Shown: positions 1-64,000 of the stretch, piece after piece
Layout of the letters: the number at the start of each line of letters is the position of its first letter
Numbering within the stretch: the stretch's first letter is position 1
Source: a virus
IMG/VR virus record: IMGVR_UViG_3300042691_018174
Length of the DNA: 64,000 nt
Direction: 5' to 3' (one strand)
The notes under the pieces: model-generated
The model's database searches: none
The model's input: only the letters and a program-made list of their open reading frames with translations
Told to the model about the DNA's origin: nothing
Made by a program: the position numbers and the translations under genes

Positions 1-1
1 G

Positions 2-157
2 GAAAGAGCATTTTTTGCCAAGCACAGTCAGTTCAGCGTGTTAAAAGGAATTAAAGATTCTGATAGCGCAGTACTAGCGGCAATTGATGCACATGAAGAT
101 GAAAGAGATAGTTTCCTTCAATCATTGGGATTTCCAGGCACAAGCATTTTAAATTAA
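2..157 (+). CDS. 3' end of hypothetical protein (truncated by window)
   Basis: Open frame from window edge to TAA at 155-157, which overlaps the AAGGA RBS of the next gene. Confidence 0.6.
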   Translation, partial: ERAFFAKHSQFSVLKGIKDSDSAVLAAIDAHEDERDSFLQSLGFPGTSILN

Positions 158-167
158 GGATAAAATA

Positions 168-2300
168 ATGTCTATAGATATCAGTAAACTAAAAAATCGC
201 TGGGTAGGTGTGTGGAATCCTACAGTGATATACAAAATTAATGATATTGTTCAATATAGAGGATCCAGTTACGTTTGTATTCAAGACATACCAGAAAGAT
301 ATGTGGTTGCAGGCGAAACAGGGGTCTCTACGAGCTTTTATACATACGTACCACCAACTGTGGTTTTAAAAACCATAGATCCCAAAGATTCTGATTACTG
401 GTTAGACATGGCTCCAGGAATGACCTATAGAAGAACTTGGGAACCAAGAACTTCATACAATGTAGGTGATATTGTAGAATTGGCTGGAGATTTGTATATT
501 TGTATTAAATCTAAGAACAGAAATTCATATGTAACAGATTCACAATATTGGACTAAAGTTTTTGAAAATGCTGACAGAGACCAAAGATATGTCTGCGCTG
601 ATCTTTGGAATCAACAGCCTTTAGGTTGGACTAGAAACAATGGAGACTCTCACTGGGGTTGCTCTGGTACTGCTTATATGTACGGATTTTTAGGATATGA
701 CGGCAACGTGAACATCGGCGGTATGCACTATCGAGGTGCAGGCACCGGATCAAGCGCCGCCAACGCAGCAGGTGCAGCTAATTGGTCTACACCGGGATTC
801 AGTTTTGTTGATTGGTTAAACAGTACACAAAATGGCGGATCTGGCAGATTAACTACACCTGATGGAGAAGCCCCAAAATGTATTCAATGGATACATCAAG
901 GCGGCGACACTACTGCGACCAGTGGAGGAAATTCATTATTTTTGATGAATAACGGCGAAGTATATTCCACCGGGTATAATGCTGTTGGGCAACTTGGTAT
1001 TGGCAACACAACAGAATGGTATCATCCTGTTAGAGTCAGTAATACTAAGTTAACTGATTGGAGAGGAAATACCATACCAAGAAATTTTGATGAAACAAAA
1101 ATGATCAAAGTAACAATGAGCGGTATCGGTTTTTGGAATAACGGATACAACTCTTGCTATGCACTAGGTGATGATGGAACTGTTTGGGTTTGGGGAAGAA
1201 ATGACAGAGGACAATTAGGATTAGGACCAGAAACTGGAACTACTGCTGGTTTAGGTTTGGCTAGAACAGATCAAACTCGTCCAGAAAGATTGCCACAATC
1301 ATTCTTTAATCATAGAAAGATTGTAGATATCATGTGCTGCGGTGGTAACAGCTCATTAGTTTTCGCTATAGATGACGAAGATTATCTTTGGGCATGGGGT
1401 ATCAGTATTAGAGGTGGCACTGGCCTAGCAGATACACATGCTGATACTGGGTATACATACGGTAAACAATTTACTCCACAACAAGTTAGTATTGATTGGA
1501 AGAGACACGGCGGTATTAAAAAAATCATGATGTCTAGTGATGGTGGAAACTACGAAAGAACTTGGATACTTGATGGAAATGGATTTTTGTGGTTCGCTGG
1601 GGAAAGATATGACAACGGTCTAAATCAAACAGCACAAGGAACTAACTCAGGCACTACCAGTATGCAGACCACAAAGTTTACTAGATTAGAGAGACATTGG
1701 TTTGGTGAACATAAAATTGAAAACTTCTGGGCACTGGATTCTAGAGATGGTAATATTATTCTAAGAGAAAAAGGCACTGGTTTAACATATAGTATGGGAG
1801 GTAATCAAGAAGGACAATTAGGATTAACTGTAAACCATAAGTACGCTGATAGTAGTTGGAATATCTTTCCTTCTTTAATACATGGTGTGCGCTATCTGAA
1901 AGAATGTATTAATTCTTCAAACACATATACTGACGCTACTACTACTATCATTGCATTGACTGATGACGGCGAAGTTTGGACACGTGGACTTAATACTCAC
2001 GGATCAGGATCGATTGGGTATAGTGGTTCAAGTTGGGTAGGTACAGGTGAAGCTGAATATGAAACAAGCTCTAATATTTGGCAAAGAGTATTATTGCCTC
2101 CAGGCGAATATTGCACAGCTATTGCAGCTTTTGGACCAACGTCTAGTGGAGATGGTGCTATGTATAGATTGAGTACTGGCGGCATAATGATTTGCGGAAC
2201 TGACGGCACTGCTATTAACCAACAGATGCAAGGACATATTCACTCTAGAACATTTAGTACAATATATCATTGGTATACAATGCATAGTTATCCAGGTTGA
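168..2300 (+). CDS. RCC1/BLIP-II-like repeat virion (tail-associated) protein with N-terminal CBM5/12-like repeats
   Basis: GxNxxGQLG repeats (GYNAVGQLG, GRNDRGQLG, GGNQEGQLG); two WxxxxxYxxxDIVxxxGxxYxC modules. Confidence 0.8.
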   Translation: MSIDISKLKNRWVGVWNPTVIYKINDIVQYRGSSYVCIQDIPERYVVAGETGVSTSFYTYVPPTVVLKTIDPKDSDYWLDMAPGMTYRRTWEPRTSYNVGDIVELAGDLYICIKSKNRNSYVTDSQYWTKVFENADRDQRYVCADLWNQQPLGWTRNNGDSHWGCSGTAYMYGFLGYDGNVNIGGMHYRGAGTGSSAANAAGAANWSTPGFSFVDWLNSTQNGGSGRLTTPDGEAPKCIQWIHQGGDTTATSGGNSLFLMNNGEVYSTGYNAVGQLGIGNTTEWYHPVRVSNTKLTDWRGNTIPRNFDETKMIKVTMSGIGFWNNGYNSCYALGDDGTVWVWGRNDRGQLGLGPETGTTAGLGLARTDQTRPERLPQSFFNHRKIVDIMCCGGNSSLVFAIDDEDYLWAWGISIRGGTGLADTHADTGYTYGKQFTPQQVSIDWKRHGGIKKIMMSSDGGNYERTWILDGNGFLWFAGERYDNGLNQTAQGTNSGTTSMQTTKFTRLERHWFGEHKIENFWALDSRDGNIILREKGTGLTYSMGGNQEGQLGLTVNHKYADSSWNIFPSLIHGVRYLKECINSSNTYTDATTTIIALTDDGEVWTRGLNTHGSGSIGYSGSSWVGTGEAEYETSSNIWQRVLLPPGEYCTAIAAFGPTSSGDGAMYRLSTGGIMICGTDGTAINQQMQGHIHSRTFSTIYHWYTMHSYPG

Positions 2301-2313
2301 TTAGGATTAATAA

Positions 2314-5300
2314 ATGTCAAATTTATCATGGTTGGGCAATGTAATAACCAGAGAAGAAGGTGCCATCAAAATCAAAGATGGCACCAATCTGGCTTTTACA
2401 GGCGTTGAGACACTAATAGTAGATGGCCCAGAATTAAATGTTTTACATGAGTTTAATACTGAGATATATTCAAGTGCGCATTATCTAATTAATGCGGAAT
2501 GCGGCATTGACCAAAGAGAAACACTTAATGTCACAGTAGTATCTAAATTCAATAAAGCATCTATTACCATATATGGAAGAATAAACACTGGCGTAAACTT
2601 AGTTGAAGTCAGTGCAGATATCACAGATGGCATTTTAAAAGTTTATGCATCATCTTCAGTACAAGGGTTACAAAATATAAGAGTCACAGCATTTGCTACT
2701 CTAGCAGAAACTATAGTATCAAATAATACAAGAGCAACTGTTTACTATTACACAGAAGTAAATGCTACTCCAAAATACCTACTCAATTCTGGCAATTATT
2801 CACAAAATTCTATAAGTCCTTCTCTGATTTTTTATAAGGGATTAACTTATAGATTTGATCAATCAGACAGCAGTAATGATCAAGATCCATTAATGATAGG
2901 TGAAACTGCAAATGATATTAATTCTGAATATGTTCTAGGAATTTCATATTACTTAGATTCTGCCAAAGTACTGCCATCTGAATATAGAACATTACAGAGA
3001 TTCCAAGCAGCAGATAAAAGATACGTTGAAATTACGGTCAGTGACACGTATCCTTCCCAACTTTTTTATTTTAGTAGATATAGGAGCGGATTAGGAGCAA
3101 CTATTACTGTGACTACTCTTAGTGATTCTGGAGTAGGTGGTTCTGGAAGTTCTGGAAGTGGTGGTAGTGGGAATGTGGATGGTGCTAATAAGGAATTAAG
3201 TAATCTTACAGTCACTGCAATTAATGCTTCTTTAATACCTAGTGTTGATTCTAGTATAGATCTAGGATCTCCATTTTTAAAGTGGAGAGATTTGTATCTT
3301 AGCGGAAATACGCTTTATTTAGGCGCTGCTAACATAACTGCTAATGGCAATGTAGTTAATCTACCTACAGGTTCTACCGTCGGCGGACAATTGATCCCAC
3401 AAGGTGGAACACAAAATGTTTTCTCTACAGTTAGAGTGTCAGGGCAATCTGATGTTGTTGCTGATTCTGTCACTGATGTATTAACACTAGTTGCCGGATC
3501 AAACATTACTTTAACTACAAATCCTGCAACAGATACTATTACTATTTCATCAACCGGAGGCGGTGGAGGAACAGCTAGTAATTCATTTAGCACTATTCAG
3601 ATTGCAGGACAAAGTCCTGTGACAGCAGATTCTTCAACAGATACATTGACATTGATAGCAGGTCCAAACATAGTATTGACTACTAATGAGTCAGGTGATG
3701 CTATAACTATTTCTGCATCATCGTCTGGCGGCGGCGCTAGTGGAGTTAGTTCAGGAACAGCAAACAGACTTGCTTATTATGCATCAAACGGTGCTATTAT
3801 TCAAGATAGCGGACCTAATTTAGAATGGAACGGGTCTTTTTTAAGTGTAAATGGTTACATTTATTCAACTGGAAGAAAAAATTACGTAAGATCCTATTGG
3901 GACACACTAGCTGATTTGAATATTGAAGCACCACCTAATCCTTGGCGAGGCATGATTGCATATGCTGGCGATACAGGTAAAGTATACTATGCACACGGTG
4001 GTGTTTGGAACAGGCTTGCAAATTTTTCAGATATACCTACTATCCCAAATAATTTTGGAAACATAGTAGTTAGCGGGCAAACTATAGTGAGTTCCGATGC
4101 TATCAATGATACATTAACATTGGTTGCGGGTGTAGGAATGAGTATTACAACTGACGCTGCAAACAATACAATTATTTTTACCAATACAGGAACAGGTGGT
4201 GGCACTGGTGGTGGCATCACAACTGAAGATGCACAAGATGCAGCCGCTACATTATTTTTAAACAGTAATCATACAGGAATCAGTTTTACATATGATGACG
4301 CTACTAATCAAATAGTCGCCGCAGTCAGTGCTCAGGCCGGAATTTATACAGATGAGCAAGCTGCCGATGCTGCCGCAGCATTGTTTACCACTGGTACACA
4401 CAGTGGATTGATATTTACTTACGACGACATCGCTAATAAAATGAATGTTAGTGTGTCACAAAATGATCTTCAAGATTACATACAAGATCAGGCAGCTGCA
4501 TTGTTAACTTCAGGTACACATTCAAATATCAGCTTTACGTATGATGATAATAATGCCAGAATAAATGCAGCAGTTTCTGTACCATCAAATTTTTCACAAC
4601 TATCCGATGTTACCACTGCAGGGATCACAGTTGATGAAATAGGATATCAAGCTAATACAGTATTAACAGTTACTAATACTGGAAATACTGCATATCTTTT
4701 TTCACAGTATACAGGAAATAATCCTACAATATATGTTACCGCAGGAGAAACTATTGCGTTTAAATTAAACGCTGGCGGTCATCCGTTTTTAATACAAACG
4801 AATACAGGCACTAATTTTGACAATGTCCTAGTACATGTAGCCACATCTGGATCAGTAAGTACTTTATCTTCTGCTCAAGGAAAAGATTCAGGAACATTAT
4901 ATTGGCAGATTCCTATTACAGAAAGAGGACTTTTTAAATACGCCTGCCAACTTCATAGTGGTTCAATGAACGGAACTATTGTGGTCATGCCGCAAAGATT
5001 TCATTATGTGTTAAACACTACTTGGAACACTGCAGGAACTATTAATATTAATGCGTCATATATTAGTAGATTAAATTTAACATTAGATACTGGCGGAAAT
5101 GTTTCTGGTTGGGCTTTTACTGGTATACCAGCTAGCGGAACAGAATACGAACTAAGATTATATATTTCAATAAATGGAGGAACTATTTCTAGTTGGCCTA
5201 CTGGAACTGTTTGGCCTTCTGGAGTCGCACCAACATTGACCACTGTATCGGGTAAAGTTGATATAATAAGTTTGATCACTATTAACGGTGGCACTGGTTG

Positions 5301-5331
5301 GATTGGATCTGTTATCGGTCAAAATTATTAA
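2314..5331 (+). CDS. tail-fibre-like virion structural protein with cupredoxin-like domains
   Basis: DTLTLVAG and FTYDD repeats, DLGS..KWRDLYLS motif, GHPF...YACQLHSGSM. Confidence 0.7.
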   Translation: MSNLSWLGNVITREEGAIKIKDGTNLAFTGVETLIVDGPELNVLHEFNTEIYSSAHYLINAECGIDQRETLNVTVVSKFNKASITIYGRINTGVNLVEVSADITDGILKVYASSSVQGLQNIRVTAFATLAETIVSNNTRATVYYYTEVNATPKYLLNSGNYSQNSISPSLIFYKGLTYRFDQSDSSNDQDPLMIGETANDINSEYVLGISYYLDSAKVLPSEYRTLQRFQAADKRYVEITVSDTYPSQLFYFSRYRSGLGATITVTTLSDSGVGGSGSSGSGGSGNVDGANKELSNLTVTAINASLIPSVDSSIDLGSPFLKWRDLYLSGNTLYLGAANITANGNVVNLPTGSTVGGQLIPQGGTQNVFSTVRVSGQSDVVADSVTDVLTLVAGSNITLTTNPATDTITISSTGGGGGTASNSFSTIQIAGQSPVTADSSTDTLTLIAGPNIVLTTNESGDAITISASSSGGGASGVSSGTANRLAYYASNGAIIQDSGPNLEWNGSFLSVNGYIYSTGRKNYVRSYWDTLADLNIEAPPNPWRGMIAYAGDTGKVYYAHGGVWNRLANFSDIPTIPNNFGNIVVSGQTIVSSDAINDTLTLVAGVGMSITTDAANNTIIFTNTGTGGGTGGGITTEDAQDAAATLFLNSNHTGISFTYDDATNQIVAAVSAQAGIYTDEQAADAAAALFTTGTHSGLIFTYDDIANKMNVSVSQNDLQDYIQDQAAALLTSGTHSNISFTYDDNNARINAAVSVPSNFSQLSDVTTAGITVDEIGYQANTVLTVTNTGNTAYLFSQYTGNNPTIYVTAGETIAFKLNAGGHPFLIQTNTGTNFDNVLVHVATSGSVSTLSSAQGKDSGTLYWQIPITERGLFKYACQLHSGSMNGTIVVMPQRFHYVLNTTWNTAGTININASYISRLNLTLDTGGNVSGWAFTGIPASGTEYELRLYISINGGTISSWPTGTVWPSGVAPTLTTVSGKVDIISLITINGGTGWIGSVIGQNY

Positions 5332-5332
5332 C

Positions 5333-6064
5333 ATGAATTTCCAACATAATCCAATATTTGATATTAGTAAAACAAATGCTGTACAAGTAGTTGCAGACGC
5401 GGGAACAGCAACATCATATTCTACAACTACTACATCTATAATAAATGATAGAGACACTGTAGTTTATTGTGTGACTATTATAAAAGATATATCTCTATTT
5501 ACAGGTGTTACTCTATCAGATCCTCAAGGATCTATTTTAACAGTATCTGCTGTTGGTACTGGAGCAACATTTACTGGAAAATTAACTAATATAATATTTG
5601 TTAAAAATTATTCAAGTTCAGGACTTGCAGTCGGATCTACTATTACAGTAAATTCTACCACAACTAACGGAAGTGGCCTTGGGTGGGTAGCCATTACTGC
5701 TTGTGTTTTAAGAGGTCCTGCTATTATTGCCAATCATCAAACAGTTAGTGCTCAAAATTTGCTTGCCAATACTGCGTATGGTGTAGGAAATTTGAGTTGG
5801 AATTCGGGAACTGTTGTTAGAGGTGACTACAAAAAGTCCACAGCAACTATACTTTTTTCAGCATCTAATGCAGCGCAATTTATTAATGGATTGAGCCCAT
5901 TAACAGGTGTTAGACAATTTGTTAATTCAGGAAATGCAGCAGTTTCACAAAGTATTTTTGGATGGCAATCACCACTGACTCCATTAGGAACTGTGGGGTA
6001 CGCTGCTTCTTGGAATGTTTTTACAGGTGCAGTTTTATTGACTATTTTACGATTAACTATATAA
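5333..6064 (+). CDS. hypothetical beta-rich structural protein
   Basis: ATG 2 nt after upstream stop; S/T/G-rich. Confidence 0.6.
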   Translation: MNFQHNPIFDISKTNAVQVVADAGTATSYSTTTTSIINDRDTVVYCVTIIKDISLFTGVTLSDPQGSILTVSAVGTGATFTGKLTNIIFVKNYSSSGLAVGSTITVNSTTTNGSGLGWVAITACVLRGPAIIANHQTVSAQNLLANTAYGVGNLSWNSGTVVRGDYKKSTATILFSASNAAQFINGLSPLTGVRQFVNSGNAAVSQSIFGWQSPLTPLGTVGYAASWNVFTGAVLLTILRLTI

Positions 6065-6073
6065 GAGAAAATC

Positions 6074-6292
6074 ATGACAGAAATATTACTAAAAGATATC
6101 AAAGATTTATCATTGAATAATAACAGTTCTCTTGATATGTCCAATGAACCCAGCTCCACTGCTATGGTAGCCTTGGACTCTACCAATGTCATAGATTTAT
6201 CATCAAGTTTAGTAAATTCAAACATTGTAGAACAGATTGAAACACAAAATTTAACGAGTTCAACACAGTCACTATCGATTGATTTAAGCTAA
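6074..6292 (+). CDS. hypothetical protein
   Basis: 72-aa ORF in operon. Confidence 0.5.
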   Translation: MTEILLKDIKDLSLNNNSSLDMSNEPSSTAMVALDSTNVIDLSSSLVNSNIVEQIETQNLTSSTQSLSIDLS

Positions 6293-6330
6293 TTTTTGAC
6301 TGATAAATAAAAAAGATAAAAGAAAATAAA

Positions 6331-7074
6331 ATGACTCAAGCAATTCTTAAACAATTTAGGGCTGAAGGCGGGTTTAAAACTAACCCTTCTAGTAATTTTG
6401 GCGAAATTTTTGGTACAAAATTAGACATAGATGGGGTAATGACCATTGATAATAATAGTATTGCTATTACCAATGCAAATCAAAATTTAAATTTGATAGT
6501 TACTGGTACTGGATCTGTATCTACAACTCGTTTAGTAGCTAATCAAATCACAGCATCAACAATTTCAGGTAATTTAACAGGCAATGTTACTGGCAATGTT
6601 ACTGGTAATTTAACAGGCAATGTTACTGGCAATGTTACTGGCAATGTCACAGGTGACATAATTTCTTCTGGAACATCTAGTTTTTCAAATGCGTTAATAT
6701 CTGGTGGAGTTATTAATGCTGTTCAGATAGGAACAACTAGTCCATCATCAGGAAGATTCACATCTTTAGAAGCTAATGAAATTACGGGTGCTATAGGAAA
6801 CGGAAGTAAAAATTCAGGAAGTTTTACTACACTGTCCGCAACAGGACAAATCACACTGTTGAGTAATGTAGAAAGTAATAATTTAACCAGCGGTGCACTG
6901 ATTCTATCTGGCGGAGTTGGCATCGCCAAAAACGTAAATATAGGTGGTAATGTAAATATTACAGGAACAGCAAGTGCTGCCAATCCGACCACAAATACAC
7001 ATTTAACTACAAAACTTTACGTAGATAGGCAAGATATAAAAAGTTTAGCGTATGCAGTGGCTTTTGGATTATAA
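6331..7074 (+). CDS. short tail-fibre-like protein
   Basis: GNVT/GNLT repeats, GALILSGGVGIAKN and TKLYVD motifs, C-terminal AYAVAFG. Confidence 0.7.
   Translation: MTQAILKQFRAEGGFKTNPSSNFGEIFGTKLDIDGVMTIDNNSIAITNANQNLNLIVTGTGSVSTTRLVANQITASTISGNLTGNVTGNVTGNLTGNVTGNVTGNVTGDIISSGTSSFSNALISGGVINAVQIGTTSPSSGRFTSLEANEITGAIGNGSKNSGSFTTLSATGQITLLSNVESNNLTSGALILSGGVGIAKNVNIGGNVNITGTASAANPTTNTHLTTKLYVDRQDIKSLAYAVAFGL
6568..6651 (+). repeat. 12-bp coding tandem repeat x7 (GNLT/GNVT)
   Basis: GGYAATKTWACW-type units read directly. Confidence 0.9.
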
Positions 7075-7085
7075 AAGGATTAATA

Positions 7086-10000
7086 ATGGCAAAGAAAAGA
7101 ATTAAAGAATATATTTTTGTACCAGGAAGATCGGCGTTAGATAATCTCTTTCCAAATGCCTATTCTTTAATCACTTCAAATAAAGAATTCATAAAAGATG
7201 AAGCTAGAGAATACATTGCCTATCGTGTAGTACAAGACACCGCAGTAAATTATTTTCCTGTAGCAGTTACATTATTACAATCTAATAGAAATTTTATTTT
7301 AGCAGAAATGTCTGCGTGGATAAGATTCCAAATTAGTAATAATATTTCTCCATTTGGTGGATATGAATATAATGATACACAAAAATCAAAATGTGAGAGA
7401 GATGTTGGATATTTGCTTGATGCATATGCTTATGACTTGAGATATGGTGGAAACGAAAAAACAATAGAAGTTAATCGTGAATTCTACATTAATGGGGTAG
7501 CTCAGTTATATCATATCCCACAAGAAGTTGCAACACACGAGTTTTTAACTGATTTAATATCTAACTATGTTTTAAAAAGTATTTTATATCCTACCAAACA
7601 GTCGCCAATAGTACAAACTCAAGTACTAGGGGTATCTGGTGAAACTTCAGCAATATCAAAAGCTGCAACATTATCTAATATTGCTAGAGATGTAATTGCA
7701 AATGGTCTAACTTCTTTACCAGCAGTTCAATTTAATCTAGCTTTTGCAAATTATACATACAATGCTGCTAAATGTGAAAGAGATGTTGGGTATGTTTTAA
7801 GTGCATATCTTTGGGATTTGAGATATGGCGGAAATAGAGATACTAGAAAAGTTTCAGAAAAATATTGGGTAGGCGATACTCCACAAGTGGACGGAAGCAG
7901 ACAACCTGAAATTGAAACGCATAATTTTATTAAAGAGTTAATTAATTCTTATATATTAACCAACACGCAATTTCCTTATAGACAGTCACCTGTAGCAACT
8001 ACACAGATAATTGATCCTTCTAAAACTTTAGAAGCAGGGTCAACAACTAAAATCATAGAATTATACGGCATACTGTCTGGCGTAATACAAAATGGATTGT
8101 CAGCACTACCGGCCTTAATAAGTGGTGTTGGTATTGCTTATATACAAGGCAAGTGGACACTAGATCAAATTCTTTTGATTACTAATGTTTCCAAAAATAT
8201 AATCATTTATAATTTTGCAGATCCAGGAGCAGGTAGTATATTGGCATATGCTGATCCCACTACTCCTGATGTTGACACTCAGATTGATTATGGATATACT
8301 GGCATTGTACTAAATTTTGATACATCAAATATGGATGTAGGTGATGATCTACAAATATTCGTAGAAGATTATCAAGAGCTCAAAGTTAGACCTTATGATT
8401 TTGGTACAGATGCAATTGAAAGACAGCGTGTGGCGAATGCTCAGTCCATGCTCGATGCTGACTTTGAGTATGGACTTCAGCCTACCAAATGGCAGGCATT
8501 GGCATTGGCTAGATCATATCCAGGCACATATGAAGTTCCAGGAACAGAACTCGCTGTAACAGCCGTAACGACCGATGCTTCTGCACCAACAGGATTTATA
8601 GGTCAGAGCTTAATAACTGTGACCACTGAAGGTGCTCACGGACTTTCGCCTGGCATAGCATTTACAATAAAAAGTTTAGATAGCACAGTAACTGGATTTA
8701 GTAGAGCTGAAGGAACTTTCTTATGTAATACTACTCCAACTTCTAATACATTTACATATTATTCTAAAGCAAAAGTTGGATCGACTTCAGGACAAAATTT
8801 AGTTCTATCTACTACAACATTTAAACGAGCAAAATTTTTTACTGGAGCAGCTATTGGCTCACCTACATTTAGTATATTTTCTCAAGGATCATCAGGAGAG
8901 TTTTCTCCTGCATTAGCGTCTCCTACAGGAACATTTTATATACCGTATACTGGATCAATTCCAGTAGTTAATGCACCTGTTATTGGTTCTGGATATATCA
9001 CTCCTGGTACTGTGATAACAGCAGTTAATGGAACAGGCTCGCCCAGTTCAGTTCAATATACCAATTTAGTAGGAACAAATATTGGTGGCATTGGTGTAGG
9101 AGCAACATTTAATATCAATAGAACTTCTGGAGTTTATATAGTAACAATAGCTACAGGTGGAACTGGCTATGCGATCGGTGATCAAATTATATTCTTTGGA
9201 GAAACATTAGATGGCGTAACTCCTGGCAACGATTGTTTAGTGCAGGTTGCAACTGTTGATTCAGGAACTGGCGAAATACTAACAATAACTTCTTCAGGAA
9301 CAGGTATTGCTTCTGGTGTAACAACATCAAATCAAGTGCAAATTACTGCACAAACAGGCACCACCGTAATAGAAATGAGCAGTACTTCTGGAATTATACC
9401 AGGACTAGCATTTAATCGAGGAGACGGCACACCAACAGTAGTAACTACTGTAGAAGGAAATACTATTAACATTAATAGGCCTTTAACAGCAAATATTGTG
9501 GGTTCTACAGCAACATTTCAAAACGTGTCGCCAGTGGATATAGTAGGTAGCGGCACTAACGCAACCTTTAATGTGACTAGAACAGGAACTGTATATTCTG
9601 CTACTGTAGCAAATCAAGGAACAAATTATCAAGCAGGTGATTCTTTAATAATTTTAGGTTCAAGTTTAGGAGGATCTAATGGATTACATGATCTAGTTAT
9701 AACTGTTAGTACAGTAAACGTGGGAGGAACTATTGCCACTTTTACAACTACGGGTACAGGATTGGACACTAATTCCTTTACTAATGTTGCTACATCCAAC
9801 ATAACTGGACAAGGTTCCGGTGCTACATTTAATGTTACAAGAAGCAATGATGCCTATTCAGTGGTTAATATTAACAGTACTGGTTTAGATTATGTCGATG
9901 GTGATATTATTAAGATTAATGGTTTAGCAGTTGGCGGAGCAGCCCTTACAAATGACATAACACTAACAGTAACGTCAGTCAGTGTCTTAGGCGCAATATT

Positions 10001-13000
10001 GACTTATACTTTTTCAGGTACTGCGCAGCCTTCTACATCATCATATACGAACCCTGCAAATACTACAAACGGAGTGGGCACAGGTGCGACATTTAATGTA
10101 ACTAGATTAGGTAACACTTATTCGTTAGTTACTTTAACCAACGCAGGTGACAACACTAGAACAGCTAAAAGTTTTAATGTATTTGGCAGCACAAACATAT
10201 CAATCACTGAATCTAAGTATGGTGGCTCATCATTAAAAATATTTAATCAGTTGGCACCATCTACAGCTGACAGTTATGTGCAAGTAGCAGCCAATTCAGA
10301 TTTTGATTTTGGAACTGCACCATTTACTATAGAGTTTGATATTTTTAAAGTAGGTACTGGCGCCAACCAAACTATTTTAGATATGAGACAAGCAGAACCT
10401 GACACAGGTTTGTTGTTAGGTATTGATGCTACTGAGCATTTATATATTTTCTTAAATGGTTCAATAGTAGCTACATCAACTAATCCTCTTTCTGCTAACA
10501 CATGGCATCATATTGAAATATCTTCTACTACACGAACTGTGTCAGGCACCACAAGAATTTTTGTAGATGGAGTAGTGGAAGCTAGTTTTACTGATACAAC
10601 TAATTACGGTTCAAGTTATTCTACAGTTCCTATGATCATAGGAGCAAACTATACTGGTGCTGGTGACGGCTTCAGAGGATATATTGAAGAATTTAGGGTT
10701 TCTACTAGCACTGCGAGACATACATCAGCTTATACAGCGCCAACATCAGAATTTTTACACGATTCTAATACTGTAATGTTGCTACATTTTAATGGTCAAG
10801 ACGGGTCGACTGTTATAGATGATGATTTTGGCGGATATAAGACAGGTGACTTAGTAACTATACTAGGTTCTAATTTAGGTGGTACTAATACCACAAATGA
10901 TTTAACCATCACAATAACTTCGACTACTATTGGTAAAATTAGTACGTTTAATTGGGCAGGCGCCGCATCAGACGTATCACAATATAATGCAGTTTCAGTA
11001 GCAAATGTATCTGGACAAGGAAGTGGGTTAACATTTAATATAACACAAAACGGAACTGTATACGAAAACATATCTACAGATAATGAAGGATCTAGTTACG
11101 TAGTCACTGATAGAATACGAATTTCTGGAACTGCGTTAGGTGGAGCAACACCTGCAAATGATATAATTATTAGAATTACTTCAGCAAGTTCAACTGGTGT
11201 TGTAGGAACTTTTGAAATATTATCTGGTACTGCGGCAGCAAGTACTGATACCTATAATGCTGTGACCACTGCGTCTGTTGAAAGTCCTGGTTCAGGAGTA
11301 ATATTAACAGTATCAAAAGAAGCGGGTTCATATGCTATAGATTCTTTCGATAATGGTGGTTCTGGATATAAAGTAGGAAACAGACTAAAAATTGTAGGTA
11401 ATTTTCTATCTGGAGCACCAGTATTACATGATGCATTAGTAACAGTTCTCACTGTGGATGGCACTGGCGCAATCACAGATGCGTCTATATCAGGTACTGC
11501 CAGCGGCGGTGAAACTATTGATTTTTATTCAACAATTACTTTATCAGATCCAATAGCATCAACCATTCCCACTAATGCAATTTTAAATTTTAGTGCTATT
11601 GCTAAAATTCAAGTGACTTTTGACAACTTCCATGGTTTAGTTCCAGGCAGTGCATTGATTATTCAAATTACTTCTGGCGGTTTAAATCAAAATCTCGCTG
11701 CAGGAAACTTTTACGTTGAGGAAGTACCAGAACCAAATATAATTAGGTACACTGCACGAGCTCAAGGATCTATTAGTGAAGGTGGTTTAATTGGCAAAGT
11801 ATATTCTAGAACTGATGCGTTCTTCGTTCACAGACCATTCGACGGGGGAGTTCAGTTAGGCACTGGCGGACCACAACATGCTGCTCAAGCCATACGTATG
11901 AGTAAAAATTACATTCGTTATCAATCTGGTAAAGGTTTGATGTATACCACAGGATGTTTATTTGCTCCAAGCTATGATTTGTCCTCAGCTACAGCAGACG
12001 GACTTGATTCTGGAAGTATAATAACTTTCCAAACAGATGATATTGATCATGGTTTACAAATTGGTGCCGAAGTTAGAATTCTCGGAGTAGCTACCAGCGG
12101 ATATAATAATACATACACTGTATCAAATATTATAGATGAAAAAACGTTTCAAGTTGAAGCAGTGTCAAGATTAGGGTCTAAAGTAGCAGAACTTGATGTT
12201 GCTCAAGTTTCTCTATATCAATGGAGCGGTGCTACGGTCAGGGCTGGTTGTTTTGATGAACAAAATGGAATGTTTTGGCAGTATGATGGACAGAAAATCG
12301 CCGTTGGCATTAGATCCGCTACTTTCCAATTAGCAGGAACAGCCACTGCGATTCCGGATTCGAATTTAATAACAGGACTTGGCACTAGATTTAGAGATCA
12401 GTTGAACGCAGGAGATAAAATTGTAATTAAAGGTATGACTCATACAGTAAGTCATGTAATTAATCAAACAACAATGTATATTACTCCTGACTTTAGAGGT
12501 GCGGTAACTGTTGGAAAAATTAAAATTTGTAAAATTGTTGATAGATTATTCTACCAAGAAGAATGGAACAGAGACAGGGCAGATGGCACTGGGCCTAGCG
12601 GCTATAAAATTGATGTTACAAAAATGCAGATGATCGGTATTCAATATACTTGGTACGGTGCAGGTTTCATTGATTGGATGTTGCGTGGCAAAGAAGGTAA
12701 CTTCTTATTTGTTCATAGAGTTAGAAACAATAACGTTAATACTGAAGCATTCATGAGAACTGCTAACTTACCAGTTCGTTATGAGGTCATAAATGACGGA
12801 GCATTAAGTAAATTAACGTCAAATATTACTAACACCAGTACTATTCTTCCAGTAGAAGATACTAGTAACTTCCCATCAAGTGGTGTAGTTTATGTTGATA
12901 ATGAATTGATTAGTTACACTGGAAAATCTTCTAGTACTTTAACAGGATTAACTAGATCGTCGGCACTACAGAACTTTGTTGCAGGCGCAGTTAGAACATA

Positions 13001-13964
13001 TAGTGCAGGTACTTCTGACGATCATGATAGAGGAACAGGGGTGATATTGGTCAGTAATAAAACTAGTCCTAATATCAGTCACTGGGGTAGTGCGTATTTG
13101 ACTGATGGCGGATTTGATTCAGATCGAGGATATTTGTTTAACTATCAAGCTACTTCATTTATTGCTAGTACTGTACGTAAAACAGCGTTCCTAATTCGAT
13201 TAAGTCCAAGCGTGTCTAATGCTGTTGTTGGAGATCTTGGAACAAGAGATTTGATTAATAGAGCGCAGTTGCTATTACAAGGTATTGAAATTACTGCAGG
13301 TACTGGAAGTGCTTCTGGTATCGTTATTGAAGGAATTTTGAATCCTAGCAATTATCCAGAAGATGCTACATTGATTGACTGGAGATCTTTGGCTAACCCA
13401 AGTCTTGGTGGCCAACCATCTTTCGCTCAAGTGGCATTAGGCACAACTGTAACATGGGATAACGCATTTACTGTTAGTTTTGATGCTACAACACAATTAC
13501 AAAATAGAAATAGACCTTCAAGTTTATATTTTATCGCTGCTGAAACAGCCAATGTTAGACTAGGTATGACTGTAGGATCGTCGACGCCAGCTGTTGCTGC
13601 TCTAATTCCAGGTGGTACAACTGTTGTTGGTATCAGCGGAGCATTTAATATCAGCGGTATAAATTATAGAGAAATTTATTTTAACAAGCAATTTACAGGC
13701 AACGTTAATACTGGTGTAGCAATATCTTTTAGCTCTATCGCAAGTTTTGCAAGTCCAGGCGAAACAATTTTCTCATTTGTTGGATTACCTAATAATCAAA
13801 CAGTGTTAGATTTAACTCCACTTAAAGAGATTACTAATACTGCTATTGGTGGTAGAGGTGTGTTCCCTGATGGCCCAGACGTATTAGCGATTAACTGTTA
13901 CTTGACCAGCGGTAGCGATCAAGAAGTTAGTATTGTTTTACGTTGGAGTGAGGCGCAGGCTTAA
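7086..13964 (+). CDS. giant virion structural protein (KCERD modules, six beta repeats, LamG-like domain)
   Basis: 2292 aa; DADFEYGLQPTKW and YQSGKG motifs of T4-like structural proteins; LamG motifs FTIEF, WHHI, GYIEEFRVS. Confidence 0.75.
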   Translation: MAKKRIKEYIFVPGRSALDNLFPNAYSLITSNKEFIKDEAREYIAYRVVQDTAVNYFPVAVTLLQSNRNFILAEMSAWIRFQISNNISPFGGYEYNDTQKSKCERDVGYLLDAYAYDLRYGGNEKTIEVNREFYINGVAQLYHIPQEVATHEFLTDLISNYVLKSILYPTKQSPIVQTQVLGVSGETSAISKAATLSNIARDVIANGLTSLPAVQFNLAFANYTYNAAKCERDVGYVLSAYLWDLRYGGNRDTRKVSEKYWVGDTPQVDGSRQPEIETHNFIKELINSYILTNTQFPYRQSPVATTQIIDPSKTLEAGSTTKIIELYGILSGVIQNGLSALPALISGVGIAYIQGKWTLDQILLITNVSKNIIIYNFADPGAGSILAYADPTTPDVDTQIDYGYTGIVLNFDTSNMDVGDDLQIFVEDYQELKVRPYDFGTDAIERQRVANAQSMLDADFEYGLQPTKWQALALARSYPGTYEVPGTELAVTAVTTDASAPTGFIGQSLITVTTEGAHGLSPGIAFTIKSLDSTVTGFSRAEGTFLCNTTPTSNTFTYYSKAKVGSTSGQNLVLSTTTFKRAKFFTGAAIGSPTFSIFSQGSSGEFSPALASPTGTFYIPYTGSIPVVNAPVIGSGYITPGTVITAVNGTGSPSSVQYTNLVGTNIGGIGVGATFNINRTSGVYIVTIATGGTGYAIGDQIIFFGETLDGVTPGNDCLVQVATVDSGTGEILTITSSGTGIASGVTTSNQVQITAQTGTTVIEMSSTSGIIPGLAFNRGDGTPTVVTTVEGNTININRPLTANIVGSTATFQNVSPVDIVGSGTNATFNVTRTGTVYSATVANQGTNYQAGDSLIILGSSLGGSNGLHDLVITVSTVNVGGTIATFTTTGTGLDTNSFTNVATSNITGQGSGATFNVTRSNDAYSVVNINSTGLDYVDGDIIKINGLAVGGAALTNDITLTVTSVSVLGAILTYTFSGTAQPSTSSYTNPANTTNGVGTGATFNVTRLGNTYSLVTLTNAGDNTRTAKSFNVFGSTNISITESKYGGSSLKIFNQLAPSTADSYVQVAANSDFDFGTAPFTIEFDIFKVGTGANQTILDMRQAEPDTGLLLGIDATEHLYIFLNGSIVATSTNPLSANTWHHIEISSTTRTVSGTTRIFVDGVVEASFTDTTNYGSSYSTVPMIIGANYTGAGDGFRGYIEEFRVSTSTARHTSAYTAPTSEFLHDSNTVMLLHFNGQDGSTVIDDDFGGYKTGDLVTILGSNLGGTNTTNDLTITITSTTIGKISTFNWAGAASDVSQYNAVSVANVSGQGSGLTFNITQNGTVYENISTDNEGSSYVVTDRIRISGTALGGATPANDIIIRITSASSTGVVGTFEILSGTAAASTDTYNAVTTASVESPGSGVILTVSKEAGSYAIDSFDNGGSGYKVGNRLKIVGNFLSGAPVLHDALVTVLTVDGTGAITDASISGTASGGETIDFYSTITLSDPIASTIPTNAILNFSAIAKIQVTFDNFHGLVPGSALIIQITSGGLNQNLAAGNFYVEEVPEPNIIRYTARAQGSISEGGLIGKVYSRTDAFFVHRPFDGGVQLGTGGPQHAAQAIRMSKNYIRYQSGKGLMYTTGCLFAPSYDLSSATADGLDSGSIITFQTDDIDHGLQIGAEVRILGVATSGYNNTYTVSNIIDEKTFQVEAVSRLGSKVAELDVAQVSLYQWSGATVRAGCFDEQNGMFWQYDGQKIAVGIRSATFQLAGTATAIPDSNLITGLGTRFRDQLNAGDKIVIKGMTHTVSHVINQTTMYITPDFRGAVTVGKIKICKIVDRLFYQEEWNRDRADGTGPSGYKIDVTKMQMIGIQYTWYGAGFIDWMLRGKEGNFLFVHRVRNNNVNTEAFMRTANLPVRYEVINDGALSKLTSNITNTSTILPVEDTSNFPSSGVVYVDNELISYTGKSSSTLTGLTRSSALQNFVAGAVRTYSAGTSDDHDRGTGVILVSNKTSPNISHWGSAYLTDGGFDSDRGYLFNYQATSFIASTVRKTAFLIRLSPSVSNAVVGDLGTRDLINRAQLLLQGIEITAGTGSASGIVIEGILNPSNYPEDATLIDWRSLANPSLGGQPSFAQVALGTTVTWDNAFTVSFDATTQLQNRNRPSSLYFIAAETANVRLGMTVGSSTPAVAALIPGGTTVVGISGAFNISGINYREIYFNKQFTGNVNTGVAISFSSIASFASPGETIFSFVGLPNNQTVLDLTPLKEITNTAIGGRGVFPDGPDVLAINCYLTSGSDQEVSIVLRWSEAQA

Positions 13965-14398
13965 AATAGTTCTATTATTTCAAATATAGTTTCTAATTTA
14001 GTTTTGATAATTTTATTAGAAAAACTATTTTTAAGACCTTGATGCAAAGGTTTGGGTGAAGCAGTTAATGCTGCCCAGGCCCACCCAGAATGCTCAGAAT
14101 TTAATTTTGGAATAAACTCGTCTTCAACTATCATCAAATATGTGTGATAAAAAAATCTATCATCCTTACTGACAAATAGTTCTAATGGTATAGTTTTTTT
14201 GATTTCAGGAAGAAAGCCAATCTCTTCCACTATTTCTCTTTTTAATGCATCAAATGCACTGGCATCAAAATCTTCTTTTTTTCCGCCAACAATTCCCCAT
14301 GTTCCAGCAGTTTTTCCGTTAGATCTCATTAAAAAAAGGAATCTTTTAGTAGATTTAGCGTAAAAAAGTGCGCCACTGCACACTATGTCTGTTGTCAT
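13961..14398 (-). CDS. NUDIX hydrolase
   Basis: Nudix box GGKKE...ALKREIVEEIG; ATGA overlap with upstream stop. Confidence 0.9.
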   Translation of the reverse strand: MTTDIVCSGALFYAKSTKRFLFLMRSNGKTAGTWGIVGGKKEDFDASAFDALKREIVEEIGFLPEIKKTIPLELFVSKDDRFFYHTYLMIVEDEFIPKLNSEHSGWAWAALTASPKPLHQGLKNSFSNKIIKTKLETIFEIIELF

Positions 14399-15807
14399 AA
14401 AATCAATTGCCATTTACCTGGTACAAATGTACCTTCCATGCTCTTAGTCCAACTAGCGCCATCCCATTTGTATTGAACACCAGTATAAGCATTAGTTATG
14501 TATGTCACTGTGTTAGTTGCTCTACTATTGAAAATAACTTTCCACTCAGTACCATCCCACATTATAATATCATTAGCATTTGCTACTAAATCTCCCCACT
14601 GTTCTACACCTTGTAAACTAGCATTAGTAGGACCATAGTTTCTGTCATCAGTACTAATATCTGACAGTATTAAAAATCTAAGGTCAATAATTCTATTCAT
14701 AGTGTAAGGCTTACTAGGATCAATAATAGCATCAATTGTTCCTCTAGCAGCAATTCCAGTTACTGTAGAATTGATTAATGTGTTGGTAGGCAAACTTTGT
14801 GCATCAAATGTTAAATTTAATAAAGTTTCGTCATTTGAATTTAAACTTATGGTAGCAATGGCAGTTCTATTATCTGCCTTAATTATTTGCAATTTACTTA
14901 GATTAGGAGTAAATCTACCAGGATACTTTTCTAAAACTTCTCTCCAACTAATGTCTGCACTTATTTTAGTAGTTTTAGAATCAAAATTATTTTGTGACGA
15001 ATATACGTTGTTTAAAAGTTTTGCAACATATTGCGGAGTTCCGGCAGTAGCATTGTTGGTCACTAGGATAGCATATCCATCCATAGTAATAACCTGTTGA
15101 CTTATTAAGGATCCATTCAATATGTCATCACTTAAATTACCTTCTTCGTCAAATATCCTAGCAATAATACTAGTAATTACTCCCATACGTTTTACTTTAG
15201 CAGGAGGACTTAGCCATATCGGAGCCATAAATGTTAAACTAGCAATTTCTAAATCTTGATCCCCAGTGGGCACAGTTTGATTAGTATATGATATATCCAT
15301 TAATTCTAAAGTAGTCAAACTAGTCCAATCTAAATAACTTGATGATGTCTGTATTTCTAATGCAGGGTTAAACAATACTACAAGTTGTTCCAAAATCTGT
15401 AACTTTTGATCTATATTACTAGTCCAAATATCTGCTATCATACTTAATTGAAAAGGATTAGGCATGATCCGTTCAACAGTAACATCAGACCCTTTTGAAT
15501 TTATGTATTCCCCCGATACAGAATCGTATTCTCTTTCTCTTACCTGTACCTTACTTACAAAAGTTGGATCTTGCATACGATTTCTACTAAGTTCTAAATT
15601 GTTAATGTATACACTGATAAAGGGTGCTTGCATAACAAAATTTTCACTGTTTTGTCGTAGAACATTAGCTGCTTGTTTATTTGCAGTACCGAATCTAACA
15701 GGAACTTCTTTTAAATTCCCCTGTCCGTCTTTGTAAGAAAATCCACTCAATGCTCTTATGAACTGAGTTAGATATTTCCTAAGTTGCCCATCATAAAAAT
15801 AGTCCAT
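14395..15807 (-). CDS. gp15: tail sheath terminator/stabilizer, T4 gp15-like
   Basis: YFYDGQ, VPVRFG, QILEQL..LFNP motifs; next to neck genes. Confidence 0.75.
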   Translation of the reverse strand: MDYFYDGQLRKYLTQFIRALSGFSYKDGQGNLKEVPVRFGTANKQAANVLRQNSENFVMQAPFISVYINNLELSRNRMQDPTFVSKVQVREREYDSVSGEYINSKGSDVTVERIMPNPFQLSMIADIWTSNIDQKLQILEQLVVLFNPALEIQTSSSYLDWTSLTTLELMDISYTNQTVPTGDQDLEIASLTFMAPIWLSPPAKVKRMGVITSIIARIFDEEGNLSDDILNGSLISQQVITMDGYAILVTNNATAGTPQYVAKLLNNVYSSQNNFDSKTTKISADISWREVLEKYPGRFTPNLSKLQIIKADNRTAIATISLNSNDETLLNLTFDAQSLPTNTLINSTVTGIAARGTIDAIIDPSKPYTMNRIIDLRFLILSDISTDDRNYGPTNASLQGVEQWGDLVANANDIIMWDGTEWKVIFNSRATNTVTYITNAYTGVQYKWDGASWTKSMEGTFVPGKWQLIL

Positions 15808-15809
15808 AA

Positions 15810-17120
15810 TCAATTATCCGGTATTGGTTTTAAGTTTTTAGTAATTTCTAGAGGTTTGCTTAATGGTTGCTTTTCATCAATCTCTTTGTTACCAAGCCTA
15901 GTTTTGTTCGTATTATTAATAAAACTAGTTTTCAAGGTCTGTCGCTGACTATTGTTACTCATAGTCATTCTAATGTTTTCTTCAAACACTCTCCATTTTG
16001 AACCATCGTATCTAAAAAGTCTGCTCGGAGAAAAATCTGTCCTTAGATAAAAATTACCATCTACGGCTGCATCTGGAAATTGCGCACCCATACCAGTAAC
16101 TTGATATCCGTTAGGTGGTATACTATCGCCTATCAAATATCCTAAGTAATAATTTTGTGTCGGAGACTTTAGAGTAATACTGGTATCAATAACTGGTACT
16201 CCATATAATGCTAATCTTTCCTCAGTAGGATTACTAATAGGCAACCCTTCTCTGTCAGTATATGTCCATGAGCCATCTGCATTTTTAAAGCCGACATAGA
16301 ATTGACTGGCATCTAAAATATTCCCACTAGCATCTTGTAACATAATGTGGCCATTAGGATCTACAGGCACCATCCAAAGATTATTAATATCATATCCGCT
16401 CAGTGGTGCATCTTGCTCAGCTTGTAATATAACTGCATCATTAATTTCTTTATTTCTATTGAAACTGCTCATTAAATCTCTTAACGAATCACCACTGTCT
16501 TCTTGAGCGTATGGACTCATTGGATCTTCTGCAGATTTGTCTAATATTTGTTTAAATTCTTGACTGTCTACTAAAGGTTTACATTTTAGTTTAATTAGAT
16601 GAGGATACCAAGTTTGACTGAACCCTTCAGTTGGTCTTAGTACTTCGTCGACTACATAAAATCTTCTTAACGCTACCCCAAAATCATTTAGAGCATATGG
16701 ATCTTTCAAATGCGGTAGCTCTAATACATCTCCTGGCATCAATTTTCTACCTATTCTTTTTACACTGTCATTTAGATGAATGTGTATAAAAATAGTGTCG
16801 TTGGCTAAAAATAACCCAAACTGAGTTAAACTCCAATCGAGCTGTTGCATGTTGTAGATACAGCGCATAACATAAATGTCTTGGCTGTATTTTCGATCCC
16901 TGTTTTCTAATAACAATAGATCCTGTATTCCCAGTTCGGGAATATTTCCAGTTAAAACTGGTTGTGCAGGGCTGGCCTCGTCGGGATCTTGATCCGCGGG
17001 TCCTAAGTATTTGTGAACGTATACATCAGTTCCACCGACTAGAAACTGCTCTAGTACTAGGTTGTCTATGAATGTATAATCGTTGGCTTTTTCTGGTCGA
17101 TATAAGCTGAGTCTAGGCAT
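15810..17120 (-). CDS. gp14: neck/head-closure protein, T4 gp14-like
   Basis: GTDVYVHKY, LTQFGL, PGDVLELP motifs; context. Confidence 0.65.
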   Translation of the reverse strand: MPRLSLYRPEKANDYTFIDNLVLEQFLVGGTDVYVHKYLGPADQDPDEASPAQPVLTGNIPELGIQDLLLLENRDRKYSQDIYVMRCIYNMQQLDWSLTQFGLFLANDTIFIHIHLNDSVKRIGRKLMPGDVLELPHLKDPYALNDFGVALRRFYVVDEVLRPTEGFSQTWYPHLIKLKCKPLVDSQEFKQILDKSAEDPMSPYAQEDSGDSLRDLMSSFNRNKEINDAVILQAEQDAPLSGYDINNLWMVPVDPNGHIMLQDASGNILDASQFYVGFKNADGSWTYTDREGLPISNPTEERLALYGVPVIDTSITLKSPTQNYYLGYLIGDSIPPNGYQVTGMGAQFPDAAVDGNFYLRTDFSPSRLFRYDGSKWRVFEENIRMTMSNNSQRQTLKTSFINNTNKTRLGNKEIDEKQPLSKPLEITKNLKPIPDN

Positions 17121-17127
17121 AGTACAG

Positions 17128-17133
17128 TATTTA
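17128..17133 (-). promoter_or_regulatory. T4-like late promoter core TAAATA, 7 nt before ATG
   Basis: ATAAATA-CTGTACT-ATG. Confidence 0.65.
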
Positions 17134-17149
17134 TTGAATCCGATAAAGG

Positions 17150-17155
17150 TAAATA
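17150..17155 (+). promoter_or_regulatory. T4-like late promoter core TAAATA, 5 nt before ATG
   Basis: TAAATA-TTAGT-ATG. Confidence 0.7.
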
Positions 17156-17160
17156 TTAGT

Positions 17161-17934
17161 ATGACAACTACACTTGATCCTTTAAAAGAGAAAAAAGAAG
17201 AAGTATTTGACTACGTCAAAGCCTTTTTGGGCGACGGGATGGTCGATGTTGAATTAGATCCTAAACACTACGAAATTGCGCTGGGCAAAGCTCTTTCTAT
17301 CTACAGGCAGCGAAGTCCAAATAGCGTTGAAGATAGCTATGCTTTTTTAGATCTAATCCAAGATCAAAATGAGTATATTCTCCCAAAAGAAATAATAGAA
17401 GTAAAAGAAATATTCCGTAGAAGTATTGGATCTAGGACTGGTGGGGGCGATGGCGGCACATTGTTTGAACCGTTTAACCTAGCATATACAAACACATATC
17501 TATTATCTAGCTCAAATATGGGCGGTCTCGCCACATATTATCTCTTTGGCGGATATCAGAAATTAGTAGGTAAAATGTTCGGAAGTTTTATCAACTTCAG
17601 TTATCATCCAACCTCAAATAAGTTGATATTACAACAGAGACCACAAAGTAATGAAAGAGTGTTATTACAGATTTATAATAAGAGACCAGATTTTGCGTTT
17701 TTAGAAGACACATACGCATCAATATGGATTAAAGATTATACCCTAGCACAATGTAAAGTGATGTTAGGTGAAGCTAGAGAAAAATTTGCGCAAATCGCAA
17801 GCCCACAAGGCGGAACTCAATTAAATGGAACTGCATTAAAAACAGAAGGAATTGCTGCTTCAAAAGAATTAGAAGAGCAACTGAAAAAAGGCGATGCAGC
17901 CGCAATGGGCGGTTATACTTGGATTATTGGATAA
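17161..17934 (+). CDS. gp13: neck protein, T4 gp13-like
   Basis: LG.GMVDVEL, WIKDYTLA..K, KF..I..P.GG..LNG motifs. Confidence 0.8.
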   Translation: MTTTLDPLKEKKEEVFDYVKAFLGDGMVDVELDPKHYEIALGKALSIYRQRSPNSVEDSYAFLDLIQDQNEYILPKEIIEVKEIFRRSIGSRTGGGDGGTLFEPFNLAYTNTYLLSSSNMGGLATYYLFGGYQKLVGKMFGSFINFSYHPTSNKLILQQRPQSNERVLLQIYNKRPDFAFLEDTYASIWIKDYTLAQCKVMLGEAREKFAQIASPQGGTQLNGTALKTEGIAASKELEEQLKKGDAAAMGGYTWIIG

Positions 17935-17942
17935 TCACTTTC

Positions 17943-17972
17943 TTGACTTGAACAACTGAATTTGTATAAAAT
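17943..17972 (+). promoter_or_regulatory. possible sigma70 promoter for dNMP kinase
   Basis: TTGACT followed by TATAAA (16 bp) or TAAAAT (18 bp); GGAG RBS downstream. Confidence 0.45.
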
Positions 17973-17993
17973 ATAGTATCCTTTGGAGATTAT

Positions 17994-18653
17994 ATGATTA
18001 TTGGATTCGTCGGATTTATTAGTTCAGGGAAAGACACAGCCGCAGACTATTTGGTCAACTTTCACGGTTTTCGTAGAGACAGTTTTGCTAACACACTCAA
18101 AGATGCAGTAGCAGCCGTGTTTGGTTGGGATCGAACTCTTTTAGAAGGACGTACTAAAGAAGCTCGGGAGTGGAGAGAACAAGTAGACCCGTGGTGGTCA
18201 GAGCGTTTAGGCATGCCCAATCTTACACCTAGATGGATATTACAATATTGGGGTACAGAAGTTTGCCGACAAGGATTCCATGATGATATCTGGATAGCCA
18301 GCTTAGAAAACAAACTAAGAAAAACCAAAGATAATATTGTTATTTCTGATGTTAGATTTCCAAATGAGATCAAAGCTATACATAGTTCAGGCGGCAAAGT
18401 AATTAGAATTCGACGTGGTCCTGAACCTGATTGGTATCAATATGCTCTAGCCTTTAATGAAGGTCCAAAAAATATGCAATGGGCATTATCTAAAATGAAG
18501 CTGGATCATCTAAAAATTCATGCCAGTGAAACTTCTTGGGTAGGACGAGAAATTGATGTCACTATAGACAATGATGGAACTATAGATGAACTCTATCAAG
18601 CAATTAAAAATCAGGTGTCAGATCACCCTGCCGCCAACCAAGTCCTTGCTTAA
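17994..18653 (+). CDS. gp1: deoxynucleoside monophosphate kinase (T4 gp1-like)
   Basis: IIGFVGFISSGKDT P-loop, SFA..LK, LQYWGTE, SDVRFPNE, H.SE. Confidence 0.92.
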   Translation: MIIGFVGFISSGKDTAADYLVNFHGFRRDSFANTLKDAVAAVFGWDRTLLEGRTKEAREWREQVDPWWSERLGMPNLTPRWILQYWGTEVCRQGFHDDIWIASLENKLRKTKDNIVISDVRFPNEIKAIHSSGGKVIRIRRGPEPDWYQYALAFNEGPKNMQWALSKMKLDHLKIHASETSWVGREIDVTIDNDGTIDELYQAIKNQVSDHPAANQVLA

Positions 18654-18942
18654 TCAACATTCTTTGGCAGTTTGCACATACTGTTTTTAAATTATCACGC
18701 AGACAGTTGTTCAAATTGCCATCCACATGATATACATCAAATACTATCTGTTCGTTACTGCTGAATCCACATTTATCACATTTTGATTTTTTCTTATAAC
18801 CAGCAGCCAACCATCTAGGTAATTTTACGGTGGTTCCTCTAGCGCAACCGTCGCACACACTTCGATAAAACACTCTATCATCTTTATAATAGTTGATAGC
18901 AGAGAAGTTTTTCTTACATTTTTTACATAAAGGGCGTTTCAT
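18604..18942 (-). CDS. HNH-like zinc-binding protein
   Basis: CxxC pairs, HVDGNLNN..NL..VCANC; last His replaced by Gln. Confidence 0.7.
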   Translation of the reverse strand: MKRPLCKKCKKNFSAINYYKDDRVFYRSVCDGCARGTTVKLPRWLAAGYKKKSKCDKCGFSSNEQIVFDVYHVDGNLNNCLRDNLKTVCANCQRMLIKQGLGWRQGDLTPDF

Positions 18943-19009
18943 AAAAATACTTAGCCCTTTTCGGTGCCCTTTTCAACGGTTATAAACCGCGAAATATTGA
19001 AAATATCAC

Positions 19010-19015
19010 TAAATA
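19010..19015 (+). promoter_or_regulatory. late promoter core TAAATA for sheath/tube operon
   Basis: TAAATA followed by leader with AAGGAG. Confidence 0.6.
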
Positions 19016-19052
19016 TTATATAACAACAAGTATCCCCAAGGAGAAAACAAAT

Positions 19053-22000
19053 ATGGCACAACTTGGATCACCTGGAGTACAGGTAAACGTAATAGACGAA
19101 AGTTTTTATAATCCTGCGACACCTGGAACTGTACCTTTAGTCATCGTAGCAACCGCACAAGATAAAGCTAATGCTGCAGGAACAGGTATAGCATTAGGAA
19201 CAACCGCAGAAAATTCAAACAGTCTTTATTTGGCAACTAGCCAAAAAGATTTAACAGATAGATTTGGAGTTCCCAAATTTGAAAAAGATTCTAGCTCAAA
19301 CGCAATACAAGGAAGCGAACTTAGCGAATATGGATTATTTGCTGCCTATAGTTTCTTAGGAGCAAGTAGCAGCGCATATGTATTGAGAGCAAATGTTGAT
19401 TTAGGTAAATTATCAGGATCAGCACTGGCCCCTGTAGGAAGCCCTGCTGCCGATACTTACTGGGTTGACACCTCAGCTACTAGATTTGGTATGTTTGAGT
19501 GGAATAGAGGACTTCAACAATTTGAAAATAAAATCCCCCTAGTCATCAACAGCGTAAATGACGTTATGTCGACTACTGGTGGAAACGCATACAAGCCTAA
19601 AGCCAGTGTTGGTGTTTCAGGCAATTACGCGATTGTTACCCTAAGGGACGACAACCAACTTTGGTATAAAAATATTGATAACGAATGGGTTAAAGTAGGA
19701 AGCAAAGGAGTTACAACTTTTGGAGCTAACGATTTTAATTCATTAGATTGGACTTCTAGTTGGCCAACAGTGACTTCTAAAGCATTTACAACTGTGCCTA
19801 TTACTAGCGTTAGTTACACAGGTGTAAGCCAGTCTAACACATCAGGCTCAGGAATCAATGCAACATTTAATATTACTAGAGCAAATGGTTCTTATACTGT
19901 AGCTGTTAGTAATCAAGGTTCAGGATATGTAGGTACAAATACTGTCACAATCTTAGGATCTTTGTTAGGCGGTGTTGATGGAACTAATAATTTAACTATT
20001 ACAGTGGACACAGTAGCAGCAGTTACTGGTGCTATCCTTTCAATTAGTTCAACTGGCACAGCAGCTACAGTTAGCGATCTTGGAATGAAAATTACTATCG
20101 GTAATTTTGATAGAAGCGGAACACCAACAGTTATTAACTATAAAATTGATGGTGGCGTATCTGGCGGCTCGGGCGGCACAGGTGCAACCCCAACAGAAAT
20201 CGCAACTCAACTTAACGCTTTACTACCAGCTTCAGTTGGTGTTAGAGTTAGAAACAGCAGATTAGAGTTCATTGCTAACTCTGATGTTTATATTAATTTA
20301 GAAGCTCCTGCAACAGGTACTAGTGCATTGGCAGTATCAAGCGCAACTCCTGCTCAAGTAGCAGCAAGTCCATTAGGTGTTGCAGAAGGTGTTTATAATG
20401 CTCCTAAGATACAATTCAGCGATCATACTAGAGTTCCTTTCTGGAATGTTGCTGATACAGTTAATACATATCCAAGTGCTAGACCAAGTGGTAGTATTTG
20501 GATTAAGATGACTGAATTTAATTTAGGTGCAAAGTGGTCTGTTAAAAACTTCAATAGTGATACAAAACTATTTGAAACTAATAATGTAGGCATGTTTACT
20601 GGCGCACCTGCTGCTATAGTATCTTTAGATCCTTTAGGCGGTGGCACAAACATACGTTTGAATACGGTGTTTGTTGACGCAGATCCTTCAAGAACAGATC
20701 TTGCTGGTTTTACATTAAGATATAGAAGTACTGTAGGATCTACAGTAGCTACTGTTACTGTTCCTTCAGGATTCGCAGCTGAAAATGAAACAATTACCAT
20801 TAGAGAAACTGTAAAAGGAAGTGCTGTACTGAATTCTAAAACCTTCGCAGTGGATGGTGAAACAGTTGAAGAATTTGTTCAAGCTATACAAGATGCGGGA
20901 CTAACTAATGTTACTGCTACATGGCAGCAAGATATTTCAAGATTAACATTGACTCATGCATTAGGCGGTGACATTGTTTTAATTGGTGATTCATGGGCAG
21001 AATTAGGATTTGCTGAAACTGTTACCAATGTGTATACTGCTGCATCAGGCATCAATGCTGATTTTGTTGTTTCAAATTGGAAGCCATTGATCCAGAAGAA
21101 CGCAACTCCATATGTTGTAGGTCCTTCACAACCAACAGACACTCCTGCTGACGGCACACTTTGGTATGCAAGTTATCAAAATCAAGTTGATATTATGGTA
21201 CATGATGGTGCAAAGTGGGCAGGGTACAACAACGTATTCCAAAATGCTAGTATATTGGTGCAAGCATCACGTCCTGGTTCATTAGGTAGAGTTTTTGGTG
21301 ATCTTTGGATTGATACTAGTGATCAAGAAAACTACGGAAGAAAAATGTACCGTTGGAACAACACCGCAAAAACTTGGGATGCGATTGATGTAACTGATCA
21401 TACAAGTCAATATGGTATTATCTATGCAGATGCACGTTGGGCTACAACAGGCGCAAGCTCTACTGCTAGTACTGTGGCAGATCTAATGTCAAGCAATTAT
21501 GTTGATTATGATTGTCCAGATCCAACAGCATATCCTAGAGGAATGTTGTTATGGAACACAAGAAGAAATGGCTTCAATATCAAACAATATAGAAAAGATT
21601 ACGTTAACGTTAACGAAATCAACACTAGATTTTCTGATGAAGCTCAAACAGCATATTATCCAGATCGTTGGGTAAGTGTTAGTGGTCAAGACTTGAATCA
21701 AGTCGCACACTTCGGAAGAAAAGCACAAAGAGCATATGTTGTTGGACAACTAAAAGTAGCTATCAACACTAGTCAAACAATTTTAGATGAAGATAATATT
21801 TTCTTTAACTTGATTGCATGTCCTGGATATCCAGAATTGATTAGTGACATGGTCAACCTAAACAATGCTAGAAATGGCACTGCATTGGTAATTGGTGATA
21901 CACCTTTAAGATTAGAAAGCAATGCACAATCTTTAATAGATTATGGTAACGATTCTGCTAACAGCGGTATTGACGGGGAACTTGGTTTACACACAGCAAG

Positions 22001-22655
22001 TGACCATTTAGCTGTATATTACCCAAGCGGTCTTTCAACTGATCTTAGCGGTTCTAACGTTGTTGTTCCAGCAAGCCACATGATGTTAAGAACTATTGCG
22101 ATCAGTGATCAACGTAGTTTCCAATGGTTTGCTCCAGCAGGAACACGTAGAGGCGGAATTACTAACGCTACATCTGTTGGATATTTAAAGAATGGTTCTT
22201 TTGTACCAGTGAGTTTGAATCAAGGCACTAGAGATCAAATGGCACAGGTAAAAATTAACCCAATTACAAATATCCCAGGCGCAGGATTAGTAGCATTTGG
22301 TCAATATACAAAAACAGGCATTAACAGTAGTTTAGATAGAGTAAATGTATCAAGACTAGTTAGTTACCTGCGTAGACAATTAGGGATCATTACAAAACCG
22401 TTCATATTTGAACCAAACGACAAACAAACAAGAAGCGAAATCAAGAACGTTTGTGAAAGTTTAATGTTAGACTTAGTTAGTTTGAGAGGCATTTATGACT
22501 TTATTGTGATTTGTGATGAATCAAACAATACACCATCGGTGATTAGTAACAATCAACTTTATGTTGATATTGCTGTAGAGCCGGTAAAAGCAGTTGAATT
22601 CATTTACATTCCTCTAAGATTGAAGAATGTCGGTGATATCAAGTCACGTCAATAA
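19053..22655 (+). CDS. gp18: contractile tail sheath protein with large insertions
   Basis: SPGVQVNVIDES, WFAPAGTRRG, INPI, DRVNVSRL, FEPND, P.KAVEFIYI. Confidence 0.95.
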   Translation: MAQLGSPGVQVNVIDESFYNPATPGTVPLVIVATAQDKANAAGTGIALGTTAENSNSLYLATSQKDLTDRFGVPKFEKDSSSNAIQGSELSEYGLFAAYSFLGASSSAYVLRANVDLGKLSGSALAPVGSPAADTYWVDTSATRFGMFEWNRGLQQFENKIPLVINSVNDVMSTTGGNAYKPKASVGVSGNYAIVTLRDDNQLWYKNIDNEWVKVGSKGVTTFGANDFNSLDWTSSWPTVTSKAFTTVPITSVSYTGVSQSNTSGSGINATFNITRANGSYTVAVSNQGSGYVGTNTVTILGSLLGGVDGTNNLTITVDTVAAVTGAILSISSTGTAATVSDLGMKITIGNFDRSGTPTVINYKIDGGVSGGSGGTGATPTEIATQLNALLPASVGVRVRNSRLEFIANSDVYINLEAPATGTSALAVSSATPAQVAASPLGVAEGVYNAPKIQFSDHTRVPFWNVADTVNTYPSARPSGSIWIKMTEFNLGAKWSVKNFNSDTKLFETNNVGMFTGAPAAIVSLDPLGGGTNIRLNTVFVDADPSRTDLAGFTLRYRSTVGSTVATVTVPSGFAAENETITIRETVKGSAVLNSKTFAVDGETVEEFVQAIQDAGLTNVTATWQQDISRLTLTHALGGDIVLIGDSWAELGFAETVTNVYTAASGINADFVVSNWKPLIQKNATPYVVGPSQPTDTPADGTLWYASYQNQVDIMVHDGAKWAGYNNVFQNASILVQASRPGSLGRVFGDLWIDTSDQENYGRKMYRWNNTAKTWDAIDVTDHTSQYGIIYADARWATTGASSTASTVADLMSSNYVDYDCPDPTAYPRGMLLWNTRRNGFNIKQYRKDYVNVNEINTRFSDEAQTAYYPDRWVSVSGQDLNQVAHFGRKAQRAYVVGQLKVAINTSQTILDEDNIFFNLIACPGYPELISDMVNLNNARNGTALVIGDTPLRLESNAQSLIDYGNDSANSGIDGELGLHTASDHLAVYYPSGLSTDLSGSNVVVPASHMMLRTIAISDQRSFQWFAPAGTRRGGITNATSVGYLKNGSFVPVSLNQGTRDQMAQVKINPITNIPGAGLVAFGQYTKTGINSSLDRVNVSRLVSYLRRQLGIITKPFIFEPNDKQTRSEIKNVCESLMLDLVSLRGIYDFIVICDESNNTPSVISNNQLYVDIAVEPVKAVEFIYIPLRLKNVGDIKSRQ

Positions 22656-22668
22656 GGAGAGCTTATAA

Positions 22669-23301
22669 ATGGCGATTACAAGTTTAAGTAGATTTACAGT
22701 ACCCATTCCAGGGGGTCAAAGCAACCCTAGCCAGGGTCTACTAATGCCCAAGCTCAAATACAGATTTAGAGTAACATTAGGTAACTTTGGAGTAACAAAA
22801 TCAACAACTGAGTTGACGAAACAAGTCATGACAGTTGCTAGGCCAAACGTACAATTTGACAGTCAAACCATTGACGTTTACAACAGCAAGATTTTCTATG
22901 CTGGTAAACACACATGGCAACCAATTAGTATGACTGTAAGAGATGATATCAATGGCGAAGTTGCTAGATTAGTTGGCGAGCAAGTACAGAAACAATTTGA
23001 TATGTTAGAGCAAGTCAGCGCATATAGCGGCAGTGATTATAAGTTTGTTACAAAAATTGAAATTTTAGATGGCGGTAACGGTAATGTTAACGAGCCAAAT
23101 ATTTTAGAAGTTTTTGAATTATATGGCTGTTTCTTAACAGACGTTAATTATAACGAATTAACGTATGCTGAGAGCGCACCAGTAGACATTACAATGGCTA
23201 TACAATATGACAATGCTGTACAATATGGAAAAGATGGGGCACAACCTGTTACATTTGGTTCAGTAATTGCACGTGGAGTCAGATCAAGTTTAACTGGTTA
23301 A
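22669..23301 (+). CDS. gp19: tail tube protein
   Basis: Follows sheath; YRFRV, AGKHTW, RDD, IQYD. Confidence 0.9.
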   Translation: MAITSLSRFTVPIPGGQSNPSQGLLMPKLKYRFRVTLGNFGVTKSTTELTKQVMTVARPNVQFDSQTIDVYNSKIFYAGKHTWQPISMTVRDDINGEVARLVGEQVQKQFDMLEQVSAYSGSDYKFVTKIEILDGGNGNVNEPNILEVFELYGCFLTDVNYNELTYAESAPVDITMAIQYDNAVQYGKDGAQPVTFGSVIARGVRSSLTG

Positions 23302-23328
23302 TAGAAATTAAAATTCTGGGAGTGGATC

Positions 23329-23356
23329 AAAAGCCTGGTTTTCGCCAGGCTTTTTT
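23329..23356 (+). terminator. intrinsic terminator
   Basis: AAAAGCCTGG-TTTTCG-CCAGGC-TTTTTT. Confidence 0.85.
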
Positions 23357-23363
23357 AATGGGC

Positions 23364-23369
23364 TAAATA
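23364..23369 (+). promoter_or_regulatory. late promoter core TAAATA, 5 nt before ATG
   Basis: TAAATA-TTATT-ATG. Confidence 0.7.
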
Positions 23370-23374
23370 TTATT

Positions 23375-24619
23375 ATGGCCAATATCTTTACTAACTTCTT
23401 AGACAGTGTTTCTGGGGATCTTAAGAATACCAATCTGAAAGATTACAGACACGCAAATAAACTGTTTGTACAAAACTTTTATCGACTTGCCCCTAAACAC
23501 GGATTTTTATACTTCGTTAAATTCCGTTTGAACCCAAACGTAGCACAAACTGATGCTTGGAAAAATAATAGATTAGATTTAGAATTAGGAATGTTAGTTA
23601 AAAGTTGCGAGCTTCCTAAAATATCTTTCGAAGGTCAAACATTAAACATATATAATAAAAAACAACCTGTTTACACTAAAATATTGTATAATCCTCTGAA
23701 CATGGTATTGCATGATGATAATCGAGGATTGGTCAGAGAATTTTGGCAGATGTACTATCAGTATTATTCTTCAGATAGTTATTATGCAGGCAGCAATGCA
23801 ACGCCAGGTATATTACCTGTGAATCCAGTAAACAGATATGAAAAACCTGCACCTGTTTCGCAACAACAATTAAATGCAAGAGCAACACCGAATGGTTCAT
23901 ATGTTGATACAACTGATCCTGCACGTTATGGTCTAGACACAACTATGAAAGAACAGTTGATAAGATCTATAGAAATATATCAGTTAAGTAGAAAAGATTT
24001 CTTTTTACATACATTGATTAATCCAAAAATTAGATCTTGGAACATGGATACTTTAGCTTCTGACAGTAAAAATTTACTAACTCATAATGTCACTTTTGAA
24101 TATGAAGGAGTTTATTTTGGCTCTGGTAAAGTTACTAGATTTAACCCTGATGGATGGACTGATCTACATTATGATTTAGACCCTAGCCCAATAGGCGGGA
24201 TTTTTGGTAAGACACAAAATGGATTGTATGGTCCTGGTGGATTAATACAAGACGGAACAACATTGTATGCTGATATCACAGATGCTCAACAAAACCAAAA
24301 TCTAGATCAAAGACAAGCGTTAGCTCTTTTATTTAGAAGTGCGAGGCTTATTAGTAATGCTAGTAATCTTGATGTTGATTTAGCTAGAAAACAAGTAGAA
24401 GAAACTTTCATAAATAGCGTTACCATAACAAACCAAAGCAGCACTAGTAATGGCGCTGTACAAGGGTTAAATGTTAATAGACCTAATGATGGTTCAAATA
24501 ATACTGAAGCAGTTAGTAGACAAGTATCGCCTGAATTTAATCCTAATAACTCTGCGATCAATACAAATACTGCAGGTACTCCTGATGGGTCTAACACAGT
24601 TCCTGTTTCTAGAGCTTAA
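23375..24619 (+). CDS. tail-tube-fold baseplate protein (gp48/gp54-like)
   Basis: ELPK..., Y.P..M..HDD, L.NP.I, VTFEYE pattern paralogous to tube. Confidence 0.6.
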   Translation: MANIFTNFLDSVSGDLKNTNLKDYRHANKLFVQNFYRLAPKHGFLYFVKFRLNPNVAQTDAWKNNRLDLELGMLVKSCELPKISFEGQTLNIYNKKQPVYTKILYNPLNMVLHDDNRGLVREFWQMYYQYYSSDSYYAGSNATPGILPVNPVNRYEKPAPVSQQQLNARATPNGSYVDTTDPARYGLDTTMKEQLIRSIEIYQLSRKDFFLHTLINPKIRSWNMDTLASDSKNLLTHNVTFEYEGVYFGSGKVTRFNPDGWTDLHYDLDPSPIGGIFGKTQNGLYGPGGLIQDGTTLYADITDAQQNQNLDQRQALALLFRSARLISNASNLDVDLARKQVEETFINSVTITNQSSTSNGAVQGLNVNRPNDGSNNTEAVSRQVSPEFNPNNSAINTNTAGTPDGSNTVPVSRA

Positions 24620-24629
24620 GGAAATTTAA

Positions 24630-25007
24630 ATGGCAACAAATTATTCTAACTTACCAAGTAAATCTAATACTTCAAGTGAATCAAAAGTTATACAATACTT
24701 TGATAATTATTATACTAAACCTACAGAATTAGATGTTGGCAATATTGACGTTATGCGAGGGTTTTTTGAGCAAAGAGGATTCCAATCTGAAAGTGCAAAA
24801 AATATTACCTACTTAATTTTAAAAACAGCCAAGCAAAGTAATTATACATCCCAAGAGATTTTAGAAGCATTGTCATCATATAATGATCAACAGTTAAATG
24901 ATTTTTTATTAAGCATTTTGAATTTTAATAGAGCCAAAACAAGTACACTAGGATCTATTAAAAAAGTTGAAACTACCGAAATCATAATGAGAAATATTGT
25001 AGCATGA
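24630..25007 (+). CDS. hypothetical protein
   Basis: 125-aa ORF with RBS, ATGA-coupled to the next gene. Confidence 0.7.
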   Translation: MATNYSNLPSKSNTSSESKVIQYFDNYYTKPTELDVGNIDVMRGFFEQRGFQSESAKNITYLILKTAKQSNYTSQEILEALSSYNDQQLNDFLLSILNFNRAKTSTLGSIKKVETTEIIMRNIVA

Positions 25008-25447
25008 GTTTAGCAAAATTTTCTAAAGGTAGATTTCTTCTAAAAAATCCTGACAAATATGTAGGGAATCATGAACCTTTATATAGAAGCAGTTGGGAAT
25101 GGCATTTCATGCAAATGTGTGACAGTCATCCCAATATAACTAACTGGGCCAGCGAAGGAGTAAAGATACCTTATTTAGATCCCACTACTGGTAGACAAAC
25201 TGTATATGTTCCAGATTTTCTAATACAATATGAAGATAGACACGGAAAGAAAAGAACAGAACTAGTAGAGATAAAACCTTCTAATCAAATGTTAAAAGAG
25301 AGGGTAGGCAAAAATCCATACAATCAGATGCAGTATGTGAAAAATCAAGCCAAATGGGCTGCTGCTGGAGCATGGTGTAAACAGAACGGTATCGTATTTA
25401 GGATAATTAATGAAAACGACATTTTTCATAATGGAAAGAAAAGATGA
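25004..25447 (+). CDS. gp4: head completion nuclease (TnsA-like)
   Basis: NPDKY.G, YRSSWE, WASE, Y.PDF, EIKP, KWAAA. Confidence 0.92.
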   Translation: MSLAKFSKGRFLLKNPDKYVGNHEPLYRSSWEWHFMQMCDSHPNITNWASEGVKIPYLDPTTGRQTVYVPDFLIQYEDRHGKKRTELVEIKPSNQMLKERVGKNPYNQMQYVKNQAKWAAAGAWCKQNGIVFRIINENDIFHNGKKR

Positions 25448-25935
25448 CTAAAAAATTAGAAGAACTATTAGATCTTCCTCCAAAAAATGAATCTATGATA
25501 TCCCAGGAGATTATAGATCCAAAGACTATTGAGAAGGAATCAGAAGAGCGTATCAGAACTATTGAAGAATTTGATAAAATATCAGCAGCTCTTCCTCAAG
25601 TAAAAGGATTGGGCGACCTCAGTGACTCTGAATTAGACACTCTGGCTCAAAAAGCTACAGATGCATATGATGATCTTATGGATTTGGGCATGAATGTTGA
25701 AGCTAGATATGGTGCTAGGATATTTGAAGTAGCGCAGTCTGCATTGAAAAATGCTATAGATGCTAAATCTGCTAAGATAGATAAAAAGCTAAAGATGATA
25801 GAATTGCAGCTGAAAAAGCAGAAATTAGATCAAGATAGAGATGATGTGGATGACGGTAGTGTAGTTGAAGGCCGGGCCTTTATTGTTTCTGACCGTAATA
25901 GCCTGCTACAAAAGTTAAAAAACATTGATAAATAA
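25444..25935 (+). CDS. putative terminase small subunit (gp16-like)
   Basis: Helical R.FEVA...K pattern and C-terminal FIVSDRNSLLQKLK; upstream of gp17. Confidence 0.55.
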   Translation: MTKKLEELLDLPPKNESMISQEIIDPKTIEKESEERIRTIEEFDKISAALPQVKGLGDLSDSELDTLAQKATDAYDDLMDLGMNVEARYGARIFEVAQSALKNAIDAKSAKIDKKLKMIELQLKKQKLDQDRDDVDDGSVVEGRAFIVSDRNSLLQKLKNIDK

Positions 25936-25951
25936 ATCAAAGGATCCAAAA

Positions 25952-26479
25952 ATGAAAACTTTTAAAGAATATATTACAGAATCTTTTGATAAAAAGAAAT
26001 ATCTGTTCAAAGTCAAGATCGCTGGCGATATTTCTGAAGATCAACAGACTATATTAAAAACTGCCTTAGAAAAATATAAGGTAGAAAACTTCGCTAAAAA
26101 CAGTACTACCCCAATTCAATCTCTGCCATTGGATTTTCCTAAACTAAGAAACACTAGTGTTAATATCTATGATGTTACTTTGGCGTACCCAGTGACACAA
26201 TATGAATTACATGAATATATCTGCAACAATATTAAATTAGGTGCTGACCATGTTGTAGTAAGAAATCCTTTTGAACCAACAGAAGAATATCAAAATGTCG
26301 ATAAAGACAGCGATAAAAAAACTGCACTATTGAGTGACTCTGAATATAAAGAAGCATCTAAAGTAAAAGTTGAGGATTACTTTGGCGACAAGTTCAATGA
26401 AAATCTTCTTAAAGACTTAGCTAAGGCTTCTAAAGAAAGAGCCAAAGAACAAGGTTTAAAAATTCCTAAAGGCAAGTAA
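25952..26479 (+). CDS. putative prohead/internal head protein
   Basis: Starts MKTFKEYITE, like T4 internal-protein capsid-targeting leaders; TAAATA and AGGA upstream. Confidence 0.6.
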   Translation: MKTFKEYITESFDKKKYLFKVKIAGDISEDQQTILKTALEKYKVENFAKNSTTPIQSLPLDFPKLRNTSVNIYDVTLAYPVTQYELHEYICNNIKLGADHVVVRNPFEPTEEYQNVDKDSDKKTALLSDSEYKEASKVKVEDYFGDKFNENLLKDLAKASKERAKEQGLKIPKGK

Positions 26480-26481
26480 TT

Positions 26482-28809
26482 ATGGATTTAAAGGCTATAT
26501 CTGCTAAGTTGGCGGAACTGGAAAAGCTGTCAAAGCAATCACAAACGTCAACTGCTGCACCTACTAATAAGGTTCCAGGGCAACAGCCTTCAATGACTCC
26601 TACGTCTAATAGTCCAAGTACAGTTACTACTCCTAATAATACAGATCAAGAAACAAAACAATTGGCTGTTGATTTACAAAAGCAATTAGATACTTTAAAA
26701 AATCAACAAGTATCAGCGTCTCCGCAGACTATGCAGGCACGGTCAGGAACTTCAATGATTCCGCCTCAGGAAAAAGATGAGCCAATAAACAAGGATACGC
26801 AAGGTCCTAAAACTGATCTACAGCAAAATAAAAAACCAGGTGAGCCTGTAGTAGAAAAAAAAGTTACCAGACAAGAATATATTGATGATAGGAAAAAAGC
26901 TGTTGCCCTGGAACCATCATTATATTTTAATCTTAGACCAGATACTCAAGAAGAAATATATAATTCTTTACCTGCTTCGGCACAAAAAGTTGTCAGATTG
27001 CAGAACAAGTATAGAAAAGCAGTTGCAAGTACTGATACTAAAGAAGGCGACTTACAAAAAATAAGTAAGGCGTTAGACAGTGCTAGAACCGAACATAAAA
27101 AAACTTTAGATGCACCTGCTGCATCTGATGCAAACACTCAACCAAATGCATCTGCTGCATCTAATGCAAACACTCAACCAAATGCATCTGCTGCATCTAA
27201 TGCAAACACTCAACCAAATGCATCTGCTGCATCTAATGCAAACACTCAACCAAATCCACCTGCTGCAAATACTTCATCTAGACAACTACCAAAAGACGGT
27301 GTAGTAGGAACTGCTTTACAAAAATACGGAGTATCAAAAGCTGATAGAAGAAATCCAGAATTTGTTACTAGAGTATTAGGGCCAGGTTATGAAGCAGGCA
27401 GCGCAAAGGCAAATTTAGCGTTGTTATCAAAAGCTAAAAAAGGTGAAATTAATACTTCTACAAGTTCCTCATCGAGTAGTGTATCAAGTGGTACTGGTTC
27501 AGATACAGGAGAACCAGACGAGACAGATGCCCAACGTCAAGCTCGTCTAGAACGAGAGAGACTTGATCAAATAGAGCAAGATAAAAAATATGGGATCCAA
27601 CGTTCTGATGACGCTACGAGAAGAGCTGAGGCTGAAACTGCTGCTGCTCGGGAAAGAGAAATAGATGCGGAAGTTGCTGCATTTTTAGCCGCCCATCCAG
27701 GTGTCACTTACGACAAGAACAATAGCACATTCAAAGATGCTAATGGTAATCCTTTAGGAAGTTATAATACAGCTATTAATCCTGATACTAATAAAATTTA
27801 CGGAATTGATATTTCAGGTAGAAAAGATTTTGTCACTACTCATCCAAATGTTTATAGAGGCAAGGAACAACCAGCTACACGAAGTGATTCTACTGCTAGT
27901 AATGGTAATGGCGGTTCACAGGTTGCTACCCAGACTTCAAATAATTCATCTAACTCACAATCATCGGCACCAGCTACACAAAGTGATTCTACTGCTAGTA
28001 ATGGTAATGGCAGTTCACAGGTTGCTAGCCAGACTGCAAATGATTCATCTAACCCACAACAGGAACCAGCTAAAAATGATTATTCAAAACTTAGTTTTGA
28101 CGATTTGAGACATTTGTCGCAAACTGATCCTGACGCAAGAGAAGAAGTTGGAAAAAGAATGGCTTCTGGAAAACTACAAGAAGAATTGGCTCTAAGATTA
28201 GATTTGTTAGTAAATGAAATTTTAGAAAATTCTGCTACTGCAACTATAGATAATAGAGCTAATAAACAAGCACCTAAAACTACTATCGGTTCTGATATAA
28301 TAGACAAAGTTTCTAAAGCTATTCCAGAGCCAGTAAAAAGTGCATCTAAAAAAGTAGTTAACAATCCAGTATCTCGTACTGCTTTAAAATTTGGTGGACC
28401 AGCCGCAGGGGTATACAGTGCATTTAATTCTATAAATGATTTTGAAGATGCCGATATCGCAGCAGCCAAAGGAGACAAAGTCGGAAAATGGATTAAAAAT
28501 GCCAAAGGTGTTACTAATCTAGGACTGGGAGTTTCTGGAGCTGCTACACTAATACCTGCAACTTGGCCTGTTTCTATTCCAGCTGACATTGCTCTAGCCA
28601 TAGCCAGCGGAAGTCTTGAAGCAGCTGATTGGGTCAATGACCAAATGAATAAGCCAAGAAGTAAAAAAGACATAGAACGCCAAATGTCAAATGTTGATGC
28701 CTTGGGCAATTTCACTGGCGATTATGGTATGATGCCTGAAACACATGACAAGATAAGAGAAGATTTGAATCAAATACTCATGTTATCAAAGTATAAATTA
28801 GGACAATAA
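26482..28809 (+). CDS. low-complexity putative internal head protein
   Basis: 775 aa, S/A/N/Q-rich repeats, C-terminal Gly/Ala hydrophobic segment. Confidence 0.6.
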   Translation: MDLKAISAKLAELEKLSKQSQTSTAAPTNKVPGQQPSMTPTSNSPSTVTTPNNTDQETKQLAVDLQKQLDTLKNQQVSASPQTMQARSGTSMIPPQEKDEPINKDTQGPKTDLQQNKKPGEPVVEKKVTRQEYIDDRKKAVALEPSLYFNLRPDTQEEIYNSLPASAQKVVRLQNKYRKAVASTDTKEGDLQKISKALDSARTEHKKTLDAPAASDANTQPNASAASNANTQPNASAASNANTQPNASAASNANTQPNPPAANTSSRQLPKDGVVGTALQKYGVSKADRRNPEFVTRVLGPGYEAGSAKANLALLSKAKKGEINTSTSSSSSSVSSGTGSDTGEPDETDAQRQARLERERLDQIEQDKKYGIQRSDDATRRAEAETAAAREREIDAEVAAFLAAHPGVTYDKNNSTFKDANGNPLGSYNTAINPDTNKIYGIDISGRKDFVTTHPNVYRGKEQPATRSDSTASNGNGGSQVATQTSNNSSNSQSSAPATQSDSTASNGNGSSQVASQTANDSSNPQQEPAKNDYSKLSFDDLRHLSQTDPDAREEVGKRMASGKLQEELALRLDLLVNEILENSATATIDNRANKQAPKTTIGSDIIDKVSKAIPEPVKSASKKVVNNPVSRTALKFGGPAAGVYSAFNSINDFEDADIAAAKGDKVGKWIKNAKGVTNLGLGVSGAATLIPATWPVSIPADIALAIASGSLEAADWVNDQMNKPRSKKDIERQMSNVDALGNFTGDYGMMPETHDKIREDLNQILMLSKYKLGQ
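27109..27255 (+). repeat. 36-bp coding tandem repeat x4 (NASAASNANTQP)
   Basis: AATGCATCTGCTGCATCTAATGCAAACACTCAACCA units. Confidence 0.9.
27870..28059 (+). repeat. 99-bp-period coding duplication
   Basis: ACCAGCTACAC..GTGATTCTACTGCTAGTAATGG at 27870 and 27969. Confidence 0.9.
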
Positions 28810-28811
28810 TT

Positions 28812-30635
28812 ATGAAATTATATGAATTAGAAGAAGGTTTGAAAGATTGGTTTAAACTAGGAAAATCTTCTGACGCCGCGGCTGACACGCAGAGAGTCAT
28901 AAATCCTGAAACAGGTACTCCCAGCATATTTTCTCCAGAAAGATCTACACTGCAAAAATGGAGAGACCTTTTTACTGGAAAAAAAGACGATACATTATCT
29001 GATCTAGCAAATCAAAGACAAAGAAGAGATCCATACGTTGATGATGCAGACTTTTTTGACCCACCAACTACTTCAAATCGTGTGCCGCCTACAACTACTC
29101 AACAACAGAAGCCTGCGTTATTACAGCCTAAGTCAGATGCAACTGCGCCAGGAAATAAAAAGTCAAGTAGCAATAAAAAATCAGACGGTGGAAAATCATC
29201 AAGCAACAAGAAATCAGACGGTGGAAAATCATCAAGCAACAAGAAATCAACGAAAAAAGGTACAGATACTGATAATACTGATACTAATAATCCAGTATTG
29301 CCAGCAACACCAGCAGCGGCAGCAGCAGACAATACAGCATCTAGCACCGCGTCGGCTGCAGATAACACAGTAATTCCATCAACAGCGGCAGCAGCAGACA
29401 ATACAGCATCTAGCACTGCATCGGCTGCAGATAACACAGTAATTCCATCAACAGCGGCTGCGGATAACACAGCATCTAGCACCGCGTCGGCTGCAACTGA
29501 TACACAAAAACCTGGAATACTAGACAAGGCTGGTGATGTTGCAGACGCATGGAGACGTATGAGATATGGAACAACAGATCCTGAAGTTATTGCAAGAATT
29601 AGACAAATGGACAGAAGTCCAGCAGCAGCTCCTGGTGCAGCAAATACAGCAAATACAACAGCAGATGCTGGAACAACAGCCGCTGCAACTGATGCGCCGC
29701 CACCAGGAACATTGAGCAAAGTATTTAAAACTGCTAAGGATAATAAAATTACTACTGGAGCATTAGGTTATGGTGCATATGATTATCTAACTGGGGATGA
29801 TCCTTGGGATGTTAAAGGATTTTTGTCAAGATCTAAAGATAGACTTGGTGATCTTTGGAGTGCTAAAAAAGATTCTACAACGCCAAATGCAAACACTCAA
29901 CAAAATGCACCTGCTGCACCTGCTGCATCTGATGCAAACACTCAACAAAATGCACCAGCAGCAGATGGAGAGTATGTATTACCTGATGAGCCATTAGGTG
30001 GCGATGACAAAAAAGAAGATTTCATTAGAGAAATTTCTGAAATTATGAAACTAACAGGTCAGCGTTCAATAACACAACGAGATAATATTGCAGGCATAAT
30101 TAAAGCAAAAGAAATAAAAACATTAACTGAATCTACAGATTTGTCCGAATGCGGAGGAACAATAATGAATACAAATCAACCATCTTCTCTAAATATTTCT
30201 GCTTCGGCAGGCAGTGGAGAAGAAGTAGCAAGTATGCTACAAAGTATAATGACACTAGCAGGGGTAAGACCTGTTAGTTCTGATATGATGCCAAATGAAA
30301 GAGATCCAATGGTCATGAAATCTGATCCTGTACTAACAGCACAAATATCATCACCGGACAGTTGCAATCATACCCCCGAAGGTATGGAATGTCCTTTACA
30401 TGGCATGTCAGAATGTTCCATGGAAGAAACATATGATAACAGCCCAGAAGTCACTGAACAACCATATGATCCAGATAGCATGGCACACGTTATCAACAAG
30501 GTTTCAGCAGCCGATATGGCAACAACTCCATATCAAAGTGCCAGCAATCCTTTAGTTAAAGAGCAGGGCTTGAAGGAACAGAGCGATGTCTACAAAGGAT
30601 TATTCAAAGCCTATGAGGCCTTTAAAAATCAATAA
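28812..30635 (+). CDS. low-complexity putative internal head protein
   Basis: 607 aa, MKLYELEE start, A/T/S repeats, IMKLTG/IMTLAG motifs. Confidence 0.6.
   Translation: MKLYELEEGLKDWFKLGKSSDAAADTQRVINPETGTPSIFSPERSTLQKWRDLFTGKKDDTLSDLANQRQRRDPYVDDADFFDPPTTSNRVPPTTTQQQKPALLQPKSDATAPGNKKSSSNKKSDGGKSSSNKKSDGGKSSSNKKSTKKGTDTDNTDTNNPVLPATPAAAAADNTASSTASAADNTVIPSTAAAADNTASSTASAADNTVIPSTAAADNTASSTASAATDTQKPGILDKAGDVADAWRRMRYGTTDPEVIARIRQMDRSPAAAPGAANTANTTADAGTTAAATDAPPPGTLSKVFKTAKDNKITTGALGYGAYDYLTGDDPWDVKGFLSRSKDRLGDLWSAKKDSTTPNANTQQNAPAAPAASDANTQQNAPAADGEYVLPDEPLGGDDKKEDFIREISEIMKLTGQRSITQRDNIAGIIKAKEIKTLTESTDLSECGGTIMNTNQPSSLNISASAGSGEEVASMLQSIMTLAGVRPVSSDMMPNERDPMVMKSDPVLTAQISSPDSCNHTPEGMECPLHGMSECSMEETYDNSPEVTEQPYDPDSMAHVINKVSAADMATTPYQSASNPLVKEQGLKEQSDVYKGLFKAYEAFKNQ
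29165..29495 (+). repeat. coding tandem repeats (33-bp KKSDGGKSSSN; ~69-bp AAADNTASSTASAADNTVIPST)
   Basis: Read from DNA and protein. Confidence 0.85.
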
Positions 30636-30693
30636 TAAATATTTTTAAGGTTGAAGGAGATCGAGACCTGCATTATGCAGGTCTCTGTATTTT
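30636..30693 (+). promoter_or_regulatory. terminase leader: TAAATA, SD AAGGAG and 10-bp perfect hairpin
   Basis: TAAATA 30636-41; AAGGAG 30654-59; GAGACCTGCA-TTA-TGCAGGTCTC 30663-85. Confidence 0.7.
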
Positions 30694-32265
30694 ATGGGAA
30701 AAAGTCTAGAAGGCGTATTAGTTAAAAAAGCACACGTTAGGCAGCGGTGGTCTGAAGAAGAAATCAGTCATCTTGCCAAATGTAGTGATCCTGTGACTGG
30801 TCCGGAATATTTTATACGAAATTTCTTTTACATACAACATCCTACACGCGGGCAAATGTTGTTTGAACCTTTTGAATTTCAAACTAGATTATTGTATAGC
30901 TATCATCATTACAGATTTAATGTAAACATGATGCCTAGACAAACAGGCAAAACTACCACAGCAGCTGGATATTTGTTATGGTATGCCATGTTTATTCCTG
31001 ACAGCACTATATTAATCGCTGCACACAAATATACTGGTGCTCAAGAAATTATGCAGCGTATTCGATACGCTTATGAATTATGTCCTGATTTTTTACGTGC
31101 AGGTGTTACATCATATAACAAAGGTAGTGTAGAATTTGATAATGGTAGTCGAATAGTAAGTGCTACTACTACAGGTAATACAGGTCGTGGTATGAGTATT
31201 TCATTACTATACTGTGATGAGTTCGCATTTGTGCCGCCAAACATCGCCACTGAATTCTGGACTTCTATCTCTCCTACTTTGGCCACAGGTGGTAAAGCTA
31301 TTATCACATCAACACCAAACAGTGATGAAGATCAATTTGCTATCATATGGACTGAAGCAAATAAACAATTTGATGAGTATGGTAATGAAAATGATGTAGG
31401 CATCAACGGATTCCATCCTTTTAAGGCACATTGGAGTGAACACCCAGAAAGGGATGAAGAGTGGGCCAATCAAGAAAGAAGCAGGATTGGTGAAGAAAGA
31501 TTCCGTAGAGAACATGAGTGCGAGTTCATTATATTTGATGAAACACTTATCAACAGTATAACACTCAGTGAAATGAAGGGTGTTGAACCAATAATGAAAA
31601 TGGGTCAAACTAGATGGTATGATAGAATCAAAAAAGATAAGACTTATTTGATTAGTTTAGATCCTAGTCTAGGCACAGGCGGAGATTATGCTGCTATTGA
31701 AGTTTTTGAATTACCTGGCATGGCGCAGGTAGCAGAATGGCAACATAATAATACTCCAGTACAACAACAGGTTCGTATTCTCAAAGAAATTTGCAAGTAT
31801 ATCAGTGAACAAGCAGAGCAAGTTGCAGGGTCGCCCAAAATATACTACAGCGTAGAAAATAATACCCTAGGCGAAGCTGCATTAGTGGCTATAAATGAGT
31901 TAGGCGAAGAAAACATACAAGGGTTATTTTTAAGTGAACCTATACGTAAAGGACATGTACGCAAGTTCCGTAAAGGGTTCAATACCACACATAATTCCAA
32001 AATAGCAGCCTGCTCAAAACTAAAACAATTAATAGAAACTAATACCATCAAAATAAACAGTAAAGTTCTAATATCGCAACTCAAAGCATTTATTGCCCGG
32101 GGAACTACTTTTGCAGCCAAAAGTGGGGAATCAGATGACCTAGTAATGAGTTTGCTATTGTCCGTTAGAATGTTGGGTGTTCTAAGCGATTGGGATCCTT
32201 CTGTGTACGATTTACTTAGACACGGGGAAGAAATCGTTATGCCCATGCCCATATTGATGAGTTAA
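30694..32265 (+). CDS. gp17: terminase large subunit
   Basis: PRQTGKT Walker A, LLYCDEFAF Walker B, ITSTPN, DPSLG.GGD, DDLVM. Confidence 0.97.
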   Translation: MGKSLEGVLVKKAHVRQRWSEEEISHLAKCSDPVTGPEYFIRNFFYIQHPTRGQMLFEPFEFQTRLLYSYHHYRFNVNMMPRQTGKTTTAAGYLLWYAMFIPDSTILIAAHKYTGAQEIMQRIRYAYELCPDFLRAGVTSYNKGSVEFDNGSRIVSATTTGNTGRGMSISLLYCDEFAFVPPNIATEFWTSISPTLATGGKAIITSTPNSDEDQFAIIWTEANKQFDEYGNENDVGINGFHPFKAHWSEHPERDEEWANQERSRIGEERFRREHECEFIIFDETLINSITLSEMKGVEPIMKMGQTRWYDRIKKDKTYLISLDPSLGTGGDYAAIEVFELPGMAQVAEWQHNNTPVQQQVRILKEICKYISEQAEQVAGSPKIYYSVENNTLGEAALVAINELGEENIQGLFLSEPIRKGHVRKFRKGFNTTHNSKIAACSKLKQLIETNTIKINSKVLISQLKAFIARGTTFAAKSGESDDLVMSLLLSVRMLGVLSDWDPSVYDLLRHGEEIVMPMPILMS

Positions 32266-32271
32266 AAAGCA

Positions 32272-32277
32272 TAAATA
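32272..32277 (+). promoter_or_regulatory. late promoter core TAAATA, 5 nt before ATG
   Basis: ATAAATA-TTAAC-ATG. Confidence 0.7.
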
Positions 32278-32282
32278 TTAAC

Positions 32283-34997
32283 ATGATTAATCAAGACATC
32301 ATTGCACAAGACCTTTTCTATAAAATCCGTAGCAGATTTCCCAAAATGGAGATGGGCGACGAAACTGGGCAACCTACATTTGAAGCTACCAAAGGCAGAT
32401 TCTTTGACTTCGATGCAGTGTTTGAAACTGTAAACTTAGGTACAGTTAGCATCAGTATAAATGAGCCAGGTAGCTTAAAATTATATTTTAGTAGAAATAT
32501 ATTAGAAAACGTCGACGATCTTACTTCTAGGACATGGTTTAAATTTCTCAGAGAGATGAGAAAATTTGCTATGAAAAGATTAATGAGTTTTGATACTAGA
32601 GATATCACAAAAACAAATTTAGATAAAAGAGATTATACATATCTTGCTAATAAGGAATCAGTCATGAATGAATCATCAATTAGAGGTACCAGCAGAACTA
32701 GTTATATGCCACTAGAAGGCTTGGAAAGAACACGGTTAATTATAAGGCACAAGAAAAAGGTTGATGAGAATATTCCAGGAGCGAGAAGTAGAAATATTGA
32801 AAGTCTCTTTATTGAAAACGCATCAGGCGAGAGATTCAAATATCCTTTCCAACATTTGTCAGGCGCAAAAGCTATGCAGCGTCATGTGGCTAACGGCGGA
32901 GTACCACACGACCCCGTAGGTCAAGAAATCATTCAACTCAGCGAGCAAATAGCTCAGTTATCATCCTTCAAACAATATGTTTATAAAGAAGACCTGATGA
33001 ATAGTGAAACTAACCACATAGTGGATCGAGCAAATGTAAAGTTACAGAATATAAAAGAGCTAATGCATAGATTACAAAAACAACATCATTATGAATCTTT
33101 TAAACAAAAAATTGAATTAGGTTCCTCAGATAACGAACCATTAATAGATGAAGTTACTATCAAAGAATACAGAGATAAATTTACCGTAAAGAATTTTAAA
33201 GAAGATATTGCAAGTGTATTTCCTTTACTTTATTCCATTATGCAAGAAGAAGGAGTCGATTTAGAAACTGTTAGTTCGGAAGGGCTTGACACATCTAAAA
33301 TAGAAGAACATGGCGATGCTAAAATTGGTCCAGAAGAAATGTTTGAAAATTGGGCCGACACGTTAATTGAAACCAAATTAACTCCAGAAAAACTTGATAG
33401 CCTAAAAGAATTAGTTAGCGAGCATTTTCCTTTAGGTAACAATGGTGAAAATACTGTGGGTGCTTTAGAGGAAATTGGTTTAAAACTTCCTGAGAATTTT
33501 AAAAAGGAACTTGCTGAACTTGCAGAAACTGCAGGGCCCGATACAGATTCTAAAGACATAGTAATTGAATATTTGAGCCAATATGAGCCAGAAGTTCATG
33601 GAGCATTGGGATTAGAACAAGATGTCCAAGAAGGCACAGAACAAGGAATTGTTATCAACGGAAAAGAAGTTGATCTAAGCAGCTTAGAAGTTGATGGAAT
33701 TGATACTAGAGACTCACCTGACTTCAGTGACTCATATTTTAGTGCAGGTAGTTTTACAGATGGAACTGAAATGAATGATAGTGAGTTAGAACAGCTAAGA
33801 GATGAACATGGTGATTTATTACACGAATTAGTTTGGGATAGTCTACACGAAACGCAAGGAATAGCGGAAAACGAAGTCCCCCATCCAAAAGAATTAGAGA
33901 TGGACGCTAAAGTCCGTTCAATGCAAATACAACAACGTGCTGACGCTGCAGAAAAAAGATTAGCAGACCGCCAAGCAGAACCAAAAACTTTTGTTCAAAA
34001 AATTGCAAGAGACATTGGCGATCCATTGAAACAGCTGGCAAGAGGTGATGTAAAGGCTTCATTATTTGATCCTCCGGCCTCATTGACAAATAAAGTTGGC
34101 AGCGGAAGTGCTACCGGTAGAATGACTGGTGGTGGCGGCATGGGCGGTGGTGGTGGCATGGGCGGTGGCGGCTTTAAGAGACCAGGCGATGATAGATTTA
34201 ATCAATTAAAGTTGGAAGGAAATGAAGACCAAACCCCAGAAGAAAAACAAATGGCTAGAGATTTTATTATGGCAGTAGCCACTAAAATTAAATCAGGCGA
34301 AATTGATCCTTCAGAAGTCGAACAAGAATTTTTTAATACATTGCCATTTTTCGGAGTCAACGATGATCAGGCAATGGCTGCATGGGATAGGATTACACAG
34401 TCTCCAGAACCTAAAGAGAAAAAACCAGCAATGAGCGACAAGGATATTGATGCTGAATTGAAAGGGGTTTCTTCAAATGATGAAGAAGATGACGCTTCAT
34501 TCCTTGCTAACTTAAGGAATAAAGCCAAGTCTGGCGGTATTAAACAAGATACCAGTGGTTTTGGTACAGGGTTAGATGAAGTTAATGACGAAGATAATAA
34601 CAAATCTAAAACTAAAGAGATCGCAGAATTTATTATGAGTTTTTTCAATGCAGAGGAAGGCAATTTCCCATTAGGTGAAAAAGCAGTGGCACTAAAGGTA
34701 GGAAAAGAGTTTGGCGATAGATATGAAAAAGTTGCCGAAATGCTCTGCAGAAGTATGAATGAACAAAGAGTGGAAAGAGATGCTTTTGAAGAATTAAAAG
34801 TATTAAGCGGAATGAAAAAACCAGCTGAGGGAAATTACTTTGGTAATCAAGTAAGACTTGCCAAAGAGAAAGGTTTGAAAAACGCTGACCTAGACGGCGA
34901 CGGCGACATGGAACCAGTAACTGGTGAAGATTTATCTTCTGTAGATGAAGGTAATTCCGAATTTGCTAGAATAAAAAAATTAGCAGGTATGAAATAA
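32283..34997 (+). CDS. large acidic modular protein, putative prohead core/internal protein
   Basis: 904 aa; late promoter; modules bounded by hydrophobic-x-E; ends RIKKLAGMK. Confidence 0.6.
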   Translation: MINQDIIAQDLFYKIRSRFPKMEMGDETGQPTFEATKGRFFDFDAVFETVNLGTVSISINEPGSLKLYFSRNILENVDDLTSRTWFKFLREMRKFAMKRLMSFDTRDITKTNLDKRDYTYLANKESVMNESSIRGTSRTSYMPLEGLERTRLIIRHKKKVDENIPGARSRNIESLFIENASGERFKYPFQHLSGAKAMQRHVANGGVPHDPVGQEIIQLSEQIAQLSSFKQYVYKEDLMNSETNHIVDRANVKLQNIKELMHRLQKQHHYESFKQKIELGSSDNEPLIDEVTIKEYRDKFTVKNFKEDIASVFPLLYSIMQEEGVDLETVSSEGLDTSKIEEHGDAKIGPEEMFENWADTLIETKLTPEKLDSLKELVSEHFPLGNNGENTVGALEEIGLKLPENFKKELAELAETAGPDTDSKDIVIEYLSQYEPEVHGALGLEQDVQEGTEQGIVINGKEVDLSSLEVDGIDTRDSPDFSDSYFSAGSFTDGTEMNDSELEQLRDEHGDLLHELVWDSLHETQGIAENEVPHPKELEMDAKVRSMQIQQRADAAEKRLADRQAEPKTFVQKIARDIGDPLKQLARGDVKASLFDPPASLTNKVGSGSATGRMTGGGGMGGGGGMGGGGFKRPGDDRFNQLKLEGNEDQTPEEKQMARDFIMAVATKIKSGEIDPSEVEQEFFNTLPFFGVNDDQAMAAWDRITQSPEPKEKKPAMSDKDIDAELKGVSSNDEEDDASFLANLRNKAKSGGIKQDTSGFGTGLDEVNDEDNNKSKTKEIAEFIMSFFNAEEGNFPLGEKAVALKVGKEFGDRYEKVAEMLCRSMNEQRVERDAFEELKVLSGMKKPAEGNYFGNQVRLAKEKGLKNADLDGDGDMEPVTGEDLSSVDEGNSEFARIKKLAGMK

Positions 34998-35011
34998 GTC
35001 TATCAAAATAC

Positions 35012-35056
35012 TTGACAGACTAAATAAAAACGCATACTATTATGTATGCGTTTTTT
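35012..35056 (+). promoter_or_regulatory. sigma70 promoter overlapping TAAATA and a terminator-like hairpin
   Basis: TTGACA-17-TACTAT; AAAAACGCATAC-TATTAT-GTATGCGTTTTTT. Confidence 0.7.
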
Positions 35057-35117
35057 GTTTGTGTAGTTGCACAGACAAACTAAGGCAAAACAAAGGCACA
35101 TATAAGGAGAAAAAATT

Positions 35118-36104
35118 ATGGCAACTTTGGCTGAAATTAGAGCAAAACTTCAAGAACAAAACAACCGCCAATCGGGCGGATCATCAGGCGGTGGCGATAA
35201 TGCCATCTATCCACACTGGAACATGGACGAAGGTAAAGAAGCAATTGTCCGTTTTCTTCCAGACAACGATCCTAGTAACACATTCTTTTGGGCAGAACGT
35301 GCCATGATCAAATTGCCATTCGCTGGCATTAAAGGTCAAACAGATTCACGTCCTGTAACTGTACAAGTTCCTTGTATGGAAATGTGGGGAGAAACATGTC
35401 CAATTCTATCCGAGGTACGTCCTTGGTTTAAAGATAAAAGTTTAGAAGACATGGGTCGTAAGTATTGGAAAAAGAAATCATATGTTTTCCAAGGATTTGT
35501 TCAAGATCCTAATCCAATCGCTGAAGAAAAAACTCCTGCGAATCCTATTCGTAGATTTATTATTGGTCCACAAATTTTCAATATCATCAAAGGTGCTTTG
35601 ATGGATAATGAGATTGAAGAACTTCCAACCGATTATGTTCGTGGTTTGGACTTTAAAATTATCAAAACAACTAAAGGTGGTTATGCAGACTACAGTACCA
35701 GTAAATGGGGCCGTAGAGAACGTGCATTAACTGATTTTGAACAATCCGCCATTAAAGAACATGGCTTGTTCAATCTTAAGGACTTCCTACCTAAGAAGCC
35801 AACTGATGTTGAACTAAAAGTTATCAAACAGATGTTTGAAGCATCTGTAGATGGCGAAGCGTTTGATATGGATAAGTGGGGACAATATTTCAAACCTGCT
35901 GGAGTTACTGGTAGTACATCATCTTCAAACAATGATATTGAAGTTGATACTACTGTAGAAGTTGTTACCCCTAAGGTAATTTCAAATAAGGAATCCACTG
36001 TAGAAGATACTTCTGAAAAAACAGAAAATAAATCTTCTAGTAGTGAACGTGCTCAAGATATCCTTGCGGCTATTAGAGCTCGCCAACAAAACAAAGACAA
36101 CTAA
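35118..36104 (+). CDS. gp32: single-stranded DNA-binding protein
   Basis: IVRFLP, C....ETCPI, G.DFKI.KT.KGG.ADYSTSKW. Confidence 0.9.
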   Translation: MATLAEIRAKLQEQNNRQSGGSSGGGDNAIYPHWNMDEGKEAIVRFLPDNDPSNTFFWAERAMIKLPFAGIKGQTDSRPVTVQVPCMEMWGETCPILSEVRPWFKDKSLEDMGRKYWKKKSYVFQGFVQDPNPIAEEKTPANPIRRFIIGPQIFNIIKGALMDNEIEELPTDYVRGLDFKIIKTTKGGYADYSTSKWGRRERALTDFEQSAIKEHGLFNLKDFLPKKPTDVELKVIKQMFEASVDGEAFDMDKWGQYFKPAGVTGSTSSSNNDIEVDTTVEVVTPKVISNKESTVEDTSEKTENKSSSSERAQDILAAIRARQQNKDN

Positions 36105-36121
36105 TTTAGGAGGGTTTACGA

Positions 36122-37177
36122 ATGGCTAAGGCATTTGATGTGTCTAAGTTTCGTAAAACCCTCACTAAGTCTATTGACGGGCTTGGTGTTGGTTTTAACG
36201 ATCCTACAGACTGGATTAGTACCGGAAACTATGCATTAAACTATTTGATCAGTGGTGATTTTAAAAGAGGAGTCCCACTAGGAAAAGTTACGGTATTTGC
36301 GGGAGAAAGTGGAGCAGGTAAAAGTTTTATCTGTTCTGGCAACCTTGTGCGTCATGCACAAGAACAAGGCATTTATGTAGTTTTAATTGATACAGAAAAT
36401 GCACTGGATGAAAAATGGTTACACGATTTAGGTGTTGATACTAATGAAGATAAACTTCTTAAACTTAACATAGCAATGATTGACGACGTTGCTAAGACTA
36501 TTAACGAGTTCATGAAAGAATATAAAACAATGGAAGATCGTCCCAAAGTTTTATTTGTTGTAGATAGTCTTGGAATGTTATTGACACCTACAGATGTTAA
36601 TCAATTTGAAGCAGGAGATCTTAAAGGTGATATGGGTAGAAAGCCTAAAGCTCTTACGGCGTTGGTTCGTAATTGTGTTAATATGTTTGGTAGTCATAAT
36701 GTTGGACTAATAGCAACTAATCACACATATGCAAGTCAAGACATGTTTGATCCGGACGATAAGATCTCAGGTGGTCAAGGGTTTATCTATGCGTCAAGTA
36801 TTGTTGTTGCTATGAAAAAGCTCAAACTTAAAGAAGATGACGATGGTAATAAAATTACAGAAGTGCGTGGAATACGTGCAGCTTGTAAGGTTATGAAAAC
36901 TCGTTATGCTAAACCCTTTGAAAGTGTACAAGTTAAAATTCCTTATGAGACTGGTATGAACCCTTATAGTGGATTAGTTGATATGTTTGAATCTAAAGGA
37001 CTATTAAAGAAAGACGGTAATTCACTTTCTTATATTACTCCTGATGGTGAAATAATCAAACAATTCAGAAAAGCATGGGAAAGAAACGAAAAGAACGGTT
37101 TAGATGTAATTATGGCTAACTATAATAATTCAGTTAACACACAGTACGTTGCTGATGAACAAACAGAGGAAGCATAA
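36122..37177 (+). CDS. uvsX: RecA-like recombinase
   Basis: GESGAGKS, DTENA, VVDSLG, GDMG, SGGQG. Confidence 0.95.
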   Translation: MAKAFDVSKFRKTLTKSIDGLGVGFNDPTDWISTGNYALNYLISGDFKRGVPLGKVTVFAGESGAGKSFICSGNLVRHAQEQGIYVVLIDTENALDEKWLHDLGVDTNEDKLLKLNIAMIDDVAKTINEFMKEYKTMEDRPKVLFVVDSLGMLLTPTDVNQFEAGDLKGDMGRKPKALTALVRNCVNMFGSHNVGLIATNHTYASQDMFDPDDKISGGQGFIYASSIVVAMKKLKLKEDDDGNKITEVRGIRAACKVMKTRYAKPFESVQVKIPYETGMNPYSGLVDMFESKGLLKKDGNSLSYITPDGEIIKQFRKAWERNEKNGLDVIMANYNNSVNTQYVADEQTEEA

Positions 37178-37182
37178 CTATC

Positions 37183-37425
37183 ATGGATGAACAACTCATT
37201 ATCGAAACATGGGATTTGTTTAAAGAATATATCCCGACAAAAAATTTAGAAACTGCGGCAAATCATTTTGTTGATTTCTTAGTAGATCACGATGTTGACG
37301 AAGATGTTTTAAATGGTTTAATTGGTATGGATTCAACCCTCGATGACGCTATCAAATCGATGTTAAAGGAATTAGATGGCTATGAGGATGAAGAAGAAAT
37401 TGACCTTGACGATGAGGAATATTGA
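37183..37425 (+). CDS. small acidic hypothetical protein
   Basis: 80 aa between uvsX and uvsY. Confidence 0.75.
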   Translation: MDEQLIIETWDLFKEYIPTKNLETAANHFVDFLVDHDVDEDVLNGLIGMDSTLDDAIKSMLKELDGYEDEEEIDLDDEEY

Positions 37426-37877
37426 TGTGGTACAACAAGGTAAGTAAGGATATATCCGAATTACCTGCATGTCTGGAATACTATTACGTAGAATTAGAGG
37501 AAGCTAGGAGAGAATGTAAAATCAATGGCAACATTGAGAGACTCTCCTCTTCCCTTCCAGGCATAGTAGAACATAGATTCAATCAACTTCAAGAGATAGA
37601 GGCAATTTTAGAATATCTCAATATAGAACTACGACGACTTAGAAGTAAAACATTTAAAAAATATTTAGAAAATTATCAGCGGGCGTTGTCAAGTAGAGAT
37701 GTAGAAAAGTATGTCGATGGCGAAGCAGATGTTGTTGATTTTGAAAAGTTGATTAATGAATTTGCATTAATCAGAAACAAATGGCTTGGTATTATTAAGT
37801 CATTAGATATTAAACAGTGGCAGATGAGCAATATTATAAAACTTAGAACTGCCGGTATGGAAGATGTGACACTATGA
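37425..37877 (+). CDS. uvsY: recombination mediator
   Basis: Helical; YVDGE, K.WQMSNIIKLR; context. Confidence 0.8.
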   Translation: MWYNKVSKDISELPACLEYYYVELEEARRECKINGNIERLSSSLPGIVEHRFNQLQEIEAILEYLNIELRRLRSKTFKKYLENYQRALSSRDVEKYVDGEADVVDFEKLINEFALIRNKWLGIIKSLDIKQWQMSNIIKLRTAGMEDVTL

Positions 37878-38299
37878 CTAGAAAAATTTATATAGGCGAT
37901 GTTGGTGGTTCAGTAGACGAGTGTAAGGATAGACTACAAAGAAAAAGTGAGGAAAGACTTTTATTTGAAGTTATCACTGTCGATGATTTAAAGAAAAAAG
38001 AATTATCTAAGAATGTAACTAAAGAAACTTTAAAATTTTATATTCCTGCTCTAAGTAAATTTTATGGCCAAGCTCTTTATGTCCCTAGTAATTATGTACC
38101 AAAGTTAGATATAGATCTGTTTTTCAGTGTCAGGGCTCATAAAAATTTAGGATCGATAGTTCATTTTATTAAACATGATATTTGGTATTTTGATTGCGCT
38201 TCGCCGGAAGCCCAAAAATTAAACATTTTTTATGTTGATAGTATTGATGCACACACTATCAAAAATGCCATTAACATTGAAACTATAGAAAATATTTGA
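37874..38299 (+). CDS. degenerate glycosyltransferase-like protein
   Basis: IYIG, F.IP.L..F.G.ALY, FDC..P...KL pattern without DxD. Confidence 0.45.
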   Translation: MTRKIYIGDVGGSVDECKDRLQRKSEERLLFEVITVDDLKKKELSKNVTKETLKFYIPALSKFYGQALYVPSNYVPKLDIDLFFSVRAHKNLGSIVHFIKHDIWYFDCASPEAQKLNIFYVDSIDAHTIKNAINIETIENI

Positions 38300-38324
38300 C
38301 TTTCTTCAATTATTCGTTTACAAT
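38296..38324 (+). promoter_or_regulatory. sigma70 promoter, probably leaderless
   Basis: TTGACT-17-TACAAT, ATG 6 nt later. Confidence 0.75.
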
Positions 38325-38330
38325 ATTAAA

Positions 38331-39503
38331 ATGAATATTGAAGATTATTTGATGTTATTTTCTGCTCATATAAAACCGAGCAGCCACGATCATAATATTT
38401 GTTATAGCTTAGGTTATCAAGTTATGATGGGTAAGGCTTTGACTGAAAAACAATCAATCATTGCAGTCAGACTTGTCAAGAAATATCAAAATCAATTTTT
38501 AAAATTAGGGTATTCAGATGTTCTTTCGGATATTGAATCTCCCAAATTCAAATATCCTTTTAGATATGTGGACAATCAAAAGTCCGTTTCAATTTCTAAA
38601 GAATCTATTGTTGTTAAATTTCCGTTTGACCAAGACATTGTAAATCAAATTAGAGAATTAACTGTAAAATCTAGTTTTATAAAACCACAGTGGAACGCCG
38701 AAGAAAAATATTGGGGGTTAGATCTCAATGAAGAAAGTTTGAAGTTTGTTAGATTAGAATTAGTAAAAAAAGGATTTCAAATATCCGATGAAGTGAATGA
38801 TCTCTTGTCTCAATTTGATGAGATAGAAAATAATTTAGAAAATCATATTCCTATGATAGTTAAAGAAAGTAATTATTATAAGGTTATAAATTGCAACAAT
38901 ACGATTGAAGATCAAAATCTGGAAACTGTTCTGATGCATTCTTTAAAATGCGGTGTTAATACTTACGATGAAGAAGTCCTAACTGATATTAAGAATCTAG
39001 TAACAATAGATCCTATGATGGCTGTCTTCCAAAATACTGATTGTAACAACTTTCATGTTAACAGTCGAAAATTTTCTAAAGAAGATATTATAACTTTTTT
39101 AATAAAAACAGAATTAAATGTTGCATTCTTTTTTGATGATTCCTGTGACGAAGAGCATTTCTATTCTTGGGTCTCAGAATTTAAAAAGATAGATGATTTA
39201 TCTAATAAAATTGGCGCATATTTTAGAAAAAATAATTCATTAGATGATTCAGCGAAGACATTTAATAGTATTATTAAAGAAAACAAATTAAACAAAGAAG
39301 CCAATGATCCCAATGTTGAATGGTTCCTTTTAAGTTCTAAATTTCCAAAAAGTCTAGTTAAACACAATAAAAAGCCAGACATATGTGTTTTTATTAATAA
39401 ATTGATATCAACCCATTATACAGTTATGTCTTGCTTCAAAAATTGTACTATAAACTTTGTTTATACTGATCAATCTTTCGGAGAAAAAATTGTCGAATTG
39501 TAA
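38331..39503 (+). CDS. hypothetical protein with HARP-like domain
   Basis: VKFPFDQDIVNQIR...WNAEEKYW. Confidence 0.55.
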   Translation: MNIEDYLMLFSAHIKPSSHDHNICYSLGYQVMMGKALTEKQSIIAVRLVKKYQNQFLKLGYSDVLSDIESPKFKYPFRYVDNQKSVSISKESIVVKFPFDQDIVNQIRELTVKSSFIKPQWNAEEKYWGLDLNEESLKFVRLELVKKGFQISDEVNDLLSQFDEIENNLENHIPMIVKESNYYKVINCNNTIEDQNLETVLMHSLKCGVNTYDEEVLTDIKNLVTIDPMMAVFQNTDCNNFHVNSRKFSKEDIITFLIKTELNVAFFFDDSCDEEHFYSWVSEFKKIDDLSNKIGAYFRKNNSLDDSAKTFNSIIKENKLNKEANDPNVEWFLLSSKFPKSLVKHNKKPDICVFINKLISTHYTVMSCFKNCTINFVYTDQSFGEKIVEL

Positions 39504-40947
39504 AATAATTTTGAAAGACGAGGTCAATGTTAAAATAGAGAATCTTGATTTAGATACTAGAAAAAAACTAGTTTCTAAATTCAAATATGAATTACCCTAT
39601 GCAAGACATATGCCTGCATTTAAATTAGGTAGGTGGGATGGAACTGTTAGTTTTTTTGGTCTCGGTGGCACCACATACCTTAGTATGCTAGATAGAGTGC
39701 TACCTATTTTAGAGAGTGAAGGTTATGATATTCAGTTAGAAGATTTACGAATACATAATGCTTTAGAGTTTGATAAGGTAGATGAAAATTACTGGGCAGA
39801 TCAAGGAAAAACATGGCCAAAAGGCCATCCTAAAGAAGGTCAACCAATTATACTTAGAGATTATCAACCAGATGCAATCAATAGATTTTTAGAAAATCCA
39901 CAGAGTATACAAGAACTTGCTACAGGTGCAGGTAAGACTATTATGACAGCTACATTAAGTCATCTCTGTGAAAAATATGGAAGAACTATGGTCATAGTTC
40001 CAAATAAAAGTCTCGTAGAACAAACCGAAGAAGATTATGTTAATGTAGGCCTAGACGTTGGTGTTTATTACGGTGACAGAAAAGATTTGAATAAGACGCA
40101 CACTATTTGTACTTGGCAAAGTTTGAATATTTTAGAAAAAACTGGCAAGTCTAATGATGATGCTATGAAACTAATAGAATTTATTGACGGAGTCAGTTGT
40201 ATTATAGTAGATGAAGTACACATGGCTAAGGCAGATGTTTTAAAGAATTTGTTAACAGGTGCATTTGCACATTGCCCTATACGTTGGGGATTGACCGGAA
40301 CTATACCAAAAGCTGATTATGAATTTGAGGGCATAAAAGCAAGTTTGGGTCCAGTAGTCGGACAACTGGCAGCACATGAACTGCAAGAAGCAGGGCATTT
40401 AGCAAATTGTCATGTTAATATTATACAGACACAAGAATGGAAAGAATTTGGAAATTATGCTGAAGAATTAAAATATCTTGTAACTGATTCTGATAGAATG
40501 ACCTATATTACTAGTATTGTGAAGACAATTTCTGAATCTGGGAACACATTAGTTCTAGTAGATAGAATTGAATCAGGAAACTTTTTAAATTCTAAAATTG
40601 ATGACTGCGTGTTCATCAATGGAAGCGTAAAAACCAAAGACAGGAAAGAAGAATATGACGAAGTTAAAACGAGTGATAACAAGATTATTGTGGCGACTTA
40701 TGGTGTGGCCGCTGTGGGTATTAATATCCCTAGGATTTTTAATCTGGTTCTTTTGGAACCCGGAAAGAGCTTTGTTAGGGTTATACAAAGTATTGGACGA
40801 GGCATTAGGAAAGCAGAAGACAAAGACTTCGTACAAATCTGGGACTTAACAGCCAGCACGAAATATGCTAAGAGACATTTGACCGAACGTAAAAAGTTTT
40901 ATAAAGAGGCCAAATATCCATTTACAATTGACAAGGTGAAATATTAA
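39490..40947 (+). CDS. uvsW: SF2 DNA helicase
   Basis: LRDYQ, ATGAGKT, DEVH, TGT, QSIGRGIR; TTG start after GGAGA. Confidence 0.93.
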   Translation: MSNCKIILKDEVNVKIENLDLDTRKKLVSKFKYELPYARHMPAFKLGRWDGTVSFFGLGGTTYLSMLDRVLPILESEGYDIQLEDLRIHNALEFDKVDENYWADQGKTWPKGHPKEGQPIILRDYQPDAINRFLENPQSIQELATGAGKTIMTATLSHLCEKYGRTMVIVPNKSLVEQTEEDYVNVGLDVGVYYGDRKDLNKTHTICTWQSLNILEKTGKSNDDAMKLIEFIDGVSCIIVDEVHMAKADVLKNLLTGAFAHCPIRWGLTGTIPKADYEFEGIKASLGPVVGQLAAHELQEAGHLANCHVNIIQTQEWKEFGNYAEELKYLVTDSDRMTYITSIVKTISESGNTLVLVDRIESGNFLNSKIDDCVFINGSVKTKDRKEEYDEVKTSDNKIIVATYGVAAVGINIPRIFNLVLLEPGKSFVRVIQSIGRGIRKAEDKDFVQIWDLTASTKYAKRHLTERKKFYKEAKYPFTIDKVKY

Positions 40948-40948
40948 G

Positions 40949-41455
40949 ATGCAAATATTAACATTAAGAGATGAAGCGTTTAGTCTAAATGACTTACCCG
41001 AAGAAGTTGATGAGGATTGTAGGTTCGCTGTTTTAGATAACAGCGATCCTCAAAATCCAGACTATTTCTTTCAACCATTGATATTTTTAGAAAGTTTTAC
41101 AAGCCCAGCCGCAGTCCTACAGATTGGTCCTTGGCAAATACAAATGCCATTAGATTGGTGTATGATTGTAGGGGATCCTGAATGTTCTGGAGAGTTAGAG
41201 GTACTGCCTATCACTAGTTTAAATGACAGAGGATTTAGTGCTTATACATTTAACCCTTTGAGTAGTTTTAAACCAGAGTTCCATCCAGTAGATATTGTAA
41301 ATGTATATCAGGATGTGAAGTGGTATTTTCCAAAGATGAGATTAGGACAATTACTAGCGACTCCATTATTTCAAGGTAAAAAACCAGATTGTGCTTATTT
41401 TGTAAAAGAAGTGAGCAGACAAAGTGAAATTTTAGATTTTTCTAAATGTTGGTGA
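40949..41455 (+). CDS. hypothetical protein (possible degenerate Hint fold)
   Basis: 168-aa beta-rich ORF coupled to uvsW. Confidence 0.7.
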   Translation: MQILTLRDEAFSLNDLPEEVDEDCRFAVLDNSDPQNPDYFFQPLIFLESFTSPAAVLQIGPWQIQMPLDWCMIVGDPECSGELEVLPITSLNDRGFSAYTFNPLSSFKPEFHPVDIVNVYQDVKWYFPKMRLGQLLATPLFQGKKPDCAYFVKEVSRQSEILDFSKCW

Positions 41456-41461
41456 GGACAT

Positions 41462-41728
41462 ATGGGAACTTTAAAACCTGGAGCAACATATATCTATGAA
41501 AAGGCTGACGGCATAACTTATGCTAGAGAATTTGGTGCAGAGCCGTCCGAAAGAAGAATAATTGGTTGGGATAGTAGAACCAGTGACGGTAGATCACTGC
41601 ACGATCATATAATGGAAGATAAGATGTGGGGAGAAATGCGTCGTATGGCTAAAACCAATCCTGCTTTACAACATGCCCTAGATCAGTGTATAATAATTTA
41701 TAATTTGAGTAAAGACCATGGCACTTGA
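41462..41728 (+). CDS. hypothetical protein
   Basis: GAGGA RBS; YIYEK.DG.TYARE. Confidence 0.75.
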   Translation: MGTLKPGATYIYEKADGITYAREFGAEPSERRIIGWDSRTSDGRSLHDHIMEDKMWGEMRRMAKTNPALQHALDQCIIIYNLSKDHGT

Positions 41729-42173
41729 TATTAAACGAGAATTGTCAGCAGTAGATCTTCGGGATAAAAATTTTTATAGCAATCTTACTGAGGAAGAACA
41801 AAAAGAATTTAATCCTTATATATTAATGAGATTTGTCAGCAATGTAGATGGCAACGCTGATTTGCAAGAATGGTTCGTGCTAATGACTAATGAACTAATC
41901 AATAAAAATCATTGGCAGTTTAGTAAAAATCATAAAGGCTTACTTTGGAAATTATATTCAGGAGTTGGTGCAGGATTTAAAGTATACCACTCTTATCTTG
42001 CAGCCGGTAAAGCTGAAAAAGCAAATAAAATTGAAAAATTGATAGCAGAACTCAATCCTACAATGAAAATGAGTGATGTAAAACTATTAACAAGCCTAAT
42101 GGATAAAAATGACATCGAAGATCTTTTTAACAAGCTGGGGTACGACAAAAAGCAAAGAAAAGCGTATGAGTAA
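41718..42173 (+). CDS. gp62: clamp loader small subunit-like protein
   Basis: FNPYILMRFVS...NE.IN pattern resembling T4-like gp62. Confidence 0.55.
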   Translation: MALDIKRELSAVDLRDKNFYSNLTEEEQKEFNPYILMRFVSNVDGNADLQEWFVLMTNELINKNHWQFSKNHKGLLWKLYSGVGAGFKVYHSYLAAGKAEKANKIEKLIAELNPTMKMSDVKLLTSLMDKNDIEDLFNKLGYDKKQRKAYE

Positions 42174-42846
42174 CTATGAGTGCGTACATTGTGGCAGAAC
42201 ATATTCTAAAGAAAGTACTTTAGTTGCCCATATGTGCGAACAAAAAAGACGTGCTCTACAAAAAGATGAAAAAAGAGTGCAAGCAGGATACATGGCATAT
42301 AATAGGTTCTACAGACTTACACAAAATGCTAAAAAAGACAAAACATATGATGAATTTTGTAAAAGCCCATACTACAACGCATTTGTAAAATTTGGTAGCT
42401 TTATTAATAATATCAATCCATTATATCCAGATAAGTTTATCGACTTTGTCATTAAATCTGGGGTGAAGTTGGATCATTGGTGTCGAGATGAATTATATGA
42501 CACATATCTTTCAGAAATGATTAAAGTCGAACCAGCAGATGCTGCCATACAAAGAACTCTCAATACTATGATGGAATGGGCAGAAGAGCAAAGTGCAAAT
42601 TTTGCTCATTACTTCGATTATGTAAATTTAAACCGAGCAGTATATCATATTTCGAATGGAATGATAAGTCCTTGGATATTGCTTAATACTGATTCTGGTA
42701 AGTCATTATTATCAAAATTAAATGATGAACAATTAACAATAATTGGCGACAAAGTTGATCCTCTATATTGGGTTAAGAGATTTAAAACTTATCCTAGTGA
42801 AATTGTGTTAGTTAAAGAAATATGTAAAGAAATTGGATTAAAATAA
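42166..42846 (+). CDS. C2H2/C2HC zinc-finger protein
   Basis: YECVHCGRTYSKESTLVAHMC; TAATG-coupled to the next gene. Confidence 0.75.
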   Translation: MSNYECVHCGRTYSKESTLVAHMCEQKRRALQKDEKRVQAGYMAYNRFYRLTQNAKKDKTYDEFCKSPYYNAFVKFGSFINNINPLYPDKFIDFVIKSGVKLDHWCRDELYDTYLSEMIKVEPADAAIQRTLNTMMEWAEEQSANFAHYFDYVNLNRAVYHISNGMISPWILLNTDSGKSLLSKLNDEQLTIIGDKVDPLYWVKRFKTYPSEIVLVKEICKEIGLK

Positions 42847-43424
42847 TGCCTGACATAGACATTGATTTTTATGACAGAGAATCTGCTTTAAAAATTATAA
42901 AGCATATTCCTGCTTCTAGATATGAAAATAATGAATTAAAGAAGCATAATACTGGCATATATCTTCATCAAATTCCTGTAGATAAAATTAATAATATGTC
43001 AAGTATTGATTATGACGTTGCAGAAGATCGTGGATATTTTAAAATAGATTTTTTAAATGTAAGTCTTTATAAAGATATAAAGAATGAAGAACACTTGCAA
43101 CAACTAATGAATCAGGAGCCGTTATGGGATCTATTGGAACAAGAAGAGTTCAGCAAAATGTTGTTTCACGTCGGAGGTCACGGGTCTATCTTAAAAATGA
43201 TGAAGCCCCAGAATGTAGAACAGTTAGCAGCAGTATTGGCTATGATACGCCCTGCGAAGAGGAATTTGATTGGACTACCATGGGATACGGTGATGACACA
43301 AGTGTGGATACGCCCTGAAAACGACGATTACTTTTTTAAGAAAAGTCATGCAATAGCATACGCAGTCGCAGTAGTAGTTCAAATGAATTTAATATGTGAA
43401 AAAATTAGTTACGGATTTTCTTAA
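42846..43424 (+). CDS. miniature C-family (DnaE-like) DNA polymerase catalytic core
   Basis: PDIDID, KHNTG, KIDFL, AMIRP, YFFKKSHAIAY in DnaE order within 192 aa. Confidence 0.85.
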   Translation: MPDIDIDFYDRESALKIIKHIPASRYENNELKKHNTGIYLHQIPVDKINNMSSIDYDVAEDRGYFKIDFLNVSLYKDIKNEEHLQQLMNQEPLWDLLEQEEFSKMLFHVGGHGSILKMMKPQNVEQLAAVLAMIRPAKRNLIGLPWDTVMTQVWIRPENDDYFFKKSHAIAYAVAVVVQMNLICEKISYGFS

Positions 43425-43794
43425 CAGCTCTTACTAACTGAATACTTTTTCTTTTAACCCGTTTCTCGGCTATCTCATTTAGATTTACTATAGGGCCAAA
43501 AACATGCTCAACATCTTTACTATTCAAAGTTTTTATATACTTTTTGTAGTCTATGAGCTCGCCTTTGAGGAATATGTTGATTGGGATTTTTCTGTTACTT
43601 TCCCACCACCATTGTTCCCCTAAATCTAGGAAATTTTGACGAAGAGCGTTGTCCACTATGGCTGCAAGGTCATATATGCTTGTAACGCTTTCATTTTGAT
43701 TGATTATGATCCCTACGATTTCAATATCATTGCATCGTATGCAGGTCAGAAACGGAAATGTTGTTTTTAATAATTCGTTGACTTGTTTCACCAT
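43405..43794 (-). CDS. hypothetical protein
   Basis: 129 aa, WWWESNRKIPINIFL. Confidence 0.75.
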   Translation of the reverse strand: MVKQVNELLKTTFPFLTCIRCNDIEIVGIIINQNESVTSIYDLAAIVDNALRQNFLDLGEQWWWESNRKIPINIFLKGELIDYKKYIKTLNSKDVEHVFGPIVNLNEIAEKRVKRKSIQLVRAVKKIRN

Positions 43795-43804
43795 TGTTTA
43801 TCGA

Positions 43805-43810
43805 TAAATA
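43805..43810 (+). promoter_or_regulatory. late promoter core TAAATA, 5 nt before ATG
   Basis: ATAAATA-TTAGT-ATG. Confidence 0.7.
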
Positions 43811-43815
43811 TTAGT

Positions 43816-44592
43816 ATGTTGAATTTACCAGTCTATTTATATACACCAGCCATCCGAGTTTTCGTAGATTTGGAAAATTCTACCAGGAGAGGGGTAGAGC
43901 AAATGTACCATGGATATGCAACCATAGCAAAGGGGTTGAAAAATACCTTAAAATTTGTATTTTTAAACGGAGATCAAAGGCCTATAGATGTTAGTTCTAA
44001 AACCTTTGTTTTTAAAGTATTTGATAGATATACAAATAATGAAGTTTTAGAAGAGAGTTTAACCATTATTGATGACGGCACTAACTATAATGTTCGTGGC
44101 CTAGCGTCTGTGACTTTGAGCGGCATAGATACAAGGAACTTAACTACTGGGTTATATAATTACTCAATTTTAGAAGTAGACGGCGCTCAACTAACTGCAT
44201 CATATATTGACGGCTCATATTCTATGAGTGGTAATTTGGAAATCACTGATGGTGTTGTGCCAAAACGTATTCCCAGTGAACAATTAACATTTACTGAAAC
44301 TCAAAATCAACTGTTTACTGCTGGCCCCATAGCTGCCAACAGAGATGGAAAAGGCAATAATCTTTTACATACATTTCAAATTTATTTTACCAATTTTACC
44401 GGATCTTTAGTAATCAAAGGAACTATGGAGAACGATCCGACATTATCATATGTAAACATACAGACACTTAACTATACCAATCAAAATGGTACGCTATCAA
44501 TAAACTTAACTGATATGCGTAATATCAATTACTTCAAATTTGAATATACTAGAACCTCTGGTTCAATTGACAAAATACTCTTTAGAAGTTAA
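43816..44592 (+). CDS. putative virion protein (BppU N-terminal-like)
   Basis: Beta-rich; N.DQRPID, GLYNYSI; late promoter. Confidence 0.5.
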   Translation: MLNLPVYLYTPAIRVFVDLENSTRRGVEQMYHGYATIAKGLKNTLKFVFLNGDQRPIDVSSKTFVFKVFDRYTNNEVLEESLTIIDDGTNYNVRGLASVTLSGIDTRNLTTGLYNYSILEVDGAQLTASYIDGSYSMSGNLEITDGVVPKRIPSEQLTFTETQNQLFTAGPIAANRDGKGNNLLHTFQIYFTNFTGSLVIKGTMENDPTLSYVNIQTLNYTNQNGTLSINLTDMRNINYFKFEYTRTSGSIDKILFRS

Positions 44593-44595
44593 AAT
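44567..44595 (+). promoter_or_regulatory. sigma70 promoter for primase, probably leaderless
   Basis: TTGACA-17-TAAAAT, ATG 7 nt later. Confidence 0.75.
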
Positions 44596-44602
44596 ATAAT
44601 GT

Positions 44603-45586
44603 ATGAGTCAACTGCAAATAGAACTGCTTTCCTACCTACCTTTTAAAAGAAAGCAGACTCTTTCTGGATGGTTGAGTTTTGATGCACCTTGCTGTGTACA
44701 TAATGGTGAAAGCGCAGATACTAGACAGCGTGGCGGATTTATCAATCATGCCGTAGAAGGATTTAGCTACCATTGTTTCAATTGCGGATTTAAAACTAGT
44801 TGGCAATCTGGAAGACAGCTATCAATAAAAAATAAAAAATTTTTTAATTGGTTGGGAGTTCCAGATCATAAAATTAATGAGTGGAGCATCGAGGCACTAA
44901 AGCTATTAGATAACTCAGATTCAAAAAAGAAAGAATATAAAGAGTTCTTAGAAAAAGCATTGCCCATAGACAGCATACCATTAAAAGATGCTATATTAAA
45001 ATATCAAGAAGCTATAGAATGTTTAGAATATGTACTAAACAGAGGTTTAGATTTAGAAACTATAGACTGGCATTATTGTCCTTTACCAGGATACAAAGAT
45101 AGAATCATTATACCATTTAACCATTCTAAAAAATTAGTAGGGTATACTGCTAGGAAAATAAAATCAGGTTCTCCGAAATATCTAAGTGAGAGTCAAAGTG
45201 GGTATGTCTTTAATGTAGATAATCAGAGCTATAAAAGCAAAGTAGTATTTGTAACTGAAGGACCCTTTGATGCACTGGCAGTAAATGGAGTTGGTATTCT
45301 TACTAACATTCCAAATGAACAACAAACTGCTATTATCAATAGTTTAGGTAAGACTGTAATAGTAATTCCAGATAGAGACTACCCAGGTATGAGTTTAGTT
45401 GAATACGCTATGGAAAATGATTGGCTAGTTTCTATACCAAATTGGGAAGAGAGTATTAAAGATGTCAGTGAAGCTGTGGAAAAATATGGTAAGTTATTTG
45501 TAATCAAAAATGCCTTAGACACTGCTACAGATAACAAAATAAAAATAGAATTGTTTATGAAAAAACATCCAAAGGAGGCAGCATGA
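44603..45586 (+). CDS. gp61: DNA primase
   Basis: Zn ribbon (PCC...YHCFNCG), TOPRIM TEGPFDA and PDRD. Confidence 0.9.
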   Translation: MSQLQIELLSYLPFKRKQTLSGWLSFDAPCCVHNGESADTRQRGGFINHAVEGFSYHCFNCGFKTSWQSGRQLSIKNKKFFNWLGVPDHKINEWSIEALKLLDNSDSKKKEYKEFLEKALPIDSIPLKDAILKYQEAIECLEYVLNRGLDLETIDWHYCPLPGYKDRIIIPFNHSKKLVGYTARKIKSGSPKYLSESQSGYVFNVDNQSYKSKVVFVTEGPFDALAVNGVGILTNIPNEQQTAIINSLGKTVIVIPDRDYPGMSLVEYAMENDWLVSIPNWEESIKDVSEAVEKYGKLFVIKNALDTATDNKIKIELFMKKHPKEAA

Positions 45587-45771
45587 AAGAAGTAAGACCT
45601 TATACTAGATGGATTGATAATCAAGGTAAAAAAATTTTAGTAATTGCGGTAGTAGAATTGGATAAACGTACATGGGTTTATTTTAGAACGATGATTACTG
45701 ATGATGAAAGTCATGGAGAAGAAAGTTGCTATCTAGAAACTTTTATAGAAAGATTTAAAGAAGATATATAA
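45583..45771 (+). CDS. hypothetical protein
   Basis: GGAGG RBS, ATGA overlap. Confidence 0.7.
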   Translation: MKEVRPYTRWIDNQGKKILVIAVVELDKRTWVYFRTMITDDESHGEESCYLETFIERFKEDI

Positions 45772-45775
45772 CAAT

Positions 45776-47221
45776 ATGAATAAAACTAATTACGGCTTTG
45801 ATATACAAAAACTTTATCTAGAAATGTTCTTGAGTGATGCAGAAACATTTGTTAGATGTCAGAACATTTTTGATTCAGAAAATTTTGATAAGAAGCTTAG
45901 AGATTCGGCAGATTTTATTAATACATATGTAGACAAATACAAGATCATGCCTGAACTAGAAATAGTTAACACTAGTTGTAGTTCAGATTTTAAAGATGTA
46001 TCAGACTTACCAAAAGAAAATTATGAATGGTTGTTGGATGAGTTTGAAAGATTCAGTAGACATAAAGCACTAGAAAGAGCAATTATTAAAAGTGCTGATC
46101 TTCTGGAAAAAGGGGAGTTTGGTCCTGTAGAGATTATGATCAAGCAGGCTGTACAGATTAGTCTCAATAAAGACATGGGAACAGACTATTTTGAAGACCC
46201 ACGTGGTCGTTTGATGGGTCTTAAAGACAAAAATGGACAAGTGAGCACAGGATGGCCAGTATTCGACAAGAAGTTATTTGGAGGTTTCAACAGGGGAGAA
46301 CTGAATATCTTTGCCGGGGGATCGGGGGCAGGGAAGAGCTTATTTTTACAGAATTTAGCCATAAACTTCAGTCAGGCGAACTTAAACGTATTATACGTTA
46401 CTCTGGAATTGAGCGAACAGCTAGTAGCTATGAGATTAGATTCTATGATGACTGGTTTGCCGACACGAGAGATATTTAAAAGTATTGATGATGTTGAATT
46501 AAAAGTTAAAATGGCAGGAAAAAGCCAAGGAGCAATACAAGTAAAATATATGCCTTCTGGAAAGAATATTAATGATCTACGGGCATATATCAAAGAGTAT
46601 CAAGTGAAGAAAGGGCATAAGCCTGATGTTGTATTAATTGACTATTTAGATTTGATGATGCCGATCAGTGTTAAGGTCAGTCCCAGTGACTTGTTTGTTA
46701 AAGACAAATATGTATCAGAAGAAATTCGAAACTTTGCTATGGAACAACAATGTGTATGCGTCACTGCATCTCAATTAAATCGTAGTGCTGTTGAAGAAAT
46801 TGAATTTGATCACAGTCATATCAGTGGAGGATTAAGTAAGATCCAAACAGCTGATAACGTCATAGGCATCTTTACCAGTCGTGCTATGCGTGAACGTGGT
46901 AGATATCAAATACAGTTTATGAAAACACGTAGTAGCAGTGCTGTAGGTCAAAAGATAGATTTAGATTTTAATCTTGATAGTTTACGTATCACTGATCCAG
47001 GAGAAGATGGTGACGAGTCTAGCTTTAGTCAAGGCGGAGGAAGACCACAACCTAGTTCCGGAACTGCAAGTATACTTGACAATCTTAAAAAGTCCAGCAC
47101 AGTAATAGATAAAGAAGATAGAGAACCTTCTGAAGGAGTTACTGCTGGAAAAATTAAAGGCAAATTAGACGGCAGTCGTATTAGAGAAATGTTGGCAAAT
47201 ATTAACAGCGAACGAGATTAA
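45776..47221 (+). CDS. gp41: replicative DnaB-like helicase
   Basis: GGSGAGKS, TLELSE, IDYLDL, TASQLNR, KTR. Confidence 0.95.
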   Translation: MNKTNYGFDIQKLYLEMFLSDAETFVRCQNIFDSENFDKKLRDSADFINTYVDKYKIMPELEIVNTSCSSDFKDVSDLPKENYEWLLDEFERFSRHKALERAIIKSADLLEKGEFGPVEIMIKQAVQISLNKDMGTDYFEDPRGRLMGLKDKNGQVSTGWPVFDKKLFGGFNRGELNIFAGGSGAGKSLFLQNLAINFSQANLNVLYVTLELSEQLVAMRLDSMMTGLPTREIFKSIDDVELKVKMAGKSQGAIQVKYMPSGKNINDLRAYIKEYQVKKGHKPDVVLIDYLDLMMPISVKVSPSDLFVKDKYVSEEIRNFAMEQQCVCVTASQLNRSAVEEIEFDHSHISGGLSKIQTADNVIGIFTSRAMRERGRYQIQFMKTRSSSAVGQKIDLDFNLDSLRITDPGEDGDESSFSQGGGRPQPSSGTASILDNLKKSSTVIDKEDREPSEGVTAGKIKGKLDGSRIREMLANINSERD

Positions 47222-48447
47222 TCAAATTGATTATAAAGTTTTGTATTGGCTAGCTGGTCTAAAAATTCTTTTTTATCTTTTTGCCATTGATCCTCTGTAC
47301 CAAGCCAGTGTGAATCGGTAGACATTGATCTCTTCTTTCCACCTTTTTTGTATGTGCCAAAACGTATTCCAGACACCAAAAATTTTCCTGTAGGTTTTCC
47401 ATCATCGTCAGTTTCTGGAATTTTGTAAACTGTGTAAGGTCCAACTTTTTCCATCTCGCCAGGCGCACCATACGAGAAATTGACATTTTGAAATCTGTCA
47501 TGATCTAATTCATCGTAACTATGGAAAATATCTGCACCACTCTTTGATTTGTATGCAGATTTGATAGAATTGGATCCTTTTTTACGGTCACGTCCAAGTG
47601 CAGCCAATGCCTCCACTCCTCTACCATGAACCTCTTTATCTATTTCTGGTCTAGCGCCAGGATGCTCTACTGGTCCTAAAACATTTTTACTATGATCATG
47701 AGGACTATCTACAGTCAAATCTACGCCAGTATTATAACCTGCTCTGTTGACATCACGTGCCATGTGAATATTAAATGACACATTTTTATCTGTTGCATCT
47801 GGAAAATAATATTTCAAACTTCGTGCAATGTCTGCATCACTGTGGCCAGATTTAACTAAGAAACTAGCTACACCGTCCATTTTATCGCCGTATCCATGAA
47901 ATTTATCCAAAGGAGGTATTGGTAAAACATCTTGAGGAGCTTTAGAATCATGTACTCCTTTATGCCAGTTACCAGTAAGAACACTGCCATTAGGTAATTG
48001 TACCAAAGTGCCATCACCTGAATAACGGAACGGAGCATCTAGTATTCCTGGTTTATCATCGTGATACCCAGTTGCTCTACGTACTTCGTCTGGAATAGAA
48101 ACTAGCACCTGACCTGCATATTTGCTGTCCATTTGTTTTCTTGCTCGCGCATAACCTGGTTGTTTGTCAGCGTCCCATGCTTCTGGATTGGTAATGATAG
48201 CATTTCCTTGGATCTTACCAGCACCTCGATATCCACCGGGGGGTTCTTTTCTTTCTTCTCCAGGATTATGCCAAGCTCGATGCCATGCCTGTTCAGGCTG
48301 TTTTGTTGTTGCATCAACCGCGTCTGCGTTTTTAGTAATAAGTGATGAATTTGGAACTTTGGCAGTATTAGTAGGTTCAGCACCTTGAGCTACGGGTCGT
48401 TCTGATTCTAATTCTTCAAGAATATTTAAAATGTCTCGTATATTCAT
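47218..48447 (-). CDS. hypothetical protein (possible internal head protein)
   Basis: 409 aa, MNIRDILNILEE start, TAAATA (48455-60) 7 nt upstream. Confidence 0.65.
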   Translation of the reverse strand: MNIRDILNILEELESERPVAQGAEPTNTAKVPNSSLITKNADAVDATTKQPEQAWHRAWHNPGEERKEPPGGYRGAGKIQGNAIITNPEAWDADKQPGYARARKQMDSKYAGQVLVSIPDEVRRATGYHDDKPGILDAPFRYSGDGTLVQLPNGSVLTGNWHKGVHDSKAPQDVLPIPPLDKFHGYGDKMDGVASFLVKSGHSDADIARSLKYYFPDATDKNVSFNIHMARDVNRAGYNTGVDLTVDSPHDHSKNVLGPVEHPGARPEIDKEVHGRGVEALAALGRDRKKGSNSIKSAYKSKSGADIFHSYDELDHDRFQNVNFSYGAPGEMEKVGPYTVYKIPETDDDGKPTGKFLVSGIRFGTYKKGGKKRSMSTDSHWLGTEDQWQKDKKEFLDQLANTKLYNQFD

Positions 48448-48462
48448 AATTTAATATTTATT

Positions 48463-49017
48463 TTAAGACATCCAGTCTTTGACCATACTTTTGGCACAGT
48501 GATGTACACATTCTGTCCAAAGATCCAGTTCGTCCAATTCAAATACAGTTTCTAAATCTGGTTCACCAATTAGCCAACTGTGTTCTGGTCGCCAAGGTGG
48601 CAAACCAGCCATCTCCCCTTCTAACTGACCAGGACCCCAAGTGCAGACTCCTATGATAGTTCTTAGATACCTAGGACGTTCTCCATCTATGAGCTTGCCA
48701 ATAAATTCCATATCATTACTGATACAAATACCACTAGGAGACATTATAGTTTCGGAACTGATTACATCGGCACTGTGAAACAACACCAACTTGTGTAATT
48801 CCATGGGACCGCCCAAGTGTACAGATCCTCCCAGTCTAAGATCAATTCCTGCACGTTCCATTATTTTACTGGAAGGTATATTTGATGATCTATTAATAAT
48901 GACTCCCCAGCTGCCTGCATCATTGTGTTCTGCTATATAGATCACAGTGTTGGCAAACCTCCTATCAATGATGTTAGGAGGGCTGACTAATATTTTGCCT
49001 GTGTAGTTTTGGTTCAT
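48463..49017 (-). CDS. YqgE/AlgH family protein
   Basis: D..F..TVIYI.EH...GS.GVIINR, GGP, G...W.PGQLE.E. Confidence 0.9.
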   Translation of the reverse strand: MNQNYTGKILVSPPNIIDRRFANTVIYIAEHNDAGSWGVIINRSSNIPSSKIMERAGIDLRLGGSVHLGGPMELHKLVLFHSADVISSETIMSPSGICISNDMEFIGKLIDGERPRYLRTIIGVCTWGPGQLEGEMAGLPPWRPEHSWLIGEPDLETVFELDELDLWTECVHHCAKSMVKDWMS

Positions 49018-49022
49018 ACTAA

Positions 49023-49042
49023 TATTTACCCATAGATAAATA
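49023..49042. promoter_or_regulatory. back-to-back TAAATA late promoter cores
   Basis: Minus core 49023-28 (5 nt to ATG 49017); plus core 49037-42 (7 nt to ATG 49050). Confidence 0.7.
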
Positions 49043-49049
49043 TCATATC

Positions 49050-49769
49050 ATGAAGATTTTTGAATTTCAATTACCAGTAACTTTTCACAATCAATTAAAT
49101 CCTAAGTTATGGAAGGACGAGGAATTATTGCCTGAAGTAAGATTAAAACTATTGGCCTCGGCCAGGGAGTTTATATCTTTCTTAAAGATGGAGAACTTGC
49201 CGCTCCGGGACATAGTCATAACTGGCAGTAATACCAATCTCACGTACACTGATAAAAGCGACCTTGATCTACACATCATCGTAGACATGGATAAAATATA
49301 CGACGGCAATGACCTAGTGAGACAGTTCTTTGACAGTAAGAGACGTCTGTGGAACAAGACCTATGATGTCACAGTTAGATCCATACCTGTGGAAGTCTAT
49401 GTAGAGGACAACGACGAAACTGTACAGGGCAATGCCTTCAGTTTGATGTCAGCGCAGTGGCTGAAACGTCTTCCCTTGGACCGAGTAGATATCAATGAAC
49501 GCAGTGTTAAAGCCAAATATCTACAGATGGTGCGTGATATCAAACGTGCTCTAGAACGTGCAGACAGCACAGATGATTTCACTAGATTGATGAAAAAGAT
49601 CAAAGACTATAGGCAGTCGGGCTTGGATCGATACGGTGAATTCAGTACCGAGAACCTAGTGTTCAAAAGTCTCAGGAACAATGGCTGGTTAGAGACCATA
49701 GATCAACAGCGCACAGAGTTAGTTAACAAGATGTTGAGCCTTAAAGAAAAACAAGACATTTTCGTCTGA
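49050..49769 (+). CDS. Pol-beta superfamily nucleotidyltransferase
   Basis: ITGS..., SDLDLHI, VEVYVED. Confidence 0.85.
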   Translation: MKIFEFQLPVTFHNQLNPKLWKDEELLPEVRLKLLASAREFISFLKMENLPLRDIVITGSNTNLTYTDKSDLDLHIIVDMDKIYDGNDLVRQFFDSKRRLWNKTYDVTVRSIPVEVYVEDNDETVQGNAFSLMSAQWLKRLPLDRVDINERSVKAKYLQMVRDIKRALERADSTDDFTRLMKKIKDYRQSGLDRYGEFSTENLVFKSLRNNGWLETIDQQRTELVNKMLSLKEKQDIFV

Positions 49770-49865
49770 TTCTTTAAAGAAACAGTTAAAAATACAGCCA
49801 GAATTTTAAAGTTTTTAAAGAAAAATAGACGAAATTAACACCGTTTTAAAAAGAACACATACTAC

Positions 49866-50111
49866 ATGCAGAACAATAATAAAAAGCGCAATATCACAGA
49901 AAGAATCACCAATTTGAATCAAGAGATCAATAGTATCAGCCAACAGTTGATACAACAGCAGGATCTAGATCAAAAACTGGCGCTACAGCAGACCATAGAC
50001 AGCCGAAGAGCTCAGATCACCGAACTGCACGTGACACTGGCCGTTTTGGATCAACAAGAGATAGCTGCCGTACAAGAGAAAATACAGGGCACCACTAGAT
50101 TCAGGATTTAA
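49866..50111 (+). CDS. Gln-rich coiled-coil hypothetical protein
   Basis: 81-aa ORF. Confidence 0.55.
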   Translation: MQNNNKKRNITERITNLNQEINSISQQLIQQQDLDQKLALQQTIDSRRAQITELHVTLAVLDQQEIAAVQEKIQGTTRFRI

Positions 50112-50144
50112 CTGTGCTGAATACCCCTGCTGTTAAATATCCGT

Positions 50145-50480
50145 ATGAAATTACAGCAAGTAGACAAATTACCACAAGGCTCGCGCAGTTTCCTCACAGT
50201 CACAGCCCAGGCCCAGCAGAAGATACGGGATCTAGTTAGGATCTCCCCACCGGGCTGCTTTCGCATACGTGCAGACATAGGATCTAAGACCACTGATTGG
50301 ACCTTTGCCTGGGACGATCAATTCAAAGATGAGGATTTTGTAGTGGACATTGACGACATAGAAATAGTCATGGATGCCACTACCATAGCCTACATCTTGG
50401 ACGAGTACACCCTGGACTTTGAGCTGGATCAGTTCAGCATATTCAAGAATCCCCTGGGTGCCCTAAGGCATCAGCAGTGA
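50145..50480 (+). CDS. IscA/HesB-like protein lacking canonical Cys motifs
   Basis: LTVT.QA..KI, IVMD......I....LDF, F.NP; TAAATA 5 nt upstream. Confidence 0.6.
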   Translation: MKLQQVDKLPQGSRSFLTVTAQAQQKIRDLVRISPPGCFRIRADIGSKTTDWTFAWDDQFKDEDFVVDIDDIEIVMDATTIAYILDEYTLDFELDQFSIFKNPLGALRHQQ

Positions 50481-51034
50481 TCACTGACTTATTCCCCCAG
50501 CCCATATGGATCAGGGATTCGGAACACGCTTGGGACTATAGATCCATGATATCGGCTGCAGAGCCCTGGGCCCGGCCACATGCGCTGACAGTTCAAGGAC
50601 AGAGTACCTACGCACAGCGACGTCAGATATTGGAACTACCTGAGTTCCACAAGCTGCACACATGGTTGGATTCTGAAGTCAGCACTTATCTAGACCTAGT
50701 GGGTTCAGTGAACAAGGTCACAGTGATCAACAGCTGGGTCAACTGGAATCCACCGGAGAGCAGCACAGACAGGCACTCACATCAGCTCAGTCGTGTCAGT
50801 GGTGTGTTTTATCTAGAAGCCGAACCCTGGTGCAGTCCCCTAAGACTGTACAGTAATCAAAGGCAGTTCCAAGGTTATGATTTCATCAGCAGGGAAACAG
50901 ACTACAATCAGCAGTACAGGGACATAGGCATATGCAGAGGCAGACTGATATTGTTCCCGGGCTGGATGGAACACTCAGTGCCCAAGACCGCTGGCCCACG
51001 CACTGTACTGAGTTTCAACACTGTGTTCGTTTAA
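50477..51034 (+). CDS. putative 2OG-Fe(II) oxygenase (TIGR02466-like)
   Basis: SWVN, HSH..SGVFY, LILFPGW.EH.V, R..LSFN. Confidence 0.85.
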   Translation: MITDLFPQPIWIRDSEHAWDYRSMISAAEPWARPHALTVQGQSTYAQRRQILELPEFHKLHTWLDSEVSTYLDLVGSVNKVTVINSWVNWNPPESSTDRHSHQLSRVSGVFYLEAEPWCSPLRLYSNQRQFQGYDFISRETDYNQQYRDIGICRGRLILFPGWMEHSVPKTAGPRTVLSFNTVFV

Positions 51035-51615
51035 ATTTCCACCAAGGTCAGTTCAGATTCACGACCCATGGTTCCCCGGAACTGTGTGTTAAAGCTCAGA
51101 GTGATGCGTCTCCGATCCGTGTGATTCACAGGCACAGCATGCGGTATCCAGCTGGGAAATAAGATCAACTCGCCACGATTTACAGTGATCACTTCTACAT
51201 CTCTAAGCTGACTGCGTTCTCCCAATTGATAGTTGCCCGAAACATTGCTGTGGAACTCTATATAGTTAGGTCCCTCAGTGAGATAGTATACTCCGCTGAC
51301 TGCACTGTTTAAATGTCTATGCTGATGATGACTGCTGCCCGGTTCATTGAAATTCAACCAACTCTGCGTGATAGCTAGTTCAGCAGTGGTCACATCCAAT
51401 ACCTGTTCACAGTACTGCTGTAGACTGCTGTTTATATGATCTCGTAGCTGATGGAAGTTATCATAACAGTTCAAAATCCTAGACTCTTCACTGGTACGAT
51501 TATAGGTATTGGTTCTACTGCGCTGAAAACAGTAGCTTAACACTGAATCTATATTGGGGAAATGCCTAGCCGGAAATCTAGCCATGGGCACTGAGAGTAA
51601 TGACTGTATATGCAT
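51031..51615 (-). CDS. putative 2OG-Fe(II) oxygenase (TIGR02466-like)
   Basis: QSWLN, HRH.NS.VSGVYY, LILFPSW..H.V, RITLSFN. Confidence 0.88.
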   Translation of the reverse strand: MHIQSLLSVPMARFPARHFPNIDSVLSYCFQRSRTNTYNRTSEESRILNCYDNFHQLRDHINSSLQQYCEQVLDVTTAELAITQSWLNFNEPGSSHHQHRHLNSAVSGVYYLTEGPNYIEFHSNVSGNYQLGERSQLRDVEVITVNRGELILFPSWIPHAVPVNHTDRRRITLSFNTQFRGTMGRESELTLVEI

Positions 51616-51629
51616 AATACACTAATTAG

Positions 51630-52083
51630 CAGTGAACCGCCATGGCCCAGAGTGGTTTTGATAGCCCCGCAGGGGCCAGCGACACTGGCGGCGCAGCCGC
51701 TGCGAAGCAGAGCAGCGCGATAGTCGCAGTTGGCACCTTTTGGCAGGGAAGGATACTTCACAGTGATTCTACAGTACGCATACAGTACGCATACAGTGAG
51801 TCACTGAGTGACTGCATTGGCAGACCAGCGTAAAAGAAACAATTACTGAACAGTAGAAGTCGCGGGACCGAAAGGGTCTACACAGTGTAAAAATCTGCTG
51901 CGCAAAATTTTTAAAAGTCGATTTTTTCGACCCCCACCACTTCTTAACCAGTGGGTTCGTGATTTTGGGCAATTTGTAAAGTTAGGAAAAAGTTTGAGTA
52001 GACTTGCGGGCTGTTGCTTTTTTACAACAGTTGTGTATATAAGCCACCACCCACCTACCTGCTGACATCAGCCACCACCACCA
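51630..52083. other. structured non-coding hinge (candidate origin, packaging or terminus site)
   Basis: Chain of mini-hairpins 51664-51727, 11-bp tandem repeat 51770-51797, A/T tracts, CCA repeats. Confidence 0.45.
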
Positions 52084-52401
52084 TTAATATCCACAGCCCC
52101 TGACGTCGCTGTTCAGTGACGGCTTCAACTGGGCTATCAACTCTCGCTCACGAGCATGTGCCGCAGCCTTGCCACGCACGATCTCTAAAGGGCGTATGTC
52201 TATAAGCTCCTTGCTGGCTAGTGTGCGCAGAGCTTGGCATAGTAGCCAACCCTTCTGCTCCACTGTGGCTCTGTAGTAGTGCTTATGGGCACGGCGTTGT
52301 AGACTGTGCAACACTGTCTTGTCTTTGTATGTGATACCAATGTAGCTCTGCTCATCTACACGGATCTCGTATATGATATGATTGCGTAGTTTAACGGACA
52401 T
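52084..52401 (-). CDS. GIY-YIG nuclease domain protein
   Basis: IIY...YIG, R..H, RERELI..LKPSLN; ATG after GGAG. Confidence 0.8.
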   Translation of the reverse strand: MSVKLRNHIIYEIRVDEQSYIGITYKDKTVLHSLQRRAHKHYYRATVEQKGWLLCQALRTLASKELIDIRPLEIVRGKAAAHARERELIAQLKPSLNSDVRGCGY

Positions 52402-52432
52402 AGTGTGCTCCAGTGCTTTAGTGTATGTGTGT

Positions 52433-52461
52433 AGTATAGCATCAAAGGTATTACCTGTCAA
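52433..52461 (-). promoter_or_regulatory. early sigma70 promoter P1
   Basis: TTGACA-17-TATACT. Confidence 0.9.
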
Positions 52462-52591
52462 CTCATATTGTGAATACCCATAAAGGGTGGCGGGGGATCT
52501 TATCGTAGGCCACTACCCCACGAACCCCCCGCCGTTTTGCTGGGACACTACTCCCAGCGGGTGTGACCCATTGCGGGCCACGGAGCAATCT

Positions 52592-52933
52592 TTAGTCTAG
52601 TCTACTGCCAGCATAGGCTTTCACGCCCAATGTCTGTGTGAGGTATTCAGCGGCAGCTTCTGCACCTGCTTCCAGTGTGTCCACATTCTGTACACACATC
52701 TCGCTGGGATTCCACAGTTGCAGTCCACCTGAGTAGCTCTTACGGAATCCTGCCTCGATCAATGCACGGCCCAACTTGGTTGAACCTTTCTCATATACAG
52801 TGACCCAAGCAAAGCCACAGGCGTATTGGTCACGCCCACCCAACTTTTCCATATAGAACTTCTTAGCGGCTAGACGTGCTTGTGCTTTAGCGCCTTCTAC
52901 GAACGAAATAACTTGCTCTTTGGTGTATGACAT
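52592..52933 (-). CDS. hypothetical protein
   Basis: CGFAWV motif; AAGGAG RBS. Confidence 0.85.
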   Translation of the reverse strand: MSYTKEQVISFVEGAKAQARLAAKKFYMEKLGGRDQYACGFAWVTVYEKGSTKLGRALIEAGFRKSYSGGLQLWNPSEMCVQNVDTLEAGAEAAAEYLTQTLGVKAYAGSRLD

Positions 52934-52963
52934 TTCAGCTCCTTAGTGTGTTACAGTCTTTAT

Positions 52964-52992
52964 AGTATATGCTCAGTGACTGGTTTTGTCAA
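52964..52992 (-). promoter_or_regulatory. early sigma70 promoter P2
   Basis: TTGACA-17-TATACT. Confidence 0.9.
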
Positions 52993-52999
52993 CCGTTTT

Positions 53000-53188
53000 T
53001 TAGTCTATCCAACCACAGAGTTTAGTGGCCAATACAGTGCAGAACACTCCAGTGCCTAGACACAGTGCGCCCACTGCTAGATTCAGTAGACCTGGAGTGG
53101 TCCAGCTCTGGCCGGCTACATAGAAGTTGATGAAGGCTATGAAGAATTGCAGTGCGCCCATGAGTTTGAAAAATTTAGTGTCAGTCAT
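53000..53188 (-). CDS. small membrane protein
   Basis: Two hydrophobic helices; RBS. Confidence 0.8.
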   Translation of the reverse strand: MTDTKFFKLMGALQFFIAFINFYVAGQSWTTPGLLNLAVGALCLGTGVFCTVLATKLCGWID

Positions 53189-53218
53189 TTCAGTTCCTTA
53201 GTGTGTTAGTGTATGTGC

Positions 53219-53247
53219 ATAATAGCACAGGGTTTAGGTTTTGTCAA
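53219..53247 (-). promoter_or_regulatory. early sigma70 promoter P3
   Basis: TTGACA-17-TATTAT. Confidence 0.9.
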
Positions 53248-53249
53248 CC

Positions 53250-53461
53250 GAATTCTTGTCTAAGGCCACGCTGTTCCACGGTCGCCCCTTAGCGGAGTTG
53301 TTGCCCTGTCCCGACACTAATCAGCATCTGCTACGTAGTGTCCACGCCGCTGGGTTGTCTGAGGTTCTTAGGCCTCGCTGTCGGTGCCCCAGCCACCGGG
53401 ATTCTATCGTTTACCACACGCTACTTTCAGGAAAGTAGTAACCGGAATCTCTTATAACTAT
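53250..53461 (-). ncRNA. candidate structured ncRNA 1 (~210 nt)
   Basis: Own promoter, no RBS or ORF, at least 6 helices plus a pseudoknot. Confidence 0.7.
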
Positions 53462-53467
53462 GACTGT

Positions 53468-53496
53468 ATTGTACAGTCATTTCTCTCAGCTGTCAA
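53468..53496 (-). promoter_or_regulatory. early sigma70 promoter P4 (drives ncRNA 1)
   Basis: TTGACA-17-TACAAT; -10 lies inside ATGACTGTA-TTG-TACAGTCAT palindrome. Confidence 0.85.
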
Positions 53497-53499
53497 CGG

Positions 53500-53688
53500 T
53501 TATCTGTAACCTGCCTGCCTGATGATCAGTGTGCCAATCCACATGAACAGGAGACCCAGGCCACTGACCGCAAGACTCTGCACCAGCTCTGTGTCTGTGA
53601 CACTGTTCTCAACACCGCCCACTCCCAACATGGTCAAGAGTATACCCATCACTACAAAAATCATTGCCTGGCTGTCTTGGCTCATCAT
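53500..53688 (-). CDS. small membrane protein
   Basis: Two hydrophobic segments. Confidence 0.75.
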   Translation of the reverse strand: MMSQDSQAMIFVVMGILLTMLGVGGVENSVTDTELVQSLAVSGLGLLFMWIGTLIIRQAGYR

Positions 53689-53927
53689 ATCTCTGCTTCC
53701 TCTGAGTATAGTATATCCACTGCTTCACTGTAGCCGTCTACACGGTAAACTTCCTTATAGGGTTCACCGGATCCTTGACTGTCCTGTACCACGACCAAGA
53801 TGTCATCGTATTCGGCCCACTCAGCACATTCCCGTTTGGCAGCTTCTAGATCTTCTGTACTGTGTACAATCTGATTGAACTCTGTGATCACTAGATAGTG
53901 ACGAGTGTAAGGACGTTTAGTTTTCAT
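53685..53927 (-). CDS. hypothetical protein
   Basis: ATG 1 nt after upstream stop. Confidence 0.75.
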   Translation of the reverse strand: MKTKRPYTRHYLVITEFNQIVHSTEDLEAAKRECAEWAEYDDILVVVQDSQGSGEPYKEVYRVDGYSEAVDILYSEEAEI

Positions 53928-53928
53928 A

Positions 53929-54183
53929 TCAATCAATGACCACTACACGGCGTACTAGTGTATTAGTCTCGCCAGTGTCCTCATCGTATTCATCATAGTC
54001 TTCTTCTATTGTGACCAACTTGTCCATGCGGTGGTAGTCGCTGAACTCTACAATGCCTTCGCTGACACGGCTAACACGGGGTGCAACCTCAGTCCTCCAA
54101 TGATCGCCATAGTTGTAGGCAAAGTGGACTTCTGCGTCCTGGTCCATGTACTGCAATGATTCGATCAGTTCTGCTACTTTCAT
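53929..54183 (-). CDS. hypothetical protein
   Basis: MKVAELIE.L..MD.DAEV phage motif; RBS. Confidence 0.85.
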   Translation of the reverse strand: MKVAELIESLQYMDQDAEVHFAYNYGDHWRTEVAPRVSRVSEGIVEFSDYHRMDKLVTIEEDYDEYDEDTGETNTLVRRVVVID

Positions 54184-54214
54184 TTCCGCTCCTTAGTGTT
54201 TAGTGTATGTGTGT

Positions 54215-54243
54215 ATAATAGCACAGATTTTATCTGTTGTCAA
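54215..54243 (-). promoter_or_regulatory. early sigma70 promoter P5
   Basis: TTGACA-17-TATTAT. Confidence 0.9.
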
Positions 54244-54458
54244 CCTTCTATCCAACAATCCCTGGCCAGCTCTGTGGTTATTGTCTGTCCACCAATGTAG
54301 TCCCCTGAGAACCCATACTTGCTTTCCAGTGTAAGGCTAGTGCCCGCATAGGTCTTCTTGATGGCAGTGATAACACCTGACTGTTCGATGTCTGACTTGA
54401 AGCAGACTACGTCTCCTACTGTGACCTCTTGGCCGTCTACATATGCTATCAAGCTCAT
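54240..54458 (-). CDS. hypothetical protein (SH3-like)
   Basis: V.VGD.V.FKSDIEQ.G.I; RBS. Confidence 0.8.
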   Translation of the reverse strand: MSLIAYVDGQEVTVGDVVCFKSDIEQSGVITAIKKTYAGTSLTLESKYGFSGDYIGGQTITTELARDCWIEG

Positions 54459-54471
54459 CTCTTGCTCCTAG

Positions 54472-54693
54472 TTAAACTAAATCAAAGTCCATGTCAGCTA
54501 CCACTGTCTCCAGTTGCTCTGCTAGTGTCGTTAACTCCGCTTTGCTCAGAGTGTCTAATGTCTCATCGTAGAAGTGTTGCATCAAGTCTGCATCCAGCTC
54601 GCAGTGGCGATCCATGTAGTCTAAGCCGCTGTCACCTTTGCGGTAGATTGCGTTGTATGCTTTGTCGATTCGTTTTGTTAGTGTTTTACTCAT
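54472..54693 (-). CDS. hypothetical protein
   Basis: RBS and promoter upstream. Confidence 0.8.
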   Translation of the reverse strand: MSKTLTKRIDKAYNAIYRKGDSGLDYMDRHCELDADLMQHFYDETLDTLSKAELTTLAEQLETVVADMDFDLV

Positions 54694-54724
54694 TTTCGCT
54701 CCTTAGTGTTTAGTGTATGTGTGT

Positions 54725-54753
54725 ATAATAGCACAGGTTTTATCTGTTGTCAA
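54725..54753 (-). promoter_or_regulatory. early sigma70 promoter P6
   Basis: TTGACA-17-TATTAT. Confidence 0.9.
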
Positions 54754-54977
54754 CCAGCTCCAAAGAATAACCCTACACAGTAAATGGTTAATAGAGCTGC
54801 ATTAATTACGATCAAGTTCCACTCACGTATACGTACACTCCAAATCAAATACAAAAAGGCACCCGCGTTCAACAAGTAAATGTTCATAGGGTCTATGCGC
54901 AAGGCTGTACACAGTGCCCCTGCTAGGGTGACCACACAGGCCACCCATTTTAATACAAAGTCTACGTTAATCAACAT
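54750..54977 (-). CDS. small 3-helix membrane protein
   Basis: Hydrophobic; KW....., P.NIY, W..R. Confidence 0.8.
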   Translation of the reverse strand: MLINVDFVLKWVACVVTLAGALCTALRIDPMNIYLLNAGAFLYLIWSVRIREWNLIVINAALLTIYCVGLFFGAG

Positions 54978-55152
54978 AATATTCTATACTGTCTGTAAGT
55001 GTAGTCAGCGCAATGTTTATCTCAGCCGCCCAGCCCATGTCTGTGGTCAAGTTATCTTCAAACTTCTCACCATCGCATGTAGCTTGTGCTAACAGATCCT
55101 GCATCTCTGCTAACAGGTTAAAAATTTTCTGTTGTACAATTGTACCTGCCAT
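54967..55152 (-). CDS. hypothetical protein
   Basis: RBS and promoter upstream. Confidence 0.75.
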   Translation of the reverse strand: MAGTIVQQKIFNLLAEMQDLLAQATCDGEKFEDNLTTDMGWAAEINIALTTLTDSIEYYVD

Positions 55153-55181
55153 TTTTAGCTCCTTTTGTTTAGTGTGTGCGT

Positions 55182-55210
55182 ACTATAGCACAGGTGGTTT
55201 TATCTGTCAA
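55182..55210 (-). promoter_or_regulatory. early sigma70 promoter P7
   Basis: TTGACA-17-TATAGT. Confidence 0.88.
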
Positions 55211-55250
55211 CCTGTTTTATTAAAAACCCTACACTGAGTAGGGTCTTTGC

Positions 55251-55466
55251 TTATGCTACAATTACAAAATCTTCTGCGCTTAGGTCTGCGACTGCTTTAG
55301 CAATTAAGCGGGGCAGATCTTCCTGCAGGCAGTCCCCTGACACATATACTGCATTTTTGCTATTGGGGCGAGATAGTGTATTAAATGCAACATAAAAACG
55401 ACTGCATTTGACAGCGTATTTGTTGGGGCTTTTTACTACGCGGACTTGGGCTGTACTTGCTTGCAT
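55251..55466 (-). CDS. hypothetical protein
   Basis: ATG (MQASTAQ) after AAGGAG. Confidence 0.8.
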   Translation of the reverse strand: MQASTAQVRVVKSPNKYAVKCSRFYVAFNTLSRPNSKNAVYVSGDCLQEDLPRLIAKAVADLSAEDFVIVA

Positions 55467-55495
55467 TTTTTGCTCCTTTTGTTTAGTGTGTAAAC

Positions 55496-55524
55496 AGTAT
55501 AGCAAAGGTTTTTCCAAATGTCAA
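55496..55524 (-). promoter_or_regulatory. early sigma70 promoter P8
   Basis: TTGACA-17-TATACT. Confidence 0.9.
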
Positions 55525-55570
55525 GCACTAGATAGAATACCCCTACAATCCGTGTGGGTATCGCCCAGTC

Positions 55571-55607
55571 AAAGTGACAGGGGAGACCACTAATAATCTC
55601 CCCTGTC
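55571..55607 (-). terminator. strong hairpin, possible terminator
   Basis: GACAGGGGAGA...TCTCCCCTGTC followed by ACTTT. Confidence 0.5.
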
Positions 55608-55663
55608 GGGTTGCCTCTGGGAGCGAATCAGAGGGCTTTTGCCACTGCTGTGGCATTAAACTA

Positions 55664-55954
55664 TTACAGAGTGATGCCCAAGCTCTGTGCTCGGTATGCA
55701 AGAGCTACCATCTTACGACTGGCTTCACCATACTTATACTCAGTGACCTGTACACCATTGCCGGCCTTACGGCTGTTAGCATAAATGGCATAACCACGCT
55801 GACGGATGTCGCTGACTGTGGCAGTAGGATTCTTAATGCCAAATCGCTTGGTCATCTGTGCAGGGGTTAGGACTTCGCGGTCCAATACCAATGCCTTGAA
55901 CAGTTTGCCTTGCTTAGTTTCTAGATCAAATCGCTTTAGTTTAGTTGTCTTCAT
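55664..55954 (-). CDS. winged-helix DNA-binding protein
   Basis: LT..Q...RFGI.NP.ATVSDIR..GY.I. Confidence 0.75.
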   Translation of the reverse strand: MKTTKLKRFDLETKQGKLFKALVLDREVLTPAQMTKRFGIKNPTATVSDIRQRGYAIYANSRKAGNGVQVTEYKYGEASRKMVALAYRAQSLGITL

Positions 55955-56005
55955 ATCTCATTTTCCTTTATATAAAGGGCTGTTTTTTATTGCAGCCATA
56001 ATATT

Positions 56006-56033
56006 ATTATAAAGGATCTACGTTACAAGTCAA
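56006..56033 (-). promoter_or_regulatory. sigma70 promoter P9
   Basis: TTGACT-16-TATAAT. Confidence 0.75.
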
Positions 56034-56041
56034 CAACTAAT

Positions 56042-56122
56042 TTAACCGTTTTTCAAACTGGAGCGGATCCAACCGTTGACTACCTTTTCCAATTCTTTGA
56101 TTGCATCTTGATCGGGTTTCAT
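56042..56122 (-). CDS. 26-aa peptide (not in ORF track)
   Basis: AAGGA RBS; MKPDQDAIKELEKVVNGWIRSSLKNG. Confidence 0.55.
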   Translation of the reverse strand: MKPDQDAIKELEKVVNGWIRSSLKNG

Positions 56123-56124
56123 AT

Positions 56125-56406
56125 TCATTCCTTCATAGAGTTGATAAAATCAATTGTTTCCTGCTCAATGGTATCCACCTCGTCGAAGCAGGCCAACACC
56201 ATCAGTTCACATACTACCTGTGCCTGTTTACGGTCACTGGGAGACAATGATTTGATAAAAGTCATAACTTGATCTTTATCATCCATGCTCCACATAAGGT
56301 CTGCCATTAGCTTCTGCTTCCTGCTCAAACCTTGAATCTTAATAGACACTGGACCTTCCATCCTGTCGTCAGCCATCTGTTTCTTGCTACGGTAACCAGC
56401 CATCAT
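56125..56406 (-). CDS. hypothetical protein
   Basis: ATGA-coupled. Confidence 0.8.
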   Translation of the reverse strand: MMAGYRSKKQMADDRMEGPVSIKIQGLSRKQKLMADLMWSMDDKDQVMTFIKSLSPSDRKQAQVVCELMVLACFDEVDTIEQETIDFINSMKE

Positions 56407-56666
56407 GCTTCCTTGATTAGTTTAGCCAACTGTTCATTCTTTTGTGTCTGTGCCATACGCAACATACGGCTACGGAAGTCTTCACGACGAGCCCGGGGCA
56501 GTTCACCAATAGCCTCTGCTAACAGAGTAGAATATAAACCGCAGGCATAAGCATAAGAACCATCGTGATTCTCACGTGAGGCCTTTTCCACTTCGTTGAT
56601 GGCATCGCGTGTCTCGCGGCACTCATCCAAGTATTCGTTAAATTTCTGTTGTGCTGACTTTGGCAT
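56403..56666 (-). CDS. hypothetical protein
   Basis: RBS and promoter upstream. Confidence 0.8.
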   Translation of the reverse strand: MPKSAQQKFNEYLDECRETRDAINEVEKASRENHDGSYAYACGLYSTLLAEAIGELPRARREDFRSRMLRMAQTQKNEQLAKLIKEA

Positions 56667-56696
56667 ACTCGCTCCTTAATTTGTTAGTGTACCTAC

Positions 56697-56725
56697 AGTA
56701 TACACTCACTCTACGAGATTGTCAA
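56697..56725 (-). promoter_or_regulatory. early sigma70 promoter P10 (inside 3' end of upstream gene)
   Basis: TTGACA-17-TATACT. Confidence 0.88.
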
Positions 56726-57038
56726 CCAAATCCCTGTAGTCTAGTGTGGGCTCTTTGAACTGGATCTCACCTTCCCACTCCAGCTGGCTCTTCTCGAAAG
56801 AGCTGAGGTAGTCGTCAGCTTCAATGCTCCAATCCACGACGTACTCGCGGCAATAGTCATTGTCCCGCTCTACGCCAGCCGCCGCTACCACTTCGGCGTG
56901 GTCGATGTTCAGCGGCACACCAAGGACCTTGTACTCGCTGCCACCCTTCATCTTCCAGTACTGTGGGCAAGCACCCTTGCCGTCCCAGTCGTGGGCACCA
57001 TAGTTTTCCATGTATTGTGTGCGAATGACTAGCATCAT
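56706..57038 (-). CDS. hypothetical protein
   Basis: TQYMENYGAH...YWK.KGG; RBS. Confidence 0.85.
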   Translation of the reverse strand: MMLVIRTQYMENYGAHDWDGKGACPQYWKMKGGSEYKVLGVPLNIDHAEVVAAAGVERDNDYCREYVVDWSIEADDYLSSFEKSQLEWEGEIQFKEPTLDYRDLVDNLVE

Positions 57039-57069
57039 GTTCAGCTCCTTAGTGTGTTAGTGTTCCTAC

Positions 57070-57098
57070 AGTATAGCGCCACTTGGTGGTTTTGTCAA
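57070..57098 (-). promoter_or_regulatory. early sigma70 promoter P11
   Basis: TTGACA-17-TATACT. Confidence 0.9.
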
Positions 57099-57310
57099 GC
57101 TCTTTCAAACATCCTGATCAGTTCGTTGTGTAAAAACGACACCTCATCACGCTCCACATAGAAGTCTGTGCGTGGGTCGTAGTAAGAACCTTCCTTTGGA
57201 TCGTAGTACAAGATCCTGCCGTTAGCAAAGACATAAGGACCTTCCAATCCCTTTCTAGGACCGTAACCTTTAAGTAGGTCTTCTGTCTTACCTAGAACCT
57301 TGTAGCCCAT
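57095..57310 (-). CDS. hypothetical protein with YYDP (OCRE-like) repeats
   Basis: ATG after GGAG; YYDPKEGSYYDPRTDFY. Confidence 0.8.
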   Translation of the reverse strand: MGYKVLGKTEDLLKGYGPRKGLEGPYVFANGRILYYDPKEGSYYDPRTDFYVERDEVSFLHNELIRMFERA

Positions 57311-57311
57311 A

Positions 57312-57602
57312 TCAGTCTCCCGAATCAACTTGAAAACGATCTCCACACTCACTGCAGGTGAATTCTGTGAGGCATCGTCCCACCGTCTGACTGGAGTATT
57401 TGTGGTGACAGGGGTCACCATCCCGGTTGAGACGGACTTGACCTTTTGGTTTTCCGAACATATACTGACCCCCGCAGTTGGTGCAATCCAGGGTATCAGT
57501 CTCTTTATCGTAGCCAGCGATAACATTCTTGTATCGCTCCATACTGATCGGCACTGCGACTCTGCCGCTGCCGTTGCAAACTGGACAAGTTCCGTATTCC
57601 AT
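57312..57602 (-). CDS. zinc-finger protein (DnaJ-like CxxCxGxG)
   Basis: CPVCNGSG, CTNCGG, CSECG. Confidence 0.85.
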   Translation of the reverse strand: MEYGTCPVCNGSGRVAVPISMERYKNVIAGYDKETDTLDCTNCGGQYMFGKPKGQVRLNRDGDPCHHKYSSQTVGRCLTEFTCSECGDRFQVDSGD

Positions 57603-57625
57603 CTTCAGCTCCTTAGTATGTCTAC

Positions 57626-57654
57626 AGTATAGCGTCGGTTTTGTCTTTTGTCAA
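57626..57654 (-). promoter_or_regulatory. early sigma70 promoter P12
   Basis: TTGACA-17-TATACT. Confidence 0.9.
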
Positions 57655-57682
57655 CCAGAATTTTTGTTGTATTTTTACAACA

Positions 57683-57889
57683 GGTGCTTCCCCCCTGCGG
57701 CGGTAATTGTAGCACATCAAGTGGCGATCTTTACATCGCACACCATCACACATGCCTTCCACCCGCTCCCCGACCAGGAGTGATTCTCGCATTGCCAGCG
57801 CCAGTTCGGTATGACTGGAACCACCCTCGACTGCCACTGTCGCTTCTCATCGTGCGGGTCACACTATCCGGAGGCACCGGAACGTTCTG
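57683..57889 (-). ncRNA. candidate structured ncRNA 2 (~205 nt)
   Basis: GC-rich gap in a dense array with multiple helices and long-range pairings. Confidence 0.65.
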
Positions 57890-57994
57890 TTAGTCTATAA
57901 AAATCCAGTATGTGCCCAACAGCACGGCATAGATCGCCGCTGCCTGTACCACATACTTGAGTTCAAGCCATTCAACCAATTCTTTTATTGTCAT
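57890..57994 (-). CDS. 34-aa membrane peptide (not in ORF track)
   Basis: GAGG RBS; MTIKELVEWLELKYVVQAAAIYAVLLGTYWIFID. Confidence 0.65.
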   Translation of the reverse strand: MTIKELVEWLELKYVVQAAAIYAVLLGTYWIFID

Positions 57995-57996
57995 GA

Positions 57997-58251
57997 TTAA
58001 GCCTCGACAAAGTTGATGCTGGGGTCGAGAGCCTTAAGCTCATTGGCCACGGCAGTGAGTTCACGGTAACGACTACGCACCTGTGAGGCAGATAGCTCGC
58101 CATCACAAGTCAAGTTCTCTGGACTTAAGGCACTGTCGATGATCTCTGCGATGCGCTGACGATCTGCAGCCACGGTCAAGTCCAAAGCCTTGATACCGAA
58201 CACCGAATTGAATTGATTGCGTTGCTTGACGAATTGAAGTAGTGCTTTCAT
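57997..58251 (-). CDS. hypothetical protein
   Basis: LSPENLTCDGE motif; RBS. Confidence 0.85.
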   Translation of the reverse strand: MKALLQFVKQRNQFNSVFGIKALDLTVAADRQRIAEIIDSALSPENLTCDGELSASQVRSRYRELTAVANELKALDPSINFVEA

Positions 58252-58280
58252 TTCTGCTCCTTGTTTAACAATGTTCCACT

Positions 58281-58309
58281 AGTATACTGCCAGTGGTTTT
58301 ATCTGTCAA
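58281..58309 (-). promoter_or_regulatory. early sigma70 promoter P13
   Basis: TTGACA-17-TATACT. Confidence 0.9.
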
Positions 58310-58387
58310 GAGTTTTCTAAGATTATTCTGTTGTATTTTTACAACAACCAGGCACTGCCAATCAGCTTACAGCGGGAAACACTGGTC

Positions 58388-58783
58388 CTACTCCACCATG
58401 CTTAGATGCTTGCAGGACCTTCTGAATTGGAACCCTGGGCAGCTACAATGGTACCGGCTTGACTCTTTGGTGACGACGTAGACGCTGCCTTTGCTTCCCG
58501 GGATTTCCCACCTTGCTCTACTTGAAACTTCTGCTTCTCCAGCAAGGACATCAGTTCCATCCAAGGATGTGATACTGTGGACATGATCAATTGGTATGAT
58601 GCTGTCTGGGTGTTGCGGATTGCCTGTATGTAATTTGAATGTGCCTGGAGCATCCCATTTGTTGCTTGGAACCACTGTTCCAGTGTATTCGTGGTAATCA
58701 TACTGATCCTTTGCGAAATAAAAATGTGTCTTCCATTTAGTCACCACCCGTAGGTGTTGACCTACGAGCGGCAACTTATACAT
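58388..58783 (-). CDS. SWIM zinc-finger protein
   Basis: GS.G..Y.V...CSCPGF.FR..CKH. Confidence 0.85.
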   Translation of the reverse strand: MYKLPLVGQHLRVVTKWKTHFYFAKDQYDYHEYTGTVVPSNKWDAPGTFKLHTGNPQHPDSIIPIDHVHSITSLDGTDVLAGEAEVSSRARWEIPGSKGSVYVVTKESSRYHCSCPGFQFRRSCKHLSMVE

Positions 58784-59127
58784 TAGAAGGATGCGTCTTC
58801 GAGATCAGCTTCTACTTTATCTGCCTTAGCCTTAGGGGCCTTGGCACTCTTAGTAGGCTTGGCGGGCTGTAGCTCCACCTTACGTTTAGCAGCTTCTGCT
58901 TGAATGGCAGCAGCTTTATCGAGATCACCATCGGAGAAGTCGATGCTGATCAAGTAACTAACGATCTGTTCCTTGGTCATGGCATGCGGCAACTCGATAA
59001 GATCGATGTTGGTATGACCACCCTTGAGCAAGACCTTAACACGTGTCATGTCGTTGGCGAAACGAACCTTAGTAGAACCATTGGGCAAAGTACTAGTACC
59101 TGCAACTGCGTAAGTCGATTGAGACAT
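58783..59127 (-). CDS. hypothetical protein with K/A-rich tail
   Basis: KVRFAND..R; AAGGA RBS. Confidence 0.85.
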   Translation of the reverse strand: MSQSTYAVAGTSTLPNGSTKVRFANDMTRVKVLLKGGHTNIDLIELPHAMTKEQIVSYLISIDFSDGDLDKAAAIQAEAAKRKVELQPAKPTKSAKAPKAKADKVEADLEDASF

Positions 59128-59174
59128 TACATTTCCTTTCTATGTGTGTGTATACTGGACCATCCAGTATTAAT

Positions 59175-59203
59175 ATTATACAGTGTTTCGAAAAATTTGT
59201 CAA
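59175..59203 (-). promoter_or_regulatory. early sigma70 promoter P14 (perfect consensus)
   Basis: TTGACA-17-TATAAT; leader hairpin ATACTGGA-TGG-TCCAGTAT. Confidence 0.92.
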
Positions 59204-59206
59204 CCA

Positions 59207-59332
59207 TTATTTGACTGCTTCTTTCGAAACTGACTGCACCTTCTGGACACCATTGTCCAAAACTTTGGCCAATCCGGTGAACCCGATATTGGCAACTACG
59301 ATTCCAATTACAATACCAATCAATAACTGCAT
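59207..59332 (-). CDS. 41-aa membrane peptide (not in ORF track)
   Basis: AAGGAG RBS; MQLLIGIVIGIVVANIGFTGLAK... Confidence 0.75.
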   Translation of the reverse strand: MQLLIGIVIGIVVANIGFTGLAKVLDNGVQKVQSVSKEAVK

Positions 59333-59351
59333 GACTGACTCCTTCTGTGTG

Positions 59352-59429
<78 letters not shown>

Positions 59430-59436
59430 GTTAAAT

Positions 59437-59865
59437 TTAATCAGCTTCGAAACAAAAATCTTCAAACATGGCCACTGGACCATCAAAAATACATTCGTTC
59501 TTATCACTCATCGTAAGACCAAACATATTACTACCTCTATCTTTGACCATTACGCAGAGCTCACTATCCTTTTCGTAGACGTGGTACTCATAGTCCTGAC
59601 CGCAGTCTGTAGCTTCAACGCTGTGGATGTAAAAGCCACCCACGCTCTGCTTGAAGTGTGAGATCAACTGCGCAGCCAAGCAACCCATGCCGTTGGCAGT
59701 CTTGCGTGTCTCTCCTACTGCAATGCCATTAGTGATGGCAGCGAACTGCTGAAGAAACTCATAAAGCTCTGCACCATGACCTGTAGGATAGCCATCGTAT
59801 TGACGATAAAGATTGACTATTGGCTTACCGTGATCGTAAACAATAGTGAGGCAACGTGTTCCCAT
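59437..59865 (-). CDS. hypothetical protein
   Basis: MGTR...YRQYDGYP.GHG phage motif. Confidence 0.85.
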   Translation of the reverse strand: MGTRCLTIVYDHGKPIVNLYRQYDGYPTGHGAELYEFLQQFAAITNGIAVGETRKTANGMGCLAAQLISHFKQSVGGFYIHSVEATDCGQDYEYHVYEKDSELCVMVKDRGSNMFGLTMSDKNECIFDGPVAMFEDFCFEAD

Positions 59866-59895
59866 TTTTCGCTCCTTAGTTAACAGTATGTCTAA

Positions 59896-59924
59896 AGTAT
59901 ACTACCAAAATGGCCCTTTGTCAA
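59896..59924 (-). promoter_or_regulatory. early sigma70 promoter P15
   Basis: TTGACA-17-TATACT. Confidence 0.9.
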
Positions 59925-60400
59925 GAGCCAGTGCCCATATGAAGTTCATTTCCGTTCTTCAGTCGGAAGCCTTCGACGAAGATGTGATGGTCGTCACCAC
60001 TTTCCCGAATAGCAAGATCTGCGGCACTCCACAAGTCGATCCAGTTTGGACCCATCACTGGGTAGTGCTTACGACTATCACCCCAGTGCTGATCGTAGAC
60101 TACGAAGCTGTCGCTGGGGAATGGGTGTGGTGTATAGAAGTCATCAATCTCGAACATGCTCCAAATGCTGCGGAACTTCATCTCTTGACGGACACTGGTA
60201 TAGTAGTCGTGCTTGTGATCAAAAGCCTCAGAGTCTTGACGGTAAGCATCAGCAAGACCCTGCTCAAAACTTTGGATCACTGCCTCAAGGCGCTCTACCT
60301 TAACCATGCTCTGCTGCATGTCGCCTACGATGCTGCGCAACTCGCAGAGGGTGTTGTGAACAGTTTTGAAGTCTTCACTGTGTAGAGTAACTGTCTGCAT
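59921..60400 (-). CDS. hypothetical protein
   Basis: SGDDHHIFVEGF; RBS. Confidence 0.85.
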   Translation of the reverse strand: MQTVTLHSEDFKTVHNTLCELRSIVGDMQQSMVKVERLEAVIQSFEQGLADAYRQDSEAFDHKHDYYTSVRQEMKFRSIWSMFEIDDFYTPHPFPSDSFVVYDQHWGDSRKHYPVMGPNWIDLWSAADLAIRESGDDHHIFVEGFRLKNGNELHMGTGS

Positions 60401-60401
60401 A

Positions 60402-60662
60402 TTAAGCTCCTTGAAAATAGACTGCTTGAATTTTATTTGCTACACGATCTTCGACATAAGCAATAGCACCCTCAAAAACTACATTGGGGTGATTAAGCAC
60501 ACGGTTGGCGATAATGCGCACACCGCGCTCGGAGACATTGACTGGGTAGCCTGGGTTGTTGGTCTCGGCACCCTGAGCTGTGTAATTGTACTTGCCCCGG
60601 CACCCGCACATACAACCTATACGTCCGGAATAAGTTTTGATGATGTTTTGATTGCTAAACAT
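60402..60662 (-). CDS. hypothetical protein (GCMCGC motif)
   Basis: YSG..GCMCGCRGKY. Confidence 0.85.
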   Translation of the reverse strand: MFSNQNIIKTYSGRIGCMCGCRGKYNYTAQGAETNNPGYPVNVSERGVRIIANRVLNHPNVVFEGAIAYVEDRVANKIQAVYFQGA

Positions 60663-60690
60663 TTTCGCTCCTTTGTTTTACTATGCCTAC

Positions 60691-60719
60691 AGTATAGCAC
60701 CGATATTACCGACTGTCAA
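60691..60719 (-). promoter_or_regulatory. early sigma70 promoter P16
   Basis: TTGACA-17-TATACT. Confidence 0.9.
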
Positions 60720-60754
60720 CCGTTTTGTTGAATACCCATACAACTTGTATGGGA

Positions 60755-61000
60755 TTAAAAGTCTGCTGTAAGCTCTCCAGTGGATTGATCTAAACTTACA
60801 AATACCTTACCCACTTCATGGTCTCCAGTGCCTGCTTCGTCAAAGTAGGTTACCTTGTAGCAGAACTGTCCGCCATTGGTAATGCCTAGGAACTTGGCAG
60901 TCTCAAAGGCACACATGGTATAGCCCGATGTGTCAAGGACCCTAGCTAGGTCTTTGGGAGTGAAGTTTATAAGTTCTATGAGAGTGTCTGCTGTAATCAT
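60755..61000 (-). CDS. hypothetical protein
   Basis: FLGITNGGQFCY; RBS. Confidence 0.85.
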   Translation of the reverse strand: MITADTLIELINFTPKDLARVLDTSGYTMCAFETAKFLGITNGGQFCYKVTYFDEAGTGDHEVGKVFVSLDQSTGELTADF

Positions 61001-61024
61001 TGTCTGCTCCTTTAGTATGTCATT

Positions 61025-61053
61025 AGTATAGCACCGGTTTTACCAAATGTCAA
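61025..61053 (-). promoter_or_regulatory. early sigma70 promoter P17
   Basis: TTGACA-17-TATACT. Confidence 0.9.
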
Positions 61054-61120
61054 CCGAAAAAAAGAGGTGTTGTAAAAATACAACACCCCATATAAAGCCC
61101 CCATTGCAGGGGCGGAGCAA

Positions 61121-61810
61121 TTAATCAAACTTGATAGGCTGGGGCTTGTTCAAACCCTTCTTCTCTGCGCCGTCCTCTAGAAACTCTTCTAGCTCGTCGG
61201 CTTCCTCTTCGTTCTCTGCTTCCCACTCGGCCATGCCGCAGGAAATATTCCACATGTCGTCCATTTCGTCGCCAATAAGGTCGCGAACATCCTTGCTAGT
61301 GTAGCCGTTGAGCTCAAAGCAATCATCATACAACATCTCACCACTATCGAACTCTGCACGACCAACGAAGCACATGCCACTCTCGTAATAGTCTAGCGTC
61401 ATGCTCACATCTGGATTCTGCTCTGCATAGAAAGCAAATGCTGTCACAGGTGGTGACCAGGCACTGTCGAACCATCCAGTGATACGAGCATGAGGACCTT
61501 TGCCACCATTGTCATAGTTGACATCCTCGTCCTGCTCGAACTCTAGACCTTCAGGACTGACTTCCCATTTGGTTCCCCAGTTCTGGACACGCCAGTCCCA
61601 CCAGCTCTGTCCTTTAGCCACAGGCTCGTTGTTGCCTACAATGCCTGGGAATGTGGGTAGCACATCCACTTCATCATAGTTAGGTTCGGAACGCATGCCA
61701 CGAAGCAACCCACCACCTTGGTCTTCATCCTTGACAGCCTGCTCCCACAGAGCCTTGATCTTATCACGGGGACCTACAATCTGAATTGAGTTATTACACC
61801 AGTTAGGCAT
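61121..61810 (-). CDS. DUF1281/YubB ferredoxin-like domain protein
   Basis: MPNWCNN, WR..NWGTKW, FDSAWSPP, YYESG. Confidence 0.8.
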   Translation of the reverse strand: MPNWCNNSIQIVGPRDKIKALWEQAVKDEDQGGGLLRGMRSEPNYDEVDVLPTFPGIVGNNEPVAKGQSWWDWRVQNWGTKWEVSPEGLEFEQDEDVNYDNGGKGPHARITGWFDSAWSPPVTAFAFYAEQNPDVSMTLDYYESGMCFVGRAEFDSGEMLYDDCFELNGYTSKDVRDLIGDEMDDMWNISCGMAEWEAENEEEADELEEFLEDGAEKKGLNKPQPIKFD

Positions 61811-61970
61811 TGTCAATCTCCTTTAGTTGTTTAGCAATTTCAATTTCTTCAGCCAGTTTATTAGCAGTGGATCCTAAGATCCTTAAGATCTTAATCAGTT
61901 CTTCATCTGGAAGGTCTTGGGCCTGCACTTCACCCAAGCACCTTTCCATTAATTCAAACTTACCTTTCAT
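61803..61970 (-). CDS. 55-aa hypothetical protein (not in ORF track)
   Basis: ATGA-coupled to upstream gene; fills the gap exactly. Confidence 0.65.
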   Translation of the reverse strand: MKGKFELMERCLGEVQAQDLPDEELIKILRILGSTANKLAEEIEIAKQLKEIDNA

Positions 61971-62239
61971 GCGGCACTCAGCATGTTAGCAGGCACACGC
62001 CACATACCTTGCTGGGTAGCCACTGTCACATACTTACGACCCACCTTACTCACCGTGCCCTTGTAGGTCATGCCATTCTTGCTAGAAGTGAATTGAACAT
62101 TGGCACCAGTTCGCATGGTAAATATGTTCTTCTGTGTGATACGGCTACGAGCAAACTTGACTGCATCCATGATGCTGTTCAGCTCATCGTTAGTGAAGTT
62201 ACCTTGCAGGATCTCTGCATTTACAGTTTGAATTGACAT
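61967..62239 (-). CDS. hypothetical protein (SH3-like C-terminus)
   Basis: G..V.F...G.V.KV.RK...WRVPA.ML. Confidence 0.85.
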   Translation of the reverse strand: MSIQTVNAEILQGNFTNDELNSIMDAVKFARSRITQKNIFTMRTGANVQFTSSKNGMTYKGTVSKVGRKYVTVATQQGMWRVPANMLSAA

Positions 62240-62269
62240 TTCACGCTCCTTGTTTAACAGTATGCCTAA

Positions 62270-62298
62270 AGTATAGCACCGGTTTTACCAGTTGTCAA
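62270..62298 (-). promoter_or_regulatory. early sigma70 promoter P18
   Basis: TTGACA-17-TATACT. Confidence 0.9.
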
Positions 62299-62317
62299 GT
62301 CTTTTGATGTTGTATTT

Positions 62318-62590
62318 TTACAACACCCCTTCTTCTTCCAACTCCTTGACCACTTCGTTGAATAGGTCATCTAGTTCTTCCGGAGTCATCCTGTTGTTTT
62401 TTCGCAACTGCCCGGCACTCCTGCCTTTGGTAAGAGCTGACCCTACGACATAGACTCGGGGGTAATGTTCTGCACAATAGCTCTTACCTGGGAGGCTAGG
62501 GTGACCACAAGGAGTGGTAGGACCATCCCTTGGGTCTTGATCAGAGCCTAACCATTCGCAAGGTACTACACGAGTGGACTTTAAGATCAT
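62318..62590 (-). CDS. GcrA C-terminal-like zinc-binding protein
   Basis: CEW...CG.P...SYC.EH...VY. Confidence 0.6.
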   Translation of the reverse strand: MILKSTRVVPCEWLGSDQDPRDGPTTPCGHPSLPGKSYCAEHYPRVYVVGSALTKGRSAGQLRKNNRMTPEELDDLFNEVVKELEEEGVL

Positions 62591-62591
62591 A

Positions 62592-63446
62592 TTAAGCTCG
62601 CTTCATACAAGTAAGAGCAGCCACAGACTTCCACTTCTCAGGCATAGCTGCACGGAGGTCTGCAACCTTAATCACCATACGCAGACTCAGCTCGCGCATC
62701 TTGTCCTTGTTGCTTTCAATAAACTGTACCACCTCAGCCTTAGCTTCGTCAGTGAGTTCGTATACATCCAGCATACCATCACCTACAATCTGCTTGATAC
62801 GCAGGATCTTCTCACGGGTAGTGTCAATAGTCAAATCCAGATAGTGACAGCGTGACTCTAATGCATCCAAGTGGTCGCGGAGCTTCTTAGAACGAACATG
62901 CTCGAACTTGATGTTAGTAATAAAAATGGCACTGCCGCAGAACTCAAAGCTGTTGGGGATGCCTTCGCTACGCAGGATGCGACTGTCTGTGTTCCAGCTA
63001 ATAGTACGCTTCTTGCTACTGTCCAGAGCAGCCTTCAAAATATTAAGGCTCAGTTCGTCCAACAGTACACTGTCACAGTCGTCGAACACCAGTACATTAC
63101 CCTTCTTGCTAAACTCATAGAGCTTAGAGTATAGACCGATGGCACTCATAGCACCCTTGACAACTTCGTAACGCGGCTTGCGTTCACCCATCTTGTCAAA
63201 GAGATCGTCCTTTGTAAGTACTGCCTCAACGCCAAAGGATTTACCAACGCCGGGAGGGCCGCTGACGATCATAGCACGGACATCACCTTTGCGTACACCT
63301 TTGGTCATATCTTCGAGGATAGTGAATCGTTCTTTGATACGATCCATAATCTGCTGATCAGTTTCTTTAGCCACCTCACGCTCGCGCTTCTTGATAGCCT
63401 CAGTGTCGAAGTCCAAAAGTTTCGTTGCGTTTGCACTCTTTGCCAT
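62592..63446 (-). CDS. AAA+-type P-loop ATPase
   Basis: GPPGVGKS, VLVFDDCD, FITN, SR. Confidence 0.9.
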   Translation of the reverse strand: MAKSANATKLLDFDTEAIKKREREVAKETDQQIMDRIKERFTILEDMTKGVRKGDVRAMIVSGPPGVGKSFGVEAVLTKDDLFDKMGERKPRYEVVKGAMSAIGLYSKLYEFSKKGNVLVFDDCDSVLLDELSLNILKAALDSSKKRTISWNTDSRILRSEGIPNSFEFCGSAIFITNIKFEHVRSKKLRDHLDALESRCHYLDLTIDTTREKILRIKQIVGDGMLDVYELTDEAKAEVVQFIESNKDKMRELSLRMVIKVADLRAAMPEKWKSVAALTCMKRA

Positions 63447-63477
63447 TACATGCTCCTGTGTGTTATTTAAAGTCTGT

Positions 63478-63505
63478 ATTATACACGAAAAAAAGGTTTT
63501 GTCAA
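63478..63505 (-). promoter_or_regulatory. early sigma70 promoter P19
   Basis: TTGACA-16-TATAAT. Confidence 0.85.
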
Positions 63506-63999
63506 GCCTGTTTCATAAAGACCACAAAACCCGTACGGTCTTTCTTAGCACGGCCCTTAGCCTTCAAGCCCAAGATCACACCCTTGGGATCCAAGAAGCG
63601 AAGGTCTGTTTCATCCGCATTGAACACGGGACGACCCATATAAGTCTCTGGGATTTCATCAAAGACCACAGTCACATTCATTCCTTGTGCAAGAGCTTTC
63701 TGTACATCAGCATCGTTACCATCTGCGGCACTGAAGGTCAAGTGGTAGTTCTTGTACTTAGAAGTCTTACGACCCAAGACCTTAGTGTAGTCATAGAACT
63801 GAACATCGGGGAACAGTTCAAAGATATTGTTCTCGTTGATAGTGTACTTCTCCCAGCTAAGGTCACTAGTACCATTCAAACGGAACACGGGAGTCAAACC
63901 CTGACGTTCTGCATAGCGAACGGCACGAGCAATGTCCTCATAGAGATCCATCATAAAGTAGTCGCGAGCTTCAAAGAAGTAACGTGTCTTGCGGATGCG
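63502..63999 (-). CDS. GP88-family protein (5' end beyond window)
   Basis: RLNGTSD, FYDYTK, NYHLTFS, D.RFLD, GLKAKG; frame open to window edge. Confidence 0.75.
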   Translation of the reverse strand, partial: RIRKTRYFFEARDYFMMDLYEDIARAVRYAERQGLTPVFRLNGTSDLSWEKYTINENNIFELFPDVQFYDYTKVLGRKTSKYKNYHLTFSAADGNDADVQKALAQGMNVTVVFDEIPETYMGRPVFNADETDLRFLDPKGVILGLKAKGRAKKDRTGFVVFMKQA

Positions 64000-64000
64000 A

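Follow-up and report, generated by a model that had tools for sequence, protein, structure and literature searches.

A 192-residue viral protein as the probable C-terminal half of a split minimal Pol III alpha

Introduction

In cyanobacteria, the C-family catalytic subunit comes from two genes that lie far apart, dnaE-n and dnaE-c, whose products are spliced in trans through the intein halves that they bear, giving full-length DnaE. A different division of this kind of enzyme was described in 2021, when Iyer, Anantharaman, Krishnan, Burroughs and Aravind (Viruses 13:63; PMC7824862) reported, from sequence, a "minimal, split Pol III alpha" in jumbo phages of group 2.2, which they put forward as a model for the ancestral enzyme. 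The same account assigns to group 3.2 jumbo phages (of the Bacillus phage G type) and to Bacillus SPbeta-like phages a full-length, host-like, single-chain DnaE with a PHP domain, which acts as their main replicase. A literature search returned no biochemical, genetic or expression report on any member of the split Pol III alpha family, and the PA5oct omics paper does not mention, in its main text, the C-terminal piece, the zinc-finger gene or the neighbouring genes considered below.

Here, we analyze a locus of this type in a 64-kb stretch of viral DNA (IMG/VR record IMGVR_UViG_3300042691_018174), which we refer to as the window. A first-pass annotation had presented a 192-residue ORF of the window as a miniature C-family DNA polymerase. 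The family is already contained in the 2021 account, and the ORF is a clean member of it. We call it piece B, and the separately encoded part that carries the GxGRGS nucleotide-binding motif is termed piece A. Piece B is probably the C-terminal half of a two-gene minimal Pol III alpha of group 2.2 (RaK2/PA5oct/Atu_ph07-like) jumbo phages, with the two pieces together most likely forming a low-processivity auxiliary DNA polymerase.

Results and Discussion

Gene organization of the locus

Piece B lies inside a conserved replication module that is bounded by genes for a UvsW-like helicase on one side and for a primase and a DnaB-like helicase on the other (Table 1). The UvsW-like helicase is 49–56% identical to those of Phosso, Atu_ph07, PA5oct and RaK2, where it has the same relative position, and the annotated primase and DnaB genes likewise occupy the same position in relatives. 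The UvsX-like, UvsW-like, primase, DnaB, sheath and TerL genes of the window follow the order found in RaK2, PA5oct and Atu_ph07. A 10-kb part of the window had no megablast match among isolate phages. A family B polymerase is not encoded within the 64-kb window, but is seen in relatives (Phosso, Atu_ph07, G002, G003, G004 and G005), and was absent only from one 56%-complete contig among those tested. A B-family polymerase beside the C-family module, which the first-pass annotation had suggested looking for, is indeed present in the relatives checked.

Table 1. Coordinates of piece B and surrounding features in the window.
Feature	Position	Strand	Remarks
UvsW-like SF2 helicase	39457–40947	+	Pfam ResIII, DEAD, Helicase_C; start of the conserved replication module with piece B
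Sigma-70-like match, TTTACA-18-TATAAT	41665–41694	+	Within the preceding 88-aa ORF
151-aa helical protein	41718–42173	+	phrog_11758, E 1.3e-23
Zinc-finger protein, 226 aa	42166–42846	+	phrog_11058; N-terminal C2HC finger, then an all-helical domain of unclassified fold
Piece B	42846–43424	+	Predicted C-terminal, metal-binding half of split minimal Pol III alpha; phrog_11778
129-aa gene	43405–43794	−	phrog_11637, E 7.5e-31
Primase	44603–45586	+	Pfam DNAG_N; downstream end of the conserved module
62-aa ORF	45583–45771	+	Between primase and DnaB-like helicase
DnaB-like helicase	45776–47221	+	Pfam DnaB_C; downstream end of the conserved module

The genes around piece B are tightly packed. The stop codon TAA of the zinc-finger gene (42844–42846) has one base in common with the ATG of piece B (42846), which forms a TAATG junction that couples the two genes in translation, and the likely zinc-finger start (ATG at 42166) overlaps the stop codon of the 151-aa ORF (42171–42173) by 8 nt; both overlaps had been recognized in the first reading of the locus. 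The 151-aa gene immediately precedes the zinc-finger gene in all loci examined. Its earlier description as gp62-like finds no support in sequence and profile comparisons: hhalign gives a probability of 0.2% against T4 gp62 and a PDB profile search found nothing relevant; the corresponding value against T4 gp33 is 0.4%. On the other side, the 129-aa gene runs towards piece B, and the two share 20 nt at the 3′ end of piece B. This gene is present in 82 of 82 loci, in PA5oct and RaK2, and in a contig with a fused form of the polymerase (L199, positions 1641–2000), and the convergent arrangement is kept in all lineages examined, fused ones included.

The first-pass annotation had also noted a hexamer pair ahead of the three-gene run formed by the 151-aa, zinc-finger and piece B genes. 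This pair (Table 1) is the best sigma-70-like match between 38 and 46 kb (11 of 12 positions) and is possibly the promoter of this run. However, the region contains 35 such sites, which is no more than in shuffled sequences (40.5 ± 5.5), so that the pair counts only as a match to the consensus.

Sequence and conservation of piece B

Piece B is an intact ORF whose product begins with MPDIDIDF, which places aspartates at positions 3, 5 and 7. The KHNTG (residues 33–37), KIDFL (66–70, containing D68), AMIRP (132–136) and FKKSHAIAY (164–172) motifs follow in the order of DnaE, so that the start at the palm motif and the series of DnaE motifs were all correctly located in the first pass. Homology to DnaE is far beyond chance, given the profile match to phrog_11778 "DNA polymerase" (E 2e-65), a collinear match to the DnaE1 profile and a fold search that returned only Pol III alpha and PolC. 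Piece B is not called above threshold by Pfam, and the NCBIfam DnaE models score it at 10–20 bits, compared to cut-offs of 434–1806.

The protein is 39–53% identical to proteins of RaK2, PA5oct, Atu_ph07 and 121Q. The family includes 96 isolate jumbo-phage records and at least 542 IMG/VR loci; clustering at 50% identity yields 441 groups, almost all with a length of ~190 aa. D3, D5, K66, D68 and P136 are invariant in an alignment of 95 sequences with identities down to 27%, and a separate alignment shows the same for M1, P2, D3, D5 and D7. No frameshifts or stops were found in homologues among 82 loci. A word-index search for longer relatives found none, and the fused forms described below came from an exhaustive search of representatives. 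The homologues keep the length, the aspartate triad (without loss in the 95 sequences) and the synteny, as the first-pass annotation had proposed to verify. A decaying, functionless fragment of a captured host dnaE would be consistent with the small size and the sub-threshold Pfam score. Against this reading stand hundreds of diverged homologues that keep their length, the invariant triad, the fixed break point and the confident structural model, which contradict it and leave it a practically negligible probability. The view of piece B as a selected minimal enzyme rather than a fragment stands in so far as a miniaturized C-family module with an invariant triad is under selection. It does not hold for the 192 residues as a whole enzyme, as the GxGRGS half is a separate gene in every complete relative checked.

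Predicted structure and comparison with full-length DnaE

The AF2 model of piece B has a pLDDT of 95.7, and its top 17 Foldseek matches are all Pol III alpha or PolC. In VIA comparisons, the model aligns with Taq Pol III alpha (3e0d_A, residues 461–841) over 188 residues with a Z of 9.8, and with E. coli DnaE (2hnh, residues 400–784) with a Z of 8.9, compared to a Z of 3.1 for the best non-polymerase match. D3 and D5 align with D463 and D465 of the Taq enzyme, and in the collinear profile match to M. tuberculosis DnaE1 the strand bearing D68 pairs with the KxDFL strand. Thus, the three aspartates of a Pol-beta-type palm are present.

The boundaries of the M. tuberculosis DnaE1 profile alignment indicate that ~100 residues are missing at the thumb and ~87 within the fingers, which bears out the earlier remark that the thumb is largely deleted. 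Approximately 190 of the 385 E. coli DnaE residues spanned (400–784) are deleted in piece B. The PHP, thumb, clamp-binding and OB domains, which full-length enzymes carry in a chain of more than 1000 residues, are absent from piece B, which covers palm and fingers only. The absence of PHP, clamp-binding and OB domains had likewise been seen in the first pass, and a search for PHP (PF02811) in five complete relatives gave no match. The fingers model (PF17657) matches weakly in these five relatives, and inside piece B only.

The second half and natural fusions

Piece A is a separate ORF of ~160–180 aa with the GxGRGS motif in every complete relative checked, and its gene lies 15–224 kb from that of piece B. 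The six relatives that are complete or near-complete (CheckV 100%), namely Phosso, Atu_ph07, PA5oct, RaK2, XacN1 and G002, all encode it. In PA5oct, where piece B is gp264, the piece A gene is near 187.8 kb, and in RaK2, where piece B is ORF124, it is near 149.1 kb. Positions 18–98 of PF07733 match a separate ORF of 155–177 aa in Phosso, Atu_ph07, PA5oct, RaK2 and three IMG/VR contigs (G002, which is 100% complete by CheckV, G004 and G005). The break between the pieces is exact to the residue: all 58 distinct IMG/VR piece A sequences contain GxGRGS and end exactly 35 residues after it, and the piece A profile aligns to Taq residues 410–454, with piece B beginning at Taq residue 461. Three metagenomic proteins from different samples (P0079, P0151 and P0152; 375–376 aa, 78–81% mutual identity) carry A and B in a single chain, and PF07733 matches these at 12–121, across the A/B junction (E 4.8e-16). 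A tblastn search for piece A within the 64-kb window found none, nor did the nearest record, a 36.8-kb fragment (G001), contain it; from its presence in relatives, this phage presumably also carries the gene.

A split intein was considered for the pair and rejected, as piece A ends in EFLR and piece B begins with MPD, leaving no space for intein halves. Assembly of A and B must therefore be non-covalent, and the two halves would form a heterodimer. Piece B would supply the metal-binding strand with D3 and D5, the third aspartate D68 and a reduced fingers region (R135, K138, K165 and H168, in the RPAK and KKSH motifs). From piece A would come the strand before it and the loop with GxGRGS that binds the triphosphate, both part of the same nucleotidyltransferase fold of the Pol-beta type. 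Since the break falls inside this fold, neither half is expected to be catalytic alone.

These observations bear directly on the first-pass proposal that the 192-residue protein is in itself a complete miniature polymerase or nucleotidyltransferase. Its three catalytic aspartates, two fingers motifs, confident fold of its own and conserved length all speak for such an enzyme. Nevertheless, the GxGRGS loop and the strand preceding it are on the separately conserved piece A, which is present in all six of the relatives listed above, and the natural fusions join precisely these two pieces, making a stand-alone enzyme very improbable. The first-pass annotation had itself held that DnaE domains encoded elsewhere as a split gene would speak against its proposal. 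This is the situation for the GxGRGS half, but the search in relatives revealed no further DnaE parts, and the total still amounts to only ~350–375 aa.

The zinc-finger neighbour

C6, C9, H22 and C24 of the zinc-finger protein are invariant in 20 sequences, and Pfam zf-C2H2 is a weak match. Its AF2 model (pLDDT 90.6) has no Foldseek match at E <0.6 and a best VIA Z of 4.5; NCBIfam returned nothing and the ESM Atlas only unnamed viral clusters. Comparison with T4 gp59 gave an hhalign probability of 0.2%, the Pfam gp59_C model is absent in five relatives, and the VIA Z of 3.3 over 97 residues between the C-terminal domain and gp59 (1C1K) is within noise.

The genomic association invites the idea that the mini-polymerase has a dedicated subunit in this protein, alone or together with the 151-aa protein, which would compensate for the lost thumb and clamp-binding parts by binding DNA or docking to the replisome. 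The zinc-finger gene precedes piece B in 81 of 82 loci and also in PA5oct and RaK2, it occurs in nearly as many phage records (93, compared to 96 for piece B), and it adjoins or overlaps piece B in the window, in PA5oct and in a lineage ~38% identical (L198). However, the entire block from UvsW to DnaB is syntenic, so that the shared distribution is not specific to this pair. Moreover, the two genes are separated by one to three others in Phosso, Atu_ph07 and RaK2 and by 11 kb in XacN1, and the zinc-finger fold offers no functional clue. In a complex prediction with the G002 piece A and piece B, in which the zinc-finger protein was scored as partner, the ipSAE values (0.00 and 0.04) stayed below the mark of 0.32, a result that speaks neither for nor against binding. 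We consider a subunit role unlikely. The broader scheme places the mini-polymerase at the catalytic centre of a phage-specific machine of three or four small proteins, which would work alongside the family B replicase and in which the zinc-finger and perhaps the 151-aa protein would stand in for the thumb, clamp-binding and OB parts; we regard it as quite unlikely.

Functional implications

The assembled enzyme of ~350 aa would lack the PHP, thumb, clamp-binding and OB parts, and could fill gaps, extend primers or take part in repair alongside the family B replicase. Lacking a thumb, a clamp-binding motif and an OB fold, it may copy a DNA template only weakly or depend on further partners, and a substrate other than primed DNA is possible. 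The Pol-beta superfamily includes many non-polymerase transferases. A and B could constitute an active nucleotidyltransferase other than a templated DNA polymerase, which carries out terminal or untemplated addition, protein nucleotidylation, or synthesis of a signalling or anti-defence nucleotide. The family B replicase seen in relatives, together with the loss of the DnaE parts that hold the primer-template, is in keeping with such an activity. Against this, the retained fingers motifs (RPAK and KKSHAxAY) are those common to replicative DnaE and PolC, the superposition of the model extends beyond the core transferase fold to a 385-residue span of DnaE palm and fingers, and the replication module holds the gene between those for UvsW and primase/DnaB. 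We give a non-templated activity a small chance, and favour the auxiliary DNA polymerase.

With ~350 aa in two chains, the split Pol III alpha represents the catalytic core of C-family polymerases in the smallest version known, and it shows which DnaE parts are dispensable for its putative role. It is widespread, with hundreds of lineages among isolates and metagenomes, including PA5oct and RaK2, which are phages studied for therapy. The window adds no new kind to this family; the comparisons do give handles for biochemistry, in the form of the fusions, the residue-exact break point and the zinc-finger neighbour.

Comparison with known systems

Compared to DnaE and PolC (Taq 3E0D, E. coli 2HNH, M. 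tuberculosis 5LEW and G. kaustophilus PolC 3F2B), the phage pieces share the Pol-beta-type palm with its three aspartates, two fingers motifs and, on piece A, the GS loop, and 188 of the 192 residues of piece B superpose with Z values of 8.9–9.8. In contrast, the bacterial enzymes consist of 1100–1400 aa in one chain, while the phage pieces comprise ~350 aa in two, without PHP, thumb, clamp-binding motif, HhH or OB, and are not the phage's main replicase. The cyanobacterial DnaE resembles the phage enzyme in being a C-family catalytic subunit derived from two distant genes, but the phage pieces are devoid of intein halves and their junction lies within the palm. The DnaE of group 3.2 and SPbeta-like phages is also a phage-encoded C-family polymerase, which piece A matches at 37–39% identity over the GS-loop region.

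The closest system is the split Pol III alpha of group 2.2 phages (PMC7824862), from whose C-terminal unit, as described there, piece B of the window shows no difference of substance. The published unit is likewise ~190 aa long and starts at the DxD motif. Its N-terminal NTP-binding partner is encoded far off, other Pol III domains are lacking and a family B polymerase is present alongside, as in the relatives examined here; the phage group (RaK2, PA5oct, Atu_ph07 and 121Q) is presumably the same. To this published description, the present comparisons add the single-chain fusions, the residue-exact break point, and the C2HC zinc-finger and 151-aa genes as upstream neighbours.

Piece B is part of a Pol III alpha palm

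The 192-codon ORF of piece B, which carries the DxD strand, third aspartate and reduced fingers of a split minimal Pol III alpha, is uninterrupted and begins MPDIDIDF. Every DnaE motif listed in the first-pass annotation was found at its assigned residue (see table). A Pfam search gave only a weak fingers match, and a PHROGs search matched phrog_11778, 'DNA polymerase', across the whole of piece B (E 2e-65). An AlphaFold2 model built from a 95-sequence alignment has a pLDDT of 95.7 and a pTM of 0.86, and each of its 17 best Foldseek matches in the PDB is a Pol III alpha or a PolC. Using VIA-align, 188 of the 192 residues can be superposed onto residues 461–841 of Taq Pol III alpha with an rmsd of 3.5 (Z 9.8), compared to Z scores of 9.6 for M. 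tuberculosis DnaE1 (419–811), 9.4 for PolC (971–1296), 8.9 for E. coli alpha (400–784) and 3.1 for the next unrelated chain. In a profile alignment with DnaE1, the thumb region is reduced from 141 residues to 40 and the interior of the fingers from 109 to 22, and piece B has nothing past about DnaE1 residue 811. The earlier claim that the thumb is largely deleted, and that the PHP, clamp-binding and OB domains are absent, is thus correct.

Full-length homologues with 39–53% identity were found by tblastn in 96 isolate phage records, all of them from RaK2-, 121Q-, PA5oct-, Atu_ph07- and Phosso-like jumbo phages. A search of IMG/VR gave at least 542 relatives, and when 1.84 billion cluster representatives were searched exhaustively (E up to 0.001), 441 clusters were obtained, nearly all about 190 aa. 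Residues D3, D5, K66, D68 and P136 are invariant in the 95-sequence alignment, where identity falls to 27%, with conservation of 90% or more at D7, H34, G37, R135, K138, K165 and H168. This conservation rules out a decaying fragment, and the active site is under purifying selection. In one cluster representative (P0135, 233 aa), about 110 residues from the start of piece B run into an unrelated C-terminal region, which probably reflects a frameshift or chimeric contig rather than a real architecture.

The N-terminal half is encoded separately in relatives

Piece B had been taken for a whole miniature polymerase, which it is not, since its counterpart is a separate gene in every complete relative searched. 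When complete relatives were searched with the Pfam palm model PF07733, positions 18–98 matched a second ORF of 155–177 aa (piece A) in Phosso, Atu_ph07, PA5oct, RaK2, XacN1 and three IMG/VR contigs (G002, G004 and G005). G002 is 100% complete by CheckV, and its piece B is 70% identical to that of the window. The GxGRGS loop of piece A is invariant. The two genes lie 15 kb apart in XacN1, 33 kb in RaK2, 43 kb in PA5oct, about 180 kb in G002 and Atu_ph07, and 224 kb in Phosso. Piece A was not found within the 64-kb window; its presence in the relatives suggests that the window's phage carries it too.

The piece A profile aligns to Taq 410–454 and E. coli 322–392. Because it ends before the Taq position at which piece B begins (461), the two proteins follow one another along a single palm domain, with about five residues absent where they meet. 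Each of the 58 distinct piece A sequences in IMG/VR ends exactly 35 residues past the first glycine of GxGRGS, with the C-terminus [ED]F[LF]R, and in piece B the N-terminal residues M1, P2, D3, D5 and D7 never vary; judged from these alignments, the break point is fixed to the residue. A split intein was rejected, as the junction has no space for intein halves.

Natural single-chain fusions emerged from the cluster-representative search. In P0079 (375 aa), the first half is piece A and residues 190–371 are piece B, with a nine-residue linker leading from ...EFIK to ADFDID. The same fusion occurs in P0151 and P0152 (376 aa), which share 81% and 78% identity with P0079; the three come from separate metagenome samples. 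PF07733 runs unbroken over the P0079 junction (positions 12–121, E 4.8e-16, above the gathering score). The existence of such fusions is classic Rosetta-stone evidence that A and B function as one unit. The fusion at locus L199 retains a convergent 119-aa gene downstream.

The surroundings of piece A vary. In XacN1, RsoM2USA and RAS14, it lies inside the UvsW replication module and precedes the paired 151-aa and zinc-finger (ZnF) genes by 3–4 kb. XacN1 (L200, record 133–138 kb) is the one of these three whose gene map was inspected; there, piece A adjoins a clamp-loader gene and piece B is 11 kb further on. After piece A, G002 has a gene for a GroES-like co-chaperonin and, next, one for a MazG-like pyrophosphohydrolase. 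Phosso and Atu_ph07 have a GroES-type gene two genes past piece A and a MazG-like gene a few genes before it.

Replication-module neighbours and other features of the window

The block comprises, in order, a UvsW-like helicase, 168-, 88- and 151-aa proteins, the ZnF protein, piece B, a convergent 129-aa gene, a structural gene, primase and DnaB, and is syntenic over 82 loci as well as in PA5oct and RaK2. The ZnF stop codon (TAA, 42844–42846) shares one base with the piece B ATG, giving TAATG, and the likely ZnF start overlaps the stop of the 151-aa ORF by 8 nt. TTTACA-18-TATAAT is the top sigma-70-like match within the 8-kb neighbourhood; because such matches are no more numerous there than in shuffled sequence, it is a lead, a candidate promoter only. 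Convergence of the 129-aa gene on piece B is kept in all lineages examined, from the window through RaK2 and the fused forms.

In the ZnF protein, the C-x2-C-x12-H-x-C finger is invariant and precedes a helical domain (model pLDDT 90.6), for which structure searches with the predicted model found no convincing relative. Profile comparison detected no similarity of the ZnF protein to gp59, or of the 151-aa protein to T4 gp33 or to T4 gp62, contrary to its earlier description as gp62-like. The ZnF protein occurs in 93 phage records versus 96 for piece B, and in a lineage only about 38% identical its gene still directly precedes that of piece B. This distribution and gene order suggest a link between the two, but not a specific one: in Phosso, Atu_ph07 and RaK2 they are separated by one to three genes, in some IMG/VR loci by up to 2.7 kb and in XacN1 by 11 kb.

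The baseplate-wedge-like, tail sheath and terminase genes together confirm a jumbo myovirus setting. The G+C content rises from about 0.35 (1–48 kb) to about 0.46 (48–64 kb), where the GC skew changes sign; an assembly chimera is ruled out because an independent contig from IMG/VR (G001) spans the step collinearly with 98–100% identity. The window and G001, near-identical elsewhere, diverge in a single stretch just after the DnaB gene, which contains the 409-aa ORF; here only short pieces match, at 68–72% identity compared with 98–100% in the flanks. It resembles a cassette that has been exchanged or evolves fast.

Positions of features in the window, in piece B and in related loci
Feature	Position	Strand	Remarks
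Virion structural / baseplate-wedge-like ORF	7086-13964	+	2292 aa; phrog_5838, E 6.5e-251
Tail sheath	19053-22655		1200 aa; near 2292-aa ORF
Terminase large subunit	30694-32265		near 2292-aa ORF
TTTACA-18-TATAAT	41665-41694
151-aa ORF	41718-42173
ZnF gene	42166-42846	+	226 aa; likely start ATG 42166
Piece B	42846-43424	+
129-aa gene	43405-43794	-	phrog_11637; 20-nt overlap with 3' end of piece B
409-aa ORF	47218-48447	-	no PHROG or Pfam match
High-GC part	48000-64000		dense with small ORFs
2OG-Fe(II) oxygenase paralogues	50477-51034; 51031-51615	+; -	phrog_81; adjacent, convergent, 3' ends overlap 4 nt
tRNA-Met (CAT)	59352-59429	-	sole tRNA gene in window
Piece B motifs (residues)	D3, D5; KHNTG 33-37; KIDFL (D68); AMIRP 132-136; FKKSHAIAY 164-172
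Piece B = M. tuberculosis DnaE1 (residues)	1-13 = 413-425; 54-137 = 567-663; 160-174 = 773-787		profile alignment
A-B fusion loci	L111:1066-2193; L199:519-1649
Piece A / GroES / MazG neighbourhoods	L094:531-1237; L010:5242-5592; L011:3585-3920	- (L094)	and nearby

A predicted composite active site and its relation to known enzymes

The GS loop and the DxD strand are adjacent elements of one sheet in nucleotidyltransferases of the Pol-beta type. Because the A/B break falls between these elements, the active site would be composite and neither half alone should be catalytic. Once assembled, the two halves (about 350 aa) would retain the catalytic triad, the GS loop and two basic fingers motifs, and would lack the parts that grip duplex DNA or the clamp. 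Such an enzyme is most likely an auxiliary DNA polymerase that works distributively; a transferase acting without a template is a possible alternative.

A PHP model, positive in 14 of 14 control genomes, had no match in G002, Phosso, Atu_ph07, PA5oct or RaK2, and weak matches to a fingers model in the relatives' genomes were all confined to piece B. A family B polymerase of about 890–1010 aa is present in Phosso, Atu_ph07 and G002–G005.

The available passages of Iyer et al. (PMC7824862) make no mention of single-chain fusions, and no bench test of a split mini Pol III alpha was found in the later literature; the natural fusions would be convenient material for a first biochemical assay. The proposal that piece B is a selected minimal C-family module stands; its completeness does not, as it is half of a two-gene enzyme. 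That enzyme is a known one, of a kind described in 2021, and in the passages of Iyer et al. the split minimal Pol III alpha is proposed to cooperate with the family B enzyme, either to synthesize one strand or to carry out repair.

Follow-up and report, generated by a model that had tools for sequence, protein, structure and literature searches.

A dense array of probable PeSL-type promoter modules in an uncultured freshwater, probably T4-like jumbo phage

The window, that is, the whole stretch of 64,000 nucleotides that was analysed (IMG/VR record IMGVR_UViG_3300042691_018174), comes from an uncultured freshwater jumbo phage, probably T4-like, and a T4-type terminase N-domain, a tail-sheath domain, a DnaB-like helicase and a homologue of nrdC.10 were detected in it. 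Between positions 63505 and 52433, a sequence scan found 19 minus-strand sigma70 sites with 11-12 of 12 matches, all of them on the coding strand. At the sequence level, the dense minus-strand promoter array is confirmed, with the same figures as in the first-pass annotation: the -35 box is TTGACA in 18 of the 19 promoters (TTGACT in the one at 56033), the spacer has 17 nt in 17 of them (16 nt in those at 63505 and 56033), and the -10 box is TATACT in 11. Outside this region, our own scan of the remaining 52 kb found one minus-strand and four plus-strand sites of the same quality, and after dinucleotide shuffling of the 11.1-kb region (300 replicates) such sites appeared 0.29 times on average and three times at most. 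The GC content of the array is about 47%, compared with about 36% for positions 1-50000 of the window. The array continues beyond the window end, as shown by locus L001, 98% identical, which has five more such promoters upstream of 63505. The features of the array are the following:

52009..63505, minus strand, array portion within the window, with all 19 transcription units in this orientation
63478..63505, minus strand, promoter P1 (TTGACA-16-TATAAT)
62592-63446, minus strand, AAA ATPase driven by P1 (T4 nrdC.10 homologue, phrog_1250)
62318-62590, minus strand, 90-aa protein driven by P1 (weak GcrA C-terminal match)
62305..62329, minus strand, stem-loop TGTTGTA-loop-TACAACA, just upstream of P2
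62270..62298, minus strand, P2, with ORFs 61967-62239 (90 aa), 61803-61970 (55 aa) and 61121-61816 (231 aa, DUF1281_C)
61025..61053, minus strand, P3, with ORF 60755-61000 (81 aa), then hairpin 60735-60753
60691..60719, minus strand, P4, with ORFs 60402-60662 (86 aa) and 59921-60400 (159 aa)
59896..59924, minus strand, P5, with ORF 59437-59865 (142 aa), tRNA-Met(CAT) 59352-59429 and ORF 59207-59332 (41 aa, hydrophobic)
59175..59203, minus strand, P6 (12 of 12 matches), with ORFs 58783-59127 (114 aa) and 58388-58783 (131 aa), then stem-loop 58326-58350
58281..58309, minus strand, P7, with ORFs 57997-58251 (84 aa) and 57890-57994 (34 aa), then the RNA gene
57683..57889, minus strand, structured RNA of about 205 nt, followed by stem-loop 57662-57682
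57603..57889, minus strand, 287-nt block of RNA gene, stem-loop, P8 and leader, absent from L001
57626..57654, minus strand, P8, with ORFs 57312-57602 (96 aa, Cys-rich, zinc-ribbon-like) and 57095-57310 (71 aa)
57070..57098, minus strand, P9, with ORF 56706-57038 (110 aa)
56697..56725, minus strand, P10, with ORFs 56403-56666 (87 aa), 56125-56406 (93 aa) and 56042-56122 (26 aa)
56006..56033, minus strand, P11 (TTGACT-16-TATAAT), with ORF 55664-55954 (96 aa, winged helix HTH_39)
55496..55524, minus strand, P12, with ORF 55251-55466 (71 aa), then terminator 55226-55244
55182..55210, minus strand, P13, with ORFs 54967-55152 (61 aa) and 54750-54977 (75 aa)
54725..54753, minus strand, P14, with ORFs 54472-54693 (73 aa) and 54240-54458 (72 aa)
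54215..54243, minus strand, P15, with ORFs 53929-54183 (84 aa), 53685-53927 (80 aa) and 53500-53688 (62 aa)
53468..53496, minus strand, P16, the sole promoter without Shine-Dalgarno (SD) sequence and ORF, followed by 218 gene-free nt (53250-53467)
53219..53247, minus strand, P17, with ORF 53000-53188 (62 aa, hydrophobic)
52964..52992, minus strand, P18, with ORF 52592-52933 (113 aa), then 130 non-coding nt (52462-52591)
52433..52461, minus strand, P19, with ORF 52084-52401 (105 aa, weak GIY-YIG-like pattern)

Together, the 19 units carry 32 ORFs (26-284 aa), one tRNA-Met and two RNA candidates. In 18 of the 19 promoters, an AAGGAG-type SD and an ATG lie 26-53 nt past the -10, the exception being the promoter at 53496. 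Past the -10, the consensus of the window reads roughly AGACATACTAA..AA..GGAG, GG precedes the -35 and TGC precedes the -10; the stereotyped leader described earlier exists, but in a looser version. The GP88-like gene upstream of P1 (63502-63954) has its TGA stop within the -35 of P1, the gene before P9 takes its TGA stop from the -35 of P9, and P10 is located within the 3' end of its upstream ORF. The modules of P14 and P15 share 97% identity over 66 nt, including an exact run of 40 nt. The 131-aa ORF of P6 presents a weak match to a SWIM zinc finger.

The TGTTGTA/TACAACA hairpin is repeated at 61064-61089, 58326-58350, 57662-57682 and 52009-52029; the first of these closes the P2 unit together with a terminator at 61097-61113, and the last one, after the P19 gene, is the end of the array. 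Clear hairpins were found upstream of seven or eight of the 19 promoters (62298, 61053, 60719, 58309, 57654, 55524, 55210 and, weakly, 52461), and the promoters without one adjoin or overlap the upstream ORF. There are also non-coding stretches among the cargo. The one after the P11 ORF (55540-55663) is rich in hairpins and 88% conserved in locus L002, and the 218 nt after P16, a candidate non-coding RNA, are present only in the window and L001. The RNA at 57683..57889 had no match in Rfam, is 78% identical to its counterpart in L038, with the hairpins preserved through changed sequence, and shares a common 20-mer with 28 IMG/VR loci, where many copies adjoin tRNA genes; it is a member of an uncatalogued family of structured RNAs, whose usual place in phages is next to tRNA genes. 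The 287-nt block that contains it is the single difference between the window and L001, in which the TAA of the 34-aa gene is followed by ATT and then by the ATG of the next gene. A module forms part of this block of RNA, terminator and promoter, but the block does not lie between two modules.

The closest cultured relative, as judged by the AAA protein, is PA5oct (52%), and more than 590 IMG/VR contigs encode a relative of this protein. Dense one-strand arrays are present in nearly all of 80 related loci, with a maximum of 35 promoters per 20 kb. The majority of the window's cargo families reappear in 10-50 of these 80 loci, usually upstream of the AAA gene and not downstream. For instance, the 114-aa family of P6 was found in 46 loci, the 113-aa family of P18, a viral hypothetical, in 50, and the 105-aa gene of P19 in 15. 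None of the cargo proteins of the array has a known function; the first-pass annotation suggested that they might serve host takeover and anti-defence, and that the array may also act as an RNA polymerase sink. Promoters are retained at orthologous junctions of diverged relatives (21/21, 18/18 and 16/17 for the three commonest promoter-bearing junctions), and the apparent promoter losses at two other junctions correspond to sites slightly under the scan threshold.

The first-pass annotation had proposed a recombination-driven system of interchangeable cassettes. Gene order was not fixed across the 80 loci and breakpoints coincide with promoter modules; neither comparison refutes this idea. Comparison of near-identical contigs gave five indels that each comprise a promoter plus gene, with a module on either side, and in three of them one clearly chimeric promoter was left in the short form. 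In L059, two promoters 266 nt apart surround a 63-aa gene; L060, 99.3% identical, has a single promoter whose 5' part is that of the first L059 promoter and whose 3' part is that of the second. The same pattern is presented by L004/L005 (242 nt, 98%) and L066/L072 (280 nt, about 92%). The further cases of promoter-flanked presence or absence are L066 5245/5422 versus L072 6042, and a PstS-like gene in L175 versus L174. P1 of the window itself combines the 5' flank of L002 promoter 9477 with the leader of L002 promoter 9943, and these two promoters bracket an extra 129-aa gene relative to the window. Crossovers were mapped between the -35 and the leader, at points that vary by case within the longest shared runs.

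All the compared relatives are metagenome assemblies, in which errors at repeats might account for a few of the indels. With junction repeats of 15-40 nt, it could be thought that collapse or mis-joining at short repeated promoters mimics the cassette indels. We consider this extremely improbable. Such repeats are shorter than the k-mers usual in the last rounds of metagenome assembly, the long and short forms come from different samples, and both forms have intact reading frames and a complete promoter. Furthermore, experiments with cultured T4-type phages have given this same pattern (PMC2839356).

On the other hand, the cassettes are not strictly interchangeable units. Single-gene indels comprised 59 promoter-gene-promoter cases, 65 intra-operon cases without promoter and 47 genes appended to the upstream unit, the last two classes being inflated by gene-calling errors. 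Besides the L001 block, which lacks a second module, these many gains and losses inside operons limit the original claim, while the promoter-flanked indels, the chimeras and the fluid order sustain it. Genes of one operon in one genome stand apart in others, and a loose backbone order persists in most relatives. These three aspects (gain and loss within operons, an order that is fluid within units as well as across promoters, and the surviving backbone) would be expected of an ordinary early-gene cluster, in which each small gene has the strong promoter that its early expression requires, the promoters are alike through the sigma70 consensus alone and the modules have no special part in genome change. 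However, chimeric promoters occur at the indels of three independent near-identical pairs, to which the two other promoter-flanked cases are added. In addition, the modules behave as copies, and positions free of consensus are more alike within than between genomes: among non-orthologous modules, an identity of 70% or more over spacer plus leader was reached by 4.0% within a genome and by 0.33% between genomes (12x). A nearly identical module was also found at different gene junctions in different genomes. These results make an ordinary cluster an unlikely explanation.

Another aspect to mention is the conservation of gene adjacencies, which was, per unique adjacency, 0.24 across a promoter and 0.34 otherwise (p = 1.4e-4). 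The effect is modest, and may be due in part to selection against the separation of co-translated genes, or to spacers that are longer and tolerate more at promoters. The median gap is 66 nt at promoters and 1 nt elsewhere.

We therefore propose, with a probability of roughly 0.8, that the array represents the hyperplastic region of early genes in a virulent T4-like jumbo phage, made of regulatory modules of the PeSL (promoter-early stem-loop) type. When infection begins, about two dozen promoters close to consensus (GG-TTGACA, 17 nt, TG-n-TATACT/TATAAT) would be recognised by the sigma70 RNA polymerase of the host. The transcripts would be short, each with a strong ribosome site (AAGGAG) and a cargo of one to three small accessory genes, a tRNA or a stable RNA, and in about eight of the 19 units transcription would end at a hairpin terminator immediately before the next promoter. 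As the comparison of relatives shows, the modules (45-70 nt, alike within the genome) double as portable patches of homology: recombination between modules, within one genome or between co-infecting relatives, deletes, inserts or swaps the intervening DNA, and adjacent genes retain both promoter and ribosome site. The proposal of interchangeable cassettes is partly supported.

It could also be assumed that a dedicated enzyme drives the exchange, in an integron-like or nuclease-stimulated manner, through a phage protein that recognises the modules, for example by the GGTAAAACC-type spacer or the hairpin, and catalyses excision and insertion. The spacer motif and the TGTTGTA/TACAACA hairpin are indeed conserved beyond promoter needs, and the small gene at the array end has its GIY-YIG-like pattern. 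That match, however, is below threshold (E = 0.18), and the family profile of the 105-aa protein matched no solved structure. Integrase, transposase and recombinase domains were not found in any array protein with Pfam and PHROGs, which agrees with the integrase-free character proposed before. Moreover, the crossovers are at different points from case to case, inside the longest shared runs, which is what homology-driven exchange would give. An enzyme-driven system is accordingly very improbable. Beyond the PeSL-type reading, it is conceivable, but doubtful, that a phage factor reads the spacer or the hairpin, turns early transcription off and stimulates the excision of promoter-plus-gene circles, which would move between co-infecting phages. 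If true, this would be a genuine integrase-free cassette exchange network of a very large freshwater clade, involving both RNA and protein genes.

PeSL-mediated shuffling has so far been documented in only three cultured T4-type phage pairs, and the same architecture with chimeric-promoter scars is now observed in uncultured jumbo phages from freshwater that form a large clade, with more than 590 contigs. The promoter-guided exchange of small early genes may accordingly be general in big virulent phages instead of being special to coliphages. In addition, the arrays delimit, down to the single gene, a large reservoir of early genes without assigned function; many cargo families are common to dozens of relatives and are natural candidates for host-takeover or counter-defence screens.

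Regarding known systems, the host-takeover module of the Bacillus phage SPO1, located in the terminal redundancy, is a compact group of small early genes in which each gene, or each few, has its own strong host-type promoter. The window array is likewise a compact set of small early genes under host-type promoters, and no sequence relation between both was found. We know of no role of the SPO1 promoters in shuffling. In the Pseudomonas jumbo phage PA5oct, which depends on the host RNA polymerase, 32 TTGAC/TATAATA promoters lie at transcript starts determined by RNA-seq and are not described as recombination sites (Lood et al. 2020, PMC7318152). Integron-type systems use a site-specific tyrosine recombinase with attI/attC, whereas the window array has no integrase domain (Pfam, PHROGs) and its crossovers vary.

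The precedent that the first-pass annotation named was the right one. PeSLs were described in the hyperplastic regions of RB49/phi1, T4/PST and KVP40/nt-1 (PMC2839356, PMC4122927), the RB49/phi1 promoters being TTGACA-N17-TATAAT, often with a stem-loop before them (Arbiol et al. 2010, PMC2839356; Comeau et al. 2014, PMC4122927), with mini-circles whose crossovers lie between the -35 and the leader (PMC2839356). The window differs in that its phage belongs to an uncultured freshwater jumbo-phage clade whose best cultured match is PA5oct and not a classical T-even; in its high promoter density (19 in 11 kb, about 24 in 14 kb); in a cargo that includes a tRNA and stable RNAs; and in that the stem-loop, part of the full PeSL definition, accompanies only seven or eight of the 19 modules. 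Degraded or partial elements have also been described (Comeau 2014, PMC4122927). In common are the near-perfect sigma70 promoters followed by SD and start codon, the concentration in a variable region rich in small ORFans (here 19 in 11 kb versus five in 52 kb), the indels between close relatives with an element at both ends and a single chimeric element as remnant, the crossovers between -35/-10 and start codon, and the T4 nrdC.10 homologue inside the array. Given that promoter, SD/start and chimeric-indel features match, the array is best regarded as a PeSL-type system as found in T4-type phages (Arbiol 2010, Comeau 2014), and not as a new kind.

On comparison with related genomes, the array is a PeSL-type (promoter-early stem-loop), recombination-prone set of early promoter modules. 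A consensus scan located, on the minus strand, 19 sigma70 sites that match at 11 or all of the 12 consensus positions, from 63505 to 52433 (P1 to P19 in that order), and reproduced exactly the hexamer and spacer counts of the first-pass annotation. By the same criterion the rest of the window (52 kb) holds one minus-strand and four plus-strand sites, and 300 dinucleotide-preserving shuffles of the array region gave a mean of 0.29 sites and a maximum of 3. The observation of 19 promoters is fully confirmed and far above chance. Separately, a perfect 12/12 TTGACA-17-TATACT site at 8272-8300 (plus strand) lies within the gene of a 2292-aa virion protein (7086-13964), and may be a chance occurrence or an internal promoter.

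Of the 19 promoters, 18 are followed, 26-53 nt after the -10 box, by a ribosome site of the AAGGAG type with an ATG. In the module alignment, GG precedes the -35 box and TGC (extended -10) precedes the -10 box; the A-rich spacer core is specific to the window, and the conserved start region ACA.ACAT is common to 643 modules of relatives. A hairpin, often the identical TGTTGTA-loop-TACAACA, lies immediately 5' of 7-8 promoters and once more at the array end. In five of the units, the upstream gene ends on the TGA contained in the TTGACA of the following promoter, so that the -35 box also acts as a translation terminator:

63502-63504, minus strand, TGA stop shared with a -35 box
59921-59923, minus strand, TGA stop shared with a -35 box
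57095-57097, minus strand, TGA stop shared with a -35 box
54750-54752, minus strand, TGA stop shared with a -35 box
54240-54242, minus strand, TGA stop shared with a -35 box

Among the phage proteins encoded in the window are a large terminase of the T4 type, a giant protein of the tail sheath and a helicase resembling DnaB. The largest array protein, an AAA ATPase encoded under P1 (62592-63446), is a homologue of T4 nrdC.10 and is 52% identical to a protein of the Pseudomonas jumbo phage PA5oct. That phage relies on its host's polymerase, and its 32 TTGAC/TATAATA promoters lie where transcripts were mapped to start (PMC7318152). A near-identity search against deposited phage genomes returned the tRNA only, and that collection includes no cultured close relative. 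Relatives of the AAA protein are encoded on more than 590 IMG/VR stretches, from which 80 loci were retained for comparison; nearly all of these present a one-strand promoter array of the same type, with up to 35 sites per 20 kb. One related contig, L001, is collinear with the window at 98% identity and carries five further promoters past the window end, so the array extends beyond it. The GC content rises from about 36% over positions 1-50000, the structural and replication part, to about 47% in the array. It was also observed that the array exceeds its own flanks in GC in 40 of 43 relatives (mean 47.0% vs 44.4%).

The clearest evidence for breakpoints at promoter modules comes from pairs of near-identical contigs. 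In L059, two promoters 266 nt apart enclose a 63-aa gene; L060, with 99.3% identity to L059, has only one promoter, which combines a 5' part matching the first L059 promoter with a 3' part matching the second. The same chimeric-promoter pattern was observed in the pairs L004/L005 (242 nt) and L066/L072 (280 nt), and in a second case from the latter pair a promoter-bracketed extra 46-aa gene is present in L066 only. Furthermore, P1 of the window combines the 5' flank of one promoter of the related contig L002 with the leader of the next one, and these two L002 promoters bracket an extra 129-aa gene. In a more distant clade, a PstS-like phosphate-binding gene forms a promoter-flanked cassette in L175 (4250-5235) and is missing at position 6031 of the 97%-identical L174. 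The first-pass annotation had proposed a recombination-driven cassette system, and these pairs are in its favour: the five cassette indels are bracketed by promoters, and three of them leave clearly chimeric promoters behind. In L066 (5422-5460) and L072 (6042-6080), a cargo gene starts 7 nt past the -10 box (TATAATACACATATG), which suggests a leaderless mRNA.

The modules behave as copies and not as independent convergences. P14 and P15 have a 40-nt exact run in common and precede different genes. Identity of at least 70% in spacer and leader is 12 times commoner for non-orthologous modules within one genome than between genomes. In addition, a nearly identical module interrupts different gene pairs in different genomes, pairs that are otherwise coupled in translation.

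Genes were called by a codon-usage scoring scheme, with two manual fixes in the window, and then clustered into families; remaining gene-call errors are noise in the family counts, layouts, and junction, adjacency and single-gene-indel figures. The layouts of related loci show that gene order is not fixed, as expected under the earlier cassette proposal. Most window cargo families are found again in 10-50 of the 80 loci, along a loose backbone order in which many genes are displaced, inserted or replaced; widely shared families include those of 52592-52933, 58783-59127, 56125-56406 and 55664-55954. Cargo families lie upstream of the AAA gene, the usual last gene of the array, in most genomes, and downstream of it in the window, L001 and L002. 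Genes that form a single transcription unit in one genome are found apart in another, and some families are present two or three times within a single array. Two conserved junctions (families 25-7 and 53-7) seemed to have lost their promoter, which proved to be an effect of the threshold and no genuine loss.

The array had been described as one of interchangeable cassettes. Recombination at modules is supported by the chimeric promoters in the pairs, but the cassettes are less regular than that term implies: single-gene indels comprise 59 promoter-gene-promoter cases, 65 within operons without a promoter and 47 that extend the upstream unit by a gene, the last two classes being inflated by gene-calling noise. 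In genomes with both genes, adjacency is kept in 24% of cases across a promoter vs 34% within a unit (p = 1.4e-4), and a pairwise adjacency count gave 41% vs 66%. This modest gap could also be caused by selection on co-translated genes or by the longer gaps between genes at promoters. Promoter modules are preferred breakpoints, though not exclusive ones. The window differs from L001 solely by a 287-nt block comprising an RNA gene, a stem-loop, P8 and its leader, in place of which L001 has a three-base gap; this is a module indel without module-to-module crossover.

Array cargo comprises 32 ORFs of 26-284 aa, a tRNA-Met, an RNA of about 205 nt (57683-57889, minus strand) and 218 gene-free nt (53250-53467, minus strand). 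Aligned with a distant relative, the RNA shows 78% identity, its hairpins being maintained despite changed sequence. It has a 20-mer in common with 28 other viral contigs, where the flanking sequence often places the copy immediately 3' of a tRNA. Rfam gave only the tRNA on 50000-64000 and no match on 57640-57920 at E up to 10, and the folding energy of 57655-57889 alone is unremarkable (z-score -1.2); its status as an RNA gene is due to the comparison with relatives, not to single-sequence energy. The RNA gene behaves as array cargo, which is a new point: of two genomes with 98% identity, one has it together with a promoter and the other lacks both. P16, the only promoter without an ORF, precedes the 218 gene-free nt, which are conserved in L001 only and are a candidate promoter-driven RNA. 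Non-coding stretches at unit ends, 55540-55663 and 52462-52591 (minus strand), contain several hairpins; the former is 88% conserved over 75 nt in L002.

Pfam and PHROGs searches assigned a function to none of the array cargo proteins, and revealed no recombinase among them, in agreement with the integrase-free system that had been proposed. Above-threshold matches were DUF1281_C, a winged-helix domain and, for the AAA protein, a family of unknown function; matches to GcrA, SWIM, a ProQ C-terminal-like domain and zinc ribbons all fell under the curated cut-offs. An OCRE match, just above its cut-off and confined to a short stretch rich in Tyr, is not trusted. In a protein atlas, a 113-aa cargo protein matched only viral hypotheticals. 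The product of the last array gene (52084-52401, minus strand, about 105 aa) shows a residue pattern like that of GIY-YIG proteins, which is conserved across 15 loci, and the invariant residues of the alignment (IIY, YIG, R, H, E, N) fit it; with a Pfam GIY-YIG E value of 0.18 and no solved relative found by sequence or family profile, a GIY-YIG identity is weakly suggested. Cargo roles in host takeover or anti-defence, and the array as a polymerase sink, are guesses.

In kind, the earlier interpretation was right. The elements are PeSL-type and the comparative test is in its favour, although the cassettes are less regular than it suggested. For the PeSL elements and mini-circles of phages RB49 and phi1, a chimeric-element signature and a crossover zone have been reported (PMC2839356; PMC4122927). 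The chimeric-promoter signature is the same here, and the crossover zone is roughly the same in the window clade. The system itself is already known, its mechanism and signature having been described in T4-type phages in papers of 2010 and 2014; the present case is of value for the breadth of the clade and for the clean junction evidence.

Follow-up and report, generated by a model that had tools for sequence, protein, structure and literature searches.

What is transcribed from a strong promoter that no gene follows? The window analysed here, a stretch of 64,000 nucleotides of viral DNA, derives from a giant myovirus encoding tail sheath, baseplate proteins and a DnaB helicase; on the basis of the helicase, its nearest cultured relatives are the PA5oct-like Pseudomonas phages and Agrobacterium phage Atu_ph07 (~52% amino acid identity). 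The minus strand of the segment 52.4–63.5 kb has 19 sigma-70 promoters close to consensus; in 18 cases a ribosome site of the AAGGAG type and a start codon follow within 24–51 nt. The sole exception, TTGACA-17-TACAAT at 53496-53468, shows neither a Shine-Dalgarno sequence nor an ORF within ~50 nt. A preliminary description of this DNA had singled it out as the only promoter of the array lacking both, which our count bears out, and had proposed that it drives a pseudoknotted non-coding RNA of ~210 nt placed in an early-cassette slot.

Judging from the promoter spacing, transcription would start near 53461. The perfect 9-bp inverted repeat that had been noticed over the -10 box is present, once in the whole window compared with a chance expectation of 0.06; it was not seen at the promoters of the homologues described below and is particular to this phage. 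Directly past the RNA, a consensus promoter and a ribosome site of its own serve a gene for a 62-aa membrane protein (53188-53000, minus strand). No terminator is predicted 3' of the RNA or between the RNA and this gene, and the 3' end of the RNA would therefore have to come from processing of a read-through transcript.

Several features of the neighbourhood deserve a record. The spacer of the RNA promoter, CTGAGAGAAATGACTGTA (53476-53493), resembles in inverted orientation the segment 51591-51608 (17 of 18 bases), which represents the first codons of a 2OG-Fe(II) oxygenase gene at 51615, and it has GAAATGACTG in common with the region where the 62-aa gene starts (53188); recombination at a gene start may have given rise to the promoter. 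A 125-aa ORF (52084-52461, minus strand) contains IYEIRV...YIGIT, which by eye looks like the motif of GIY-YIG nucleases, and gave no Pfam match at E up to 0.01; a homologue occupies the same position in the syntenic relative L008. The slot equivalent to that of the RNA is filled in L008 by two protein genes, which indicates that its content is exchangeable. A second candidate RNA (57683-57889, minus strand) neither matches the family model presented below nor contains the GGACAGGG core and, should it be real, would be a distinct RNA.

The stretch behind the promoter is not coding, since stops interrupt all three sense frames of 53241-53470 and indels among the homologues are not multiples of three, no frame being open in any of them. 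Its G+C content, 53.6% over ~210 nt, compares with 38.7% for the window and ~47% for the array. The minimum free energy of the 218-nt transcript (-62.5 kcal/mol) does not differ from that of shuffled sequences (-64.4 +/- 4.7; z +0.40), so that helices could arise by chance; a single sequence proves nothing here, and the decision falls to homologues. Searches of the RNA stretch against Rfam 15 returned nothing at the gathering score and nothing at E up to 10, while nine homologue loci gave no match at E up to 0.1 and five tRNA-array loci gave tRNA and tmRNA only. ARAGORN predicts a single tRNA in the window, a tRNA-Met at 59352-59429, 6 kb from the RNA.

Search for homologues of the predicted RNA

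Direct DNA searches found only one contig, 99% identical. An exact 18-mer scan of IMG/VR returned this near-identical contig and three chance matches in coding DNA only, and 41 records of related phages, reached via the helicase gene, yielded at the DNA level only chance matches of 14–15 nt. The downstream 62-aa gene, whose homologues reach down to 56% identity, was used as the anchor instead, and the alignment of these homologues fetched 37 loci from IMG/VR and the JGI metagenomes. With the window RNA as query, nhmmer found matches in 18 of the 37 loci, on the strand of the gene and 1.2–2.9 kb upstream of it, with E values of 1e-14 to 1e-26. A first alignment, an RNAalifold fold and a covariance model (R1) were built in turn, and the invariant core served as a scan pattern.

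The core pattern was found in 40 IMG/VR contigs and in 0 of 185,579 species-representative prokaryote genomes. The covariance model recovered 41 full-length copies scoring 134–237 bits, 34 of them distinct, with 61–79% identity between the homologues and the window copy. The window itself (53248-53457, minus strand) matches model positions 1–211 with 178.4 bits and E 1e-51, a score that is partly circular because the window sequence is among the 10 seeds of the model; the nhmmer matches are independent support. The family signature, GGACAGGGNAACAACUC(C)(A)GC followed by the P7/P8 hairpin GGGGCGA ... CGUGGCC, is present at 53260-53311. Queried with the window RNA, a main-type homologue and a member of the sister subfamily introduced below, blastn gave no match among 50,697 cultured-phage records, and no cultured carrier is known.

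The fold and its covariation

The helices were written by hand on the window sequence (Table 1) and counted on two alignments. In a MAFFT alignment of 33 sequences, which is blind to structure, 88.6% of cells pair, against 30–42% with slid partners; 17 pairs change on both sides, and 0 of 500 shuffles reach the observed value in four of five measures. In the model-fitted alignment the corresponding figures are 87.6% against 32–45%, with 22 of 38 pairs changing on both sides, again with 0 of 500 shuffles. Many G-U pairs, among them an invariant one in P8, are compatible with the minus strand only, which identifies it as the RNA strand. We regard the stretch as almost certainly a functional structured RNA.

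Table 1. Features of the RNA locus, in window coordinates
Feature	Coordinates	Strand	Basis
-35 box TTGACA of the RNA's own promoter	53491-53496	-	promoter scan
-10 box TACAAT, 17-nt spacer	53468-53473	-	promoter scan
Perfect 9-bp inverted repeat ATGACTGTA-N3-TACAGTCAT over the -10 box	53460-53480	.	repeat count
RNA, from probable start to base before next promoter	53248-53461	-	covariance-model match 53248-53457, 178 bits
5' segment UUCCG, 5' strand of long-range pseudoknot PK3	53443-53447	-	pairs with 53274-53278
5' H-type knot: P2 CUACUUU (53432-38)/AAAGUAG (53421-27)	53421-53443	-	P2 covaries
5' H-type knot, proposed second stem: P2 loop CC (53430-31) with GG (53442-43)		-	suggested by sister subfamily
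Helix P1b: GG(U) 53413-15 with (U)CC 53399-401	53399-53415	-	covariation
Hairpin P3 CGGUG/CACCG (53394-98 with 53382-86); loop GCUGGG (53388-93), 5' strand of PK1	53382-53398	-	covariation
Variable-length hairpin P4 GAGG/CCUC (53373-76 with 53361-64)	53361-53376	-	alignment
CCCAGC, 3' strand of PK1	53349-53354	-	covariation
Helix P5 GACACUA/UAGUGUC (53336-42 with 53313-19), capped by hairpin P6 UAGC/GCUG	53313-53342	-	covariation
Near-invariant single-stranded core GGACAGGGCAACAACUCCG, signature of the whole superfamily	53293-53311	-	alignments
3' hairpin: P7 CUAAGG/CCUUAG, P8 GCG(A)C/GCGU	53260-53292	-	covariation
P8 apical loop CGUGGAACA, with UGGAA (53274-78), 3' strand of PK3		-	covariation
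A/U-rich 3' tail ACAAGAAUUCGG, without terminator	53248-53259	-	sequence
Next cassette promoter TTGACA-17-TATTAT, abutting the RNA	53219-53247	-	drives 62-aa gene

The changes are spread over the whole molecule. In homologues P2 becomes GCACUUU/AAAGUGC, the GG/CC of P1b is replaced by AAC/GUU, GAGA/UCUC or GAUU/GAUC, and the closing C-G pair of P3 is A-U in seven sequences. PK1 occurs as GCUAUG/CAUAGC, GCUAGG/CCUAGC, GCUCGG/CCGAGC and GCAG/CUGC in place of GCUGGG/CCCAGC; five of its six pairs (model-fitted alignment) or three of six (MAFFT) show compensatory change, and ~95% of cells pair. P4 varies between GAGG/CCUC, GAAG/CUUC and GAGAC/GUCUC; in many homologues it bears a long insert and reaches ~45 nt. 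The CACUA/UAGUG of P5 is exchanged for CACUG/CAGUG, AUCCCU/AGGGAU or ACAUUAUG/CAUGAUGU, while the sequence of P6 is freely variable. P7 is also found as CUUGGG/CCCAAG and CUUAGG/CCUAAG, and one C-G pair of P8 as G-C.

All seven helices listed in the preliminary description exist in the sequence where it placed them, and six have been kept by compensatory changes, namely CUACUUU/AAAGUAG, CGGUG/CACCG, the pseudoknot GCUGGG/CCCAGC, GAGG/CCUC, GACACUA/UAGUGUC and CUAAGG/CCUUAG. The seventh, GAUUC/GAAUC, has to be abandoned: its pair 13-54 forms in four of 33 sequences, and it clashes with the covarying pairing of 53413-15 with 53399-401. A helix proposed by RNAalifold (13-15/42-44, CCG/UGG) was likewise discarded, as L147, L153 and L096 covary in another register and P1b uses those bases. 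Collecting homologues, the check that had been suggested for the RNA, thus yielded 41 full-length copies and 17 compensatory pairs on the structure-blind alignment; together with the lack of an ORF, this covariation confirms the proposed pseudoknotted non-coding RNA of ~210 nt in an early-cassette slot.

Weak matches of the family model in tRNA arrays have only the 3' module in common with the window RNA, that is the core GGACAGGGUAACAACUCAG and the P7/P8 hairpin. A variant pattern written for this sister subfamily found 64 further IMG/VR contigs with 45 distinct sequences. The overall architecture is like that of the main family, while the 5' and middle sequences differ, and RNAs of the two subfamilies can share one genome (G043, G046, G047). 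Sister RNAs are ~205 nt long and lie between tRNAs (L176:1403-1609; L175:1427-1640; L153:8960-9190; loci L178-L239).

The alignment of the sister subfamily revealed coordinated changes between a pyrimidine-rich segment near the 5' end of the RNA and the purine-rich loop at the apex of P8. This long-range pairing, PK3, occurs across both subfamilies in the classes UUCCG/UGGAA (that of the window), UCCCG/CGGGA, UCCCA/UGGGA, CCUCG/UGAGG, CCCCG/UGGGG, UACCC/GGGUA and AUCCC/GGGAU. Its mean best run is 4.51, against 3.90 +/- 0.10 when the loops are dealt to other sequences (0 of 2000 shuffles); one class of the sister subfamily, with the loop GUGGUG, fits PK3 poorly, with 3 bp only. In the window the pairings of PK1 and PK3 are both intact, the latter joining 53443-47 with 53274-78. 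Read by eye, the alignment also shows an H-type knot at the 5' end of the sister RNAs, with GCAG/CUGC, CGGG/CCCG or CGGGC/GCCCG as one stem and CCCUU/AAGGG, CCCAU/AUGGG or CUCCU/AGGAG as the other. For the subfamily of the window we propose, from the same reading, that the GG at 53442-43 pairs with the invariant CC of the P2 loop, which would explain why only the last two bases of this loop vary.

Genomic setting of the family

In all 24 further loci, which belong to other phages, the RNA is found inside large tRNA arrays and on the strand of the tRNAs. A tRNA abuts the RNA in at least eight of these 24 loci, often within 0–5 nt, adjoining its 5' side in L135, L136, L147 and L153 and its 3' side in L134, L141, L144 and L159; a tail similar in length to that of the window copy extends to the 5' end of the next tRNA. 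The window RNA is not in a tRNA array and sits between two protein cassettes, and nine other members also lie outside arrays, so that a tRNA-array location typifies the family without defining it. These nine are the closest syntenic relatives; their RNA lacks a promoter of its own and begins ~5 or ~115 nt past the stop codon of a gene for an 83-aa protein. The window copy is nearest to the tRNA-array copies (78–79% identity, against 62–74% for the copies adjacent to the 83-aa gene), and a promoter directly 5' of the RNA is also present in two other lineages, L150 and L161. The orientation of the RNA is always that of the flanking tRNAs or genes. Three complete genomes (364, 355 and 214 kb) hold one full-length copy each, and two of the three a second, weak partial match of 18–21 bits, which in the 364-kb genome is the sister RNA in a tRNA array.

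The 83-aa family (MFKLDE...HGSPFDRGSADSYY...NERFGDKKNWD), which has its own promoter and is encoded just 5' of the RNA (L095:1335-1586; L097:1315-1566; L096:452-700; L124:762-1013), gave no Pfam or PHROG match. An obligate partnership between the RNA and this upstream gene was considered and rejected, since the window lacks this gene and the gene itself often occurs where the RNA is missing. Some of these loci carry an extra non-coding insert of ~115 nt between gene and RNA (L097:1567-1681, L105, L120), with a hairpin GUUGG...CCAAC and an end ...CCACCA, in which ARAGORN finds no tRNA; the insert may represent one more RNA cassette or the remnant of a tRNA. In the tRNA arrays of three loci (L158:5555-5663, L155, L131), a promoter is followed by another conserved non-coding stretch of ~100 nt (GCAGCAGTAAAGAGCAGAGCC...) and then by the RNA.

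In the arrays themselves, ARAGORN assigns CUA and UUA anticodons, of the amber and ochre suppressor type, to tRNAs at L137:5204-5278 and 10349-10422, L163:9231-9305 and L172:2826-2899, which hints at stop-codon suppression or recoding in the related giant phages. A tmRNA lies in the tRNA array of L150 (8311-8690); it matches the betaproteobacterial and permuted tmRNA models with 137 bits each and may indicate which group hosts these phages.

Known systems and possible function

The preliminary description could assign the RNA to no known family, and Rfam 15 gives nothing either; the RNA is uncatalogued there and represents a new family within a known kind, the structured RNAs of phage tRNA islands. 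The copy in the window is an unusual member, placed outside the array and driven by a promoter. The species 1 and 2 RNAs of T4 (rnaC, 139 nt; rnaD, 119 nt) are likewise small, stable, non-coding and encoded on the tRNA strand of a phage tRNA cluster, from which they are released by tRNA-processing enzymes. However, they do not reach the length of the present RNA, and one of them terminates in a T-arm sequence resembling that of tRNAs, whereas the present family has a multi-pseudoknot fold and no tRNA-like arm. Run with filters off on the T4 region 69800-72600, model R1 scored 2.6 bits at best, so that homology was rejected and the two are analogues by context only. The manA RNA motif, a curated Rfam family, is also borne by phages, adjoins tRNAs and falls into a similar size class, but Rfam gives no manA match in the window, the nine homologue loci or the five tRNA-array loci. 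The put RNAs of HK022 are likewise folded, located just past an early phage promoter and devoid of a terminator of their own. Yet they are ~70 nt long, consist of two stem-loops and act in cis on the transcribing polymerase as antiterminators, whereas the present RNA has ~200 nt, lies mostly between tRNAs and has no predicted array terminators to override.

GOLLD and ROOL share with the present RNA a phage origin, a place near or within tRNA islands and pseudoknotted folds backed by covariation; we know of no protein partner and no function for either. They are roughly three to four times larger, and at the thresholds used their Rfam models gave no match. GOLLD, often >800 nt, combines a conserved 3' part with a variable 5' part, and both RNAs form cages of 8 to 14 subunits (bioRxiv 10.1101/2024.12.08.627333). 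A 2023 IMG/VR-wide catalogue of candidate structured RNAs lists motifs of 29–151 nt (PMC10690425) and may hold fragments of the present RNA. Two further candidates were rejected. A template RNA of the retron/DRT type has no counterpart in an RVT_1 match, either in the three complete carrier genomes or in the near-identical contig. For a type III antitoxin RNA (ToxI-like), 53248-53461 contains no direct repeats, and downstream lies the 62-aa membrane protein with its own promoter. Of the candidate roles put forward in the preliminary description (decoy or antitoxin mimic, ribozyme, regulator), the antitoxin-like one has nothing in its favour, tandem repeats and a partner toxin gene both being absent, and a regulator in cis is contradicted by the 24 tRNA-array loci; this tRNA context turns the question of function towards tRNA and translation.

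The reading that we favour, with a probability of roughly 0.55, is that of a folded RNA acting in trans on a partner from the world of tRNA and translation, with the phage tRNA operon as the home of the family. The members would be compact RNAs of ~200 nt with several pseudoknots, made by giant (jumbo) phages mostly from a tRNA operon, and the array copies would presumably be excised by the enzymes that mature tRNAs. The copy in the window, with its consensus sigma-70 promoter, would be made by the host RNA polymerase immediately after infection, as an immediate-early product. Its partner might be a protein or an RNA, possibly a host defence nuclease directed against tRNA. We infer transcription, the start site, processing, the action in trans and the nature of the partner from the features assembled here. 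The conserved features are kept away from tRNAs, in the window and in the nine loci with the 83-aa gene, which points to a function independent of neighbours and thus exerted in trans. Similarly, an exchangeable position, a constant sequence and fold, and the single full-length copy of every complete genome examined (three) together speak against a role in cis and for one in trans. The home in tRNA operons suggests tRNA or translation biology. Phage tRNA operons are widely viewed as counter-measures to tRNA-targeting defences, and by analogy the RNA could have a role in counter-defence. No consistent pattern of complementarity emerged when the invariant core was scanned against the tRNAs that these phages themselves encode, and antisense targeting of these tRNAs by the core was rejected for want of a recurrent target. 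It also speaks against the favoured reading that, with no terminator behind it, the RNA of this phage might just stay attached as the leading portion of the next gene's mRNA.

Other explanations have to be weighed against this one. A DNA-level signal (an operator, a recombination site or a decayed gene) with helices formed by chance would fit the unremarkable folding energy of the single sequence, the palindrome on the promoter and the short matches between the promoter spacer and gene starts elsewhere in the window. Such a signal does not account for compensatory changes in 17–22 pairs where slid-partner controls reach only 30–45% pairing, for strand-specific G-U pairs, for the absence of an open frame in every homologue or for an orientation constant relative to the neighbours; the covariation effectively refutes it, and we give it practically no chance. 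The RNA might instead act in cis, as a riboswitch-like sensor or a stabiliser in the leader of the 62-aa gene, transcribed by read-through across an interval devoid of terminators. Homologues of that gene do lie 1.2–2.9 kb downstream of the RNA in 18 of the 37 loci fetched via the gene. The gene has, however, its own promoter and ribosome site just past the RNA, and the distances, intervening genes and downstream neighbours (various tRNAs, promoters, different genes) change from locus to locus. Moreover, 24 loci are flanked by tRNAs with no coding gene downstream, and the window copy is closest to those, which leaves a leader function very improbable.

A ribozyme, cleaving itself to punctuate polycistronic transcripts or taking part in tRNA processing or repair, would agree with a modelled fold in which at least three pseudoknots link 5' end, centre and 3' hairpin in a single globule. 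It would also agree with the tRNA-operon context and with the invariance of the 19-nt core and several junctions over 33 sequences that are 61–79% identical overall, such invariance being typical of catalytic or ligand-binding RNAs. Nevertheless, no ribozyme family of Rfam 15 gives a match, even with a limit as high as E 10, most of the self-cleaving ribozymes known are <100 nt in length against ~200 nt here, no conserved cleavage-site signature can be named, and the flanking tRNAs already supply processing sites; we consider a ribozyme unlikely. A bolder version extends to the whole superfamily, which might be a new catalytic or tRNA-recognising RNA, either a ribozyme working on tRNAs or a device capturing tRNAs or a tRNA-targeting defence enzyme. 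The fold closed by a pseudoknot from 5' to 3' end and the invariant 19-nt core would then form the active or binding site, and the immediate-early promoter would be there because the RNA is needed before the tRNAs; this too strikes us as doubtful. By analogy with GOLLD and ROOL, with which it shares its niche (bioRxiv 10.1101/2024.12.08.627333), the RNA could be a small multimer, a structural scaffold or cage made of RNA only and binding no single specific partner, and its invariant 5' CCGG is self-complementary. With ~200 nt it reaches only a third to a quarter of their length, neither its sequence nor its model resembles theirs, and the 5' CCGG is already engaged within the molecule in PK3 and S1, so that an assembly of this kind seems very unlikely.

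A trans-acting RNA with a partner in tRNA or translation biology remains our preferred reading. To our knowledge, none of the previously described RNAs of phage tRNA islands, neither T4 rnaC and rnaD after fifty years nor GOLLD and ROOL, has been assigned a function. The family reported here is one more class of this kind, far smaller and very well conserved, with ~100 metagenomic instances over two subfamilies and a secondary structure supported pair by pair, the three pseudoknots included. Its length of ~200 nt brings the RNA within reach of chemical probing, of crystallography or cryo-EM, and of pull-downs. The copy in the window has retained all the conserved features outside a tRNA array and under a strong early promoter of its own, which argues for an autonomous function in trans at the start of infection. 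Should a tRNA-directed defence or a component of translation prove to be its partner, this RNA would open a new chapter in RNA-based counter-defence or host takeover by phages.
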